Part shown: positions 1 to 64,000 of the stretch, piece after piece
How the letters are laid out: each line of letters begins with the position of its first letter
Position numbering within the stretch: the first letter of the stretch is position 1
Assembly (NCBI GenBank): GCA_045593065.1
Contig: JAZNVZ010000007.1
Span: 89,724 to 153,723 of the forward strand
DNA length: 64,000 bases
Reading direction: 5' to 3'
Source: Candidatus Enterousia sp.
Lineage (GTDB): Bacteria > Pseudomonadota > Alphaproteobacteria > Rs-D84
The notes under the pieces: model-generated
What the model saw: the letters and a program-made list of their open reading frames with translations, nothing else
Database searches by the model: none
Told to the model about the DNA's origin: nothing
Program-made: the position numbers and the translations under genes

Positions 1-364
1 TTCCTTTGTCGAACCGCATTTGTTGTGATTTTAGTTCCTTGCCCCTTTCCAGGGTTGGTTCTAAACAATTTCTGGCAAATATAGTTTTTCCATGTTTATC
101 CATAACGGTAATATCAACAATTTCAGGCAACTTGCTTGATACTTTGTCATTGATTTCGACTTTGCCATAGGCAGCATATTTGATAAAATCGTTATCGAGT
201 TCAAAAGACACGCGTATATCAAAATTGTCAAATTTAAACAAACGGCGTGATAAATATTTTGTTCTGGGCGCCTTGGACACAGACATTTCTTTTGATTTTT
301 TAATTTTATCAATTAACACATTGAATAATTCGCGTTCTTTGGCCAATTCGTTATCAACAACCAT
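1..364 (-). CDS. hypothetical protein, partial (runs off the window start)
   Basis: Open minus-strand frame from the ATG at 362-364 (GGGG RBS about 8 nt upstream) to the window edge: MVVDNELAKERELFNVLIDKIKK... It is absent from the ORF track because it is incomplete. The listed ORFs 61..312(-) and 180..425(+) are in other frames and look spurious. Confidence 0.4.
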   Translation of the reverse strand, partial: MVVDNELAKERELFNVLIDKIKKSKEMSVSKAPRTKYLSRRLFKFDNFDIRVSFELDNDFIKYAAYGKVEINDKVSSKLPEIVDITVMDKHGKTIFARNCLEPTLERGKELKSQQMRFDKG

Positions 365-474
365 ATATTTTTCCCCTTTTTACTGTATAATGTTACCACA
401 AATGTCAAAAAAACACAACTTTTGAAAAAAACACTTGAAATTATGAATAAAAAAATATAAGATGATTTCACATT

Positions 475-550
475 GCCAGTTTAGCTCAGCTGGTAGAGCA
501 TCTGATTTGTAATCAGAGGGTCGTTGGTTCAAGTCCGACAACTGGCACCA
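475..550 (+). tRNA. tRNA-Thr (anticodon TGT)
   Basis: 76-nt cloverleaf: GCCAGTT acceptor, GCTC/GAGC D-stem, TCTGA-TTTGTAA-TCAGA anticodon arm, GGTTCAAGTCC T-arm, 3' ACCA. Confidence 0.85.
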
Positions 551-557
551 GAAAATT

Positions 558-581
558 ACCGCCGTTTGGCGGTTTTTTTGT
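558..581 (+). terminator. rho-independent terminator after tRNA-Thr
   Basis: ACCGCCG-TTT-GGCGGT hairpin followed by a T7 run. Confidence 0.6.
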
Positions 582-603
582 TAATTTTCTGCACAAAATT
601 ACT

Positions 604-631
604 TGACAAAAATCGCTCGCCGTGTTAAATA
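604..631 (+). promoter_or_regulatory. candidate sigma70 promoter for the large hypothetical gene
   Basis: TTGACA (604-609), 16-nt spacer, TAAATA (626-631), about 30 nt upstream of the ATG at 660. Confidence 0.3.
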
Positions 632-659
632 TACTATTAATAAAAACCCGGGTAAAAAC

Positions 660-3278
660 ATGGATATAAAAAAACTTAATTTATTTGGAAACCCTGAACC
701 AATACAACCGCTATCCGAAGCGGAACTGTTCCGACAATTAGGCATGTCCCATTCTGAACTGGAGGCAAAAATTGCCGAACAGGCAAAAACAATGCCAAAA
801 AAAACAGCCGACACCAAAAAACAATTTATAAATATTTATTTTGACCCGGATGCAAACCCCCAAGATGCGACTGATGTGTTGTTATATTTGAACGCTTATG
901 TCATAGCCCCCAGCATTATGGAAACAGAAGTAAACGGCAATGTCACCGGCAATCGATACTCGTTTATAACAACTGTACACGATGTCAACAATTTGGATTT
1001 ACCCAATTTGCCTGATAATGTTTTTAAATTATTGTTGAGTTTGGTAGCAAAAGAAGATTTACCACAAATACTGCAATACAGACGAGATGAAAATATTGTT
1101 GCAATAATCCGCGAAGTTAAACACCAAGGGAAACCACTGATGCAGTCAGCCGACTTGACAGATACGGACAACCAAATTATGTTGAAAACACAGAATTCTA
1201 TTGCCGACAGCAGAAAAGCTATTTTGTCCCAAATATCAAATGCGCATGACGGAATAAACTTTTTATATTCTTGGTTTGATGACAACTGTCGCAACATTGG
1301 CTCTATTGAACCCCACAACGAAGAAATTTATAAATGTTTTCTCCGCAAAAACATTGAACTGATTTCGTCTATCACAAACCCTGATACCCAAAACAAAGTG
1401 TTTACTGTACTGATGAAACACTTGGTATTCATGCCTAACGAATTCACATATAAATTGAAACAGTTTCAAAATGTTTTGGGTGTATTAAAAAATTCTGAAT
1501 CTTTATCTATGCCCCTGGTTTTGGATGACGGGACACACACAGATTTGTTTAAACTGGACACAACAAAAATGCACGATGTTATGCATTCAATCAATGTGTC
1601 AAAAACCAGTGAATCAATCGATTTGTCTAATTTGAATATAAACGGCGATTTGATATGTTCCAAGGCCAAAGCCGCAATCGGTATGCCAAACAAAATTAAC
1701 GGCACATTAGATTGTTCTGGGTGCAAATGCAAAATTACCAAGATTCCATTTGGCACTGTCCGCGTCCAGGCCGCCCACACATTTAACAAAATCGCAGAAT
1801 TAAACACATTAGAATTTCCATCAACTGTGCGTGAAATTTTATTGGCACGATCTGTGATAAAAAACGCAACCACAGATTCCACTGAACTGGGGCATTTTAG
1901 ATTGTTTGCTGCGAAATACCCGAACATTGAAATTTTAGATGACAGAGGCGTATTATCTGTGCGCGATGCGTTGGAACAACAACTGGAAAAAATCGAACAG
2001 AAAAAGCAACCCGAAAAAGCAAAATCTGAAAAACCTGTGGCACAACCAAAACCCCAGATTCCAGAAAAAACAGCAGACCTTTTGTCGCGCAAAGAAATCG
2101 CAGAACTGTGCAAAAACGATGCAAGATTTATCGATACAGATATCGATAGATTGATAAAACGCGCAACACCAAAGTTTTCTAAACTGATAGAAAATAGAAT
2201 GTTTAATGGCACATCTGTGGTTTGCGTGCATCGTGATAATTTGGAAACACTTTTGAATAATATGGTGCAAATACTGCAAGAAGATTTGAAACGCGTTGCC
2301 ACAGAACAACCAGAAACAAATCAAATTGTCGCAGAAAAAATAGACGAAGCAAAACCCGCACCATCAACTGTGCAAAAACCAGAACCAGTTGCAATCGAAA
2401 AATATTTTTTAAAATCTGTTTGGAAAAGTATTGAAACATACTGTGGGGACAGTTCCCAAGTATTATATTCAGTATTGGAAACAGCAAACCAGGTAAATCA
2501 ACTGTATACAAATCAAAAATCTACCGAACCTGTTTTGTACTTGAATGAAAACTATATTTTACAACCAGTACCTGGAACATATGTTAAAACCGGCAAAGCT
2601 GCTGCTCAAAGAATTGGTAATGATAATGGAACGCGTATTGTGTGGACATTGAATCCAGATGATAAAATTATGGTCGCAATCGCATTTTATGATGACCACA
2701 CACCAGGAACGCGTCAAAAACAGTCTTATGATGATGTTGCCATTCCTGCTGCTGCACGTGGCTGTTTGTTGAACGGCAAAACCAAGGTTAATGCTGCGTT
2801 GGTTAAACAAGGAAACTATTTAAATATTCGCGATTTGATGGATGAATATAAACCAACACAAAAAGCTAAACCAGAACAAGAATCTAAACCCAAAAAAAGC
2901 GCAACAAAAGCGAAAATTGCACAACAAACTGTATCGACACCATCTGTGGATACAAAACCAGAATCAAAAACCACAAAACCAAAACCAGAACCTGTGGTTG
3001 CACCAGTATCGAAACCAGTCGTAATACCAGACAGTCAAAAAATCGATTTGAGTCAAATCGATAAAATGGCTCATGACCCGATGACACCACGCAGAAATTT
3101 TGTTGATGTAAAAACTGTCAGTGCTGAAATAGATGCTTTAGTCGCAACCATAGACAGAGATATAAACAACCTGGTACATGAATTGCAAGATGCACAAAAC
3201 AATCCTCAACAACAATTAGAGATTGCACGGCTGATTATTCATCATGTAAATAAAAAAATTACTTTGCTGGGTAAATAA
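660..3278 (+). CDS. large hypothetical protein (872 aa) with Lys/Pro/Glu-rich low-complexity segments; candidate secreted effector
   Basis: Long ORF. The track start at 603 is a TTG inside the promoter; the first ATG is at 660 (MDIKKLNLFGN...). It has no signal peptide and no P-loop. KPEP/KPKP low-complexity segments are present, and there is a C-terminal coiled-coil-like tail. An internal RIVWTLNPDDKIMVAIAFYDDH segment resembles a RelE/ParE C-terminus. Confidence 0.6.
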   Translation: MDIKKLNLFGNPEPIQPLSEAELFRQLGMSHSELEAKIAEQAKTMPKKTADTKKQFINIYFDPDANPQDATDVLLYLNAYVIAPSIMETEVNGNVTGNRYSFITTVHDVNNLDLPNLPDNVFKLLLSLVAKEDLPQILQYRRDENIVAIIREVKHQGKPLMQSADLTDTDNQIMLKTQNSIADSRKAILSQISNAHDGINFLYSWFDDNCRNIGSIEPHNEEIYKCFLRKNIELISSITNPDTQNKVFTVLMKHLVFMPNEFTYKLKQFQNVLGVLKNSESLSMPLVLDDGTHTDLFKLDTTKMHDVMHSINVSKTSESIDLSNLNINGDLICSKAKAAIGMPNKINGTLDCSGCKCKITKIPFGTVRVQAAHTFNKIAELNTLEFPSTVREILLARSVIKNATTDSTELGHFRLFAAKYPNIEILDDRGVLSVRDALEQQLEKIEQKKQPEKAKSEKPVAQPKPQIPEKTADLLSRKEIAELCKNDARFIDTDIDRLIKRATPKFSKLIENRMFNGTSVVCVHRDNLETLLNNMVQILQEDLKRVATEQPETNQIVAEKIDEAKPAPSTVQKPEPVAIEKYFLKSVWKSIETYCGDSSQVLYSVLETANQVNQLYTNQKSTEPVLYLNENYILQPVPGTYVKTGKAAAQRIGNDNGTRIVWTLNPDDKIMVAIAFYDDHTPGTRQKQSYDDVAIPAAARGCLLNGKTKVNAALVKQGNYLNIRDLMDEYKPTQKAKPEQESKPKKSATKAKIAQQTVSTPSVDTKPESKTTKPKPEPVVAPVSKPVVIPDSQKIDLSQIDKMAHDPMTPRRNFVDVKTVSAEIDALVATIDRDINNLVHELQDAQNNPQQQLEIARLIIHHVNKKITLLGK

Positions 3279-3281
3279 AGA

Positions 3282-3306
3282 ACCGCCCGATTGGGCGGTT
3301 TTTTGT
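3282..3306. terminator. bidirectional rho-independent terminator
   Basis: ACCGCCCGATTGGGCGGT hairpin with a T-run; A-rich on the other side. Confidence 0.6.
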
Positions 3307-3324
3307 TCGTGGCAAAACAAAACT

Positions 3325-3792
3325 TTATTTTTTCTTTTTATTTTTTGGTTTAGATTTTTTATTTTCGTCATCACCTAAATCCCAATTTTTGCTTTCTGGC
3401 AACATGTCATGCAATAAATTCTTTATCTTTGGATTTTTCGCCAAATAATAACGAATACCGTACAATGCCGCAACTGTCATGTAATGTTCAATGTCGGCGC
3501 GTGTCATGTGGTCTGCAACCTTTTCACGAACATTATCCAACATATCCATTGCGGCACCACGCGCACGCCGTAAAAATCTATAACGATACATACCTATAAT
3601 CGTTTCAACCCACATCCATATCAGCGATACCAATCCAGGAATTACGATGCACGCAACAAAATAACGAAACCAATCACTGCACGCTGTTTCCCCCAACATT
3701 GGTACGCACATGTGTTGACAATGCAACAACATCACTGCGAATATTTCATATACAAATAATACAGAAATATAAATTTTTGGTTTTAATAACAT
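3325..3792 (-). CDS. hypothetical membrane protein with poly-Lys tail
   Basis: ORF with 2-3 hydrophobic helices. The C-terminus is KKSKPKNKKKK. No recognisable family. Confidence 0.45.
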   Translation of the reverse strand: MLLKPKIYISVLFVYEIFAVMLLHCQHMCVPMLGETACSDWFRYFVACIVIPGLVSLIWMWVETIIGMYRYRFLRRARGAAMDMLDNVREKVADHMTRADIEHYMTVAALYGIRYYLAKNPKIKNLLHDMLPESKNWDLGDDENKKSKPKNKKKK

Positions 3793-3864
3793 TGTGTCAT
3801 CCTTTGTTTAATACAAACATAGTTTGACACAACACAATAAAACATTCATCAAGAACGAATGCCT

Positions 3865-3893
3865 AAGAAAAAACCCATGAAAAAATTCATGGG
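3865..3893 (-). terminator. rho-independent terminator downstream of cvpA
   Basis: CCCATGAA-AAAA-TTCATGGG 8-bp hairpin, followed on the minus strand by a T-run. Confidence 0.5.
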
Positions 3894-3900
3894 CAAATAT

Positions 3901-4692
3901 TTATTGATTGTTTCCAGAATTTCCTGCACGCGCAGATGTTTCAATTTGCAGCAACTGGTTTTCCAGTGCGGTGCGTTCCGAATGTTTATAACCTGTATCA
4001 GTGTCGGCCTTGACCGTGGCGGACGATTTGGTGTTGGTCTTGCCGTCTGTTTTTTTATTCGGTTTAGATTCCGCCGATTTGCGCGGTTCACCATTTTTGA
4101 TATCGTTCATTGTTGATATCGCAGGATTGATTAAATTTTTATAAATCTCGTCCGCTTGTTTAGTACCCTCGACATCACGCGCCAATAATTTGTTTGCGTC
4201 CCCCGGCACAAACCAAGAATCCAATTTCACAGCCGTTAATTGCATAACCGGTCGCGTACGCGCATTTTCAATCCATGACGGCATATGCGGAATGTCAGAA
4301 TAATACCACAATGCCACCCAATATACAATGCCCATAATAACAACACCACGAATGATACCAAATATAACCCCCAATGTATGGTCAGTAACATTCATCATAG
4401 ATTCTTGAATTTTGTCGCGCAGTTTTTGATTTATAAAACCAACAACCAATAAAATCACAAAAAACACAACAAAATATGATGCAACCAATGTAACAACCGT
4501 GGAATCATTTAATTTAAACCATGATTGCAAAACACCGTCCAGCCACGGGGATGCAAATCGCGCAGCAATCGCCGCCGCCACCCATGACAGAGTCGCGATT
4601 GTTTCATATACGCCACCACGAATTGTCGCCCATATCGTAGACGCCAACAACACAATAACATATACATAATCTAAACTGGTTAAATCAAACAT
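3901..4692 (-). CDS. cvpA: CvpA-family membrane protein (colicin V production protein-like)
   Basis: The N-terminal MFDLTSLDYVYVIVLLASTIWATIRGG, four TM helices and a Lys/Thr-rich tail fit the CvpA family pattern. Confidence 0.65.
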   Translation of the reverse strand: MFDLTSLDYVYVIVLLASTIWATIRGGVYETIATLSWVAAAIAARFASPWLDGVLQSWFKLNDSTVVTLVASYFVVFFVILLVVGFINQKLRDKIQESMMNVTDHTLGVIFGIIRGVVIMGIVYWVALWYYSDIPHMPSWIENARTRPVMQLTAVKLDSWFVPGDANKLLARDVEGTKQADEIYKNLINPAISTMNDIKNGEPRKSAESKPNKKTDGKTNTKSSATVKADTDTGYKHSERTALENQLLQIETSARAGNSGNNQ

Positions 4693-4710
4693 GGTTTATT
4701 TTTCCTGAAT

Positions 4711-5295
4711 TTATTTTTTTGATTTTCTGCGCGACACAGCAACACTGAACATCAACAACACAAACGCCAATATGGCAATCGTCCATGATGCAGTTTTATT
4801 GTCAGATGCACCCGCAACATTATCATCAACATTTTCATCATTCGCAGGAACGATATATTCTGTAACCGTTGCAGCATCGTTTGCATGCGCATTGCGATAT
4901 TTGTCGCCATCAGCCGCAATCGCCTTTTTAACACCAGCCGCCGCTTTTTTCGCATCGGCATCTAAATCAATTTCAATCGCCGCACGTAATTCATCCGCCA
5001 TGGATTCACCAAAACCTTGGAAACATTTTTCACCGATTTTAATCACAGGTACCCCACCAGATGAAAAATCGCATGATTTCAAAACATCCATAAACAATGC
5101 ACGATGTTCAGGCACAGTAACATCAACCGTTGTAACGCGCATCATTGGATATTCATAGATAAAATTATTGTTTGTAAAATCTTTGACATGATGACAATGT
5201 GGACATGTTGGCGAATAATAAATTGTCATGTCTGCGGCGGTTGCAACACCCATAAAACCAATTACAGCAAACAATGATAAAATTAATCTTTTCAT
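4711..5295 (-). CDS. thioredoxin/glutaredoxin-fold protein (CPHC) with N-terminal signal peptide and C-terminal TM anchor
   Basis: MKRLILSLFAVIGFMGVATA signal; IYYSPTCPHCHH active-site motif; GVPVIKIG cis-Pro motif; Ala-rich linker; C-terminal hydrophobic helix followed by RRKSKK. Confidence 0.6.
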   Translation of the reverse strand: MKRLILSLFAVIGFMGVATAADMTIYYSPTCPHCHHVKDFTNNNFIYEYPMMRVTTVDVTVPEHRALFMDVLKSCDFSSGGVPVIKIGEKCFQGFGESMADELRAAIEIDLDADAKKAAAGVKKAIAADGDKYRNAHANDAATVTEYIVPANDENVDDNVAGASDNKTASWTIAILAFVLLMFSVAVSRRKSKK

Positions 5296-5388
5296 ATCAA
5301 TCTCCTTTTGTGTTTTCCATATCGCATTGATTATAGAAAATATGATATAATTTAAGCAAGATGTTTTTATGAAAAAATTTATTAATTT

Positions 5389-5691
5389 TTATCGTGAATT
5401 CATTAATCGCACATCATCAAATTCTGGATGCCCAATCAATACACCCATTGCAGATGGACATATGGTTAAAATCTTGCGGTGTTGTGTCCGTGCCAAATCA
5501 ACCACACGCGCAACCAAATTAAATTCTATGGATGTTTTTGGATAATTGTCTGCAATAAATGTATGGTCAATCATCAGTTTATCTATACCGATTTTTACAA
5601 AGGTTATTTCGCCGATATTTTCACCATGAGATTTTGCACAAAAACCACATCCGTTTGGTAATATTTCGTATTCAATCATATCGCGTGTCAT
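5389..5691 (-). CDS. small GNAT-like N-acetyltransferase domain protein (~100 aa)
   Basis: GEITF...IDHTFIADNYPKTSIEF resembles the ~95-aa GNAT_2 family pattern (E..G.I.Y.....L.IDHT.V....RG.G.A..L). Confidence 0.45.
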   Translation of the reverse strand: MTRDMIEYEILPNGCGFCAKSHGENIGEITFVKIGIDKLMIDHTFIADNYPKTSIEFNLVARVVDLARTQHRKILTICPSAMGVLIGHPEFDDVRLMNSR

Positions 5692-5765
5692 AAAATATTT
5701 TCCTTGGTTGTATATGACACCACTATAAAAACAAAATTACACAGAATAAATACGATTAAAATCCA

Positions 5766-6689
5766 TTAAATATGATTATAATTTTTGCGAATGATACGCG
5801 CACTGGCGCGCAAAGCCGTGCTTTCTGTAGATGACAGTCGGGGCATAATCACATTTATCACGCCATTTGCACCAACAATGGACGGCAACGACATCGCCAG
5901 GTTTGTTTTCGGCGCGCATGTACTGACCGTCAAAATGCGTTTTTCGTCATTGATAATACAACGCAATAAATCATTTACTGCCGCCGCGATTCCGTCCCAT
6001 GTTGCACCACGACCCGTTATTATTTCGTATGCAGCCATGTGAACACGATGTTCTATGGTTTTACGGGTGGATAGCGGCAACGGCAATCTCATGACGCGGC
6101 AAAAATCATTTAATGGAATTGCACCAATGGTTGCAGATTCCCAATTAACAACCGATGCATCACCGTGTTCGCCCAATACATACGCATTTATTGACATAGG
6201 CGACACATCCAAATGTCGCGCCAGTATGGTACGCAGACGCGCAGAATCCAACATCGTCCCCGTGCCAATAACGCGCGCAGACGGCAACCCAGACAAATCA
6301 CGCGCCAACATTACCATAACATCCAATGGATTGGTAACGACAATTATTTTAACTTTTTTAGAATCAACATTTGCCATAACGCGCGGAATAATATCACGAA
6401 TAACATTTGCATTTGCCGCCAATAAATCTGTACGGGACTGACCGGGCTTTTGATTTGCGCCTGCCGCAATCACAACAATTTCAGAACCACGAATTTCACG
6501 ATACGAACTGGCCGCAGTTATTTTTACATCAAAAGAAAAAGCCGCTGCATGCCCCAGATCCGCCGCCGCCGCTTGGCTACGAACCGCATCGCGGTCAAAC
6601 AAAACCATTTCATGCACCAGTCCGGTATTTTTAATTGCAGTTGCAACCGCTGAACCAACCGAACCCAAACCGATAATCGCGACTTTCAT
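5766..6689 (-). CDS. ldh: L-lactate/malate dehydrogenase (LDH family, Gln at the substrate-specificity position suggests LDH)
   Basis: MKVAIIGLGSVG Rossmann motif; AGANQKPGQSRTDL; GEHGDS; TNPLDVM. Confidence 0.8.
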   Translation of the reverse strand: MKVAIIGLGSVGSAVATAIKNTGLVHEMVLFDRDAVRSQAAAADLGHAAAFSFDVKITAASSYREIRGSEIVVIAAGANQKPGQSRTDLLAANANVIRDIIPRVMANVDSKKVKIIVVTNPLDVMVMLARDLSGLPSARVIGTGTMLDSARLRTILARHLDVSPMSINAYVLGEHGDASVVNWESATIGAIPLNDFCRVMRLPLPLSTRKTIEHRVHMAAYEIITGRGATWDGIAAAVNDLLRCIINDEKRILTVSTCAPKTNLAMSLPSIVGANGVINVIMPRLSSTESTALRASARIIRKNYNHI

Positions 6690-6730
6690 ATCTCTCCCCT
6701 TTTTATTGGTTTTATTATATCAAATATCAG

Positions 6731-6764
6731 CAATAAAAAACAGGGATTTTCATCCCTGTTTTTT
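6731..6764. terminator. bidirectional terminator after proS
   Basis: ACAGGGAT-TTTC-ATCCCTGT hairpin flanked by A8 and T8 runs. Confidence 0.6.
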
Positions 6765-8045
6765 TTATTTATGACCTAATGTTTTAATTAAATCTTGAAT
6801 ATTTTCAACATAATTCTCCAAATCAATCTGTCCTGGTAAATTAGTTGTATCGTAATCATTCACACGATATTTGATTTCCAATTTGTTTTGTTCCAAATTC
6901 TTTTGCGACACAATTACACGAATTGGTGCAGCAATCAAATCTGCATCAGCAAATTTTTCACCAGCACGATTATCACGGTTATCCAATAAAACCTCTATAT
7001 CCGCCTTTTTCAAATCATTATAGATTTTTTCAGCCAATGGATATGTTTTATTGTCTTTGTCTGGTAACCCAATTACTTCTACTGCAAAAGGCGCGGTTTC
7101 CATATTCCACACAGGGCCATTATCATCCGCACTCTCTTCGATAATTGCCGCCATTGTACGACCAACCCCAATACCATAGCATCCCATAATTGGTGTTTTT
7201 TCACTGCCATCTGCGGCGGTGTATGTCATATGCATAGAATCTGTATAAAACTTACCCAACTGGAAAATATTACCGATTTCAATACCACGAATCTTTTTCA
7301 ATTCTTTTCCACATTTTGGGCATTTGGTTGTATCGGTATCTTCCAACTCTTTATTGGCGCGAAAACCACATTCACAGATGTACAAAGTGTCTTCACCCAT
7401 TTCGTTAATCAGTTGGAATTCATGAGCAAGTTTGCCACCCATATCACCAGTTGAAGACATAACATCGGTAAAGTTTTTCAATCCACAACGGCGAAAGATT
7501 CTGTAATATGCATCAAAACATTTTTTATAATATTGCTCTAAATCTTCTTGGGTTTCATGAAAAGAATACGCATCCTTCATAATGAATTCACGTGTCCTGA
7601 TTAACCCCGCGCGCACACGCAATTCATCACGGAACTTTGTTTGAATTTGATACAACATAAATGGTAATTGACGATACGATGTTAACACAGAACGCGCATA
7701 ATCGGTCACAACCTCTTCATGAGTTGGGCAAATTAGATAATCTGTCCCTGATGCACCTTTAAATTTAGCAATAACACTCATAGAATCATAACGACCTGTT
7801 TCGCGCCATAAATCAGCCGTACATACAACAGGCATTAAAATTTCTTGGCCATCAATTGCATTCATTTCATCACGAATAATATTTTCAATTTTATGAACAA
7901 CGGACCAACCAAGTGGTGTCAAAGTATAACCACCCTGAAAAGTTTGGTATATATATCCGCCTTTGACCGCGATTTTGTGTCCGCGTGTCGTTGCGCCCGC
8001 AACATCACCATATAATCTATTTACACATAATTGTTCTATTTTCAT
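6765..8045 (-). CDS. proS: prolyl-tRNA synthetase (short form lacking the editing domain)
   Basis: Class II aaRS motifs, GGYTLTPLGW, FRDELRVRAGLIRTREFIMKDAYSF, a zinc-binding Cys cluster, and a C-terminal anticodon-binding domain. Confidence 0.9.
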   Translation of the reverse strand: MKIEQLCVNRLYGDVAGATTRGHKIAVKGGYIYQTFQGGYTLTPLGWSVVHKIENIIRDEMNAIDGQEILMPVVCTADLWRETGRYDSMSVIAKFKGASGTDYLICPTHEEVVTDYARSVLTSYRQLPFMLYQIQTKFRDELRVRAGLIRTREFIMKDAYSFHETQEDLEQYYKKCFDAYYRIFRRCGLKNFTDVMSSTGDMGGKLAHEFQLINEMGEDTLYICECGFRANKELEDTDTTKCPKCGKELKKIRGIEIGNIFQLGKFYTDSMHMTYTAADGSEKTPIMGCYGIGVGRTMAAIIEESADDNGPVWNMETAPFAVEVIGLPDKDNKTYPLAEKIYNDLKKADIEVLLDNRDNRAGEKFADADLIAAPIRVIVSQKNLEQNKLEIKYRVNDYDTTNLPGQIDLENYVENIQDLIKTLGHK

Positions 8046-8884
8046 TTTTTTATCTCTTTATCTTTTAATTCCATATATTTATTTGATACGATTTCGTGCA
8101 ATTTTTTTGCGATTTCTTTTCTGTCCATACCCGAAACGGGCGCGGGGTCCAAAGCCGTGATATGTACCGTCATACCACCTAATTTTGCAACATGAAATAT
8201 TTGACCAAATGCACTGCGTTCCACCCTGCAACGGGGACCTGCGGTCTGTTTCGCGTTATCAAAATACGCGTATTCGTTTGCCAGAACCTGGTCATTGACG
8301 CATTTATTGCGATGCGTGCGATATGTTATAACCATCGGTTGAATCATTAAATCAGGCACCGCTTCGACCATGTTAAACATCGCAGATTTAAATTCGCGAA
8401 CATATGCGCCGTTTGTGGTGGTACCTTCGGGAAATATTACCACAGGATAACTGGCAGTGTTTAATTGTGCCGTCATATCTGCCAATGCTTCGACTGCGTG
8501 GGATGGGCGTCTATCAACAAATACGACACCAAATTTTTTCGCAATCCAACCAACCAATGGATACGATGCAATATCAATTTTACCCACAAAAGAACAACCA
8601 TATCCCACCGGCATAGACATTAATTCAAACACAGAAATATGATTACATATGCACAACAACGGTCTGTGTTTTGATAATTTGCCATGTGTACGAACACGAA
8701 CCCCAGTGGTTGCGCATAATGTCCACATAAAAAATCGCATGTATTTAACAGAAAAACGTCCACGCGGTATCAACATAATAATTGGAACCTGGGCAAATAC
8801 CACAGCAACAAACAATGTCGCACGAACAAATGCAAACACAGTTTCAAAAATATTTGATTTACATCTATCTGCCAACACTTTCAT
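8042..8884 (-). CDS. olsA: lysophospholipid acyltransferase (PlsC family), likely OlsA given its position
   Basis: HX4D motif CNHISVFE and the FPEGT motif. It lies immediately downstream of an OlsB-like gene. Confidence 0.7.
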   Translation of the reverse strand: MKVLADRCKSNIFETVFAFVRATLFVAVVFAQVPIIMLIPRGRFSVKYMRFFMWTLCATTGVRVRTHGKLSKHRPLLCICNHISVFELMSMPVGYGCSFVGKIDIASYPLVGWIAKKFGVVFVDRRPSHAVEALADMTAQLNTASYPVVIFPEGTTTNGAYVREFKSAMFNMVEAVPDLMIQPMVITYRTHRNKCVNDQVLANEYAYFDNAKQTAGPRCRVERSAFGQIFHVAKLGGMTVHITALDPAPVSGMDRKEIAKKLHEIVSNKYMELKDKEIKK

Positions 8885-8897
8885 TGTTCATACCTTT

Positions 8898-9860
8898 TTA
8901 TTCTTCGTATTCAGTTTTATCTGCATCATTGATGTATTCAGCATCCGCCGCATCTTCGCGCAATAAAAACGCAAATACAGAACGCGCAACCTGGACCGCG
9001 CCCTTGACAGGCGATGTTATGATTTTACCCAATGTTTGGATAAAACTGGTTGGTAATTCGAAATCTTGACCTTCGAATTTTTCATCTGTGCCAAAGAAAT
9101 GTTTTTTATACACCGCATCCATGTTTTTAGTTTGCAGCATAACAAACACATCATACGAATTAAACGGTTTATCAATAAACACACCACGACCAAATGTTGC
9201 ATTGATACGCAAATAGCCCTTGACCAATGGGGTCATTTGACGCATTGCCTCGGCCCGGTCAACAAACACGCGTGGCAATATATTCATACGGGTCAATTTT
9301 GGATTTACACCGTCAACCAATTTTGTTGTATCAACCGTTGCACGCAATGCCAATGGCGACAAATGATTGTAATACAAATAAGAAATCGCCTGGGCAGACA
9401 TAGCCGGGTTTGTGCCAGGCCACGATGCAACACCAAACACAATTCCAATTTTATTACGAACAATATAATCACCTAAACCAACCCACAACAATCGCATAAC
9501 CAATGAATTATCGCGATATTCTGGGGCAACGCACGCACGCGACATTTCGGCAATATTTGCACCAGATTTTTTAATTTTAGAAATATCAAATTCGCTTTCT
9601 GTGTAAAAACCACCCATTTTTTCCGCAGCATCACGATTTATAATTCGATATGTACCAACAACCGCCCCATTGTGAAACACCGCCAAATATTCGGCGAAAC
9701 GGTCATAAGAGTCATATTCTTCGCGTAATTGTTTTTGTTCTTCGGTGGCAGATGCGCCTTCTTCTTCGACAAAGCATTTATAACGCAATGCGCGCACCTG
9801 GCGGCGTTCTTCCTTGGTACGAGTCATACGAACCTCGAAATCGCGAACTTTTATAGTCAT
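8898..9860 (-). CDS. olsB: ornithine-acyl-ACP N-acyltransferase OlsB-like (GNAT/hemolysin-like)
   Basis: N-terminus FEVRMTRTKEERRQVRALRYKCFVEEEG matches the OlsB signature (LEVRLAR..AEI.AAQ.LRY.VFYEE.G). Its length is ~300 aa and the OlsA-like gene is adjacent. Confidence 0.65.
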   Translation of the reverse strand: MTIKVRDFEVRMTRTKEERRQVRALRYKCFVEEEGASATEEQKQLREEYDSYDRFAEYLAVFHNGAVVGTYRIINRDAAEKMGGFYTESEFDISKIKKSGANIAEMSRACVAPEYRDNSLVMRLLWVGLGDYIVRNKIGIVFGVASWPGTNPAMSAQAISYLYYNHLSPLALRATVDTTKLVDGVNPKLTRMNILPRVFVDRAEAMRQMTPLVKGYLRINATFGRGVFIDKPFNSYDVFVMLQTKNMDAVYKKHFFGTDEKFEGQDFELPTSFIQTLGKIITSPVKGAVQVARSVFAFLLREDAADAEYINDADKTEYEE

Positions 9861-9926
9861 TTCTTGTTTATCCTTTTATCAATATAGATTACAGATTAGC
9901 AAAGAAATGCCCACATAGCAACAGTT

Positions 9927-10958
9927 TTATTTTAATTTATTAGACAATTCTGCAATCGCGATTGCGTACCAATTTGAATTATTCCATTTTTTAATACGAT
10001 AGAAATTTGGGTATGTTAAATATGCAACCTTGTAAGATTGTGCATCAACATCGTTATCAGGCGATGACACCATATTAAATGCACCAGTATCATTATTATC
10101 TGCAACCAAACCAACCACAATATCTGTGCGATTTAACGGGGTGCCATCGGCGCGCACAACACCCATATCTGCCCATTTAGAATACGAATATTTTTTGTCG
10201 CCGTTTGTTAAACCTGTATCAAAATCCGCGGGAATCAAAACTTTTTGCACAATCGGTTCGTTTGCCGCCCAGCCCAATTTACCCAGATAATTGCCGGCAC
10301 TGAACATTGCGTCACTGACATTGTTTATAATATCAATTTTGCCGTCACCATTACCGTCTGTGCCGTATGCCGCAAGTGTTGTTGGAATAAATTGGAAATG
10401 CCCCATGGCACCTGCCCAACTGCCATGAATACTGTTTATATCCAACTGATTTGTATCGGCAATTTTCATCAATGCCAACAGTTGTTTTGTGAAAAATGTT
10501 TCACGCCGTCCATCATACATCAATGTAAAGAAAGCGTCTTTTAATCGATATGCAGATTTTACCGCGCCATAATTGGATTCCATTCCCCAAAACGCCAGAA
10601 TTACATTTTGTGGCACACCATATCTGGCAAAAGTTTTATTCAACAATGTTGGATATTTTTTTGCCATTGCACGACCAGAACGCACGCGTTCGGCACTGAC
10701 TGTGCGCCCCAGATAATCGTTTAATGTCAATTTGAATTCACTTTGGTTTTTGTCGTTATAAACGATTTTTGGAATAAAGACCGGCCCTTTTAATGTTGCA
10801 TCGATTGTTGCCGCAGAAATGTTATCGCGCTGTGCGGCTGTGCGAACAGAATCTTGCAATTCATTCCAACGGTCAAAATCAAAATCACCATTTGCCGATG
10901 CCACACCAGACATCATGGCAAACAACGCGCTATAAAACAATACGCCAAATTTTTTCAT
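9927..10958 (-). CDS. mltB: lytic murein transglycosylase (MltB family)
   Basis: Signal peptide; ILAFWGMESNYG catalytic Glu motif; AGAMGHFQFIPTT. The ORF may start at M1 (10970) or at MKKFGV. Confidence 0.7.
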   Translation of the reverse strand: MKKFGVLFYSALFAMMSGVASANGDFDFDRWNELQDSVRTAAQRDNISAATIDATLKGPVFIPKIVYNDKNQSEFKLTLNDYLGRTVSAERVRSGRAMAKKYPTLLNKTFARYGVPQNVILAFWGMESNYGAVKSAYRLKDAFFTLMYDGRRETFFTKQLLALMKIADTNQLDINSIHGSWAGAMGHFQFIPTTLAAYGTDGNGDGKIDIINNVSDAMFSAGNYLGKLGWAANEPIVQKVLIPADFDTGLTNGDKKYSYSKWADMGVVRADGTPLNRTDIVVGLVADNNDTGAFNMVSSPDNDVDAQSYKVAYLTYPNFYRIKKWNNSNWYAIAIAELSNKLK

Positions 10959-10980
10959 ATCATAAACCACCTATTTATTT

Positions 10981-12429
10981 CTAGAATGAATATTTTACAC
11001 CCAAATGCAAGCCAAAAGAACGCCAGGTCGCTTCTTTTAATGCGTCTGTTACGTGTTCTGTGGATGCGGGGTATCTTGTTGCAACAATATCATAATCATT
11101 GTTACCAACGGGCACCTCGGTATATTCGGTATATTCTGCCCAATAAATTTCGCCACCAATTTTTCCAACATGGAAATAATTTGTATCGGCCTTGATTGAT
11201 AAATGTAATCTGTCAGACAATTTCAAATCATATTCCATTTCCAATGAATATGCCAATGCACCGTTGTCGCCTTCGTCCAAGAAACTGGGGTTTTGTTGCC
11301 AATCTGTACGATTTGGCCATATACCTTCGGATGAATATTTCGGCATACTGATTTGACCATAGAAACGCAATTTATCGGTCAATGTCATTTGTTTTTCAAT
11401 TTCTAATCCAATATAAAATCCAGACCATGTTGTGTTATATTCATGCGTTTTCCCAGATACCAAAATTGGGCCATCACCACCAATTACAACACATTCGTCT
11501 GGGCCTACACCCCATGGCACATAAGGATTCGCCGCATCATACACATAATCAGACACGGTTAATGAATTATCAACATTTACATTTGCAACCTGAATTTGTT
11601 CGGGTGACACACAGACCTGGTAATAATTATCAACATAGTTTTCGGCCTGGTCCACAGGAATTGAATAATAAACACTCAAATCATTCGGGTCGCCAAACAC
11701 ATAATTTCCGTCTGCGGTCATTAATGGAATATAGACACCTTGGTTTGGATAATAATGATTACCCATTTCCAAATTATGTTTGAATATTTCGTATCCAATA
11801 ATTGGGGTCAATTTCCAACCAGCGATACTCCAAATATTTCGTGCACCAACACCAAAACGCATGTGATGACTTTCGCCACTTTGGTCGCCAACAGAAATTG
11901 TAAATATACCATCGTTTGGTCTGGAATCATCATACGGTCGCAAATCATAATCCATCGACAAACCCCCAGATGACATCTTGCCGTATGTATATTCGCCAAA
12001 TGCAGTTAAATCAAAATTACGCACAGTAAAATTATAACGACCACCAACCTGGAATTCGTTAAACATCATGTCGTCCCATTCCAGAACAGAATTAACACTG
12101 GTGGTAAATTCAAAATCTGCGAAACGGCGGTTATACCCACCATACACATAAAAACCGTTATTGGTCGCCGCCGGTTGTGCAATTCCGTTCGCCGTTACCA
12201 TACCCGCATAACCGGGAACACTTGTACCTTTTGGAACGCGGTAAGAGTATGTATTGGAAGAAACAACCTGTTTGTTGGTCGGCAAATAACTGGCTTGGGA
12301 CACATTTTGATAATTCGAACGCGCCACAGAACCGTAATTTTGATAATAAGGCGGCACCCCTTCGTTGCTGGCCAACGCGGGCGATACGGCGCAGATTCCC
12401 AATAAAAATGCAATACTATCCTTCCTCAT
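10981..12429 (-). CDS. outer membrane beta-barrel protein (Tyr/Gly-rich)
   Basis: Signal peptide MRKDSIAFLLGICAVSPALA. Alternating hydrophobic beta-strand pattern. C-terminus ...LGVKYSF ends in an aromatic residue. Confidence 0.55.
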   Translation of the reverse strand: MRKDSIAFLLGICAVSPALASNEGVPPYYQNYGSVARSNYQNVSQASYLPTNKQVVSSNTYSYRVPKGTSVPGYAGMVTANGIAQPAATNNGFYVYGGYNRRFADFEFTTSVNSVLEWDDMMFNEFQVGGRYNFTVRNFDLTAFGEYTYGKMSSGGLSMDYDLRPYDDSRPNDGIFTISVGDQSGESHHMRFGVGARNIWSIAGWKLTPIIGYEIFKHNLEMGNHYYPNQGVYIPLMTADGNYVFGDPNDLSVYYSIPVDQAENYVDNYYQVCVSPEQIQVANVNVDNSLTVSDYVYDAANPYVPWGVGPDECVVIGGDGPILVSGKTHEYNTTWSGFYIGLEIEKQMTLTDKLRFYGQISMPKYSSEGIWPNRTDWQQNPSFLDEGDNGALAYSLEMEYDLKLSDRLHLSIKADTNYFHVGKIGGEIYWAEYTEYTEVPVGNNDYDIVATRYPASTEHVTDALKEATWRSFGLHLGVKYSF

Positions 12430-12534
12430 ACACTCTTTCTATTATGTGATAATTATATCATAAAAAACACCCATAAAAAAGCATTTTATGATTTACTGGA
12501 TTTTTTTATTCTTTGGATTACCATACACATTACT

Positions 12535-13584
12535 ATGATTGCCCATAATATCTATATTCATGTGCCTTTTTGTGTTTCAAAATGCAATTATTGCGCGTTT
12601 TTTTCACGCGCAGTTGCCCCAGATTGGGAATCTTATCTGGGTGGCATTTGCCAAGAAATCGATTTTTGGGCAACAAAATTAGGGCAATTTTCTGTCCCAA
12701 CTGTATTTTTTGGTGGCGGCACCCCCAGTTTAATGCCAATCAATGTGTTTGATAAAATAATGCAACATTTGCGCAAAAATTTCGATTTATCTGGGTGCTG
12801 CGAAATTACATTAGAATCAAACCCAGGTACAATTACCCCGGAAAAACTGCGCGATTTTATTAGTTGCGGTATCACACGGTTGTCCATTGGAATACAATCA
12901 CTGAATGATGATGAATTGATTTTTCTGGGGCGGCGACATGATGTAAAAACAGCATTAAATTTGCTAGATGCGGCACAAAAAACAAATGTTGAAATCAGTG
13001 CAGATTTTATTTATGGAATGCCAAACCATGGCGTTAAAAACATCGTATCAATGTGCAATCAAATCAATAATTTGGGGTTAAATCATGTGTCTTTGTACGA
13101 ATTAACAATCGAAAAAAACACCCCGTTCGGGCATATGAATTTACGCATGCCAACAAATGAAGAAATGGCAGATATGTATATTGCTATTCAAAACAATTTA
13201 AATTTACCCAGGTACGAGGTTTCTAATTATGCCAAGCCCGGCCACGAATGCAAACACAACCAAAACATTTGGGATGGGGATGCGTATATTGGCATAGGAC
13301 ATGGGGCCATGGGACGCGTGTTTATGGATGACACATGGTACGAACAATCTGGGGGCGACATACAATATTCTGCAATTTCAAACGATGTGCGCGCCACAGA
13401 AAAAATTATTACTGGGTTGCGTACCACGCGTGGGGTTGCCATGACCCCAGACATACAAAATGTTCTTGATATAAATTTTATAAATTCACATAATTCATTG
13501 GTTCAAATTAAAAACAATCGACTGTGCGCAACAGACCAAGGGATGATGATACTGGACGATTTGTTGGTGAATATAACAAGGTAG
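12535..13584 (+). CDS. hemW: radical SAM heme chaperone HemW (HemN-like, oxygen-independent coproporphyrinogen oxidase family)
   Basis: IYIHVPFCVSKCNYCAF CxxxCxxC radical-SAM motif; GGGTPS; HemN C-terminal domain. Confidence 0.8.
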   Translation: MIAHNIYIHVPFCVSKCNYCAFFSRAVAPDWESYLGGICQEIDFWATKLGQFSVPTVFFGGGTPSLMPINVFDKIMQHLRKNFDLSGCCEITLESNPGTITPEKLRDFISCGITRLSIGIQSLNDDELIFLGRRHDVKTALNLLDAAQKTNVEISADFIYGMPNHGVKNIVSMCNQINNLGLNHVSLYELTIEKNTPFGHMNLRMPTNEEMADMYIAIQNNLNLPRYEVSNYAKPGHECKHNQNIWDGDAYIGIGHGAMGRVFMDDTWYEQSGGDIQYSAISNDVRATEKIITGLRTTRGVAMTPDIQNVLDINFINSHNSLVQIKNNRLCATDQGMMILDDLLVNITR

Positions 13585-13590
13585 ATAAAC

Positions 13591-15576
13591 ATGGAACATA
13601 AATGGATGAACATTATTGGAATTTGTGCGGTTGCACTCTGTTTAATTTTAAGTTTTTTTATTACACACAAGGAGAAAAAAATGCAAATTGGTATTGATTT
13701 GAAAAACATGGATTTGACCACAATCGCAGGTGATGATTTTTATGATTATGCAACGCGCGGTTGGCGTGATGCAAATCCGTTGCCAAATGATTATGTGCGT
13801 TATGGGTCTTTTGATGTTTTGGCAAATACTAATTTGGAACGCGTGCGCGAAATTGCAGAACAAGACAGTGGAAAAATTGGCAAACTGTATAAAATTGCAA
13901 TGGATGAAAAAAAATTAAATGCCGATGGGGTGGCACCTGTACAAAAATATATCGCCGAAATTGATGCGATAAAATCGCGCGATGAAATACCTGGGTTTCT
14001 TGGGAAATTTCACTCTTATTGCGGTGGTTTTTTTCATGATGGTGTCGGGTTAGACGAAAAAGACAGCGAACATTATTTATACAACATCGGTCAAGGCGGA
14101 ATTGGTCTGTCGCGTGATTATTATTTTGATACCGACAACAAATCAAAACAGGTTCGTGAAAAATATATCGAATACATAAACAAACAAATGGCGAATTTTG
14201 GTATCCCAGTTGACGCTAAAAAATTATATGCCCTGGAAGAACGCATGGCAAAATCTTTCTATAAAAAAGAAAAATTACGCGACCCGATTGCAAACTATCA
14301 CAAAATGAGTATTGATGAATTGCGCAAAACATTACCTGGATTTGATTGGAACGCATATTTTGCCGCGCGCGAAATTGCACCAAAATTTGTTAATGTAAAT
14401 CAAATCGAACCAATCGCAGAATCTATCAAAATTATAAATGACACAGATTTAGATTTGTTAAAAACATATCTAAAATTACGTTTGATAAATTCATCTGTGG
14501 GTGCATTAGATGACAAAACATACGACATTGCATTCGATTTCTTTAACAGAACAATGTCTGGTCAAGACCAGAAAAAACCACGGTGGAAACGCGCCGTGGG
14601 AATGTTAAACGGCAGTTTGGGCGAAGAAATTGGCCGTCTGTACACAAAAAAATATTTTCCCCAATCTGCAAAAAAACGCATGGAAAAATTGGTTAAAAAT
14701 TTGCAAGCAGCATTAAAAATGCGTATAGAAAACCTGGGGTGGATGTCAAACGAAACAAAACATCAAGCATTAGAAAAATTGAGCACATTCCGTGCAAAAA
14801 TCGGGTATCCTGATGTTTGGCGCGATTATTCTAAATTAGAAATTAAAAATGATTCTTTGTTTGAAAACATGGTGCGTGTTGATAAATTCGAAGACAGATT
14901 TTGGTTGGATAAAATCGAACAGAAAAAAGACCCAAACATTTGGTACATGAATGCGCACGAGGTTAATGCATATTATGACCCAACAACAAACGAAATTTGT
15001 TTTCCCGCAGGGATTTTACAATACCCGTTCTTTGATATGGCGGCAGACGATGCGTTTAATTACGGTGCAATCGGCAGTGTTATTGGACATGAAATGACAC
15101 ATGGATTTGATGACATGGGGCGACAATTTGATAAAAACGGAAATATGCGCGATTGGTGGACAGAAAATGATGCAAAATCTTTTACCGAGCGCGCAAATGT
15201 TATGCGGGATTTTTTCAACAACATTATTGTTGCGCCAAACACACATGCAAATGGTGAATTTACATTGGGTGAAAATTTGGCGGACTATGGTGGCATTACT
15301 GTTGCATACACGGCATTCACAAACTTTGGCACGCGCAGCGATATGGTTCACGATTTAACCGATACCCAGAGATTCTTTATCGCGTACGCCATGACCGAGG
15401 CCGGCAATATTCGGGACGAAGAAGTTTTGCGCCGCACAAAAACAGACGAACATTCTTTGTCGCGATGGCGCGTGAATGGGATATTACCACACATTGATGC
15501 ATGGTACGATGCGTTTGGGGTTAATGACAAAAACAAATTATATGTCGCCCCAGAAAAACGCGTCAAGATATGGTAA
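13591..15576 (+). CDS. pepO: M13 family zinc metallopeptidase (neprilysin/PepO-like), type II membrane anchored
   Basis: N-terminal TM; HEMTHGFDD (HExxH); GENLADYGG (ENxADxGG); NAYY. Confidence 0.85.
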   Translation: MEHKWMNIIGICAVALCLILSFFITHKEKKMQIGIDLKNMDLTTIAGDDFYDYATRGWRDANPLPNDYVRYGSFDVLANTNLERVREIAEQDSGKIGKLYKIAMDEKKLNADGVAPVQKYIAEIDAIKSRDEIPGFLGKFHSYCGGFFHDGVGLDEKDSEHYLYNIGQGGIGLSRDYYFDTDNKSKQVREKYIEYINKQMANFGIPVDAKKLYALEERMAKSFYKKEKLRDPIANYHKMSIDELRKTLPGFDWNAYFAAREIAPKFVNVNQIEPIAESIKIINDTDLDLLKTYLKLRLINSSVGALDDKTYDIAFDFFNRTMSGQDQKKPRWKRAVGMLNGSLGEEIGRLYTKKYFPQSAKKRMEKLVKNLQAALKMRIENLGWMSNETKHQALEKLSTFRAKIGYPDVWRDYSKLEIKNDSLFENMVRVDKFEDRFWLDKIEQKKDPNIWYMNAHEVNAYYDPTTNEICFPAGILQYPFFDMAADDAFNYGAIGSVIGHEMTHGFDDMGRQFDKNGNMRDWWTENDAKSFTERANVMRDFFNNIIVAPNTHANGEFTLGENLADYGGITVAYTAFTNFGTRSDMVHDLTDTQRFFIAYAMTEAGNIRDEEVLRRTKTDEHSLSRWRVNGILPHIDAWYDAFGVNDKNKLYVAPEKRVKIW

Positions 15577-15583
15577 AAAAAAC

Positions 15584-15610
15584 CTCGCATTTTAATGCGA
15601 GATTTTTTTA
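15584..15610. terminator. bidirectional terminator between pepO and HU gene
   Basis: CTCGCAT-TTTA-ATGCGAG hairpin flanked by A8 and T7 runs. Confidence 0.6.
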
Positions 15611-15895
15611 TTTATTTCCAACGCGTTCACGAAATTCTGTACTGGGGCGGAAAGATGCCACACGGCGCGCAGAAATCACAGCCGGCACACCTGTTTTTGG
15701 ATTGCGCCCGATACGCGCAGATTTTGTTAAAATCTTGAATGTGCCAAAACCAGAAAATTTGACATCTTCGCCATGCGCCAATGCGCCGCCGATTTCATCA
15801 AAAATTATATCTATCATTTTATAGGCATCTGTTGCAGTTAAACCAAATTTATCACGCAAAACATTTGCCAAATCATTACGAGTGATAGTTGCCAT
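15608..15895 (-). CDS. HU/IHF family DNA-binding protein
   Basis: GFGTFKI...RIGRNPKTG motif typical of the HU/IHF beta-arm; 95 aa. Confidence 0.8.
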   Translation of the reverse strand: MATITRNDLANVLRDKFGLTATDAYKMIDIIFDEIGGALAHGEDVKFSGFGTFKILTKSARIGRNPKTGVPAVISARRVASFRPSTEFRERVGNK

Positions 15896-16019
15896 TTTAA
15901 ATTTCCCTTTGTTTTTTCTTGATTATTATACAATGGCGCACATAAAAATCAACCTTTATTTGTTTTTAATGTGGGGGTATTGATTTTGTTTTTTTATTGG
16001 GTTAAAATATTGCCTGTCT

Positions 16020-16095
16020 GTCCCCATAGTTCAACTGGATAGAACGGGGGTTTCCTAAACCTCTGATGCAGGTTCGATTCCTGCTGGGGATACCA
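16020..16095 (+). tRNA. tRNA-Arg (anticodon CCT)
   Basis: 76 nt: GTCCCCA acceptor, GTTC-AACTGGATA-GAAC D-arm, GGGGT-TTCCTAA-ACCTC anticodon arm, GCAGG-TTCGATT-CCTGC T-arm, TGGGGAT-A-CCA. Track ORFs overlapping this on the minus strand are spurious. Confidence 0.8.
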
Positions 16096-16218
16096 TCCGC
16101 TTGTGCTTACGCCATGGCGAGATGTAATGAATGCAGTACACGAAAACGAACATCGTGAAGTTTGAGTGATAACAAGTGCCACGCAGGGTTTCGTGGCACA
16201 TTGAAAAAAGGAAACCGC

Positions 16219-16551
16219 ATGAAAAACAAAGCCGTTAAAATTGGAATTGTTGCAACTGTGTTGCCACACTTGTTTTGCTGTGTATTACCAATCATATTGT
16301 CAATCATCGGTTTATTTGCCCCAGAGGTTGCACACGATTCACACATATTGCCAGAATGGTTGGAACCATGGATTTTTGTTTTTTCAGCATTAATGTTGGG
16401 GTTGTCTTGGATTTTTGTTTTGCGCGATTGCCCATGCAAATGCGACCGTTGCCACCCAGAATCTAATCACAGACCACAAAAAATTATTTTAATGGTTATA
16501 ACTGTTTTATTCGTGATTAGTATTGCGCTGCATATAATGGCACACCATTAA
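16219..16551 (+). CDS. MerT-like three-TM metal transport protein (orphan)
   Basis: RBS AAAGGAAACC then ATG at 16219. TM1 carries a CC pair (LFCCVLPIIL) as in MerT. The TM2-TM3 loop carries a Cys cluster (DCPCKCDRCH). Three TM helices in about 110 aa. Confidence 0.5.
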   Translation: MKNKAVKIGIVATVLPHLFCCVLPIILSIIGLFAPEVAHDSHILPEWLEPWIFVFSALMLGLSWIFVLRDCPCKCDRCHPESNHRPQKIILMVITVLFVISIALHIMAHH

Positions 16552-16664
16552 ATAAACTGAACATGAATTTATATCAAAACAACGCGTTATTTTCGCGCTG
16601 TTTTTTTATTTGTTTTATGACCTAAAATATGATAAAATATTTATAAAAAGTAGGAGTGATATCG

Positions 16665-18980
16665 ATGAAAAGATTAGTTGTTGTTTTAAGCAGTTTGTTG
16701 GTTTTGCCCGCATTTGCAGAGGTTGCACCGTCTTTCTATGATGAAGAATTGGTGTTCGCTGATGCAGAATTCGGTGATGTTGACCCAGACATTGCAGACC
16801 AAGACCAAGAACCTGTGGCAAAACCCCAGGCCGCAAAAAAGCCCACGGTGGCAAACGCACGCAGCGCGACAAACACCCGCGCAACAACCGCGCGTACAAC
16901 AACAACCAGATCTGGGGTATCTGCACGCGTTCCAACAATACGCGCAAATACCACGACATCACGCGCAATATCTGGTCGTACATCATCTGCAACAACACCT
17001 GTACGCGCAACACCTGGGGTGTCTGCACGGCGTACGGGAACATATGGAAACACAAATGCACGCAGTGGCACCAAGGCACGTGCTGGGGTCGTTAACACAA
17101 CAACCAGATTATACAATGCAAACAATGCAACCGTGCAACAGCGCGGCAGTTCTGTTGGTGTCAGTGCCAGAAACAATACAATGCGTGCCGCGACATTAAC
17201 AACAACCACAACCGCAGACGATGTCATCGAAACAACAAATAATTTGGATACATTAAAATCTTTGACCGAATATTGCCAGACACAATACGCAACATGTATG
17301 GATAATTATTGCAATGTGTTGGACGATAACCAAGGACGTTGTTCTTGCTCTAAGAATTTATCAAATTATGAAAAGACCGAGGCCGCATTGCAATCTGCAA
17401 CCGAGGCATTACAAGATGTCGCACGCGCAATTCAATATATCGGTTTGACATCCGAACAAATTACAACACTGTTTGACGAAACCGAAGCCGAATTGACAAT
17501 GAAAAACCAAAAAGACAATTCCGCAATTCGTTCCGATTTGGACAAGGTTAAACGCATGATTGTTGATGTTAAATCTGGGACATCTACGGCATCTGTTGAC
17601 ACAGGTGGATTGAATCTGGATTTGTCTGGATTGTTAGATTTTACTATCGACAGTACCGGATTTGACCTATCTTCATTTATGACCAATACGACAAACACAA
17701 ACAGTATTTCAAATCAACGCGGCGAATCTTTGTTCAAAACCGCAACCGCGCGTTGCAAGGCATCTGTGTTGAATTCTTGCGTTGCCCAAGGGGTAGATGC
17801 CGCCATGATAACAAATTCTTATGATTTGGAAATTGACAAGTCATGTTTGGCATATGAACGCGCATTAAAAGATTCAAATACACAAATGACACAAACAGTT
17901 GCAAACGCAAAAGAAGTTTTGAAAAAAGCACGTTTGATGGTTGCACAAAATAAAAACGCATACGATTTACGCGGATGCGTCAGTGCATTGGAATCATGTA
18001 TGCAAGATGATTATGTATGCGGCAGTGATTACGAAAACTGTTTAGACCCAATCGGCCAATACATTGTAAACGGTGCCGTGGTCGTAGGTAGCATGCCAGG
18101 AAATAATACAGAAGGCGAAGACATCAGTTCAAGTTATTCCAATGATAATTTATTTAGGACATGGACTATCAATGCACAGAATCCTTGGGTTGCACAAACA
18201 AACTCCTCAAGTACTGATGCTAGTGATGATAATCCTAAATACAGCTCATTAGCAGATTATGTAGAAAGTAATGTGACTGCGGCGGCACCAAAGAAATCTT
18301 CTGACAAAATGATTAACTTTTTGCAGAACAAAATTGGTTGGCACGACAGCAAAAACAACAAAGATTATGGTATGTGTATGAGTGTATTAAATCAATGCCA
18401 AAAATACACATACGAAACCAAGGGCAATAAAACAACATACAATCCTGAAAATGATGTTATCAAGAATTTCTTGCAACGCGCATTGGTTCAAATCAAGGCA
18501 AAACAAGATGAATTATTGGCATCATACGGCGAAGATTGTATTAGCGATGTTCAAAGTTGTTTGTCCACAAACAATTACGATGAAAATTTGCCACAAAGCA
18601 CAAAAAGCCGTGCAGCAATCAATTCTTGCTATGCACAAATAAAAACATGTATGTCAATCAATGGCAATATCTATGGTTCGGTTACCCCGACCGAACTGCA
18701 AACATGGGTGACGGGCACATACAGTGCGATTGAATCAGTATCCACCCAGGCGGATTTAGATGCAGTGTGCGCTAACATCACTGACCCAGACACATGCAAT
18801 AACGCCAAAGTATATGTTGTTAGTTGCACTGGCAATACCAGTACATTAACACAAAATGTTTGTACATATAACGAGACATCTGGGTCATGTTCCAGAAAAG
18901 TTACTACTACTAATAGTATTCCGACACAATGTCCGGAGCCGACCACGGAGCCGACCACGGAGCCGACCACGGAACCGTAA
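16665..18980 (+). CDS. secreted cysteine-rich protein with Arg/Thr-rich low-complexity region and C-terminal (PEPTTE)n tail
   Basis: AGGAG RBS 8 nt upstream of the ATG at 16665 (the track start 16656 is GTG). Signal peptide MKRLVVVLSSLLVLPAFA. Residues ~60-190 are R/T/A/S-rich with three GVSAR motifs. About 30 Cys follow, and the protein ends with TEPTTEPTTEPTTEP. Confidence 0.6.
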   Translation: MKRLVVVLSSLLVLPAFAEVAPSFYDEELVFADAEFGDVDPDIADQDQEPVAKPQAAKKPTVANARSATNTRATTARTTTTRSGVSARVPTIRANTTTSRAISGRTSSATTPVRATPGVSARRTGTYGNTNARSGTKARAGVVNTTTRLYNANNATVQQRGSSVGVSARNNTMRAATLTTTTTADDVIETTNNLDTLKSLTEYCQTQYATCMDNYCNVLDDNQGRCSCSKNLSNYEKTEAALQSATEALQDVARAIQYIGLTSEQITTLFDETEAELTMKNQKDNSAIRSDLDKVKRMIVDVKSGTSTASVDTGGLNLDLSGLLDFTIDSTGFDLSSFMTNTTNTNSISNQRGESLFKTATARCKASVLNSCVAQGVDAAMITNSYDLEIDKSCLAYERALKDSNTQMTQTVANAKEVLKKARLMVAQNKNAYDLRGCVSALESCMQDDYVCGSDYENCLDPIGQYIVNGAVVVGSMPGNNTEGEDISSSYSNDNLFRTWTINAQNPWVAQTNSSSTDASDDNPKYSSLADYVESNVTAAAPKKSSDKMINFLQNKIGWHDSKNNKDYGMCMSVLNQCQKYTYETKGNKTTYNPENDVIKNFLQRALVQIKAKQDELLASYGEDCISDVQSCLSTNNYDENLPQSTKSRAAINSCYAQIKTCMSINGNIYGSVTPTELQTWVTGTYSAIESVSTQADLDAVCANITDPDTCNNAKVYVVSCTGNTSTLTQNVCTYNETSGSCSRKVTTTNSIPTQCPEPTTEPTTEPTTEP

Positions 18981-18985
18981 AAAAA

Positions 18986-19014
18986 CGCCCCCGCGAAAGC
19001 GGGGGTTTGTTTTG
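18986..19014. terminator. bidirectional rho-independent terminator (shared by the Cys-rich gene and mraZ)
   Basis: CCCCCGC-GAAA-GCGGGGG hairpin followed by TTTGTTTT; A-run upstream. Confidence 0.65.
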
Positions 19015-19036
19015 CTAATATTTTGGCATAAAATTT

Positions 19037-19480
19037 TTATATAATTAAATTTGGGCGGGCAGCGCGCAGGTTTTCCAGTGATTTTTCTTGCACGCGTTTG
19101 AATTCGTCCGCATTCCAGATTTGAAAACTGTTCCCACGGCCGACAAACAATGCCGTATCCACTATGCCGGCATGCGCCAGTAAATCATTCGGGATAACAA
19201 TTCGCCCAGTTACATCAAATGCCAGTGGACGCGCATCAGCAAATAACATTGCAGACAAATCATCGCGTGCACTGTCAAAAACGCCCATTTTATCGGTCGC
19301 CGCCGCCAAAGATTCCATACGCGACATCGACAGTCCTTCGATACATTTATGTGTGAAAGAACGATACAAAACAACACCTGCAAATCGTTCATCGTTTAAC
19401 GAATTGCGAAAGGAAGCCGGCACAGAAATACGGCCTTTGCTGTCCAAACGATTTTCATAAGACGAGAGAAACAATGACAT
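19037..19480 (-). CDS. mraZ: transcriptional regulator MraZ (orphan, not followed by rsmH/dcw genes)
   Basis: Two MraZ repeats: DSKGRISVPASFR in the first and TGRIVIPNDLLAHAGI...FQIWNADEF in the second. Confidence 0.8.
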   Translation of the reverse strand: MSLFLSSYENRLDSKGRISVPASFRNSLNDERFAGVVLYRSFTHKCIEGLSMSRMESLAAATDKMGVFDSARDDLSAMLFADARPLAFDVTGRIVIPNDLLAHAGIVDTALFVGRGNSFQIWNADEFKRVQEKSLENLRAARPNLII

Positions 19481-19847
19481 TGTTATTCCGTAATTTTGCT
19501 TTGTTAATTGGTTTCCTTGTCGCAGTCCAATGCCAATGTAGCAACATTTTTTTGAGTTGTCAATGACAATATATAATCAAATTATGGGATTTTATGGTCT
19601 AACAAGACAAATTAACAATATGAAAAATATTTTATAAATAATTATATTTTTTTCTTGACGGCCGATTCGTTTTTGTTCTAAGATTGTTGTATAGACAAAG
19701 GGAAAAAGATTCAAACCGCACGAAACCCCCGGGTTTCTGGCAAAAACAAATAAAAACAACCAAATGAATGCTCGCGATTTGTAAATACTAATGTAAATAC
19801 AGCACAGGCAGTCATTTAAAAGCCCAAATGAAAGGAGGGACAACACC

Positions 19848-20180
19848 ATGCAAAAAAACATCAAACAAATAATGATTGCCCTGGACCAAGTTTTAAACAC
19901 CACTGTTTGGGTAAATCAAGATAGACAAATCATATCCTTAAGTGATGAATTGCACATTGGACACAACAATGCGCCCCGCTCTATCGAAGATTTGCCACGC
20001 GCATCATTGGTCGGTGCATATGTGTCTTTGCAAATTAGAACCGATAATTTCGAAGTAGCCGCCGAAACATTGGAAACACATGATTTGGCATTAAAGGTTA
20101 AAGAAATGGTTTTTGCCGAGGCCAAAAAAATTATGGATAACGCCACAGACAACACAGAACGTCATGTCAAGGCCGCGTAA
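19848..20180 (+). CDS. hypothetical protein
   Basis: Strong RBS AAAGGAGGG 8 nt upstream of the ATG; 110 aa; no recognisable motif. A ~190-nt leader lies downstream of a TTGACG/TAAGAT promoter-like pair at 19655-19690. Confidence 0.45.
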   Translation: MQKNIKQIMIALDQVLNTTVWVNQDRQIISLSDELHIGHNNAPRSIEDLPRASLVGAYVSLQIRTDNFEVAAETLETHDLALKVKEMVFAEAKKIMDNATDNTERHVKAA

Positions 20181-20256
20181 AATCCAACACCAGTTTCCGG
20201 GAGACCGGAAGGAGAGGAGAAGCCGCCAGCAAGTAATTGCTGTTGTTTTTTTTCGT

Positions 20257-20424
20257 TTACCTGTCGTGATTACGCGGCAACATCGGTGTTTTTGTGTTTG
20301 GCGCCATGCCTGCGGCTTCTAATATTTTCATCAGTTTTGCCTGAGATTTTACCCAATGTTGCGCCTGATATTTTGCTTCGCGTTCTTTTTTGATGCTGCG
20401 TTTTGTTTTTTTTGTTTTTTCCAT
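20257..20424 (-). CDS. small basic hypothetical protein (55 aa)
   Basis: Internal ATG of the track ORF 20257..20511 with an AAGGA RBS 7 nt upstream: MEKTKKTKRSIKKEREAKYQ... Confidence 0.25.
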   Translation of the reverse strand: MEKTKKTKRSIKKEREAKYQAQHWVKSQAKLMKILEAAGMAPNTKTPMLPRNHDR

Positions 20425-20553
20425 ATCGTTATCCTTTGGTTGCATGCAAATTATAACCCGGTTTTTATAGATTTTGTATCGGGTTGTCAACCTAGGAATC
20501 CGTCTGTGCAAATCGCAGCCGCAATTTTTATAATTTTTGATAAATTGAATTAT

Positions 20554-21600
20554 TTACACCAATTCGTCACGAATTTTGGACATTTGTTCGGCACGCGTTT
20601 TTATAACATCGTTGAAATCCGCATTACTTAAATCCACCGCATATCGTATTGCATTCGCAAACGCCAGCGCATCGCTGTTGCCGTGCGTCTTGACCGAAAA
20701 CCCGTTTAATCCCAAAAATGTCGCCCCGGCATAAGAACGCGGGTCAATTTTATGCTTTAACCGCTTGAACACATGCACCAAGAAAAAAGCACCGATAATC
20801 GCCAGCACAGATTTCTTGAAATTATCCATTATAACGCGTTTTATTAACTTTGCGGTACCTTCGACCGTTTTTAACACAATATTGCCTGTAAAGCCGTCCG
20901 TAACGACAACCTGGACACGACCAGCACTGATATCGGTGGCCTCGACAAAACCGATGTATTCATATGGCAATTCATCACGGTGTTCAGTCAATACGCGATT
21001 TAATTCTTGCAATGTTTCATTGCCCTTGGTTTCTTCGGTACCAATATTCAAAATCCCCAGGCGCGGGCGCGGCATATGGCCAATAACATCAGCGTACACA
21101 GAACCCAATATCGCAAAATCAAATAAATTTTGCGCATCACATTGAACATTTGCCCCTAAATCCAGCACAACCACACGGGAATCACCGCCGCCCGATGGCA
21201 ACATCGTGGTAATTGCAGGACGCGATATACCATCAATCGTTTTCAATGCCAATTTAGACAATGACATTAAAACACCTGTGTTTCCAGCACTGACCACAGC
21301 GGAAGAATTACCCAACCGCACATCTTTGATTGCCATAAACATAGATGTTCCATCCGCATGACGGATAACATCGCGCACTTTGTCTGTGCCACGAATTACA
21401 TCAGGCGCATCGATAATCGTGCAATTACGCGCAACACGCGGAAATTTTTTCAACAGTTTCTGCAGTGTCCCAGATTTACCAAAAATACGGAAATGCACCT
21501 TGGATTCACCATATTGATACAAAAATTGGTTGATACCGCCCAAAACAACCTTTGGACCTTTGTCGCCACCAAACGCATCTATGGATATAACCTTGGTCAT
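20554..21600 (-). CDS. plsX: phosphate acyltransferase PlsX
   Basis: MTKVISIDAFGGDKGPKVVLGG and its position downstream of rpmF. Confidence 0.9.
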   Translation of the reverse strand: MTKVISIDAFGGDKGPKVVLGGINQFLYQYGESKVHFRIFGKSGTLQKLLKKFPRVARNCTIIDAPDVIRGTDKVRDVIRHADGTSMFMAIKDVRLGNSSAVVSAGNTGVLMSLSKLALKTIDGISRPAITTMLPSGGGDSRVVVLDLGANVQCDAQNLFDFAILGSVYADVIGHMPRPRLGILNIGTEETKGNETLQELNRVLTEHRDELPYEYIGFVEATDISAGRVQVVVTDGFTGNIVLKTVEGTAKLIKRVIMDNFKKSVLAIIGAFFLVHVFKRLKHKIDPRSYAGATFLGLNGFSVKTHGNSDALAFANAIRYAVDLSNADFNDVIKTRAEQMSKIRDELV

Positions 21601-21643
21601 TTTTTTTCCTTAATAAAAAAGGCAGATTTATAATCCTCTGGAA

Positions 21644-21654
21644 TTATACCACAA
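21644..21654 (-). promoter_or_regulatory. extended -10 element (TGTGGTATAAT) in the rpmF-plsX spacer
   Basis: Perfect TGnTATAAT on the minus strand about 45 nt upstream of the plsX ATG. It sits inside a GGCAGATTT...AAATCTGCC inverted repeat followed by a T-run. Confidence 0.3.
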
Positions 21655-21688
21655 GACCATCAAATCTGCCAGATTTAATTTTGATTTA

Positions 21689-21838
21689 TTATTTTGCGCC
21701 ACATGCAGGGCAAACATGATGTGGACGTTTCTTTTCACCGCATGATTTGCACACACCGACCGGCATAATTTTCAACGCATCATGAGATTGACGTTGTGCG
21801 CTGCGGGCTTTACTTGTTTTACTTCTTGGTGTTGCCAT
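21689..21838 (-). CDS. rpmF: 50S ribosomal protein L32
   Basis: 49-aa ORF below the track length cutoff: MATPRSKTSKARSAQRQSHDALKIMPVGVCKSCGEKKRPHHVCPACGAK. Canonical L32 N-terminus and CxxC...CxxC. Confidence 0.85.
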   Translation of the reverse strand: MATPRSKTSKARSAQRQSHDALKIMPVGVCKSCGEKKRPHHVCPACGAK

Positions 21839-21945
21839 TTTATAATCCTTTTTAATTCAACTTGTTATATTTTATTCCATTATTCATGTTTTGCAAGGAA
21901 AAGTTTGCCTGGGTCGGGGAATGCCCGACCCAACAATCTTTTTCT

Positions 21946-24900
21946 TTAAATGTCCAACAACTGCTGGTGTTCACCACCTTCGCGGGCAATCTTTTCAGCC
22001 CGTTCTTCTTGTTTGGCGATTTCACGCACACGGCGGACATACGCACCTGTTCCGATTGGAATCAAACGACCAACGATTAAGTTTTCGTTGATACCAACCA
22101 ATTTATCAGTTGAACCGTTTATTGCAGCATCAACCAAAACCTTGGTTGTCTGTTGGAACGATGCATTTGATATAAATGAACGCGATGTCAACGATGCACG
22201 GGTTAATCCAACCAAAACCTGGGATGCCTCGGCTGGACGGCCACCATCGTGTACAACACGGGCATTTTCTTCTTCAAAGTCAACACGGTCAACAACCGCA
22301 CCCATCAAGAACCCAGTGTCGCCAGGATTTGCAATTTCAACACGGCGTGTCATTTCACGAATCAAAATTTCAATGTGTTTGTCGTTGATTGTCACACCCT
22401 GCAAGCGATAAACCTGTTGAACTTGGTCAACCATAAATGTTGCCAATGCCTTTTGACCCAAAATACGCAAAATATCCTGGGGAACAGGTTCGCCATCGAC
22501 CAATTTTTCCGCCTTTTTGACGACATCGCCACTGCGAACCAATAAATTTGTTCCTTTTGGCACAGCATATTCCACAGGCGCAGTACCGTCTGTTGGTTCA
22601 ATACGGATGATGATTTTAGATTTTGCATCTTCTAATTCAACCGTACCGTCAACTTCGGCCAATAACGCAGGGTTTGCAGGACGGCGAACTTCTAATAATT
22701 CTTCGACACGTGGCAAACCACCGGTAATATCGCCCGTCTTTTTTGCTTGGACAGGGATACGCGCCAAAATATCACCCGCAGATACCTTGTCGCCATTTGC
22801 AACATTCAATACAGAATACACAGGCAACATGTATTGCGCTAATTTTTTACCGCCCAAAGATATTACTTCGCCTTTGTCATTTACCAAAGTAATAGATGGG
22901 TTTAACGCTTTCTTGGTATTTGTTTTCCAGTTAATAACCTTGCGCGATGTGATGCCAGTTGTGCCGTCAACTTCTTCTTGGAAAGAAACATTTTCAATCA
23001 AATCGTTAAAGCAAACTGTACCATCTTTTTCGGCAATGATATCGTTAGAATACGGATCCCATTCAGCAACCTTGGCACCCTTGTCGACAGTGTCGCCTTC
23101 GGCAACAATCAATTTAGATGCGTATGGCAATGCACAACTGAACAATTTATTGTCTTTGTCGTCAACCACGGCAATTTCACCGTTGCGCGACAAAACAATA
23201 ACACGGCCAGACGCATTTTTAATTGTGTTAACACCATACAATTTGATGCGACCAGCGACCGGCATTTCGATAAAGTGGCTTTCTGCACTACTTTCTGCAA
23301 TACCACCAATGTGGAAGGTTCGCAGAGTCAACTGCGTTCCAGGTTCACCAATGGATTGACCCGCGATAACACCCACAGGTTCGCCAACATGAACCAGCGC
23401 ATTGCGCGACAAATCCATACCATAACATTTTGCGCACAAACCATCACTCTGGCATGTTAACACACTGCGGACATCAACAGATGGCAACCCGGATTCATTG
23501 ATGGCCTTGGCCGCAGATTTTGTAACCAAATCGCCTTCTTTGACAATGACTTCTTTGGTCATTGGGTTAACAATATCGTGTGCCGCTGTACGACCCAATA
23601 CCACATCACCCAATGGCACAACCAAAGTAGAACCTTGGTACACTGGTTTTGCAGTAATAAATTCGTGCGTTCCACAATCATGTTCTGTGATAACTGTATT
23701 TTGCGCCAATTCGACCAAACGGCGTGTCAAATAACCAGCCGTAGCGGTTTTCAACGCCGTATCCGACATACCTTTACGCGCACCGTGGGTGGATGTAAAG
23801 TATTCAGACATGGTTAAACCTTCTTTAAAGTTCGAAATAATTGGAACTTCGATAATTGAACCGTCTGGTTTCTGCATCATACCACGCATACCCGCCAACT
23901 GTTGAATTTGACCTTTGGAACCACGGGCACCAGACAATGCCATCATATACACAGAATTCCAATTATCACCAGATGTTTTACCCAATGTCGCATATGCCAA
24001 ATCACCCAGTTTATCGGTTGTTTTCTGCCACAAATCAATCAGTTTATTGTGGCGTTCACCACCAGACAACAAACCGTTTTGATATTGTTCTTCGATTTCT
24101 TCGGCTGCGTGTTGAGCATTCGCAATCATGTCTTTCTTTTCTTCTGGAATCACGATATCGTTGAAACCAATAGAAATACCACTGCGTGCGGCCTGTTCAA
24201 AACCAGTATCTTTTAATGCGTCTGCCAACAAAATCATTGCCTTGTCGCCGCATGTTTCGTATGCGGTTGCCAACAATTTTTCGATGGCTTTTTTAGGCAT
24301 AACTTTGTTAACCAAATCAAATGGCATTTTGTCGGACTTTGGCAATAATTCACCCAAAATCATACGACCCGCAGTTGTCGCATATGTTTTGCCATTCACG
24401 CGGGCATAAATTGGTGTATGCAATGTAATAACCTTGTTTTCCAACGCCAATTTAACCTCGTCCATGTTGGCAAAACGCGGAGATTTCTTTTCATCGTGTT
24501 CGCCATTTATCAACGAAATATAATAAATACCCAACACCATGTCTTGTGATGGCACAGTCATAGGATCGCCACTGGCTGGGGACATAACATTGTTTGTTGA
24601 CAACATCAATGTACGCGCCTCTAATTGGGCCTCTAATGAAATTGGCACGTGAACAGACATCTGGTCGCCGTCAAAGTCAGCATTAAATCCTTTGCAGACC
24701 AATGGATGCAAACGAATTGCCTTGCCTTCGATTAACACTGGTTCAAACGCAATCAATGATAATCTGTGCAAAGATGGAGCACGATTTAACAACACAGGAT
24801 GTTGATAAATAACCTTTTCCAAAATTTCCCATACAATATCTTCACCATTTTCAACCATTTTACGCGCGGTTTTCAAAGTGTTTGCATAACCACCCGCCAA

Positions 24901-26058
24901 CAAACGCGCAAACACAAATGGTTTAAACAATTCCAAAGCCATTGTTTTTGGCAAACCAACCTGGTGCATACGGAGAGTTGGCCCCGGTGTAATTACTGAA
25001 CGACCAGAATAATCCACACGTTTACCCAACAAATTCATACGGAAACGACCAGATTTACCGCGCAAAGAATCCGATAAAGATTTCAATGGACGGCGATTTT
25101 GCGAAACCATTGGACGCGATTTATGTCCATTATCAAACAAAGAATCCACGGCTTCTTGCAACATGCGTTTTTCATTACGAATAATGATGTCAGGCGCATG
25201 CATTTCCATAAATCTTTTCAAACGATTATTACGAATAATAACACGGCGATACAAATCATTCAAATCAGATGCCGCAACATGACCCGCATCCAATGTTACC
25301 AATGGACGAATATCTGGTGGAATTACAGGCAAAATATCCGGCAACATCCACGCTGGTTCTGTTTTAGAATCCAAGAAAGATTCAACCAGTTTTAACTGTT
25401 TAATTAACAATTTGCGTTTTTGTTCAGATTTGGTTTCTGCCAATTCTGCGCGTAAACGCGTGCGTTCATCGCCCATATCCAGGTTTGCAATAATGCTGCG
25501 CACGCCTTCGGCACCAATACCAACACGGAACGCATCTGCACCAAATTCTTCAACCTTGGCCTGGTATTCATCTTCGCTGATGACATCATACAATTTCAAA
25601 CTGGTAAGTCCAGGTTCGATAACAATGTATGCATCATACGAAATAACCTGCTCTAATTTCTTTTGTGGTAAATTATTCAACAATACCGCAATTTTGCCTT
25701 CGCGTAAAAACCAAGTGTGCGCCACAGGCATTGCCAATTTGATATGTCCCATACGTTCACGGCGAACAGATGATGGTCCAACCTCTACATGGCATTTTTC
25801 ACAGATAACACCGCGGTTTTTGATGCGTTTATATTTTCCGCATGCACATTCAAAATCTTTGACAGGGCCAAAAATTTCTTGGCAGAACAATCCTTCGGGT
25901 TCTGGTTTCAAAGAATGATAGTTGATGGTTTCTGGTTTTTTAACCTCGCCATGAGACCAGGACAGAATTTCTTCTGGGCTGGCGATAGTGATACGCAAAG
26001 CATCAAACTGTTCTTTGGTTTCGATTTGTCCAAATATCTTTTGCAACATATTTGTCAT
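21946..26058 (-). CDS. rpoC: DNA-directed RNA polymerase subunit beta'
   Basis: 1370 aa; zinc-binding CxCxxxxCxxC near the N-terminus; NADFDGDQM catalytic motif. Confidence 0.95.
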   Translation of the reverse strand: MTNMLQKIFGQIETKEQFDALRITIASPEEILSWSHGEVKKPETINYHSLKPEPEGLFCQEIFGPVKDFECACGKYKRIKNRGVICEKCHVEVGPSSVRRERMGHIKLAMPVAHTWFLREGKIAVLLNNLPQKKLEQVISYDAYIVIEPGLTSLKLYDVISEDEYQAKVEEFGADAFRVGIGAEGVRSIIANLDMGDERTRLRAELAETKSEQKRKLLIKQLKLVESFLDSKTEPAWMLPDILPVIPPDIRPLVTLDAGHVAASDLNDLYRRVIIRNNRLKRFMEMHAPDIIIRNEKRMLQEAVDSLFDNGHKSRPMVSQNRRPLKSLSDSLRGKSGRFRMNLLGKRVDYSGRSVITPGPTLRMHQVGLPKTMALELFKPFVFARLLAGGYANTLKTARKMVENGEDIVWEILEKVIYQHPVLLNRAPSLHRLSLIAFEPVLIEGKAIRLHPLVCKGFNADFDGDQMSVHVPISLEAQLEARTLMLSTNNVMSPASGDPMTVPSQDMVLGIYYISLINGEHDEKKSPRFANMDEVKLALENKVITLHTPIYARVNGKTYATTAGRMILGELLPKSDKMPFDLVNKVMPKKAIEKLLATAYETCGDKAMILLADALKDTGFEQAARSGISIGFNDIVIPEEKKDMIANAQHAAEEIEEQYQNGLLSGGERHNKLIDLWQKTTDKLGDLAYATLGKTSGDNWNSVYMMALSGARGSKGQIQQLAGMRGMMQKPDGSIIEVPIISNFKEGLTMSEYFTSTHGARKGMSDTALKTATAGYLTRRLVELAQNTVITEHDCGTHEFITAKPVYQGSTLVVPLGDVVLGRTAAHDIVNPMTKEVIVKEGDLVTKSAAKAINESGLPSVDVRSVLTCQSDGLCAKCYGMDLSRNALVHVGEPVGVIAGQSIGEPGTQLTLRTFHIGGIAESSAESHFIEMPVAGRIKLYGVNTIKNASGRVIVLSRNGEIAVVDDKDNKLFSCALPYASKLIVAEGDTVDKGAKVAEWDPYSNDIIAEKDGTVCFNDLIENVSFQEEVDGTTGITSRKVINWKTNTKKALNPSITLVNDKGEVISLGGKKLAQYMLPVYSVLNVANGDKVSAGDILARIPVQAKKTGDITGGLPRVEELLEVRRPANPALLAEVDGTVELEDAKSKIIIRIEPTDGTAPVEYAVPKGTNLLVRSGDVVKKAEKLVDGEPVPQDILRILGQKALATFMVDQVQQVYRLQGVTINDKHIEILIREMTRRVEIANPGDTGFLMGAVVDRVDFEEENARVVHDGGRPAEASQVLVGLTRASLTSRSFISNASFQQTTKVLVDAAINGSTDKLVGINENLIVGRLIPIGTGAYVRRVREIAKQEERAEKIAREGGEHQQLLDI

Positions 26059-26143
26059 TTATTTTGCTCCTTTAAGTCGCTTTAAAGTGCTGTGGGTATG
26101 CGGTCATGGAATGAAAGCGATACATCCCATGCCGCATCCCCAA

Positions 26144-29100
26144 TTAATCTACTTTCTTTGGTGTCATTGCCAAACCCAAACCACGCAATTCGCGAACGAA
26201 TACGTTGAATGCTTCTGGCGTACCTGTTTGGATATCATTACTGCCGGAAATGATGGCCTCGTACATTTTGTTACGACCTACGATATCATCGGATTTAACC
26301 GTTAACATTTCGCGCAACAAGTGTGCGGCACCGTGTGCCTCGAGCGCCCAAACCTCCATTTCACCCAAACGCTGACCACCCATGTGGGCCTTACCAGACA
26401 ATGGCTGTTGTGTTACCAACGAATAATTGCCCACAGAACGTGCGTGAATCTTTTCATCCACAAAGTGATGCAATTTCATCATGTACATAACGCCAACGGT
26501 TACAGGACGGGCAAATTTTTCACCAGTCATACCGTCATACAGAGTAAACTGTCCGGTTTCTGGCAATTTTGCCAATTTCAACATTGCCTTGATGTCGTCT
26601 GGGCTGGCACCGTCAAATGTTGGTGTTGCCATTGGAACACCATCGCGCAACAATGCGGCCTCGGCACGAACATCTGTGTCTGTCATTTTTTCTAATTTTT
26701 CAGCCACATCTTTGCCGTAAATTTTGCCCATGATATTACGCAAATCATCGGTTACGGCGCGTTTTTGTTTAACCTCGTCCAGAACCGCACCAATTTGTTG
26801 TCCCAAAGAACGTGCAGCCATTCCTAGATGTGTTTCTAAAATCTGGCCGATATTCATACGCGATGGCACACCCAGAGGATTCAAAACAATATCCACAGGT
26901 GTCCCGTCTTCCATGTATGGCATATCTTCGATTGGAACGACACGGGATACGATACCCTTGTTTCCATGACGACCCGCCATTTTATCACCAGGTTGCAATT
27001 TCATTTTATGGGCGATATACACCTTGACTTCTTTCAAAACGCCAGCACTGAGTGAATTGCTTTCTGTAACCTTGGAAACCTCGGCATCGGCTTTTTCGTT
27101 TAATGCCGCCAATTTGATATTGTGTTGTTCGCACAGTTCTGCAATCTTGGATTGGATTTCTTTGTTTTTAACAACCAATTTTTTGAAATCGCATGCCTTG
27201 ATTGCATCAAACACTTCGTTGGTTAATTTTTTACCAACAAAAGGTTTCAAACTGCCTGTACCACCATCAATCGTTTCATTTTCCGCTAATTGGAAAATCT
27301 GGTCAGCAAAACCTTTTTCAATAATCGCGATTTCTTCACTGCGATCTTGATTGATTTTTGCAATTTTTTCCAATTCAATCATTTGTGTACGTTCGTCTTT
27401 TTTGACACCATGACGCGTCAAAACATTTACGCCGATAACTGTACCTTCTTCGTTTGGACCAACGCGCAAAGATGTATCTTTGACATTCAATGCTTTTTCG
27501 CCAAAGATATTACGCAACAACGCCTCTTCGGGGGTCAATAATGTTTCAGATTTTGGCGAAACACGACCAACCAAAATGTCGCCTTGTTTTACACGCGCAC
27601 CAACATAAATGATACCAGATTCGTCCAGGTTTTTCACGGCTTCTTCACTGACATTTGGAATATCGCGTGTGAAACTTTCTGGTCCCAGTTGTGTATCACG
27701 AACCTTGAATTCTTTTTCCACGATTTTGACAGATGTAAACGCGTCTTCGCGGGAAATGCGTTCAGAAATCACAATCGCGTCTTCATAGTTGTATCCACGC
27801 CATGGCACAAATGCAACCAACACATTGCGACCCAACGCCAATTCACCGTAATTCATCGAAGAACCGTCCGCAATGATGTCGCCCGCTGACACACGGTCGC
27901 CAACCTTGACCAACGGTTTTTGGTGAATAATTGTTTCACTGTTGGAACGTTCAAATTTTTCCAAATTATAAATATCAACGCCAGTCACAACATTACGCGA
28001 ATTCATACATTTAACCACGATACGATTTGCATCCACAGATTCAACAACACCACTGTGTTTTGCAACCTTACCTGTTCTGGAATCACGCGCCACTTCGCGT
28101 TCAATACCCGTACCAACCAATGGGGCCTGGACACGCAATAATGGAACGCCCTGACGTTGCATGTTTGAACCCATCAAAGCACGGTTAGCGTCATCGTTTT
28201 CAACGAACGGAATTAATCCTGTCGCAATAGACACCACCTGACGCGGTTCAACGTCAATCAAATCAATTTCGTCTTTTGGAACCATTGTAAATTCGCCGTC
28301 AACACGCGCAGTCACAACATCAATCGCCAATTTACCATCAGCATTTGTTGGCGTGTTTCCTTGGGCAATTTTGTGTCCCATTTCTTCATCAGCAGTCAAA
28401 TATACAATTTTGTTTGTAACCTTGCCATCTTTGACCTCGTAATACGGTGTTGTGATAAACCCATATTCATTAACACGCGCATAAGATGCCAAATGGTTAA
28501 TCAAACCAATATTTGCACCTTCGGGGGTATGAATTGGACACAAACGACCATAATGTGTTGGATGCACGTCACGGACATCAATACCCGCACGTTCGCGATT
28601 CAATCCACCAGGCCCCAATGCAGAAATACGGCGTTTGTGTTCCAATTCTGCCAATGGGTTATATGCATCCATAAATTGTGATAATTGTGATGTTCCCAAA
28701 AATTCTGCAACCAATGAAGACAATGGTTTTACATTAATAACATCTTGGGGTTGCATGTTTGCAATGTTTGGAGATGATAAACTTTCACGGACCAAACGTT
28801 CAATACGCAACATTCCAGTACGGAAAGTTTGTTCCAACAATTCACCAACCGCACGCACGCGGCGGTTAGACAAATTGTCGATATCATCAATAGTATCTTT
28901 GTGATCAATAATGTTTGTTAATGTTTTCAACACCGCCAAGAAATCGTTCTTGGTTAACAAACGTTCGTCTTCGGGGCGTTTGCCAGAATCAATCTTTAAC
29001 CGTTTGTTCATTTTGAAACGACCAACCGCAGACAAATCATAGTATGCAGCATCGAAACCTTGACGCAAGAATAAACTTAACGCGGCCTCGACCGTAGGAC

Positions 29101-30280
29101 GTTCGCCTGGTCTAATAACATTATAAATTTCAATCAATGCATCATCGCGCGTTGTAATTTTATCGGCAGCCAAAGTATTGCGCATGTGTGCAGTAATTGT
29201 TGTGTTATCAATCGCGATTAATGAAATCTTTTTAACACCCATTTTGTCTAAATCAGACAAAATTTCTTCGGTGATTTCTGTACCCGCAGGATATACAACA
29301 TCACCCGCAGATGTAATTGGTTCAAATAAATATTCGCCAATCAAAGATTCCGGTTTAATACCAAACTGTTTTGCAGATGCCGCCAATTTAGCATATTTTT
29401 TAGCGGACAATCTGTCGCCTTTGTTTGCTAATTCTTTGTCGCCTTTGACAGATAACAAATCATAATTCAAACGATATTTATCTAAACCTTCAAAACTGGA
29501 TGTGTCGCCGACCCAAACCTTGCCATCAAAAGACAATGGAATAGATTTATAGAACGCAGACAAAATTTCTGTATCAGACATTCCACGAATGTTTGCCTTG
29601 CGTGGGTCCGCAGCCCATTTCTTTTCGTCTTCGGCGCATGGCAAGCAACGCAACAATACTGTGGCTGGAATCTTGCGGCGGCGATCGATACGAACATAAA
29701 TAACGCCCTTGGATTCTTCAAAATCAATCCAAGAACCGTGTTCTGGGATGATACGCGCAGTGTATGTTGTTGGATTTCCTGCGACCTTGGCCTCTTTGGT
29801 TGTTGCAAAAACGACACCTTGGGCACGATGCATTTGCGAAACAATAACACGTTCCACACCCGCAGCGATAAAACTACCACGTTCTGTCATTAATGGTACT
29901 TCGCCCATAAATATTTCTTGATCTTTGATATCACGCAATGTTTTTTTGCCGTCTTCGGCGATATCCCACAAAACCAATCTCAGTTTTAATTTTAATCTGC
30001 GAGAATATGTTAAATTGCGCAACATACATTCTTTTACGTTATATACAGGTTTTTCCAGTGTATATTCAACAAATTCCAAGTCCGCGATTCCGGCATAATC
30101 TTTGATTGGAAACATAGATTTGAAAACGGCCTGCAACCCTTTGTTTTCGCGATTTTGCGGTTCGACATCGGCCTGCAAAAAATCTTTGTAAGAGTTGTAT
30201 TGAATTTCAACTAAATCGGGAAGTGGAGTTTGCAAAAAACTTTTGCCAAAAGATTTTCTAAATTTCTGGATGACTGCCAT
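26144..30280 (-). CDS. rpoB: DNA-directed RNA polymerase subunit beta
   Basis: 1378 aa; canonical N-terminus and conserved beta-subunit blocks; located upstream of rpoC. Confidence 0.95.
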   Translation of the reverse strand: MAVIQKFRKSFGKSFLQTPLPDLVEIQYNSYKDFLQADVEPQNRENKGLQAVFKSMFPIKDYAGIADLEFVEYTLEKPVYNVKECMLRNLTYSRRLKLKLRLVLWDIAEDGKKTLRDIKDQEIFMGEVPLMTERGSFIAAGVERVIVSQMHRAQGVVFATTKEAKVAGNPTTYTARIIPEHGSWIDFEESKGVIYVRIDRRRKIPATVLLRCLPCAEDEKKWAADPRKANIRGMSDTEILSAFYKSIPLSFDGKVWVGDTSSFEGLDKYRLNYDLLSVKGDKELANKGDRLSAKKYAKLAASAKQFGIKPESLIGEYLFEPITSAGDVVYPAGTEITEEILSDLDKMGVKKISLIAIDNTTITAHMRNTLAADKITTRDDALIEIYNVIRPGERPTVEAALSLFLRQGFDAAYYDLSAVGRFKMNKRLKIDSGKRPEDERLLTKNDFLAVLKTLTNIIDHKDTIDDIDNLSNRRVRAVGELLEQTFRTGMLRIERLVRESLSSPNIANMQPQDVINVKPLSSLVAEFLGTSQLSQFMDAYNPLAELEHKRRISALGPGGLNRERAGIDVRDVHPTHYGRLCPIHTPEGANIGLINHLASYARVNEYGFITTPYYEVKDGKVTNKIVYLTADEEMGHKIAQGNTPTNADGKLAIDVVTARVDGEFTMVPKDEIDLIDVEPRQVVSIATGLIPFVENDDANRALMGSNMQRQGVPLLRVQAPLVGTGIEREVARDSRTGKVAKHSGVVESVDANRIVVKCMNSRNVVTGVDIYNLEKFERSNSETIIHQKPLVKVGDRVSAGDIIADGSSMNYGELALGRNVLVAFVPWRGYNYEDAIVISERISREDAFTSVKIVEKEFKVRDTQLGPESFTRDIPNVSEEAVKNLDESGIIYVGARVKQGDILVGRVSPKSETLLTPEEALLRNIFGEKALNVKDTSLRVGPNEEGTVIGVNVLTRHGVKKDERTQMIELEKIAKINQDRSEEIAIIEKGFADQIFQLAENETIDGGTGSLKPFVGKKLTNEVFDAIKACDFKKLVVKNKEIQSKIAELCEQHNIKLAALNEKADAEVSKVTESNSLSAGVLKEVKVYIAHKMKLQPGDKMAGRHGNKGIVSRVVPIEDMPYMEDGTPVDIVLNPLGVPSRMNIGQILETHLGMAARSLGQQIGAVLDEVKQKRAVTDDLRNIMGKIYGKDVAEKLEKMTDTDVRAEAALLRDGVPMATPTFDGASPDDIKAMLKLAKLPETGQFTLYDGMTGEKFARPVTVGVMYMMKLHHFVDEKIHARSVGNYSLVTQQPLSGKAHMGGQRLGEMEVWALEAHGAAHLLREMLTVKSDDIVGRNKMYEAIISGSNDIQTGTPEAFNVFVRELRGLGLAMTPKKVD

Positions 30281-30348
30281 GGGTATAAATCCTTTTTTTC
30301 TGTGCGTTTTGCAAACAAAACTGTTTGTATCTTGTTTTTCGCCCTAAA

Positions 30349-30374
30349 CCCACCAGAATATTCATCCTGGTGGG
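30349..30374 (-). promoter_or_regulatory. stem-loop in rplL-rpoB spacer (attenuator/processing-site candidate)
   Basis: CCCACCAG-N9-CCTGGTGGG 8-9 bp inverted repeat with no T-run. This is the position of the known rplL-rpoB attenuator in other bacteria. Confidence 0.3.
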
Positions 30375-30421
30375 CATGGACTGGTAATCGCAAATCCGTG
30401 CGATTAGCGGTTTTGTAAAAA

Positions 30422-30787
30422 TTATTTCATTTCTACTTTTGCGCCAGCGGCTTCCAAAGTTGCTTTCATTTTTTCAGCATCTTCTTTGGCAACGCCTTCT
30501 TTGACGGCCTTTGGTGCAGATTCAACCAAAGCTTTTGCTTCGCCTAAACCCAAACCTGTAATGTCTTTCACTGCCTTGATAACAGCCAATTTGTTTGCAC
30601 CGGCATCAGCCAACACAACATCAAATTCTGTTTTTTCTTCAGCAGCCGCCGCCGCAGGACCCGCAGCAACAGCAACCGCAGCAGCAGCACTGACGCCCCA
30701 TGTTTCTTCTAATGCTTTGGATAATTCAACAGCTTCCAAAACAGTCAATTTTGACAATTCTTCAACTAATTTTTGAATGTCTGCCAT
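30422..30787 (-). CDS. rplL: 50S ribosomal protein L7/L12
   Basis: [22 protein letters not shown], Ala-rich hinge, C-terminal domain. Confidence 0.9.
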
Positions 30788-30814
30788 TTTTTTACTCCTT
30801 ACTTGAGTTTTATT

Positions 30815-31294
30815 TTAATTTTGTTTTTTTCCATACTCTGCTGAAACACGCGCCAAACGCGATGCAGGTTCGACCAAAATACGCGCGATTGTACCACGAA
30901 TTTCCAACAGGGAAGGAAGCTTGGATAATTGCACAATGTCATCTACTGCCAATACATCTGCATCCATTTTGCCGCCAACGATTGAAAAGTTTGGATGTTC
31001 ATCAGCAAACTTGGCCAATACTTTGGTAACCGCCAACGCGTCTGTTGCAATCGCAACCGCAGTTGGACGTTTCATCATGTCGGATACAGGTGCGAAATCG
31101 GTATCTTTTAATGCCAATTTCATCAAACGGTTTTTGACAACTTTGAACAATGAAACCAATGGACGTAATTCATTACGCAATGTTTCCATTTCTTGCACTG
31201 TCAAACCATGGTTTTCAATAACGAAAACACCGTTCGCAGATTTCAAGGATGACTGCAACGCTGAAATCAAATTTGATTTTTCTTCGCGTCTCAT
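30815..31294 (-). CDS. rplJ: 50S ribosomal protein L10
   Basis: 159 aa with an L10 pattern, lying between rplA and rplL. Confidence 0.9.
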   Translation of the reverse strand: MRREEKSNLISALQSSLKSANGVFVIENHGLTVQEMETLRNELRPLVSLFKVVKNRLMKLALKDTDFAPVSDMMKRPTAVAIATDALAVTKVLAKFADEHPNFSIVGGKMDADVLAVDDIVQLSKLPSLLEIRGTIARILVEPASRLARVSAEYGKKQN

Positions 31295-31502
31295 CTATCT
31301 ACCCTTACTTCTTCTTTTGTTTAACTTATCCATCCATGTTGCCATGGGTGGGGCTCTTTACTTCCTGCCCCAAAGAATTTTCTTTGTCTATGATGGAAAT
31401 TAAGTGTTGCCACACCATCAGTCATGGACAGAAATCTTGTTATCAAAGTTCAAAGTGCAAAGTCCAAAGTTCAAACTTTGCACATATAAACCTTGAAAAA
31501 TA
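31295..31502 (-). promoter_or_regulatory. rplJ leader region (candidate L10 autoregulatory leader / rplA terminator hairpin)
   Basis: 208-nt spacer between rplA and rplJ containing a GTGCAAAGT...ACTTTGCAC 9-bp inverted repeat and repeated CAAAGT motifs. Confidence 0.3.
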
Positions 31503-32177
31503 TTATTTTGCTTCAACCTTTAAGCCCGGGCCTTGGGTTGTTGCAACACTGCACCCCAAGATATATTGACCCTTGGACGATGCAGGTTTAACCTTTTTCA
31601 ACTGATCAATCAATGCATTTGCATTTTCAACCAATTTGTCTGTTGTAAAAGACATTTTGCCAATACCTGCGTGAATAATACCATTTTTATCCGCACGATA
31701 TTCAATTTGTCCTGCCTTGGCTGTTTTGACTGCTTCGGCAACATTTGTTGTAACCGTACCCAATTTTGGATTTGGCATCAAACCCTTGGGACCCAACACA
31801 CGCGCAACCTTGGACATTTTTGGCATCATATCAGGTGTCGCAATTACACGATCAAAATCAATATTGCCTTCTAAAACTTTGGCAATTAAATCTTCGCCGC
31901 CAACAACATCTGCGCCGGCCTTTTTGGCATCGTCTTGGCTGTTTTCAGTAAACACAGCAACACGGACGGTTTTGCCTGTGCCATTTGGCAAAGACAACAT
32001 ACCACGAATGTTTTGATCGTTTTTAGTAACATCAATACCCAAACGAATTGCGATTTCCAATGTTTCATCAAATTTTGCTGAACAATAAGGACGCAATGCA
32101 TCAATAGCATCAGCAATAGAATAAATTTTTTCTTTATCTAATGCTGTTAAAACTTTTTGTCTTTTTGTCTGTTTCAT
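31503..32177 (-). CDS. rplA: 50S ribosomal protein L1
   Basis: Start chosen at MKQTKRQKV (the track ORF extends 12 codons upstream into rplK). L1 pattern follows. Confidence 0.9.
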   Translation of the reverse strand: MKQTKRQKVLTALDKEKIYSIADAIDALRPYCSAKFDETLEIAIRLGIDVTKNDQNIRGMLSLPNGTGKTVRVAVFTENSQDDAKKAGADVVGGEDLIAKVLEGNIDFDRVIATPDMMPKMSKVARVLGPKGLMPNPKLGTVTTNVAEAVKTAKAGQIEYRADKNGIIHAGIGKMSFTTDKLVENANALIDQLKKVKPASSKGQYILGCSVATTQGPGLKVEAK

Positions 32178-32179
32178 GA

Positions 32180-32611
32180 TTAATCCTCCACCTTGACGCC
32201 CATAGAACGGCACTGACCCGCAACAATGTTCATTGCAGATTCAATGGTAGAGCAATTCAAATCAGGCATTTTGTTTTCAGCAATTTGTTTAACTTGATCA
32301 CGGGTAATGGTTCCAACGAATTCACGACCTGGTTTATGTGATCCTGATTTTAACTTTAATGCATCTTTGATAAAGTATGACACAGGTGGCAATTTCATAA
32401 TAAATTCGAAACTGCGGTCTGTATAAACAGTGATAATACATGGAATTGGCATTCCAGGTTTTTTGTCGGCTGTTTTGTCATTAAATTGTTTGCAGAATTC
32501 GGCGATATTAACACCCGCCGCACCCAAAGCCGGCCCGATTGGTGGCGCTGGGTTTGCTTGCTTTGCAGGGACGACTAATTTTACAATCCCTTTGACTTCT
32601 TTTTTTGCCAT
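32180..32611 (-). CDS. rplK: 50S ribosomal protein L11
   Basis: [30 protein letters not shown]. Confidence 0.9.
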
Positions 32612-32711
32612 TTTGTTTTACCTCTTTGTTATTTAAAGTAATTTCCGTGGTACGATATGGCCATCTGCCACGGGTTTAACACTTTCGTGTTTTCAGTTTG
32701 GAACACCCAAA

Positions 32712-33245
32712 CTAAACTCTTTCAACCTGACTGAAATCCAGTTCCATTCCTGTTTCACGGCCAAACACCAATACAGTCACATTCATTTTTTGTTTAACAT
32801 TATCAACATCAGAAATAATGCCGTTAAACCCAGAGAAAGGACCATCGATAACATGAACCTCTTGCCCAACCTCATACGTGATATCTTCGGGAACGACAGA
32901 ACCTTCTTCGACCTGTTTCAACAGGCGGCGGGCTTCTTCTTCGCTGACCGGGATTGGTTTATTTTTTGCGCCCAAGAACATAACAACCAACGGCATTAAT
33001 TTGATTAATGAAAATGTTTCATTATTCAAAACCATTTGCACAACGATATATCCTGGGAAAAACTTTTTTTCAGAAACAACGCGTTTGCCACCCTTGATTT
33101 CTGCAACCTCACGCGTGGGGACCAAAATTTCACCAAAATATGCATTCAAACGCCGTTTATCAATCTGTTCCCGTAATTGACGCGCGACCTTGTCTTCGCA
33201 TCCTGTATGAACATTCACAACGAACCATTGCATTTTTTCTTCCAT
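32712..33245 (-). CDS. nusG: transcription termination/antitermination factor NusG
   Basis: NGN domain WFVVNVHTGCEDKV; C-terminal KOW motif; AAAGGA RBS. Confidence 0.85.
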   Translation of the reverse strand: MEEKMQWFVVNVHTGCEDKVARQLREQIDKRRLNAYFGEILVPTREVAEIKGGKRVVSEKKFFPGYIVVQMVLNNETFSLIKLMPLVVMFLGAKNKPIPVSEEEARRLLKQVEEGSVVPEDITYEVGQEVHVIDGPFSGFNGIISDVDNVKQKMNVTVLVFGRETGMELDFSQVERV

Positions 33246-33271
33246 TTTATTACATCCTTTTGGTGTTTTGA

Positions 33272-33451
33272 TTAAAAAATCCAGTTCACAAGCGCGTTCA
33301 AAATACTGTCAACAACAAAGAAAAACAGTGCCGCAAGCCCAGAAACAATCAAAATCATAATAGTAGAACGAATGACCGTTTCGCGCGATGGCCAAACAAT
33401 TTTGAACCATTCTGCCCGCACAGATTTTATATAATCAAATACTTTTTTCAT
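33272..33451 (-). CDS. secE: preprotein translocase subunit SecE
   Basis: Likely start at MKKVFDYIKSVRAEWFKIVWPSRETV; the track ORF extends to 33499. Single C-terminal TM helix. Confidence 0.75.
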   Translation of the reverse strand: MKKVFDYIKSVRAEWFKIVWPSRETVIRSTIMILIVSGLAALFFFVVDSILNALVNWIF

Positions 33452-33529
33452 AAAGCATCCACTCTTTTTCAATGTTATAACCCGATTGTTTTTACGCATG
33501 TTTTTCGGGTCCGGACATCCACAATTTCG

Positions 33530-33603
33530 TGGCAGGGGCTAAAGGAATCGAACCCTTATCCGCGGTTTTGGAGACCGATATTCTACCGTTGAACTAAGCC
33601 CCT
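33530..33603 (-). tRNA. tRNA-Trp (anticodon CCA)
   Basis: The reverse complement folds as AGGGGCT acceptor, GTTC D-stem, CTCCAAA anticodon loop, GGTTCGATTCC T-arm and AGCCCCT-G-CCA. It sits in the canonical position upstream of secE. Confidence 0.85.
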
Positions 33604-33827
33604 ACAAACCCGTTTTATGCGCATAACACAACCGATATTCTGGCACAGGTTAGCACACGCCACATAAAAATCAAGTGAAAAATATTATAAAGATTTAATT
33701 ATTTTTTAGCAAGCAAAATCGTACCACCACGCCCCGGGACAAACACAAAAACACCCGATAAAAATTTATACAAACGATATATAAATTTTATTTTTTGTAA
33801 TTATATGCAAAATTATCACTTTTTTAC

Positions 33828-33857
33828 TTGCGCAACCATTATTATTTTGTCTACAAT
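33828..33857 (+). promoter_or_regulatory. candidate promoter of the virB8-9-10-like operon
   Basis: TTGCGC, 18-nt spacer, TACAAT, about 25 nt upstream of the GGGGAGGA RBS. Confidence 0.25.
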
Positions 33858-33868
33858 CCATTTGATAA

Positions 33869-34567
33869 ATGGGGAGGAAACCTTTGCAAGAACGCATAGA
33901 ACCGCCAATTTTAATGTCTCGATTAATGGCTTTTGTTATGGCAACGGCGGCGGTTGTGCTGGTTGTGTTGTTGATTACATTGGATAAAATGTTTCCATTA
34001 AATCGGCCACAGATATTCTTTTTAACAACCCAGGGTATTAATGACAAAGAAATAACTTTAACACAAATGCCCGAAGATTTAGATGGATATAAACGCCAGT
34101 TTATACGGGAATATATACGATATCGAAATGAAATTATCCCAAATATTTCCATTATGCGGGCCAGATGGGCGCCTACGCCAAATGGAATTATTAAATCTCG
34201 TTCAACTGATGCAATATTTGGTAATTTTGCCGATACTGAAATGGTCGCAATCATTCGTCAGGGCGATTTAGATGAACCGTTAACGATTTCTTGCGATGTT
34301 GAATTTCCTGCAAAAAACGCTGTCGTATCCAAGGTTGGCGAACCAAACACATATGTTGCTAGTTTTGATTATGTTTGCGAATATGGCGATTTGGCACCCC
34401 AGAAATATGTTCAAAAATACCAAATAATTGTAAAATTAGAATCAACAGAAAAAACGGCTATAAAATGGGCTGAACGCATGGAAAACCCATTGGGGTTCCG
34501 TGTGAGTGGATATACAGTGGCAAATGGACAAAGCGACCCTTTGAACTGGACCCAAAACGAAGAATAA
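33869..34567 (+). CDS. virB8: VirB8-like type IV secretion protein (bitopic, NTF2-like periplasmic domain)
   Basis: Size (~225 aa), a single N-proximal TM (LMAFVMATAAVVLVVLLITL), and a C-terminal NPLGFRVSGYTV motif matching the VirB8 NPLGFQVTSYR signature. The start is ambiguous: ATG at 33869, TTG at 33884 after GGAGGA, or ATG at 33914. Confidence 0.6.
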   Translation: MGRKPLQERIEPPILMSRLMAFVMATAAVVLVVLLITLDKMFPLNRPQIFFLTTQGINDKEITLTQMPEDLDGYKRQFIREYIRYRNEIIPNISIMRARWAPTPNGIIKSRSTDAIFGNFADTEMVAIIRQGDLDEPLTISCDVEFPAKNAVVSKVGEPNTYVASFDYVCEYGDLAPQKYVQKYQIIVKLESTEKTAIKWAERMENPLGFRVSGYTVANGQSDPLNWTQNEE

Positions 34568-34589
34568 AAATAAAAAAGGAAGGAAGAAA

Positions 34590-36101
34590 ATGTTAAAAGT
34601 GTTTAAATTTAGCGGTTTGATGTGCGCACTGATGTTTTCTGTGGTAAATATTGCGTTTGGCGCCCAAAAGGCATGGGAAAACCCAAATGCAAACATGACC
34701 GCGGGCAGTGTTAAACCTGGGTATGCACAGTTGGCGTGGGCCCCTGGAACCGTATTGCCATTAAAATTGCGTTCTGGGATGGTAACAATGGTGTCTTTAC
34801 CAAACGGTGAACAAATTGCTGATGCAGTTATTGGCGATACTAGCGCGTTTGACATCAATACTACCCAGGGCGATAGAATTTTATATATTACACCCGCTAG
34901 TGACAATACCGAAAACGACACAAATTTAATTGTGTTGGGACAATCTGGAAATAAATACATATTCTACTTAAAGAGCTCTGGGCTTGAAGATGATGAAATT
35001 GCATATTCCCAGGTTGATGTCGTTTTGGACAATGGCGCATCGTTGGCGGGCGCAAATATTGCATCTGGGGCCAGAACATCTGGGGGCATGAATTCAATAT
35101 TTAGAAAATCTGCATCAACCAGCAGTACCCTTGGCGTTGATGGCGAAGATTATGCCTGGATAAAATCTATGAAAATTGACCCGTCTGAATTTAGATTTGA
35201 TTTGGATATATTTGTTCCAAATCCAGACGATTATGTAATTGCGCCTGAACGCGTATGGCGCGACAAGATATTCACATATATCGATTTCGGCGATAAAGTT
35301 ATCGCGATGACACAACGCCCCGTGGTATCATTGATGGTCGAAGGTGGCGAATCCCCCGTGGGATTTCGTACAGATGGTCAAGACGGACGCTTATTAATTG
35401 TCGAGGCCGTTGGCGATATGGTTTTGCGCAGCGGTCAACGTATTGTTTGCATTAAAAAACGCGAAAAACCTTTCTTGATTGCAGATACGGCATCTGTAAT
35501 GGCATTGGCCGAGGCAAATGTAGCACAAAGTATGATGTCTGGGCAATCGTTGAACAATATTGCGTATAATGCGGATATGTCGGCGGTAAATGCATCTGTG
35601 ATGGATTACAGTGCGACACCAATGTATATGTCCAACACCCCAGATACAACAGGTACTGGTGTATATGTGCCTGCGGGTTATTCTATGACCCCAGATACGC
35701 AAATGTACGGTAATTCCGGGGCATATATGATTCCAACAAAACGCGAAACCGCCGGGTCATATTTGCCACAATCAAATATACCACTGATTACATCTAATCA
35801 ATCAGGGGTTGCAGTTGAATTAGCATCCGATACAAAAATGAAACCGTTGGATGATTATTGGTCTGAATTATTGGTGAAATTCAGTGGCGATGGTGGCAAT
35901 GGGTTGTTGACACCATATCAAAACAAGGTTTTCTTTGCCGTAGATTCCCAAGGTGTTGGGGATTTGGGCGCGACATCAACAACATCTAAATTGTATCGTT
36001 TGCGCATTGGACCAATCGCGGATGTGGATACTGCGCAAACATTGTGCGACAAACTGATGAAATTCCAGGTTTCAGGATGTCGTGTGGTTAGAATTCAGTA
36101 A
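34590..36101 (+). CDS. virB9: VirB9/CagX/TrbG-like protein with extra Ser/Thr/Met-rich region and C-terminal SPOR-like domain
   Basis: Signal peptide. Residues ~190-290 (KIFTYIDFGDKVIAMTQRPVVSLMVEGGESPVGFRTDGQDGRLLIVEAVGDMVLRSGQRIVCIKKR) match the VirB9 C-terminal (CagX-type) domain. The last ~70 aa (LYRLRIGPIADVDTAQTLCDKL...GCRVVRI) resemble a SPOR domain. Confidence 0.6.
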   Translation: MLKVFKFSGLMCALMFSVVNIAFGAQKAWENPNANMTAGSVKPGYAQLAWAPGTVLPLKLRSGMVTMVSLPNGEQIADAVIGDTSAFDINTTQGDRILYITPASDNTENDTNLIVLGQSGNKYIFYLKSSGLEDDEIAYSQVDVVLDNGASLAGANIASGARTSGGMNSIFRKSASTSSTLGVDGEDYAWIKSMKIDPSEFRFDLDIFVPNPDDYVIAPERVWRDKIFTYIDFGDKVIAMTQRPVVSLMVEGGESPVGFRTDGQDGRLLIVEAVGDMVLRSGQRIVCIKKREKPFLIADTASVMALAEANVAQSMMSGQSLNNIAYNADMSAVNASVMDYSATPMYMSNTPDTTGTGVYVPAGYSMTPDTQMYGNSGAYMIPTKRETAGSYLPQSNIPLITSNQSGVAVELASDTKMKPLDDYWSELLVKFSGDGGNGLLTPYQNKVFFAVDSQGVGDLGATSTTSKLYRLRIGPIADVDTAQTLCDKLMKFQVSGCRVVRIQ

Positions 36102-36134
36102 TATGTTATAAACAAAAACAATGGGTAAAGTGTT

Positions 36135-38582
36135 ATGGCAAACACAATAAAAGAAAAAATTAAAGAAACATTTTATGATACCCCTGTGGCAATTCGTTGG
36201 ATGCTGTTGGGTGCGGCTTTTATTGTCGTGTTGATATTAATATCACTGGTAATCAACAAACCAAAACACCAAAATAAAATCGTATCTGCTGATAAAAATG
36301 TTAATTTAATTATCAATCCAGATTCTGCTGAAATGTTGGCGATTCCTGTGGGCGGCAAAGAATCCAGGGTATTTAACATCAAATCAACTGATGCCGTTGT
36401 TATTGATTCTGTCAAAATCCAAGATTCTGTTGACGGTTTTTCTATATTAAACGCATGTCAAGGTGATGCAGGGTCGATTAATCAAAACATTGGATGTAAA
36501 ATAACCGCGGTGTTTGCACCCGCAAACGCAAACATTTCGGGGCAAGTCAAACTGATTATCACATGGCACGACAGCGAAGATTTAGGCGATTTAAACAAAC
36601 GCACAGACACAATAAATGTAAATGTGGGTGTCAAAGCCGACCCAGAACCAATTAATATACAACCGTCAAAACCGGCGGTATTACCTGAACCAGAACCGGA
36701 ACCCGAATTGGAACCGGAACCGGAATTTGAACCAGAACCCGAACCCGCACCGGTTGGAACGAAACCTGTTTTAGAAAAACCTGCGCCTGTAGAAAAATCT
36801 GCATCTGCGCGGAAACGCGTGGAAAGATGTTCCGATTTTGCTATGCCAGGATACAGTAATGCCGGCGCGCAAATTGGTTGGATAAAACCAAATGCGGGAC
36901 GTTATGAATTTCACCCTTTTTCCGACAAAGAATGCAATAAACCCACAGGAATTTACAATCCAAATACAGGTATAATTACCAGTATCGACAGCGGTAAAAA
37001 AATTGGAACAGACGCAGATCATGTGGCCAAAAATGTGGATTTGACGGTTGTACCAGCATTAACATCAAAACCAAAAACCACTGGGACAAGTGCATCGACC
37101 GGCACCCCACGCACAGTTGGAAAATCTCAAAATTTAAAAAACGAATTTGCCACAGAACCCGGAATGCACTTGATACAAAAAACAATAAAAGAAGAAACAT
37201 TAAAGGGTTCTGCAGATACGACAGAGGCGGTAATCAATTCACGCCCGTACGACAGAACATTTATATTGCGTCAATTTAAACCAATTCCTGCAACAATAGT
37301 GTCCGAGGTTCGCGCTGACCCATCTGTGTACGGATGTAATAACAAGGATGCCAATGGCAGTTGCGATGGTGGCAGTGGCATTCCTGTCCGCGCAACGGTC
37401 GACAGAAATGTTTATTCTGACAATGGACGCACAATTATCATTCCCACAGGCACATTGTTAATGGGGTATTTAACTGGGGATTTACCGGGACCATATAAAA
37501 CCATTGGTCGTATGCAAATCAAATGGTATCAATTTATTCGTCCAGATGGTGTGGAATTTAATTTTAGCAGTAATGACCAAGACCCGTATTCTGCCGATTC
37601 CCAAGGGCGCGTTGGGGTTCCCGGATATGGCAGTACGGATTATATTGAACAAATGGTTATGCCTTTGTTAACCGCGATGGTTCCTGCGGCCGTTAATATG
37701 ATTGCGCCAATCGCTGACACATTCGTTAATCAAATCGATTTAGATAACAATACTGTTGTGCAATCCGGCAAGGTGCGTTCATCAGAATTAGCCAAGAACG
37801 AGGTTATAACCGCGTGGAATCAGGTTGCACAAAAATTAATCGTTGATGCATTAGATAACACAGTGCCACCATTTTCAATCGCTGCGGGCACCCGTATTAC
37901 CGTATATTCGCCTGTGGATTTAATCGCCACATGCGACAAAACAGAAAACGCTGGCAAAAAATGTGCATTTGAAACTTATAACGCCAATCCACGCCGTCCT
38001 TGGAAAGGTTTAAAAGAGCAAGTAAAGGTGGATTGGAACGATTCATCATGGACAGGGCAAGTGCGTTCGTTTAATCTAGACCGGTTTTGTACAGGTGATG
38101 CCAGCAGCGGCAAAAGAACCGCAGATAACACCCAGGCAGCCGAAATTTCCGCCGCAGGGTATGATTACAGAACCGTATTGGCATATTGCCAATCCCAAAA
38201 TTATCAGGCAAAAAACCAGGCAAAATACGATGCGTATTATCAAAATCTGACCGCTAATGCCAAGAATACGAATAAGGTCGAAGTAAATGAAAATGATGGA
38301 AAACTTTCTGTCAAATATAACGACGAATTTAATAAAAATGTTCTGGGGTTGGAATACGAAACTGATGAAGAGGGAAATGAAACAGGTCTTATAAAGAATC
38401 CATTTGAAAAATCTTCGTCTGTGCCTGCAACAGAATCTGTGGGCAGTTTGGATTGCGATGGCACGGCACCTGATGCAAATGGATGTTGCCCTGGGGAAAC
38501 ATATACCGATATGGGCGACCAAGGATTTAACTGTTGCCCTGCGGGCGGCGGCGATTGTTTCCCACCGTTAAATGTAAATTAA
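36135..38582 (+). CDS. virB10: VirB10-like protein (815 aa) with (PE)n repeat and long Cys-rich C-terminal extension
   Basis: N-terminal cytoplasmic segment plus TM (WMLLGAAFIVVLILISLVI). Pro-rich PEPEPEPELEPEPEFEPEPEPAP. VirB10 barrel-domain motif GRTIIIPTGTLLMGYLTGDLPG. About 230 extra C-terminal residues end in DCDGTAPDANGCCPGETY...NCCPAGGGDCFPP. Confidence 0.65.
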   Translation: MANTIKEKIKETFYDTPVAIRWMLLGAAFIVVLILISLVINKPKHQNKIVSADKNVNLIINPDSAEMLAIPVGGKESRVFNIKSTDAVVIDSVKIQDSVDGFSILNACQGDAGSINQNIGCKITAVFAPANANISGQVKLIITWHDSEDLGDLNKRTDTINVNVGVKADPEPINIQPSKPAVLPEPEPEPELEPEPEFEPEPEPAPVGTKPVLEKPAPVEKSASARKRVERCSDFAMPGYSNAGAQIGWIKPNAGRYEFHPFSDKECNKPTGIYNPNTGIITSIDSGKKIGTDADHVAKNVDLTVVPALTSKPKTTGTSASTGTPRTVGKSQNLKNEFATEPGMHLIQKTIKEETLKGSADTTEAVINSRPYDRTFILRQFKPIPATIVSEVRADPSVYGCNNKDANGSCDGGSGIPVRATVDRNVYSDNGRTIIIPTGTLLMGYLTGDLPGPYKTIGRMQIKWYQFIRPDGVEFNFSSNDQDPYSADSQGRVGVPGYGSTDYIEQMVMPLLTAMVPAAVNMIAPIADTFVNQIDLDNNTVVQSGKVRSSELAKNEVITAWNQVAQKLIVDALDNTVPPFSIAAGTRITVYSPVDLIATCDKTENAGKKCAFETYNANPRRPWKGLKEQVKVDWNDSSWTGQVRSFNLDRFCTGDASSGKRTADNTQAAEISAAGYDYRTVLAYCQSQNYQAKNQAKYDAYYQNLTANAKNTNKVEVNENDGKLSVKYNDEFNKNVLGLEYETDEEGNETGLIKNPFEKSSSVPATESVGSLDCDGTAPDANGCCPGETYTDMGDQGFNCCPAGGGDCFPPLNVN

Positions 38583-38611
38583 AACGCGTGGAAAATAATA
38601 AAACCCAAAAA

Positions 38612-38640
38612 ACACACATCGAACGATGTGTGTTTTTTAT
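38612..38640 (+). terminator. rho-independent terminator after virB10-like
   Basis: ACACACATCG-AA-CGATGTGTGT hairpin followed by a T6 run. Confidence 0.6.
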
Positions 38641-38796
38641 TAAAATAAATCTATTTGTCGATTCGAATCGAATTAGGAAAATATTGCTAAAATGTCTGTT
38701 TTTCGATTCGAATTTCAACCATCGGTTGAAGTATTTGGCATATATATTTATTTTGTTATATAACAACAATGTATAAAAAACAAAAGGAGAATATCA

Positions 38797-39143
38797 TGAA
38801 CAAATTACAACAACAGACCCCCAGTAATATGGAAAAATTTCACAACGCAGAACAAATGTGGTTTTGGTTTTTATATTCTAAATCTGTACAATCCAGATTT
38901 TCAAATAATAAACCAAATGGGTCAAAACACATATGCGAACTGTTAGATGTTGAAACATTAATTACTAAATTATATTTATCAGGAAAATTAACAGCCGAAC
39001 AACTGCAAATCATGAAAAAATTCGGCGATCGGCGGCGCGCACCACACCAATACATCTGGGCAGAAAATCATGCCGCATATTTATGGGCCAGTGCCATGGA
39101 AACATTGGGCGATGCCGCACGCAAAAATGGTTGGATAGATTAA
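38797..39143 (+). CDS. hypothetical protein (115 aa)
   Basis: AAAAGGAGAAT RBS before the ATG at 38797 (the track ORF starts at 38769). No recognisable motif. Preceded by palindromic TCGATTCGAAT repeats. Confidence 0.45.
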
Positions 39144-39167
39144 AATAAATAAAAAGGCGATATAACA

Positions 39168-39521
39168 ATGACTATTATTGGGTTTGCAAAAAACACTTCG
39201 AAATGTTTACCACGCATATTGTGCGGTCAATTCAAACATTGTGCACTGATTACACAACACAACGATAAATTTGTTTTGCATCAATTTGTAAAACGAAAAT
39301 GTATTCGGCGTATTACAATTACAGAACGCGGACTGACCCAACTGGAATCGAATGGTTGGGTTTTTATTTATACAAAATTGCCGATACAATCATTTAATCA
39401 AAATGCATGGACATGTGTGAGTTATGTAAAACACGCAGTTGGAACGCATAATTTTTTAATTCAAACGCCAAATGGGTTATATAAATATTTACAAAAAAAT
39501 CTGCAAAAAAATCTGACATAA
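39168..39521 (+). CDS. hypothetical protein (117 aa), Cys/His-containing
   Basis: ORF downstream of the previous gene, terminated by a strong hairpin. A QNAWTC...H pattern is present but no family could be assigned. Confidence 0.4.
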   Translation: MTIIGFAKNTSKCLPRILCGQFKHCALITQHNDKFVLHQFVKRKCIRRITITERGLTQLESNGWVFIYTKLPIQSFNQNAWTCVSYVKHAVGTHNFLIQTPNGLYKYLQKNLQKNLT

Positions 39522-39540
39522 ATGTCAGATTTTTATTTTA
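39511..39540. terminator. bidirectional terminator (island 3' boundary / bamB-like end)
   Basis: ATCTGACAT-AA-ATGTCAGAT hairpin flanked by A- and T-runs. Confidence 0.6.
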
Positions 39541-40267
39541 TTTCTGTGCCTGTTTCTGCATTAAATTTTTTTCGCCCAACGGTTATAATTTTATTTTCGT
39601 ATTTTGGTGTTTTTGGTCGGTCAACATCAGTGCGCCAATATATCGCACCATCTGTTAATCGAATCGCGTACAGCGCATTATCCAACCCCATAACATACGC
39701 AACATTTTCTAATACAATAAACGGATGACGGGTTCCCACAGATGTACACCATTTTTTATTTCCGTTTGTTGTGCTGATTTTACAGAAAGCGTTCCCCATG
39801 CCGCCTGCATACATCCAATTTTTATCCAACACCAATGGCGCAACAATATCAACAGTTGTCGCACCACCCGTCATGTTCGATTCGCTGTACACATCAGCCA
39901 TCCATATAATATTGCGTGATTTCGATGCAATTTTTACAACATTGCCGGTATTTAATCCCGCATAAACATTATCGCCATCGCATAATGGTTTCGTTTCAAC
40001 ATCCACAGAATTTGGTGATGCAAAACCAACAAATATTTTACGCCCATTCGCATCACGAATCGTGTTTGTATTGTCGATAGTATATTCACATGCCGCCGCC
40101 GTTCGCGTTGGAACGGTATCCGGCAAATCAGGTACCGATTCGTTTATGATATTTTGATTTGTGTTTGGTGCAAATATCGCAGTTCGCACCCCGGGCAAAA
40201 TCGGGTCGTGTGTATCACACCCTGATACCAATACCGTCATCAAAATCAATAACGCATATTTTTGCAT
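39533..40267 (-). CDS. bamB: PQQ-repeat lipoprotein, short BamB-like
   Basis: Lipobox LVSGC. LYAIRLTDGAIYWRTDV-type PQQ/beta-propeller repeats. Located directly downstream of a YfgM-like gene, as in the yfgM-bamB arrangement. At 244 aa it is short for a BamB. Confidence 0.45.
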   Translation of the reverse strand: MQKYALLILMTVLVSGCDTHDPILPGVRTAIFAPNTNQNIINESVPDLPDTVPTRTAAACEYTIDNTNTIRDANGRKIFVGFASPNSVDVETKPLCDGDNVYAGLNTGNVVKIASKSRNIIWMADVYSESNMTGGATTVDIVAPLVLDKNWMYAGGMGNAFCKISTTNGNKKWCTSVGTRHPFIVLENVAYVMGLDNALYAIRLTDGAIYWRTDVDRPKTPKYENKIITVGRKKFNAETGTEIK

Positions 40268-40271
40268 TTTA

Positions 40272-40928
40272 TTATCTCAAAGTTTGGGCAACACCAGAAA
40301 TTTCAGCAGGACAACCATCATCACTGATGATTTTATCCAACCATTTATTCGCAGCATCAGGATTGTTTTCTGCCAAATATTTTTGGGCGATTGTTAACAT
40401 CGCGGTATAATAAAATGGCGATGATTTCGTATTTAATTCTGCCAAATATTTTTCAACATCTGCACCTGACATTTTATCACCATTTATACCAACAACATGC
40501 AAACGCGCCAAATCACGCAAATCACGCGTTTTACCGTTTTCAGCCAATTTTTCTAATTTTGCGACATCTGGGGCAATCATGTATGACTGGAACAGTGCCA
40601 AATCCGCATTTGCACCACGACCCGATTCGCCAATCGATGCCAACGCACGCGCATCCGCACGATCCAGCGCAGTTTCATAATTGACCGCCATCGCCATTTG
40701 ATTTGCACGATATGTACGCACGCCAATTTGATACCCAGCCACAATAATCAATAACGCCAACGCACCACCAATCATCTGTTTAGAATATTTTTTAAAAAAC
40801 GCGATGGTTTTTTCGTTGTTAACATCTTCCCAAACCTCGCGATAAAGGGCGTCTTGGGCGTAATCTTCGCGTGTTTTTTTAGGTTCTGCGGGTTTTAGGT
40901 TTTTTTTCCGCTGTAAAATACTTGCCAT
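40272..40928 (-). CDS. YfgM-like TPR membrane-anchored protein
   Basis: N-terminal cytoplasmic basic segment, single TM (GGALALLIIVAGYQIGV), and a helical Ala-rich periplasmic domain. Lies upstream of the bamB-like gene. Confidence 0.45.
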   Translation of the reverse strand: MASILQRKKNLKPAEPKKTREDYAQDALYREVWEDVNNEKTIAFFKKYSKQMIGGALALLIIVAGYQIGVRTYRANQMAMAVNYETALDRADARALASIGESGRGANADLALFQSYMIAPDVAKLEKLAENGKTRDLRDLARLHVVGINGDKMSGADVEKYLAELNTKSSPFYYTAMLTIAQKYLAENNPDAANKWLDKIISDDGCPAEISGVAQTLR

Positions 40929-40980
40929 TTTTTATCTCCTGTTCTTGATAATTTATAATTTATGATATACTATAAAAGTT

Positions 40981-41895
40981 ATGAAAAAGCAAATCAAGAA
41001 TACTTTACCAGCCACACAAAATACCAGCATTGTCGCCGCACGCGGTGTCAGTGATGAATCTGGGTTGGCACAATATATTCAAAGTATTCAAAAATACCCA
41101 ATACTTTCCGCCGAACAAGAATACGAATACGCAACACAATGGACCAAACACCACGATTCGATTGCCGCAGAAAAATTAGTGGCCAGTCATCTGCGATTGG
41201 TGGTGTCTGTGGCATACGATTTCAAAAACTATGGTATTCCGGTGGCTGATTTAATCGCATCGGGAAACATGGGATTGATGCAGGCATTACAAAAATTTGA
41301 CCCAGAACGCGGGTTTCGGTTTTCAACATATGCAATGTTCTGGATCAAGGCGGAAATTTACGAAACAATTTTAAATAATTGGTCTATTGTGAAAATCGGG
41401 ACTTCGGCAAATCAAAAACGCGTGTTTTTTAACCTGGCACGCGCAAAGCGCGCACTGGGGATTATGGACAACAATTTAAATGACGAACAAACAAAACAAA
41501 TTGCTGAATTTTTAAATGTGCCAGAAACCGATGTTTCTCGTATGTCCCAACGCATCGGTGCGCGCGATGTATCGTTGAATGCACCCGCACATAATGACCC
41601 AGATTCTCACGAAATTCTGGCCAATTTAACAGATGATAAAATCGGTATCGAAGAAAGTATCGAACAATTAGAATTCAAAAAAAAGGGTTATGAATTACTG
41701 CGTAAACATTTGGCCGAATTACCTGAACGCGACCGCGAAATTTTACGCGCACGGCGATTGGGCGACCCGGCTGAAACATTGGAATCTTTGTCGCAAAAAT
41801 ACGGGATTTCACGCGAACGGGTACGACAAATCGAAGAACGCGCATATAATAAACTGCGCGATGCAATATTAAATGAAACAGATGGGGGAAAATAA
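40981..41895 (+). CDS. rpoH: RNA polymerase sigma-32 factor RpoH
   Basis: Sigma70 regions 2 and 4 and an RpoH box-like QKRVFFNLARAKRAL; 304 aa. Confidence 0.8.
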   Translation: MKKQIKNTLPATQNTSIVAARGVSDESGLAQYIQSIQKYPILSAEQEYEYATQWTKHHDSIAAEKLVASHLRLVVSVAYDFKNYGIPVADLIASGNMGLMQALQKFDPERGFRFSTYAMFWIKAEIYETILNNWSIVKIGTSANQKRVFFNLARAKRALGIMDNNLNDEQTKQIAEFLNVPETDVSRMSQRIGARDVSLNAPAHNDPDSHEILANLTDDKIGIEESIEQLEFKKKGYELLRKHLAELPERDREILRARRLGDPAETLESLSQKYGISRERVRQIEERAYNKLRDAILNETDGGK

Positions 41896-42914
41896 TGCAC
41901 AAAATTGCTGTATTGGGGATTTTAACCGTGTTGGCAACCGCAAATTCCGCAAATGCCTTGCAATATTCAACAGGACGCAGCGCATTCCGTTTTAATGCAT
42001 CTGGCACAGCCGGCGTATTTGAACCAGATTTCAAAGATACTTTGTTTTTGGGCGATTTTGAATTGCGTGCCCAGTATAATTATGCCATTGCCGCAGGTCA
42101 AACATTCGGTTTGATTTATGAATGGGATGGCCACGCATTGGATGAACGCGATTGGGCGCACGATGCGTTCGCATTATGGGAATTTCGTGATGTCGGCCGA
42201 ATAGAGGTGGGTCTCACATCGTCTGTGGCACATAAATTAGGGGTTGGAATACCTGATGTTGGCGGATTGCGTGTAAATCATAAACCGTTGTTTTACAAAA
42301 AAATTCGCCCACAAGGAAATGTGATTCCTGATACAACAGTAACAACTGGGCATGATGCTGTGCGTGTGAATTTGGTAACTGTGCCAACTGCATTGGGGCA
42401 ATATGGTGTATCAGCGGCTGGATTTACCGATGAATTTGATTACGCGGTTGATGGCGGTATCAAATTCAGGTTTCCAAACGGCAAATTAAAATCGGCATTG
42501 TCGTTGGGCGGCTCGTTTATGGATAACCCACATAATTATAATTCAACATCATATACACCAGATATTACGGCTGATTGGCGCGCCCAGGGGTCAATCGGGC
42601 TGAATTTGCAATATAACAGTTGGATTGTTGGGACATCTGTGTTGGCAATATACGACAAAAACCCCGTGGGGACGGCTGGGGACGGCATTTCTGGCGGAAT
42701 CGGGGTCAGTTATGATTTGTTGAATTATTCGGCATCGCTGTCTTATATGTATTCAAAAACAGGTATTTGGCACAACGATATGCCTGATTATGATGACCAT
42801 ACGGTTATTTCGTCTGTGCGTTATAAATACAGTGAAAATCTGTCGATGTGGACATCAATAGGTTTAACCACAAAAACACCGTTTGTGTCCGCCGCAATTA
42901 AATTAGAATTTTAA
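41895..42914 (+). CDS. outer membrane beta-barrel protein (putative)
   Basis: Signal peptide MHKIAVLGILTVLATANSANA; amphipathic beta-strand pattern; C-terminal ...AAIKLEF. Start overlaps the rpoH stop (TAATG). Confidence 0.5.
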   Translation: MHKIAVLGILTVLATANSANALQYSTGRSAFRFNASGTAGVFEPDFKDTLFLGDFELRAQYNYAIAAGQTFGLIYEWDGHALDERDWAHDAFALWEFRDVGRIEVGLTSSVAHKLGVGIPDVGGLRVNHKPLFYKKIRPQGNVIPDTTVTTGHDAVRVNLVTVPTALGQYGVSAAGFTDEFDYAVDGGIKFRFPNGKLKSALSLGGSFMDNPHNYNSTSYTPDITADWRAQGSIGLNLQYNSWIVGTSVLAIYDKNPVGTAGDGISGGIGVSYDLLNYSASLSYMYSKTGIWHNDMPDYDDHTVISSVRYKYSENLSMWTSIGLTTKTPFVSAAIKLEF

Positions 42915-42975
42915 CAAAAAATGCCGGCAAATGCCGGCAAATTATTGGGATAAATACACACCACCAGGAGAGACC

Positions 42976-43140
42976 ATGAAATTTATAATTTTTGCCGGCA
43001 TTTTTTCTGTTTTGGCCGGATGCAGCAAAATAAACAACATTGCAACCAATCAAAAAATAAATACCACACAATCCAGCGATTCTGTGCATGACGAACAAAC
43101 CGAGATGCGGGTATTGGTTCCATGGTCGTTAGTTCTGTAA
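42976..43140 (+). CDS. small lipoprotein (54 aa)
   Basis: GGAGAG RBS; MKFIIFAGIFSVLAGC lipobox; followed by a terminator. Confidence 0.35.
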   Translation: MKFIIFAGIFSVLAGCSKINNIATNQKINTTQSSDSVHDEQTEMRVLVPWSLVL

Positions 43141-43153
43141 AAAATCAAAAAAA

Positions 43154-43179
43154 CACCGGCAAATGCCGGTGTTTTTTTA
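43154..43179. terminator. bidirectional terminator (lpxD end)
   Basis: CACCGGCA-AA-TGCCGGTG hairpin followed by a T7 run. Confidence 0.6.
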
Positions 43180-44223
43180 ATCTTTATTAATGTGTTTGCG
43201 TACCCATGCGTAATGACGGAAAAATTCAATCCCAGGCCCCGCCGGATAACCCATCGCCTTGGTATTAGCAGGGATATTTTTAAACACACCACTTTTTGCG
43301 CCGATTTCCACATCATCACCAATATGAATGCCGTTTGAAACACCAACCTGGCCGCCCAATAATACCCGGTCGCCAACCACCGTGCCGCCCGCTAATCCAA
43401 CGCCAGATGCCAAAAAACATTCTTTGCCGATAACCACACCATGCGCAATTTGGCACAAGTTGTCTATCTTGGTGCCTTCGCCAACAATAGTGTCTGTCAT
43501 GGCACCACGATCAATACAAGTGTTTGCGCCAACAGATACCCTGTCGCCCAGGACAACGCGTCCAACATGCGGAATAAACACATTGTGTCCGTTTTGACGC
43601 GTATAACCAAAACCATTTTTACCAATTACCGCGTTCGCGTTTATCACACAATCTGCGCCAACTGTGGCATTTTCAATATGTGCGCCACTCATCACGATGG
43701 TCCCTGGCCCCAATGTAACATTGCGCCCAATATATGCGCCAGCATAAATTTTTACGCCTGGTTCAATAACTGCGCCGCGTTCGATTGTTGCGAATTGCCC
43801 AACATAATTTGTTTTACGCGAACGAAAAAACACACCGCGTTCAACATGGGCATCTGCACTGATACCAAAACGCGGTTTTTCGCGATAAATTTCAGCCAGT
43901 ATTTTTACGATATTTCCACGCGGACTGTCTGTTATTAATAATGTTGCGCCATGTGGAGCATCCTGGATTTGTGCAGATTGTAATAAAATTACACTGGCGC
44001 GAGTATTACGCAAAACATCGATTGGTAAAATTTTAAACGCACTGCTGTTTTGTTCAGTAGAATAAAATGCCAGTTGACCAGGCCGCGCATCCGCAATCGG
44101 CGCAACCCCACTGACCACTGTGTCTGGGTTGCCCTGTAATTCCAGACCGAATTTTGTCGCCAATTCGCCCGCAGTCGTTTTAATACCACGTGGGCCAAAA
44201 ATCGCCTCTATAATTTTCAACAT
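43177..44223 (-). CDS. lpxD: UDP-3-O-acylglucosamine N-acyltransferase LpxD
   Basis: Left-handed beta-helix hexapeptide repeats; LpxD N-terminal domain. Start chosen at MLKIIEAIFG (AAGGA RBS); the track ORF extends to 44268. Confidence 0.8.
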   Translation of the reverse strand: MLKIIEAIFGPRGIKTTAGELATKFGLELQGNPDTVVSGVAPIADARPGQLAFYSTEQNSSAFKILPIDVLRNTRASVILLQSAQIQDAPHGATLLITDSPRGNIVKILAEIYREKPRFGISADAHVERGVFFRSRKTNYVGQFATIERGAVIEPGVKIYAGAYIGRNVTLGPGTIVMSGAHIENATVGADCVINANAVIGKNGFGYTRQNGHNVFIPHVGRVVLGDRVSVGANTCIDRGAMTDTIVGEGTKIDNLCQIAHGVVIGKECFLASGVGLAGGTVVGDRVLLGGQVGVSNGIHIGDDVEIGAKSGVFKNIPANTKAMGYPAGPGIEFFRHYAWVRKHINKD

Positions 44224-44243
44224 ATTTTGCATTCCTTTGTTTG

Positions 44244-45812
44244 TTATTTTGATTTGTGTTTTAACCACATCATTTGCCCAATACCAAATATATTAGATAC
44301 AGTCCAATACAACACCAATCCCGCAGGCATCCAAGCAAACATTATAGTAAACAAAATTGGCATCCATTTCATTGTCTTGGCTGTTTGTGCCGCGATGTCG
44401 TTTGGATTTGATGTATCTGGTTTATTCGATTGCAGGTATTGTTGCAACCACATTGTCGCACCCATCAAAATCGGCAATATAAAATACGGGTCCATTGTCG
44501 CCAAATCATGTATCCATAAAAAGTTCGCATTACGCATTTGCACAGAAATCAACAGCGCTTTATACAACGCAAAGAAAATAGGAATTTGAATCAACATTGG
44601 CAAACACCCAGACATCGGCGATGTTTTGTGCGTTTGATATATACGCATCATTTCCAGTTGCATCCGTTGTCTGTCGTTCGCATATAATTTTTGAATCTTT
44701 TGTAATTCTGGTTGCATTTTTTGCATTGCCAGCATCGACACATAAGATTTGCGGGTCAAAGGCCACATTAAAATACGAATCAATATTGTAAATATGATAA
44801 TCGCCAACCCATAATTCATAACAAAACCATGAATGGCATTAATGCACCACAACATCGGTTGCGCCAAAAACCAAAACCAACCATAATCCATTGTTTCAAC
44901 AATGCCATTAATTGTGGTATTTGCATTTTTCAAAACATTTGCATCACGCGGACCTGCAAAAATATTCGTTGTGATTTGTTGCGCATTACCCGCCGCAACA
45001 TTGACAGGTGCCGCAGCAGATACAACCTCGTACAAATCGCCCTGCTTTTTCATACGCATTGTTTGGTCTGGGGTATCCAGATTCGCGATTGTTTCCCAAT
45101 ACTGGTCAGCAAAACCAACAAATCCGTTTGTTGTTGTGTATGCAAATGATTTTTTATCCATTTTGCCCCAATCATTATGTTCCACATCATTATTTACATA
45201 CGCAATCGCACCGGTATAAACCGCCCCAGATGCGTTGGTATCTGCGGCGCGCAATAATTTTACATATGGCGCAAACGCATAATCGCGTTTAGAATTGTTT
45301 TTAATTGTATCTGTGATTTTTATTAAATAATTATCAATCATAATCGTGCGAGAAAATTCAATACCGTCCGCATTTTTCCACACCATATTATCCCCAGATT
45401 TTGTCCATTTTGTTGTCGCCGTTGGCACCGTGGTCCCAGATGCGTTCAATCCAACCTCTATAAAACCGTTACCGTTAATCAATGTAATTGGGGTATTGTC
45501 TTTTGTGCTTTTGGCAAAATTTTTCAAATCTATATTTGAAATACGCAAACCGCGAACATCCATACCAATCATATCGCCGTTCATTTTTTCCACAGGCACA
45601 TTTGACACATCAACCGTAATCGCCGCATCCGCAGGCGCAGCCACATGTTGTTCTGGTTTAGGACCAATAAACAGTCCAACAATCCACCACGCAACCAAGA
45701 ACAAAAATGTCCACCATAAAAATTTACCAAACCTGGATTGTTTTGGTGCGTTTTTATTTTGTGCCGCCATCCATGCATTAAAACCAGAATTATTATTCAA
45801 ATATTCAACCAT
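44244..45812 (-). CDS. yidC: membrane protein insertase YidC
   Basis: N-terminal TM, large periplasmic domain, and C-terminal 5-TM Oxa1 core (LPMLIQIPIFFALYK). Confidence 0.9.
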   Translation of the reverse strand: MVEYLNNNSGFNAWMAAQNKNAPKQSRFGKFLWWTFLFLVAWWIVGLFIGPKPEQHVAAPADAAITVDVSNVPVEKMNGDMIGMDVRGLRISNIDLKNFAKSTKDNTPITLINGNGFIEVGLNASGTTVPTATTKWTKSGDNMVWKNADGIEFSRTIMIDNYLIKITDTIKNNSKRDYAFAPYVKLLRAADTNASGAVYTGAIAYVNNDVEHNDWGKMDKKSFAYTTTNGFVGFADQYWETIANLDTPDQTMRMKKQGDLYEVVSAAAPVNVAAGNAQQITTNIFAGPRDANVLKNANTTINGIVETMDYGWFWFLAQPMLWCINAIHGFVMNYGLAIIIFTILIRILMWPLTRKSYVSMLAMQKMQPELQKIQKLYANDRQRMQLEMMRIYQTHKTSPMSGCLPMLIQIPIFFALYKALLISVQMRNANFLWIHDLATMDPYFILPILMGATMWLQQYLQSNKPDTSNPNDIAAQTAKTMKWMPILFTIMFAWMPAGLVLYWTVSNIFGIGQMMWLKHKSK

Positions 45813-46042
45813 TATTTTTCCTTTTTACTTTTCACCATATAAAACCAAAATATACCGCCTAGAACCACGATTGTGATGATTAAATGCGAAATCTTAAATT
45901 CATTATCAGGGTAATCAATTATATACCACAAAAAAAACACCAGTAAAATAAAACATACAAATATTTTTAATGGTCTGCGTTTATTTACCGTTAAAAAATT
46001 AGACAACCACCGAGAAAGCCATGTTTCGTTTTGTTGTACCAT
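45812..46042 (-). CDS. small membrane protein (76 aa), hypothetical
   Basis: Two predicted TM helices; overlaps the yidC start by 1 nt. No Cys residues, so it does not match YidD. Confidence 0.35.
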   Translation of the reverse strand: MVQQNETWLSRWLSNFLTVNKRRPLKIFVCFILLVFFLWYIIDYPDNEFKISHLIITIVVLGGIFWFYMVKSKKEK

Positions 46043-46054
46043 TGTTTTTACCTT

Positions 46055-46561
46055 TTACTTTTTACGAAATATAGAATTTATTATAAACAAACCGACACCG
46101 ATTACAATAAATATATCGGCAACATTAAATGCAGGCCAATGAATATCGCCCACATGAAAATCCAAGAAATCAATTACCGCACCGAAACGAATCCTGTCGA
46201 TTAAATTACCCAATGCACCACCGATGATAAATGCCAAAGGCAGTTTTTCGTGTGTGCCTGCGCGCCTGAACATGTAATAGAATAAAAAACCAATCAATGC
46301 AGCCGTTGCCACAATAATAATCAACGGATATAATTCCCCAAACGAACGAAACAACGAAAACGAAGCCCCAGGATTCCATGTAAACACAATATTAAACCAA
46401 TTTGTTATATGCGACATAATATACGGAAACCCAACCACAGACCACGCATTTCCATAAAACGGCACACCACCCGTTATGAGATATAACAACACAGATTTTG
46501 CGATTTGGTCCAATAACACAACCCCAAAAATCACAGATAAATATTTAAGTACATTTTTCAT
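46055..46561 (-). CDS. lspA: lipoprotein signal peptidase II
   Basis: Four TM helices; NPGASFSLF; FNVADIFIVIGVGLFI. Confidence 0.85.
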   Translation of the reverse strand: MKNVLKYLSVIFGVVLLDQIAKSVLLYLITGGVPFYGNAWSVVGFPYIMSHITNWFNIVFTWNPGASFSLFRSFGELYPLIIIVATAALIGFLFYYMFRRAGTHEKLPLAFIIGGALGNLIDRIRFGAVIDFLDFHVGDIHWPAFNVADIFIVIGVGLFIINSIFRKK

Positions 46562-46730
46562 ATTTTACCTTTTACATTACGCATTGGAAATATAGCAATA
46601 TGCAACAGTAAAATCAAATGAAAATACATAGACAAAAATTATGGTGGCGGACCAACGAAGTTGGTGGGGTAATTGTGAAATGCTCTAAACTGATACTGTG
46701 TGTAATTGAATGATGAATTATAAATTAAAC

Positions 46731-47100
46731 TGCCCCGTCATACCGCCACAGTTCGTATAGTCGTCATACCGCGGTTTCGGGCCCCGCCCTGCGGCGGGGT
46801 GACGATTCTGTGGGGATTAACAGTCCCGTCATACCGCGGGCGCGCGGTATCCAGTCCGCCATAGGCGGACTTGTGTAATAAGTGAGCAAGTTGGTGCGTT
46901 GCACCAACTGGATTCCGGCATGCGCCGGAATGACGATTGTGTGGGAATTAACAGTCCCGTCATACCGCCACAGTTCGTATATCGTCATACCGCCGTAGGG
47001 CGGTATCCAGTTTTGCGGAACGCAAAACTTGTGTCATTTTGCTTTATTACACAAGTTGGCGCATTGCGCCAACTGGGCCCCGCCCTGCGGCGGGGTGACG
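46731..47100. repeat. array of hairpin-forming intergenic repeat modules (REP/RPE-like), about two composite units
   Basis: Module R1 is a GC hairpin followed by TGACGATT(c/g)TGTGGG(g/a)ATTAACAGTCCCGTCATACCGC. Copies lie at 46781-46838 and 46913-46968, with a third truncated copy at 47077-47100. Module R2 is GGTATCCAG followed by a hairpin, TTGTGT and a second hairpin. Copies lie at 46849-46915 and 46999-47075. CCCGTCATACCGCCACAGTTCGTATA is repeated at 46734 and 46955. Confidence 0.7.
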
Positions 47101-47985
47101 TTATTGCATCAATCGCATGCAATGCGTGCCATTGCCATTACAGAATTTTGTAAATGCACCTATCTTGCATTGTCTTATACTGGTTGCGCCTGGCTCGCCC
47201 TGAAAGGTTGGGTCGTGTATTGCTGTTGACTCAGGCGTAGTAACAACTGTCAGCATGCCGGCGGGACACTTGGTACAACCCGCGTAAGGATCGCCATAGG
47301 TATTTCCCTTGCACACACATTCATTATTACCCCCGACAAAGGCGTAATCCCCGCACGAGCGACAGGTAACAACACCATTGGTGCCAATGGTTTTATACCT
47401 GCCACTGGGACACCCCACTGTTGCACTGGTTGCGCCAGCATTTTCACACCCGGTCCAATCATTGCCGCATGATTGACATGTAAATGTATTGTCGATTAAA
47501 CCACCATTTGCATTGGTTGTTTTATAATACCCTGATTGACATGTACAAGCATTAATATCGGTTGCACCTTGGGCACTGGTGGAATGTTCTGGACATTCGG
47601 TACATTCGCCGGCGCCGGTGTTTGCATCATACGAACTGCGGTAATAATTCATGGTGCATACCCACGGGCAATATGATAGACCAGTGGTATTATCGTCAGC
47701 AGGGTTAAAAACAGAGTTACCAGGGTGATCGGATGCGGTTTCTGCCCACGACCAAACACTATTATCATATGAACCACATTTTAGGCAGGAGCGTGAGTCG
47801 TTACCAGGGTTGTAGTAAAACGAAGCACATTGTGTACATTCTCCACCAAACATTGAACTGGATGCATTCCACTCCCACCCCGGACATACACAATCATTTT
47901 CGGGTGTGGACGACGTACACTCTGCATTTGCCATAAATGGCATAAATACCGCAATAATTAATAAAAATTTTAGTATTTTTTTCAT
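47101..47985 (-). CDS. secreted cysteine-rich repeat protein (GCC2_GCC3 / Giardia VSP-like CxxC repeats)
   Basis: Start at MKKILKFLLIIAVFMPFMANA with a GGGGAAGGGAA RBS (the track ORF starts 23 codons upstream). About 40 Cys arranged as repeated C-x2-C...G-x-Y(Y) units: GECTQCASFYY, CLKCGSYD, GECTECPEH, CTCQSGYY, TCQSCGNDW, TCRSCGDYAF, CTKCPAGM. Confidence 0.6.
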   Translation of the reverse strand: MKKILKFLLIIAVFMPFMANAECTSSTPENDCVCPGWEWNASSSMFGGECTQCASFYYNPGNDSRSCLKCGSYDNSVWSWAETASDHPGNSVFNPADDNTTGLSYCPWVCTMNYYRSSYDANTGAGECTECPEHSTSAQGATDINACTCQSGYYKTTNANGGLIDNTFTCQSCGNDWTGCENAGATSATVGCPSGRYKTIGTNGVVTCRSCGDYAFVGGNNECVCKGNTYGDPYAGCTKCPAGMLTVVTTPESTAIHDPTFQGEPGATSIRQCKIGAFTKFCNGNGTHCMRLMQ

Positions 47986-48103
47986 TTCCCTTCCCCTTTT
48001 TGACCTTGCCAAAACTTTACACCAAAAAAAAAAAACGCAAGATTTTTGTTGCAAAAAATATATTTTATGACAAAATGCAGGTATGTATATAAAGGAGCCC
48101 TAT

Positions 48104-48535
48104 ATGAAATTAAACACAACATACAATTTAAAACGCGGTGCACTGGTTGGATTATTGGCATTATTACCATTTGCCGCATGCAAAAAAGAACCTGTGGAGC
48201 CAGAACCAACACCAACACCGGTTACGCCCGCACAACCAACCACACCAAAGGTTTACACATTTGTGTATGATGGCGATGGGATTCCTGCGGATACGGCACG
48301 TGCACATTTAGATGTAGATACATTTTATGTTGTGCCAGTGCGCTCAACTTTATTTCAAACCATATCAAGCAATGGTATACATAATGCAAGAAATCATTTG
48401 CAAAGCATTATTGACATCAATCCAAAAACACGTGGCAAAGGCGATTTGATTACAATCTATGCCAGTGTTGAAGATTCCGCGTGGTTATCACAATTTGGTT
48501 ATAATGTAAAAAGGGAATACAGCAAATCCCGCTAA
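48104..48535 (+). CDS. lipoprotein with Pro/Thr/Glu-rich linker, hypothetical
   Basis: AAAGGAG RBS; MKLNTTYNLKRGALVGLLALLPFAAC lipobox; EPVEPEPTPTPVTPAQPTTP linker. Confidence 0.55.
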   Translation: MKLNTTYNLKRGALVGLLALLPFAACKKEPVEPEPTPTPVTPAQPTTPKVYTFVYDGDGIPADTARAHLDVDTFYVVPVRSTLFQTISSNGIHNARNHLQSIIDINPKTRGKGDLITIYASVEDSAWLSQFGYNVKREYSKSR

Positions 48536-48557
48536 AAAAAATATAAACTAATAAAAA

Positions 48558-48585
48558 TGCCCCAGACGGGGCATTTTTATTTTTC
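48558..48585. terminator. bidirectional terminator between lipoprotein gene and kefB
   Basis: TGCCCC-AGAC-GGGGCA hairpin followed by TTTTTATTTTT; A-run upstream. Confidence 0.65.
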
Positions 48586-50286
48586 ACCCAATGTTATATC
48601 GGCATCTAATTTTTCATAATTATTGGCACGCATTTCGTACAATAATTTTTCTATTTTCGTGTCGGCTATGCCTAAAAATTCTAATAGACCGTATCCCAAG
48701 AAAAACGATGATTCTATCGTTTCTGGGAATGCCTGGTATACCCCAGAACGCAATAAACTTTTTGAATCTGTTAAATTACGCGCACGCGCAAATATCTTGA
48801 CACGCGGCGCAATCGCATGCGCAGACATTATCGTTTTTCGCGCGGTTTCCGTGTTATCCAACGCAATAACCACCGCACGCGTTGTACGCGCATTTAACCC
48901 AAATCCACGCAATACAGATATGTTCGACACATCACCGTATACCGCGTTAAACCCTTTTTCGCGTCCTTCCATAATTGCGGAAACATTCATGCCGATTGCA
49001 ATATATGGAATATTTTGTTCGCGCAATAATTTTGCAATAATTTGTCCAACACGACCAAATCCACAAATCACAACCACAGGCGGTTTGCCACCGTGTTTCA
49101 CAGTTAAATTTTTCGAACTGATTTGAGAAATTTTTCCCAATTTGCGCAATCTGTCGTAAACCGCCAGCATTATAGGTGTTATCATAATAGACAACACAAT
49201 TATCGCTATTAAAATTTCTTGGTCCATAACAGGAATCGCATCAATCCCATTGTTGCGCATCATTTGCAGCATCAGCAATCCAAATTCGCCACCTTGGGCC
49301 AGCAATAATGATATAAACCCAGATTCTGGGACCGCATTTTTACGCACACGCGCAATCATAAATATCGCAAAGAATTTTACCGCAATCAATAATGCAACAC
49401 CGCCCAACACCAAATACCATTTTGCATACAACATGTCTAAATTCAAACCCATCCCCAACACAATAAAGAATATCGCCAAGAACAATGTCGTATACGGACT
49501 GATTTCGGCAGAAACCTGGTGGCGATAGATTGTCTCACTCATTAACATACCTGATAAAAATCCGCCCAGTCCTGATGGCAATCCCATAAAATCAAACAGC
49601 ACCGCCCACAAAATGATGTTTAACATTATGACCAATAACATCAATTCTTTGGATTTTAATTTCGCAACCATTTTCAGCATTGGATTCATAACAAAACGAC
49701 CAAGAATCACCACACCAAAAATTAACATCACAGACAAAACCAAAACATCAATCAATGTCGCACCCAGGTTAAATGATTTGCCAGACAATACCGGCAACAT
49801 CGCCAATAACGGAATCGACAATAAATCTTGGAATAATAAAACCGAGAAAATTTGACGACCAACATTTGAATTTAATTGATTTCTGTCGCCCAGTAATTGC
49901 AAATCTGTGGATGTAGACGACATTGCCAACAGCAACGATGCCATAATTGCGCCCATAACCGTCCAACCAGTAAATTCAAACAACACAGGGAATAACATTA
50001 CCGCAACCATTAAAACCTGGGCGGCACCAAAACCAAATATCGTATTGCGCATCGCCCACAGGCGCGAAAAGTTTATTTCCAACCCTATTGTGAACCATAA
50101 AAACAATATGCCTAAATCACCCAAAATTTGCCATGTGCCGGTCAATTCAAATAAATTTAACATGTATGGACCTGATAAAATACCTGCAAATAAAAACGCC
50201 ACCAATGCGCCAATCTTGGCAGAACGCAACAAAAACACCAACCCACATGTGATTGCGAAAAATGCTAAAACTTGTAAAGATATCAT
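48577..50286 (-). CDS. kefB: CPA2 family monovalent cation:proton antiporter with C-terminal RCK/TrkA-N domain (KefB/KefC-like)
   Basis: About 12 TM helices. Rossmann motif VVICGFGRVGQIIAKLL. Confidence 0.8.
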   Translation of the reverse strand: MISLQVLAFFAITCGLVFLLRSAKIGALVAFLFAGILSGPYMLNLFELTGTWQILGDLGILFLWFTIGLEINFSRLWAMRNTIFGFGAAQVLMVAVMLFPVLFEFTGWTVMGAIMASLLLAMSSTSTDLQLLGDRNQLNSNVGRQIFSVLLFQDLLSIPLLAMLPVLSGKSFNLGATLIDVLVLSVMLIFGVVILGRFVMNPMLKMVAKLKSKELMLLVIMLNIILWAVLFDFMGLPSGLGGFLSGMLMSETIYRHQVSAEISPYTTLFLAIFFIVLGMGLNLDMLYAKWYLVLGGVALLIAVKFFAIFMIARVRKNAVPESGFISLLLAQGGEFGLLMLQMMRNNGIDAIPVMDQEILIAIIVLSIMITPIMLAVYDRLRKLGKISQISSKNLTVKHGGKPPVVVICGFGRVGQIIAKLLREQNIPYIAIGMNVSAIMEGREKGFNAVYGDVSNISVLRGFGLNARTTRAVVIALDNTETARKTIMSAHAIAPRVKIFARARNLTDSKSLLRSGVYQAFPETIESSFFLGYGLLEFLGIADTKIEKLLYEMRANNYEKLDADITLGEK

Positions 50287-50342
50287 ATCAGGTCCCCCTC
50301 TCTCCTCTGGATTACGATATCAGTATACAAAATCATAAAAAG

Positions 50343-51170
50343 TTATATCAATACTTTTTTTGCAATTTCTAAAAATTTTTCAGGCGATAAATTTTCTGCG
50401 CGTTCTGTTCCCAATAAACCAAATTGCGACCAATCAATATTAGGCATAATTCCGCGTATCATTTTGCGGCGCGTTCCAAATAATTTCGCCGTTAATTTTT
50501 CAACCCGTGTAATATCACCTAATTTTTTAATCTTGTCTTTGTTTGGAATTATTTGAACAACACTGGACATGACCTTGGGCGCAGGCGTAAATGCAGTACG
50601 CGGCACATTAAATAAAATTTTTGCATCCGCAGTCAGTTGTACCAATACCGCCAAACGACCATACGCATCGGTATTTGGGTTTGCTGTGATGCGTTCGGCA
50701 ACCTCGCGCTGGAACATTAGGGTCATCGATTTTATGGGTTCACCATTCACAATTTTGTGTATCCATTGTATCAATAATTCTGTACCGACATTGTACGGTA
50801 AATTTGAACAAATCGCATATTCATCAAAACCAAATTTAGAAAAATCTGTCTTTAACGCATCACCATACACAACCGTCAAACGCCCATTAGACGCCGCCGC
50901 AACACGCGATAAAATCGGTTCAGTTGTTTTATCCATTTCAACCGCAACAACGCGCGCGGCCCCCGCCAACAACAACGCCCGCGTCAATCCAGCCGGCCCC
51001 GGCCCAACTTCGACCACGGGGGTTTTTGTTATGTTTGGAACAGCGCGTGCAATACGACCTGTTAAATTCAAATCAAACAAAAAATTTTGCCCAAATTGTT
51101 TTTTCGCAATCATAGAACATTCGCGCATCATTTGTGCAACTGGTGGTAAATTTGCAATTTCGTCTGTCAT
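50343..51170 (-). CDS. rsmA: 16S rRNA (adenine1518-N6/adenine1519-N6)-dimethyltransferase RsmA/KsgA
   Basis: QNFLFDLNLTGRIA; VVEVGPGPAGLT SAM motif; NLPYNVGT. Confidence 0.85.
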   Translation of the reverse strand: MTDEIANLPPVAQMMRECSMIAKKQFGQNFLFDLNLTGRIARAVPNITKTPVVEVGPGPAGLTRALLLAGAARVVAVEMDKTTEPILSRVAAASNGRLTVVYGDALKTDFSKFGFDEYAICSNLPYNVGTELLIQWIHKIVNGEPIKSMTLMFQREVAERITANPNTDAYGRLAVLVQLTADAKILFNVPRTAFTPAPKVMSSVVQIIPNKDKIKKLGDITRVEKLTAKLFGTRRKMIRGIMPNIDWSQFGLLGTERAENLSPEKFLEIAKKVLI

Positions 51171-51760
51171 AGTTTTTTACGCCCCCCGAATGCCAATGTC
51201 AATGTTCCATCATCTATGTAATCCAGTTCGCCACCCAATGGCACACCAGATGCCAGTTCTGTAAATGTAATATTTTTATCGTTCCCCAACGATGCCATTA
51301 TATAATTCGCAGTGGTTTTACCTTCAATCGTGTTAGGCAATGCAAATATAACCTCTGTTATTTTTTCGTTTTCAATTCGCCCAGGTAAATTTTTAACATT
51401 TAAATCCCCAGGCGTTATACCATTTACCCCAGACAACACACCACCAATTATATGATAAGAACCGTGAAACACACCAGATTTTTCAAATGTCCACACATCC
51501 GCCATATCGCGCACAATACACAATGTCCCATTTTTACGCGATGTATCCCGACAAAATTCACAAATTTCACCGTCTGTTAAAACACCACAATTTGGACATG
51601 GATGAATTTCATCTGCAACCTGATTCAGTGTTTCGGCTAATTGGGTCGCGCGCCCTGATTTATCCGCCAACAACGCCAGCACTATACGCGTTGCCGCACG
51701 ATTTCCAACACGTGGCAATCGTGCAAATTGTTTAATCAACTTTTCAATTTTTGGGTTCAT
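51167..51760 (-). CDS. recR: recombination protein RecR
   Basis: HhH motif LPRVGNRAATR; C4 zinc finger CPNCGVLTDGEICEFC; Toprim domain. Confidence 0.85.
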   Translation of the reverse strand: MNPKIEKLIKQFARLPRVGNRAATRIVLALLADKSGRATQLAETLNQVADEIHPCPNCGVLTDGEICEFCRDTSRKNGTLCIVRDMADVWTFEKSGVFHGSYHIIGGVLSGVNGITPGDLNVKNLPGRIENEKITEVIFALPNTIEGKTTANYIMASLGNDKNITFTELASGVPLGGELDYIDDGTLTLAFGGRKKL

Positions 51761-51781
51761 CAACCACACCCCATATTTTAT

Positions 51782-52942
51782 TTAATGAAATACAAAACTG
51801 TCAATCCCGGCATTCGTGGCCGCATTGCGCAATTTTTGCGCCGCAGTTTCCGCAATATTATTCACACGCACACGAAATAGACCGCCGGATGCCGTCTCGA
51901 TTGTTGCGGATACACCCAATGCCTGTTCCACATTTTTAACCTGGCGCATTGCCGCATCACGCGATGAAAATGCACCAAATTGAACCCCGGACATACCGCT
52001 TGCTAAATTATTATTTTTTGGTTTATCTGTTGTATATTTTGCCATTGGGTTATTTTCATTTATTGGTTTTGTCGCATATGTTGGTGCGTATGTTTGATTT
52101 GTTGTCGCCGCAGATGTTGGATTATGCACAACCACAGGTTCTGCACCATTTTCCAACATTTTGAATCCACGATTTAATAAACTGGTCGCAACAGTTGAAC
52201 GCACATCTTTGTTTTCTGCACCCAACACAACCGCAATCAAATGACGACCGCCCCGCGATGCCGTTGCCACCAAAGAATATTTTGATTTGTTTGTAAATCC
52301 TGTTTTCATGCCATCGCACCCATCATATGATGTCAGCAATCGATTTCCATTGGTATATGTTTGACCATTATAGTTCCAACTTTTAATACCAAAATATTTC
52401 CAATATTGTGGAAAATGTTTATATACCGCAACCGACAATAACGCAATATCACGCGCAGTCGATAAATGGTCATCATCCGGCAGACCAGACGAATTTTCAA
52501 AATTTGTTTGTTCCAATCCAATTTCCGTTGCAACCTGGGTCATGAGTGATGCAAAATTCCCTTCTTTGCCACCTTTTAAATTTTCAGCCAACACACGCGC
52601 AACATCATTCGCACTGTGCACCGCAACGGCCTTAATCGCATCTTCGACCTTGATTTTAGACCCGGCCGGCAGTCCCAATTTTACAGGTTCTGCATTTGCC
52701 GCCGCATTTGACACAATCAAATAATCATCCAAATGTAAACGCCCGTGTTCCAACGCATTAAATGTCAAATACAATGTCATGATTTTTGTTAAACTGGCCG
52801 GGTAATTTGGAACATTTGCATTTTCAGAATACAAAACACGACCAGAATCCATATCTGCAACCAATGCCGCACGATATGGCGCCGCATGCGCAAATCCGCA
52901 CATGAACAAAATCGGCAAAACAAGTAGGATTTTTCTCATCAT
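51782..52942 (-). CDS. dacA: D-alanyl-D-alanine carboxypeptidase (PBP5/6 family) with C-terminal SPOR domain
   Basis: Signal peptide MMRKILLVLPILFMCGFAHA; SLTK, SAN and KTG motifs; C-terminal GVQFGAFSSRDAAMRQ...FRVRVNNI SPOR-like domain. Confidence 0.75.
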   Translation of the reverse strand: MMRKILLVLPILFMCGFAHAAPYRAALVADMDSGRVLYSENANVPNYPASLTKIMTLYLTFNALEHGRLHLDDYLIVSNAAANAEPVKLGLPAGSKIKVEDAIKAVAVHSANDVARVLAENLKGGKEGNFASLMTQVATEIGLEQTNFENSSGLPDDDHLSTARDIALLSVAVYKHFPQYWKYFGIKSWNYNGQTYTNGNRLLTSYDGCDGMKTGFTNKSKYSLVATASRGGRHLIAVVLGAENKDVRSTVATSLLNRGFKMLENGAEPVVVHNPTSAATTNQTYAPTYATKPINENNPMAKYTTDKPKNNNLASGMSGVQFGAFSSRDAAMRQVKNVEQALGVSATIETASGGLFRVRVNNIAETAAQKLRNAATNAGIDSFVFH

Positions 52943-52985
52943 GATATTCATGTTAGTAAAAATTATTGCCATCGGTCAATTAATT

Positions 52986-54353
52986 TTATAAACCACGCAA
53001 ACTGATATTGCCGTCATCAACGACAACCACATTCCCAATGCGGATACCAAAAGATTTTGCCGCGGCAACATTGTCCCGGCGACCAAAAATTTCTTCATCA
53101 AATATTGTAAACACGCCACGATTTATACACAACTGATTTGCAACCGTTTCATCATTACACACTGCAACAATAGGCATATCTGGGCGGCGACAAGATATTT
53201 CAGTCGTGGCAACACCGTCCCTGTCGAATACGATAATCGCAGACGCATTATTCAAATGCGCCATAGATGCCACCGAACGCGACCAATTATTTTCTGGCAA
53301 ATGTTCTAATCGTCCCCAATCATTTGGATTTGCAATACCGTCAGCATCAGCATAAGATAAAATACGAGCCATCGTTTCAACCGCATGCACAGGATTTATA
53401 CCTATTGTGGTTTCTTCACTGGTCATTGCGGAATCTGCGCGCAAATATGCCGAATTTGCAACATCACTGATTTCTGCGCGGGTGGGGAATTCGCCATCCA
53501 CCAAAGAAGCCAACATTTGCGTTGCAACAATCACAGGTTTGTTCATTTGACGACATACGCGAATAATATGTCGCGAAATCGCCGGCACTTGTTCAAATGG
53601 CATTTCCACCGCCAAATCACCACGCGCAATCATTATCCCGTCTGCGGCAGATACGATATTATCAATATCGTGTACAGCGTGTGGACGTTCTATTTTCGCA
53701 ATAATTTTGATTTTATGTGCCGTACGCGCAGTTATAAAATCACGAACATATGCAATATCATCTGCACTCTGCACAAAAGATACCGCGACAAAATCTGGAT
53801 TTTTCGTAATTGCGTATTCTAAATCTGCACGGTCTTTATCAGTCAAAACATCCGTATCAACGAAAGTATCAGGCAAGTTAAATCCACGGCGCGACCATAT
53901 TTCATTTCCACGAACAACTGTGGCGATGATTTTTGTGGATTCTGCCCTGTCAACACGCATTTCGATTTTGCCGTCATTTAATAAAATCCTGTCGCCAGCA
54001 TGCAGAGACGCAATCACATCAGGATGTGGCAAACACACGCGCGAAGAATCACCAGGGGTTTCATCGCTGTCGAATACGAACCTTTGCCCGATGGTCAGTT
54101 TATATTTATCTGGGGTTGCAAAATTGCCAATGCGATGTTTGGGGCCTTGTAAATCAACCATTACCGCCACAGGCATTTTTAATTCACGCGCAACATCACG
54201 AATCGTATCAATCTTTTTACCCTGGGTGCTGCCTGTATCATGACTGAAATTTATGCGAAAAACATTTACGCCTGCACGCACCATTTTTGTTAAAATCGTG
54301 CGGCTTTCCGATTTAGGACCAACAGATGCTGTAATTTTCGTGTATTTGTGCAT
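52986..54353 (-). CDS. pyk: pyruvate kinase
   Basis: MHKYTKITASVGPKSESRTILTKMVRAGVNVFRINFSHD; MVARGDLAVE-type motif (MIARGDLAVE). Confidence 0.85.
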   Translation of the reverse strand: MHKYTKITASVGPKSESRTILTKMVRAGVNVFRINFSHDTGSTQGKKIDTIRDVARELKMPVAVMVDLQGPKHRIGNFATPDKYKLTIGQRFVFDSDETPGDSSRVCLPHPDVIASLHAGDRILLNDGKIEMRVDRAESTKIIATVVRGNEIWSRRGFNLPDTFVDTDVLTDKDRADLEYAITKNPDFVAVSFVQSADDIAYVRDFITARTAHKIKIIAKIERPHAVHDIDNIVSAADGIMIARGDLAVEMPFEQVPAISRHIIRVCRQMNKPVIVATQMLASLVDGEFPTRAEISDVANSAYLRADSAMTSEETTIGINPVHAVETMARILSYADADGIANPNDWGRLEHLPENNWSRSVASMAHLNNASAIIVFDRDGVATTEISCRRPDMPIVAVCNDETVANQLCINRGVFTIFDEEIFGRRDNVAAAKSFGIRIGNVVVVDDGNISLRGL

Positions 54354-54427
54354 TAAAATCTCTCCCCTTGATTTTTGTCATAAATAATATATTATATTAT
54401 TACAAATTAAACAAGGGGAAAACAAAC

Positions 54428-54676
54428 ATGAAAAATGCAAACCATGGCGCATTGGATAATCAACAATTATTGTCTATTATTGAACGCATTGAAAAATTAA
54501 ATGAAGATGCTGCAAATATCGCGGCTGATGTCAAAGAAATTTATAGCGAGGCAAAATCTGCCGGATATGACCCAAAATACATTCGCCAAATGATTCGTTT
54601 GCGAAAATTAGACCCAGATGAATTAGACGAAGCAGACGAACTGACCAAAATGTATCGTGATGCGTTGGGTATTTAA
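54428..54676 (+). CDS. gapR: DUF2312 / GapR-like nucleoid-associated protein
   Basis: LLSIIERIEKLNEDAANIAADVKEIYSEAKSAGYDPKYIRQMIRLRKLDPDELDEADELTKMYRDALGI matches the alphaproteobacterial DUF2312 pattern. Start at MKNANHG with a GGGG RBS. Confidence 0.7.
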   Translation: MKNANHGALDNQQLLSIIERIEKLNEDAANIAADVKEIYSEAKSAGYDPKYIRQMIRLRKLDPDELDEADELTKMYRDALGI

Positions 54677-54679
54677 TTT

Positions 54680-54997
54680 ATGAAACGGTTTACAAAATGT
54701 ATCCAAGATTTTAACTGCGCCCATTGTGGCGCACATGTTCAGGGCAATGGATATACCAACCATTGCCCTGAATGTTTGTGGTCCAAACATGTTGACAACA
54801 ATCCTGGCGACAGGCAAAGTGATTGTGGCGGCATGATGGAACCAATATCTGTTGAACAATCTGGGGGCAAATGGATTGTTGTGCATAAATGTGTCAAATG
54901 CGGCAAAATAATTCGGCAAAAGACCGCGGAAAATGACAATATTGATGCAATTATTGCCCTGGGGACGAATCCTGATTTTATATTCGGCAAACAATAA
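54680..54997 (+). CDS. RNHCP domain-containing protein
   Basis: FNCAHCG...TNHCPECLWSKH...CVKCG: the RNHCP zinc-ribbon signature. Confidence 0.6.
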   Translation: MKRFTKCIQDFNCAHCGAHVQGNGYTNHCPECLWSKHVDNNPGDRQSDCGGMMEPISVEQSGGKWIVVHKCVKCGKIIRQKTAENDNIDAIIALGTNPDFIFGKQ

Positions 54998-55009
54998 AAA
55001 TATATTTGC

Positions 55010-64000: not shown

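Follow-up and report, generated by a model that had tools for sequence, protein, structure and literature searches.

An exported bacterial protein built of cysteine-rich repeats of eukaryotic appearance raises two questions, namely, where its gene came from and what the protein does for the cell that makes it. The original prediction for this locus, which is located in the 64-kb stretch of DNA analysed here (hereafter, the window), described a secreted array of CxxC...GxY units of the GCC2_GCC3 or Giardia VSP type, of a kind that, in intracellular bacteria, is often acquired from eukaryotes and used in host interaction. Both questions were addressed by examining the gene itself, its relatives in other genomes, and its neighbours.

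An exported cysteine-rich protein of the Ephrin_rec_like family

An ORF encoding a cysteine-rich protein of 294 aa was found on the minus strand exactly in the interval originally indicated. It runs from 47985 down to 47101, with the stop codon at 47101–47103, and its product is an exact match to NCBI protein P0001. The ATG at 47985 is favoured over a TTG at 48054 as the start codon, since a purine-rich ribosome-binding region, AAGGGGAAGGGAA (47986..47998, minus strand), lies directly before this ATG. The start in the NCBI record is identical. Residues 1–21, MKKILKFLLIIAVFMPFMANA (47923..47985, minus strand), form a signal peptide of the signal peptidase I type. As judged by eye from the sequence layout, this N-terminus, which is followed by ECTSS, displays the charged and hydrophobic parts and the A-x-A site of a signal peptidase I substrate. 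The leader ends in FMANA, followed by EC, and contains no lipobox of the type [LVI][ASTVI][GAS]C; the first cysteine is residue 23, after Glu22, one residue past the A-x-A site. An equivalent hydrophobic leader is present at the N-terminus of all full-length family members. The predicted export signal pattern, of the Sec type, is thus present, while the mature part comprises 273 aa and not the approximately 290 residues initially assumed.

The protein contains 26 cysteines in 294 aa (8.8%), where some 40 had been announced. Cysteine makes up 1.13% on average in the products of the 39 remaining window genes, and the cysteine richness of this protein is far beyond chance (P = 1.5e-15 for at least 26 Cys in 294 aa). 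The repeats on which the original description was based are real but irregular and degenerate. The best off-diagonal score in a self-alignment was 64, as compared to 41.7 ± 7.4 in composition-preserving shuffles (z = 3.0; this score was reached by 1 of 200 shuffles). Only six CxxC, three CxC, and four GxY motifs were counted, and the canonical form CxxCP...GAT...CxC..GYY is kept in no more than two units. Some of the CxxC motifs show a CxxC-x13-CxxC spacing similar to that of zinc knuckles.

The number of cysteines in the mature protein is even in 45 of the 48 family members (binomial P = 6.6e-11), which suggests that these residues are paired in disulfides. At least two of the three exceptions with an odd number (P0047 and P0066) appear to be truncated and start without a normal leader. 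The counts in the family (26, 30, 34, and so on) are not multiples of four. For the window protein, 13 disulfides are predicted and would presumably form in vivo; no gene for a Dsb oxidase was found in the 64-kb window.

A Pfam scan assigned the protein to Ephrin_rec_like (PF07699, formerly GCC2_GCC3), in agreement with the family first suggested. With 31.1 bits (E = 2.1e-7), the match exceeded the gathering score of 23.1 and extended over two to three stretches, the best-scoring of which comprises residues 110–147 (47545..47658, minus strand) and covers positions 14–48 of the 48 in the profile. The same model is matched by 31 of the 48 family members (best E = 1e-15), and 11 of the 48 match PF23091, a TNF-receptor-like model. 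TNFR_c6 (PF00020) was absent from the Pfam result for the window protein at E <= 10. In a sequence search of the PDB, the sole relative was Mst1, a mastigoneme protein rich in Ephrin_rec_like domains (E = 7e-13).

The AlphaFold2 model of the cysteine-rich protein (pLDDT 88.8, pTM 0.73) contains short beta-strands only. The top Foldseek matches were Chlamydomonas Mst1 chains (E 7e-5 to 6e-4), followed by OX40, CD40, TNFR1, RANK, ELAPOR1, meckelin, and EphB2. Matches to the TNF-receptor ectodomains (OX40, CD40, TNFR1, and RANK) had probabilities of 0.9–1.0 and E values from 1e-3 to 3e-2, the TM-scores to folds of this type being low (0.2–0.4). Poxvirus TNF-receptor-like proteins came first in a fold search of a viral library (E = 2.9e-5). 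An ephrin-receptor-like or TNF-receptor-type fold is well supported by these results. The attribution to the Giardia VSP family was dropped, since the window protein has no match to PF03302 at E <= 10, no C-terminal transmembrane helix, and no CRGKA tail; it ends with ...FCNGNGTHCMRLMQ, without a hydrophobic segment. None of the 48 family members matches PF03302 at E <= 0.01.

A mosaic gene family linked to a lipoprotein gene

Word-indexed homology searches retrieved 5 and then 11 relatives only, and the family was revealed by an exhaustive profile search. Among its 307 matches, the short ones (220–450 aa) align over the full length of the profile, signal peptide and C-terminal motif included. 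The closest relatives of the window protein are proteins of this length from uncultured gut Alphaproteobacteria. Those family members that carry a source name originate from MAGs of Alphaproteobacteria, and a distant member is encoded in Candidatus Enterousia avicola. Eukaryotic repeat proteins (cryptophyte) were the next-best matches after the bacterial family. The best hits are therefore neither eukaryotic nor from amoeba symbionts, as had been considered, but belong to a dedicated family of uncultured Alphaproteobacteria. No description of this family was found in the literature on GCC2_GCC3 or ephrin-receptor-like repeats in bacteria, on Rs-D84, or on Enterousia. The "cysteine-rich repeats" of a 2026 preprint come from Neocallimastix proteins, with ephrin-receptor-like domains unmentioned, and were judged to be a different repeat. 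We regard the family as lineage-specific, bacterial, and previously undescribed; the bacteria that carry it have reduced genomes and probably belong to, or are close to, the order Rs-D84, which includes Candidatus Enterousia.

The N-terminal module of the protein (aa 22–135; 47581..47922, minus strand) comprises a conserved CPWxC..YY element and the first canonical CxxCP unit. The cysteine columns C23, C32, C50, C53, C70, C106, C110, C128, and C131 in this module are nearly invariant. It is followed by a variable middle part (aa 136–205; 47371..47580, minus strand) with extra cysteine-rich units, the addition of which gives rise to the range of protein lengths in the family. After residues 178 and 189, the members carry insertions of 24 and 17 residues on average, which span up to 90 and 142 alignment columns, respectively. 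The conserved C-terminal module (aa 206–294; 47104..47370, minus strand), ending with ...QCKIGAFTKFCNGNGTHCMRLMQ, has the lowest column entropy of the protein.

A lipoprotein of 143 aa, P0160, is encoded divergently from the cysteine-rich gene on the plus strand (48104..48535). It consists of a signal peptide, a lipobox (...LPFAAC) with Cys26, a Pro/Thr-rich linker of ~22 aa, and an alpha/beta domain of ~95 aa. Cys26 is invariant in 51 sequences. The core of the lipoprotein was modelled by AlphaFold2 with a pLDDT above 95. The lipoprotein has 237 homologues. No Pfam or NCBIfam match, nothing meaningful in the PDB sequence search, no match at E <= 1e-3 in the fold search, and nothing in PADLOC were obtained for this protein; PHROGs yielded only the marginal phrog_30470 (E = 0.008, with no stretch passing alone). 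A homologue of the lipoprotein gene adjoins the cysteine-rich gene in all 12 distinct loci of the core family. The pair in the window is divergent, not tandem.

In seven distinct loci (L007, L009–L013, and L017, which is repeated by L018), the lipoprotein and cysteine-rich genes are preceded by a gene for a large secreted protein of 850–980 aa. The homologue in the window is a Cys-containing secreted protein of 774 aa (16656..18980, plus strand; matching the L007 protein with E = 6e-17 in tblastn and E = 2e-12 in phmmer), the gene for which lies 30 kb from the cysteine-rich gene. The large protein matched no family in Pfam or NCBIfam. NCBIfam also holds no family for the cysteine-rich protein, and PHROGs and PADLOC gave no match for either of these two proteins. 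A single contig carries at least two paralogous cassettes, one composed of P0001 and P0160 and the other of P0002 and P0182; paralogue P0002 is absent from the 64-kb window.

A promoter-like sequence, TTGCGT-15 nt-TAAAGT (48014..48040, minus strand), was recognized by consensus 28 nt upstream of the ATG. In eight other loci scanned, TTGC(A/G)N-17 nt-TAxxxT was present in the same place. The spacer in the window is mostly occupied by a T12 run (A12 at 48024–48035 on the plus strand), which is the sole homopolymer of at least 9 nt in the 64-kb window. Such a run between the putative −35 and −10 elements corresponds to the organization by which phase-variable loci were defined here, and the gene may possibly undergo phase variation via this tract.

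On the opposite side of the gene, a GC-rich palindromic repeat array (46722..47100, no strand assigned), with repeat families D1–D4 and inverted pairs, extends as far as the base adjoining the stop codon; the gene is thus directly adjacent to the repeats, as originally noted. The array shares 94% identity with L001:19087-19234 over 148 nt and shows a relationship to L012:7718-7836 as well, and the element family was also found in related genomes. It probably includes the transcription stop of the cysteine-rich gene. An invertible element was considered as the cause of the inverted orientation of the gene and rejected, the flanking inverted pairs being only short and imperfect. The window also carries genes for LDH, pyruvate kinase, VirB8/9/10, and an outer membrane protein of the Protochlamydia type. 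The VirB genes are located 10 kb away and are unlinked to the cassette in other genomes.

Comparison of alleles revealed mosaic evolution. The flanks of L011 and L017 are 97–98% identical, whereas one segment is completely different. This segment comprises the globular domain of the lipoprotein and the N-terminal portion of the cysteine-rich protein, up to residue ~127 in L011 and ~160 in L017. Lipoproteins of type B are paired with "MKFIF"-type leaders in 3 of 3 loci, and those of types A or C with other leaders in 9 of 9. Between L007 and L011, dS is 0.66 in the first 100 codons and 0.03 in the rest of the gene, as compared to 0.06–0.07 in polA and the gene for the large protein and 0.06–0.19 in all flanking genes. 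The dN/dS values for this pair (0.2–0.5, below 1 throughout) indicate that the cysteine-rich gene is under constraint.

The window gene is itself a mosaic. Its 3' 256 nt (47100–47355) share 92% nucleotide identity with the L001 gene, whereas the rest is without detectable nucleotide similarity, and the adjacent lipoproteins of these two loci are only 36% identical. Identical residues are encoded by an identical codon in 96% of cases in the C-terminal module versus 51% in the N-terminal and middle part. The mature N-terminus of the window protein resembles those of "MKFIF"-type relatives (P0009 and P0013). Since this type-B-like N-terminus adjoins a lipoprotein of type A, the window pair may not be an ancestral cognate pair.

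Possible functions of the protein

We propose, with a probability of about 0.45, that the cysteine-rich protein is a rod that belongs to a complex of the envelope or cell surface and provides its variable component, the one in contact with ligands. The 273 residues of the Sec-exported rod fold into small beta-hairpin modules, stapled by predicted disulfides and stacked into an elongated shape. The rod would act together with two partners. One would be the adjacent lipid-anchored protein, whose long Pro/Thr linker could serve as a membrane tether of the complex; the other would be the large secreted protein, the gene for which lies just upstream in most genomes. The C-terminal knot (..TKFCxxxGxxCMxL..) would represent the constant part of the rod, and the N-terminal module with a variable number of middle units would be the exposed, exchangeable part in contact with the surface of a partner cell or host. 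The diversity of rods results from segmental recombination between deep allele classes and not from point mutation; the N-terminal module is exchanged jointly with the domain of the lipoprotein. Surface exposure of the rod, its function in adhesion or contact, and its physical binding to the lipoprotein are what we infer. Adjacency and joint replacement are the two features that suggest this binding, and a single recombination tract across neighbouring DNA would give the same picture in the absence of any binding. The rod could also be confined to the periplasm.

Members of the Rs-D84 are anaerobic bacteria from animal guts with genomes under 1 Mbp, which lack flagella and many pathways, are reported to have no respiratory chains, and have been proposed to depend on partner cells (PMC12306168). 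A role of the rod in interaction with a host or partner is plausible. A more far-reaching and quite unlikely version is that the lipoprotein, the rod, and the large secreted protein form a new attachment device of bacteria devoid of pili and flagella, which would dock on protists or host epithelium. The rod would then be of eukaryotic derivation and recognize a ligand on eukaryotic surfaces, with specificity changed by module swapping and expression switched by the length of the T-tract.

Several other functions were weighed against the proposed contact role. A protective, antigenically variable coat, VSP-like in function, would shield the cell from host IgA, phages, and grazers without a specific ligand. 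It would be a dense, protease-resistant, disulfide-rich layer, the exposed portion of which is swapped and may also be turned on and off. Disulfide-rich rods are typically resistant to proteases. A coat would account for the deep allele classes with segmental replacement at one locus in otherwise nearly identical strains, for the paralogous cassettes (P0001/P0160 and P0002/P0182), and for the T12 tract in the putative promoter spacer. It is nevertheless a somewhat unlikely explanation, given the two copies per genome found so far in place of a large silent repertoire, the dN/dS values below 1, and a cysteine-rich protein without a membrane anchor of its own; the strict retention of the lipoprotein partner and the conservation of the terminal modules speak for a specific assembly and not for a simple coat. 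The same partner would be unexpected for a free decoy, that is, a released soluble effector that binds signalling ligands of a host animal or protist, such as TNF-family cytokines, in the style of poxvirus mimics. This option is improbable, although it agrees with the Foldseek matches to TNF-receptor ectodomains and poxvirus proteins, the PF23091 matches in 11 of 48 members, and the life of these bacteria in animal guts (PMC12306168). The likeness to receptors holds only at the level of generic cysteine-rich modules, with the low TM-scores and no TNFR_c6, receptors rank below a structural algal protein among the matches, and a route of secretion across the outer membrane is not known. That algal protein, the filament-forming Mst1, could in turn point to a structural fibril subunit, with rods polymerizing into hair-like surface filaments as Mst1 does in mastigonemes and the large secreted protein and lipoprotein serving as base and anchor. 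We consider this decidedly improbable. Mst1 has ~2000 aa and also polymerizes via other domains, as opposed to only 273 residues here, the hypervariability of the N-terminal part speaks against an interface conserved for polymerization, and no pilus or usher genes are located nearby.

The six CxxC motifs, some of them in zinc-knuckle-like spacing, the anaerobic lifestyle, apparently without respiratory chains (PMC12306168), and the lack of a Dsb gene in the window would fit a periplasmic protein that binds zinc or iron or acts as a thiol-redox buffer. Such a housekeeping role is very improbable in view of the hypervariability and allele exchange, the cysteine counts of 45 of the 48 members, which can be divided by two but not by four, and the homology and similarity in fold to domains known to be disulfide-bonded. 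Finally, the gene could be a passenger that was acquired recently from a eukaryote and has not been integrated into any role in the bacterial cell. The domain is mainly eukaryotic, cryptophyte proteins rank next after the family, and the synonymous codon choice is the most atypical among 40 window genes (z = −4.5; mean −0.15, sd 1.6). This z-score was corrected for composition, the raw codon log-likelihood being confounded by amino-acid composition. The GC3 value of the gene, however, is normal (0.393 versus 0.370 ± 0.039 for the genes of the window), which gives no support to a recent transfer from a eukaryote; the excess in G+C sits in codon position 2 and thus reflects the amino-acid composition. 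Apart from the somewhat atypical choice of synonymous codons, the codon-usage check gives no indication of recent horizontal acquisition. The gene also has a bacterial signal peptide, a ribosome-binding site, and a conserved promoter-like element, it is constrained (dN/dS 0.2–0.5), and it belongs to a diversified bacterial family with synteny kept in at least 12 loci. A passenger gene is extremely improbable.

The locus is a concrete candidate for the means of partner contact in the Rs-D84 (Candidatus Enterousia and relatives), a widespread uncultured gut group. It combines an exported rod of the receptor type with a strictly linked lipoprotein that has no detectable fold relative. The existence of deep alleles, the swapping of segments, and perhaps a switch in the promoter make up a population-genetic signature of diversifying pressure. 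A diversified bacterial family is added to a domain usually considered eukaryotic, which has a bearing on the origin of cysteine-rich receptor modules and their exchange between domains of life. Should the protein prove to be a simple periplasmic one, the finding amounts to a new family annotation.

Comparison with known systems

The window protein shares with Mst1 (PDB 8tx1, 8wa2, and 9b4h) the PF07699 repeat family and the character of an exported, extracellular-type rod, in which the cysteines of the window protein are predicted to be paired. It differs from Mst1 in being bacterial and much shorter (273 mature residues versus ~2000), with ~6–7 degenerate units, and in having conserved N- and C-terminal modules of its own, together with a lipoprotein gene as an obligate neighbour. 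The elongated ladder of small modules, with predicted disulfide staples in the case of the window protein, is common to this protein, the cysteine-rich domains of TNF receptors, and poxvirus mimics of the CrmE type (Foldseek probability up to 1.0). In contrast to the TNF-receptor superfamily, the window protein has no TNFR_c6 match, no transmembrane segment, and no death domain, and the TM-scores are low.

Giardia VSPs resemble the window family in their many CxxC motifs, an exported cysteine-rich ectodomain, and the combination of a variable exposed part with a conserved C-terminal one. Their expression is switched, which may also be the case in the window family. Giardia has ~200 VSP copies, whereas the window family has ~2 copies per genome and varies by exchange of allelic segments between strains.

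Neisseria Opc/PorA and Anaplasma Msp2 are mosaic bacterial surface proteins driven by recombination, with homopolymer switches in promoters. The window protein differs from these proteins in its fold, which is a cysteine-rich rod and not a beta-barrel, and no pseudogene donor cassettes were seen. The window gene resembles them in its conserved ends and hypervariable centre or head, and it also shares with them the imported segments of high dS and a homopolymer in the spacer of the putative promoter.

The cysteine-rich rod and its relatives

The gene at 47101-47985 (minus strand) encodes a cysteine-rich exported protein of 294 aa, here called the rod. Its ATG at 47985 is directly preceded by a purine-rich ribosome-binding stretch. 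A longer TTG-initiated ORF was set aside because NCBI protein P0001 corresponds exactly to the 294-aa version. The N-terminus, MKKILKFLLIIAVFMPFMANA|ECTSS, is, as read by eye, arranged like a substrate for signal peptidase I; a lipobox is not present in it. The rod is extremely enriched in cysteine, which accounts for 8.8% of its residues as compared to 1.13% for the window's 39 other genes (P = 1.5e-15). The original prediction of approximately 40 cysteines and 290 residues of repeats was too high: 26 cysteines were counted, and the mature part comprises 273 residues. CxxC occurs six times, CxC three times, and GxY four times. The best off-diagonal score in a self-alignment was 64, versus 41.7 ± 7.4 for composition-preserving shuffles, one of 200 of which scored as high. 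The predicted repetition is, therefore, significant, yet its units are degenerate and GxY is sparse.

Pfam assigned the rod to PF07699, Ephrin_rec_like (formerly GCC2_GCC3), with E = 2.1e-7 and 31.1 bits (gathering score 23.1). Nothing else was found in this search at E ≤ 10, PF03302 (Giardia VSP) and TNFR_c6 being absent; the NCBIfam search gave no match. The sole solved sequence relative of the family profile is the Chlamydomonas mastigoneme protein Mst1 (E = 7e-13), which itself carries an ephrin-receptor-like annotation. The AlphaFold2 model, obtained from a 48-sequence alignment (pLDDT 88.8; pTM 0.73), contains only short beta-strands. Foldseek comparison with the PDB placed Mst1 at the top, followed by the ectodomains of OX40, CD40, TNFR1, and RANK, and by ELAPOR1, meckelin, and EphB2; the matches among viral models were poxvirus TNF-receptor-like proteins and an algal-virus ephrin-receptor-like protein. 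Judged from the model and these matches, the predicted fold is a ladder of small cysteine-stapled modules of eukaryote type. Its score above the family threshold and its fold both place the rod in PF07699, as the original prediction had it; it is neither a Giardia VSP nor a TNFR_c6 member.

An indexed homology search returned four relatives only, while an exhaustive profile search revealed 307 proteins at E ≤ 1e-3, which form two groups. Short matches (220-450 aa) span the whole length from the signal peptide to a common C-terminal motif, C.M...TKFC..NG.NCM.L, and the one with a source name is from an 'Alphaproteobacteria bacterium' MAG. Long, multi-stretch matches with names are eukaryotic, namely the cryptophytes Hanusia phi and Guillardia theta. 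The best matches, therefore, constitute a dedicated bacterial family, and not eukaryotic or amoeba-symbiont proteins. A distant family member without the lipoprotein partner occurs in a MAG of Candidatus Enterousia avicola. Secreted repeat proteins of ephrin-receptor-like type also form a further subfamily, whose repeats are more regular (L006:3264-4130, from Candidatus Enterousia avicola, and L008:5594-6919). It displays units of CxxCPxNSxSxxGxxSIxxCxCNxGYY and ends in a conserved motif of its own, ..C[YM]..S.T...DT.G.F.F...C.Y.; an adjoining lipoprotein is absent. The literature search revealed no description of the rod's bacterial family, its lipoprotein partner, or their cassette.

The cassette, its surroundings and expression signals

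The rod gene adjoins a gene for a lipoprotein of 143 aa (48104-48535). In this protein, a signal peptide leads to a lipobox cysteine that is invariant, and a linker of ~22 residues, rich in Pro and Thr, connects to a domain of ~95 residues. Using HMMs built here, a homologue was found next to the rod gene in 12 of 12 independent loci of the core family (the window, L001, L007, and L009-L017). It is located immediately upstream and on the same strand in the 11 other loci; the divergent arrangement occurs in the window only, and no flanking inverted repeats that would explain this inversion were found. A secreted protein of 850-980 aa precedes both genes in seven distinct loci (L007, L009-L013, and L017; L018 repeats L017 and was not counted). 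Among the eight loci with enough upstream sequence, only the window has no such adjoining gene; a homologue of 774 aa is encoded 30 kb from the rod gene (16656-18980). The N-terminal part of this homologue is of low complexity and rich in Arg, Thr, and Ser; a helical region containing cysteines is also present, the C-terminus is a (PEPTTE)n tail, and no family was assigned in Pfam or NCBIfam. In all, 237 members of the lipoprotein family were detected, the named ones being from Alphaproteobacteria MAGs. A second copy, P0182, is most likely located on the window's own contig and presumably paired with the rod paralogue P0002. The core of the lipoprotein was modelled with pLDDT > 95; no known fold matched it at E ≤ 1e-3, and it has no sequence relative in Pfam, NCBIfam, or the PDB.

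A Protochlamydia-type outer membrane protein (Pom, PF17251) is encoded in the window at 10981-12429 and, elsewhere, just upstream of the cassette amid several small unknown proteins (L010:4328-5941, L011:4708-6246, and L017:1048-2586); these surroundings may represent an envelope gene island. The lipoprotein signal peptidase gene lspA (46055-46561) lies ~540 bp from the rod gene and ~1.5 kb from the lipoprotein gene. This closeness is probably coincidental since it is not conserved in the other loci. On L001, a related metagenomic contig, phage-like genes (Bbp19-like, head-tail connector) are present 9 kb from the cassette (L001:19269-20753).

A promoter-like element, TTGC(A/G)N-17 nt-TAxxxT, precedes the rod gene in all eight other loci scanned. 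In most loci, a terminator-like hairpin follows the lipoprotein gene just upstream of this element. Together, these signals suggest that the rod gene is transcribed as a separate unit, which would explain why it can function inverted, as in the window. The window's element, TTGCGT-15 nt-TAAAGT, has a spacer of 15 nt versus 17 nt in those eight loci, and this spacer is mostly T12 (A12 on the plus strand, 48024-48035), the only homopolymer of at least 9 nt in 64 kb. Promoter-spacer phase variation with such architecture is familiar from other bacteria. By analogy, we hypothesize that the T12 run could turn expression on and off through strand slippage; alternatively, it may be an assembly error in the homopolymer.

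A GC-rich array of palindromic repeats (46722-47100) starts right after the rod stop codon, separates the gene from lspA, and probably includes its transcription stop. Its units are exemplified by CCCCGCC-CTGC-GGCGGGG and ATACCGCC-GTAG-GGCGGTAT. An element 94% identical over 148 nt is present at L001:19087-19234, a related one at L012:7718-7836, and a similar unit between the lipoprotein and rod genes of L010 (about 9870-9910). The array looks like a small mobile element family common to the lineage.

Candidatus Enterousia falls in the order Rs-D84, which comprises fermentative animal-gut bacteria with genomes of < 1 Mbp and without flagella, and for which dependence on partner cells has been proposed (PMC12306168). 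The window encodes lactate dehydrogenase, pyruvate kinase, VirB8/9/10, and Pom, a gene content that fits such an organism. The type IV secretion row (33869-38582) includes genes for VirB8-like (33869-34567), VirB9/CagX (34590-36101), which carries a SPOR domain, and VirB10/TrbI (36135-38582). The last of these encodes 815 aa, an unusual length, and its codon usage is the second most atypical in the window (z = -3.6). The large ORFs at 603-3278 (891 aa; atypical codon usage, z = -2.8), 61504-62820 (438 aa), and 41895-42914 (339 aa) have no Pfam family.

Mosaic evolution and origin of the rod

The flanks of L011 and L017 are 97-98% identical over 12 kb, and one segment (723 bp versus 895 bp) shows no detectable similarity. 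This segment is exactly the globular domain of the lipoprotein plus the N-terminal part of the rod, ~127 residues in L011 and ~160 in L017; ~97% identity is kept in the lipoprotein leader and linker and in the C-terminal ~170 rod residues. The lipoproteins fall into three types, A, B, and C. Rods with the 'MKFIF' leader accompany type B (3 of 3 loci), and those with other leaders accompany A or C (9 of 9). Between L007 and L011, rod dS is 0.66 in the first 100 codons and 0.03 in the remainder of the gene, versus 0.06-0.07 for the large secreted protein and polA genes and 0.06-0.19 across all flanking genes; dN/dS is 0.2-0.5. These values argue for imported segments under constraint and against point-mutational positive selection. 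The window and L001 present the converse pattern: the final 256 nt of their rod genes are 92% identical, with the same codon used at 96% of shared residues there and at 51% elsewhere, while the adjoining lipoproteins share 36% identity and 35% of codons. Repeat number varies in the rod middle (insertions after residues 178 and 189). The rod family is, therefore, a mosaic of a constant C-terminal module, a variable-repeat middle, and an exchangeable N-terminal part tied to lipoprotein type.

The GC3 value of the rod gene (0.393) is normal for the window (0.370 ± 0.039), which speaks against the recent eukaryotic origin implied in the original prediction. Its raised overall G+C sits in codon position 2, owing to the content of Cys, Gly, Thr, Ser, and Ala. 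After correction for amino-acid composition, the gene ranks first among 40 for atypical use of synonymous codons (z = -4.5, versus a mean of -0.15 and an sd of 1.6 for the others). Such a bias is consistent with a gene that recombines and is perhaps weakly expressed, and does not by itself indicate recent foreign origin. Given the distribution of the domain, an ancient eukaryote-to-bacterium transfer of the repeat is plausible.

Proposed role and comparison with known systems

Our tentative reading, with a probability of roughly 0.45, is that the rod is the variable contact element of a lipoprotein-linked assembly. It would be exported by Sec, oxidised to a rigid rod, and assembled with the tethered lipoprotein, possibly also with the large secreted protein, to face a partner cell or host surface; segment exchange would renew its specificity or antigenicity. 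Among the main weaknesses of this reading is the pairing in the window: the mature N-terminus of the rod is similar to that of relatives found with type B, yet the adjoining lipoprotein is of type A. Also, joint replacement of adjoining DNA does not prove physical interaction of the two proteins, and the organism is likely to lack respiratory chains, a weakness for the oxidation step.

A non-specific variable coat is an unlikely alternative to the contact element, although the foremost one. It would be improbable for the rod to serve as a soluble decoy for host ligands, and even less probable for it to be a fibril subunit. A metal or redox protein is very improbable: the number of cysteines after the signal peptide is even in 45 of the 48 members of the family (P = 6.6e-11) without following multiples of four. 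Of the remaining three members, at least P0047 and P0066 are without a normal N-terminal leader and apparently truncated. Such counts are more in keeping with fully paired disulfides than with Cys4 metal sites. Least credible of all is a mere passenger gene.

The rod does not match PF03302 (Giardia VSP), and the VSP label was accordingly dropped. Among solved structures, the one most similar to the rod is Mst1 of Chlamydomonas, a PF07699-type relative both by sequence and as the top structural match. In its mode of action, the rod may resemble a variable surface protein, though it stands outside every such family.
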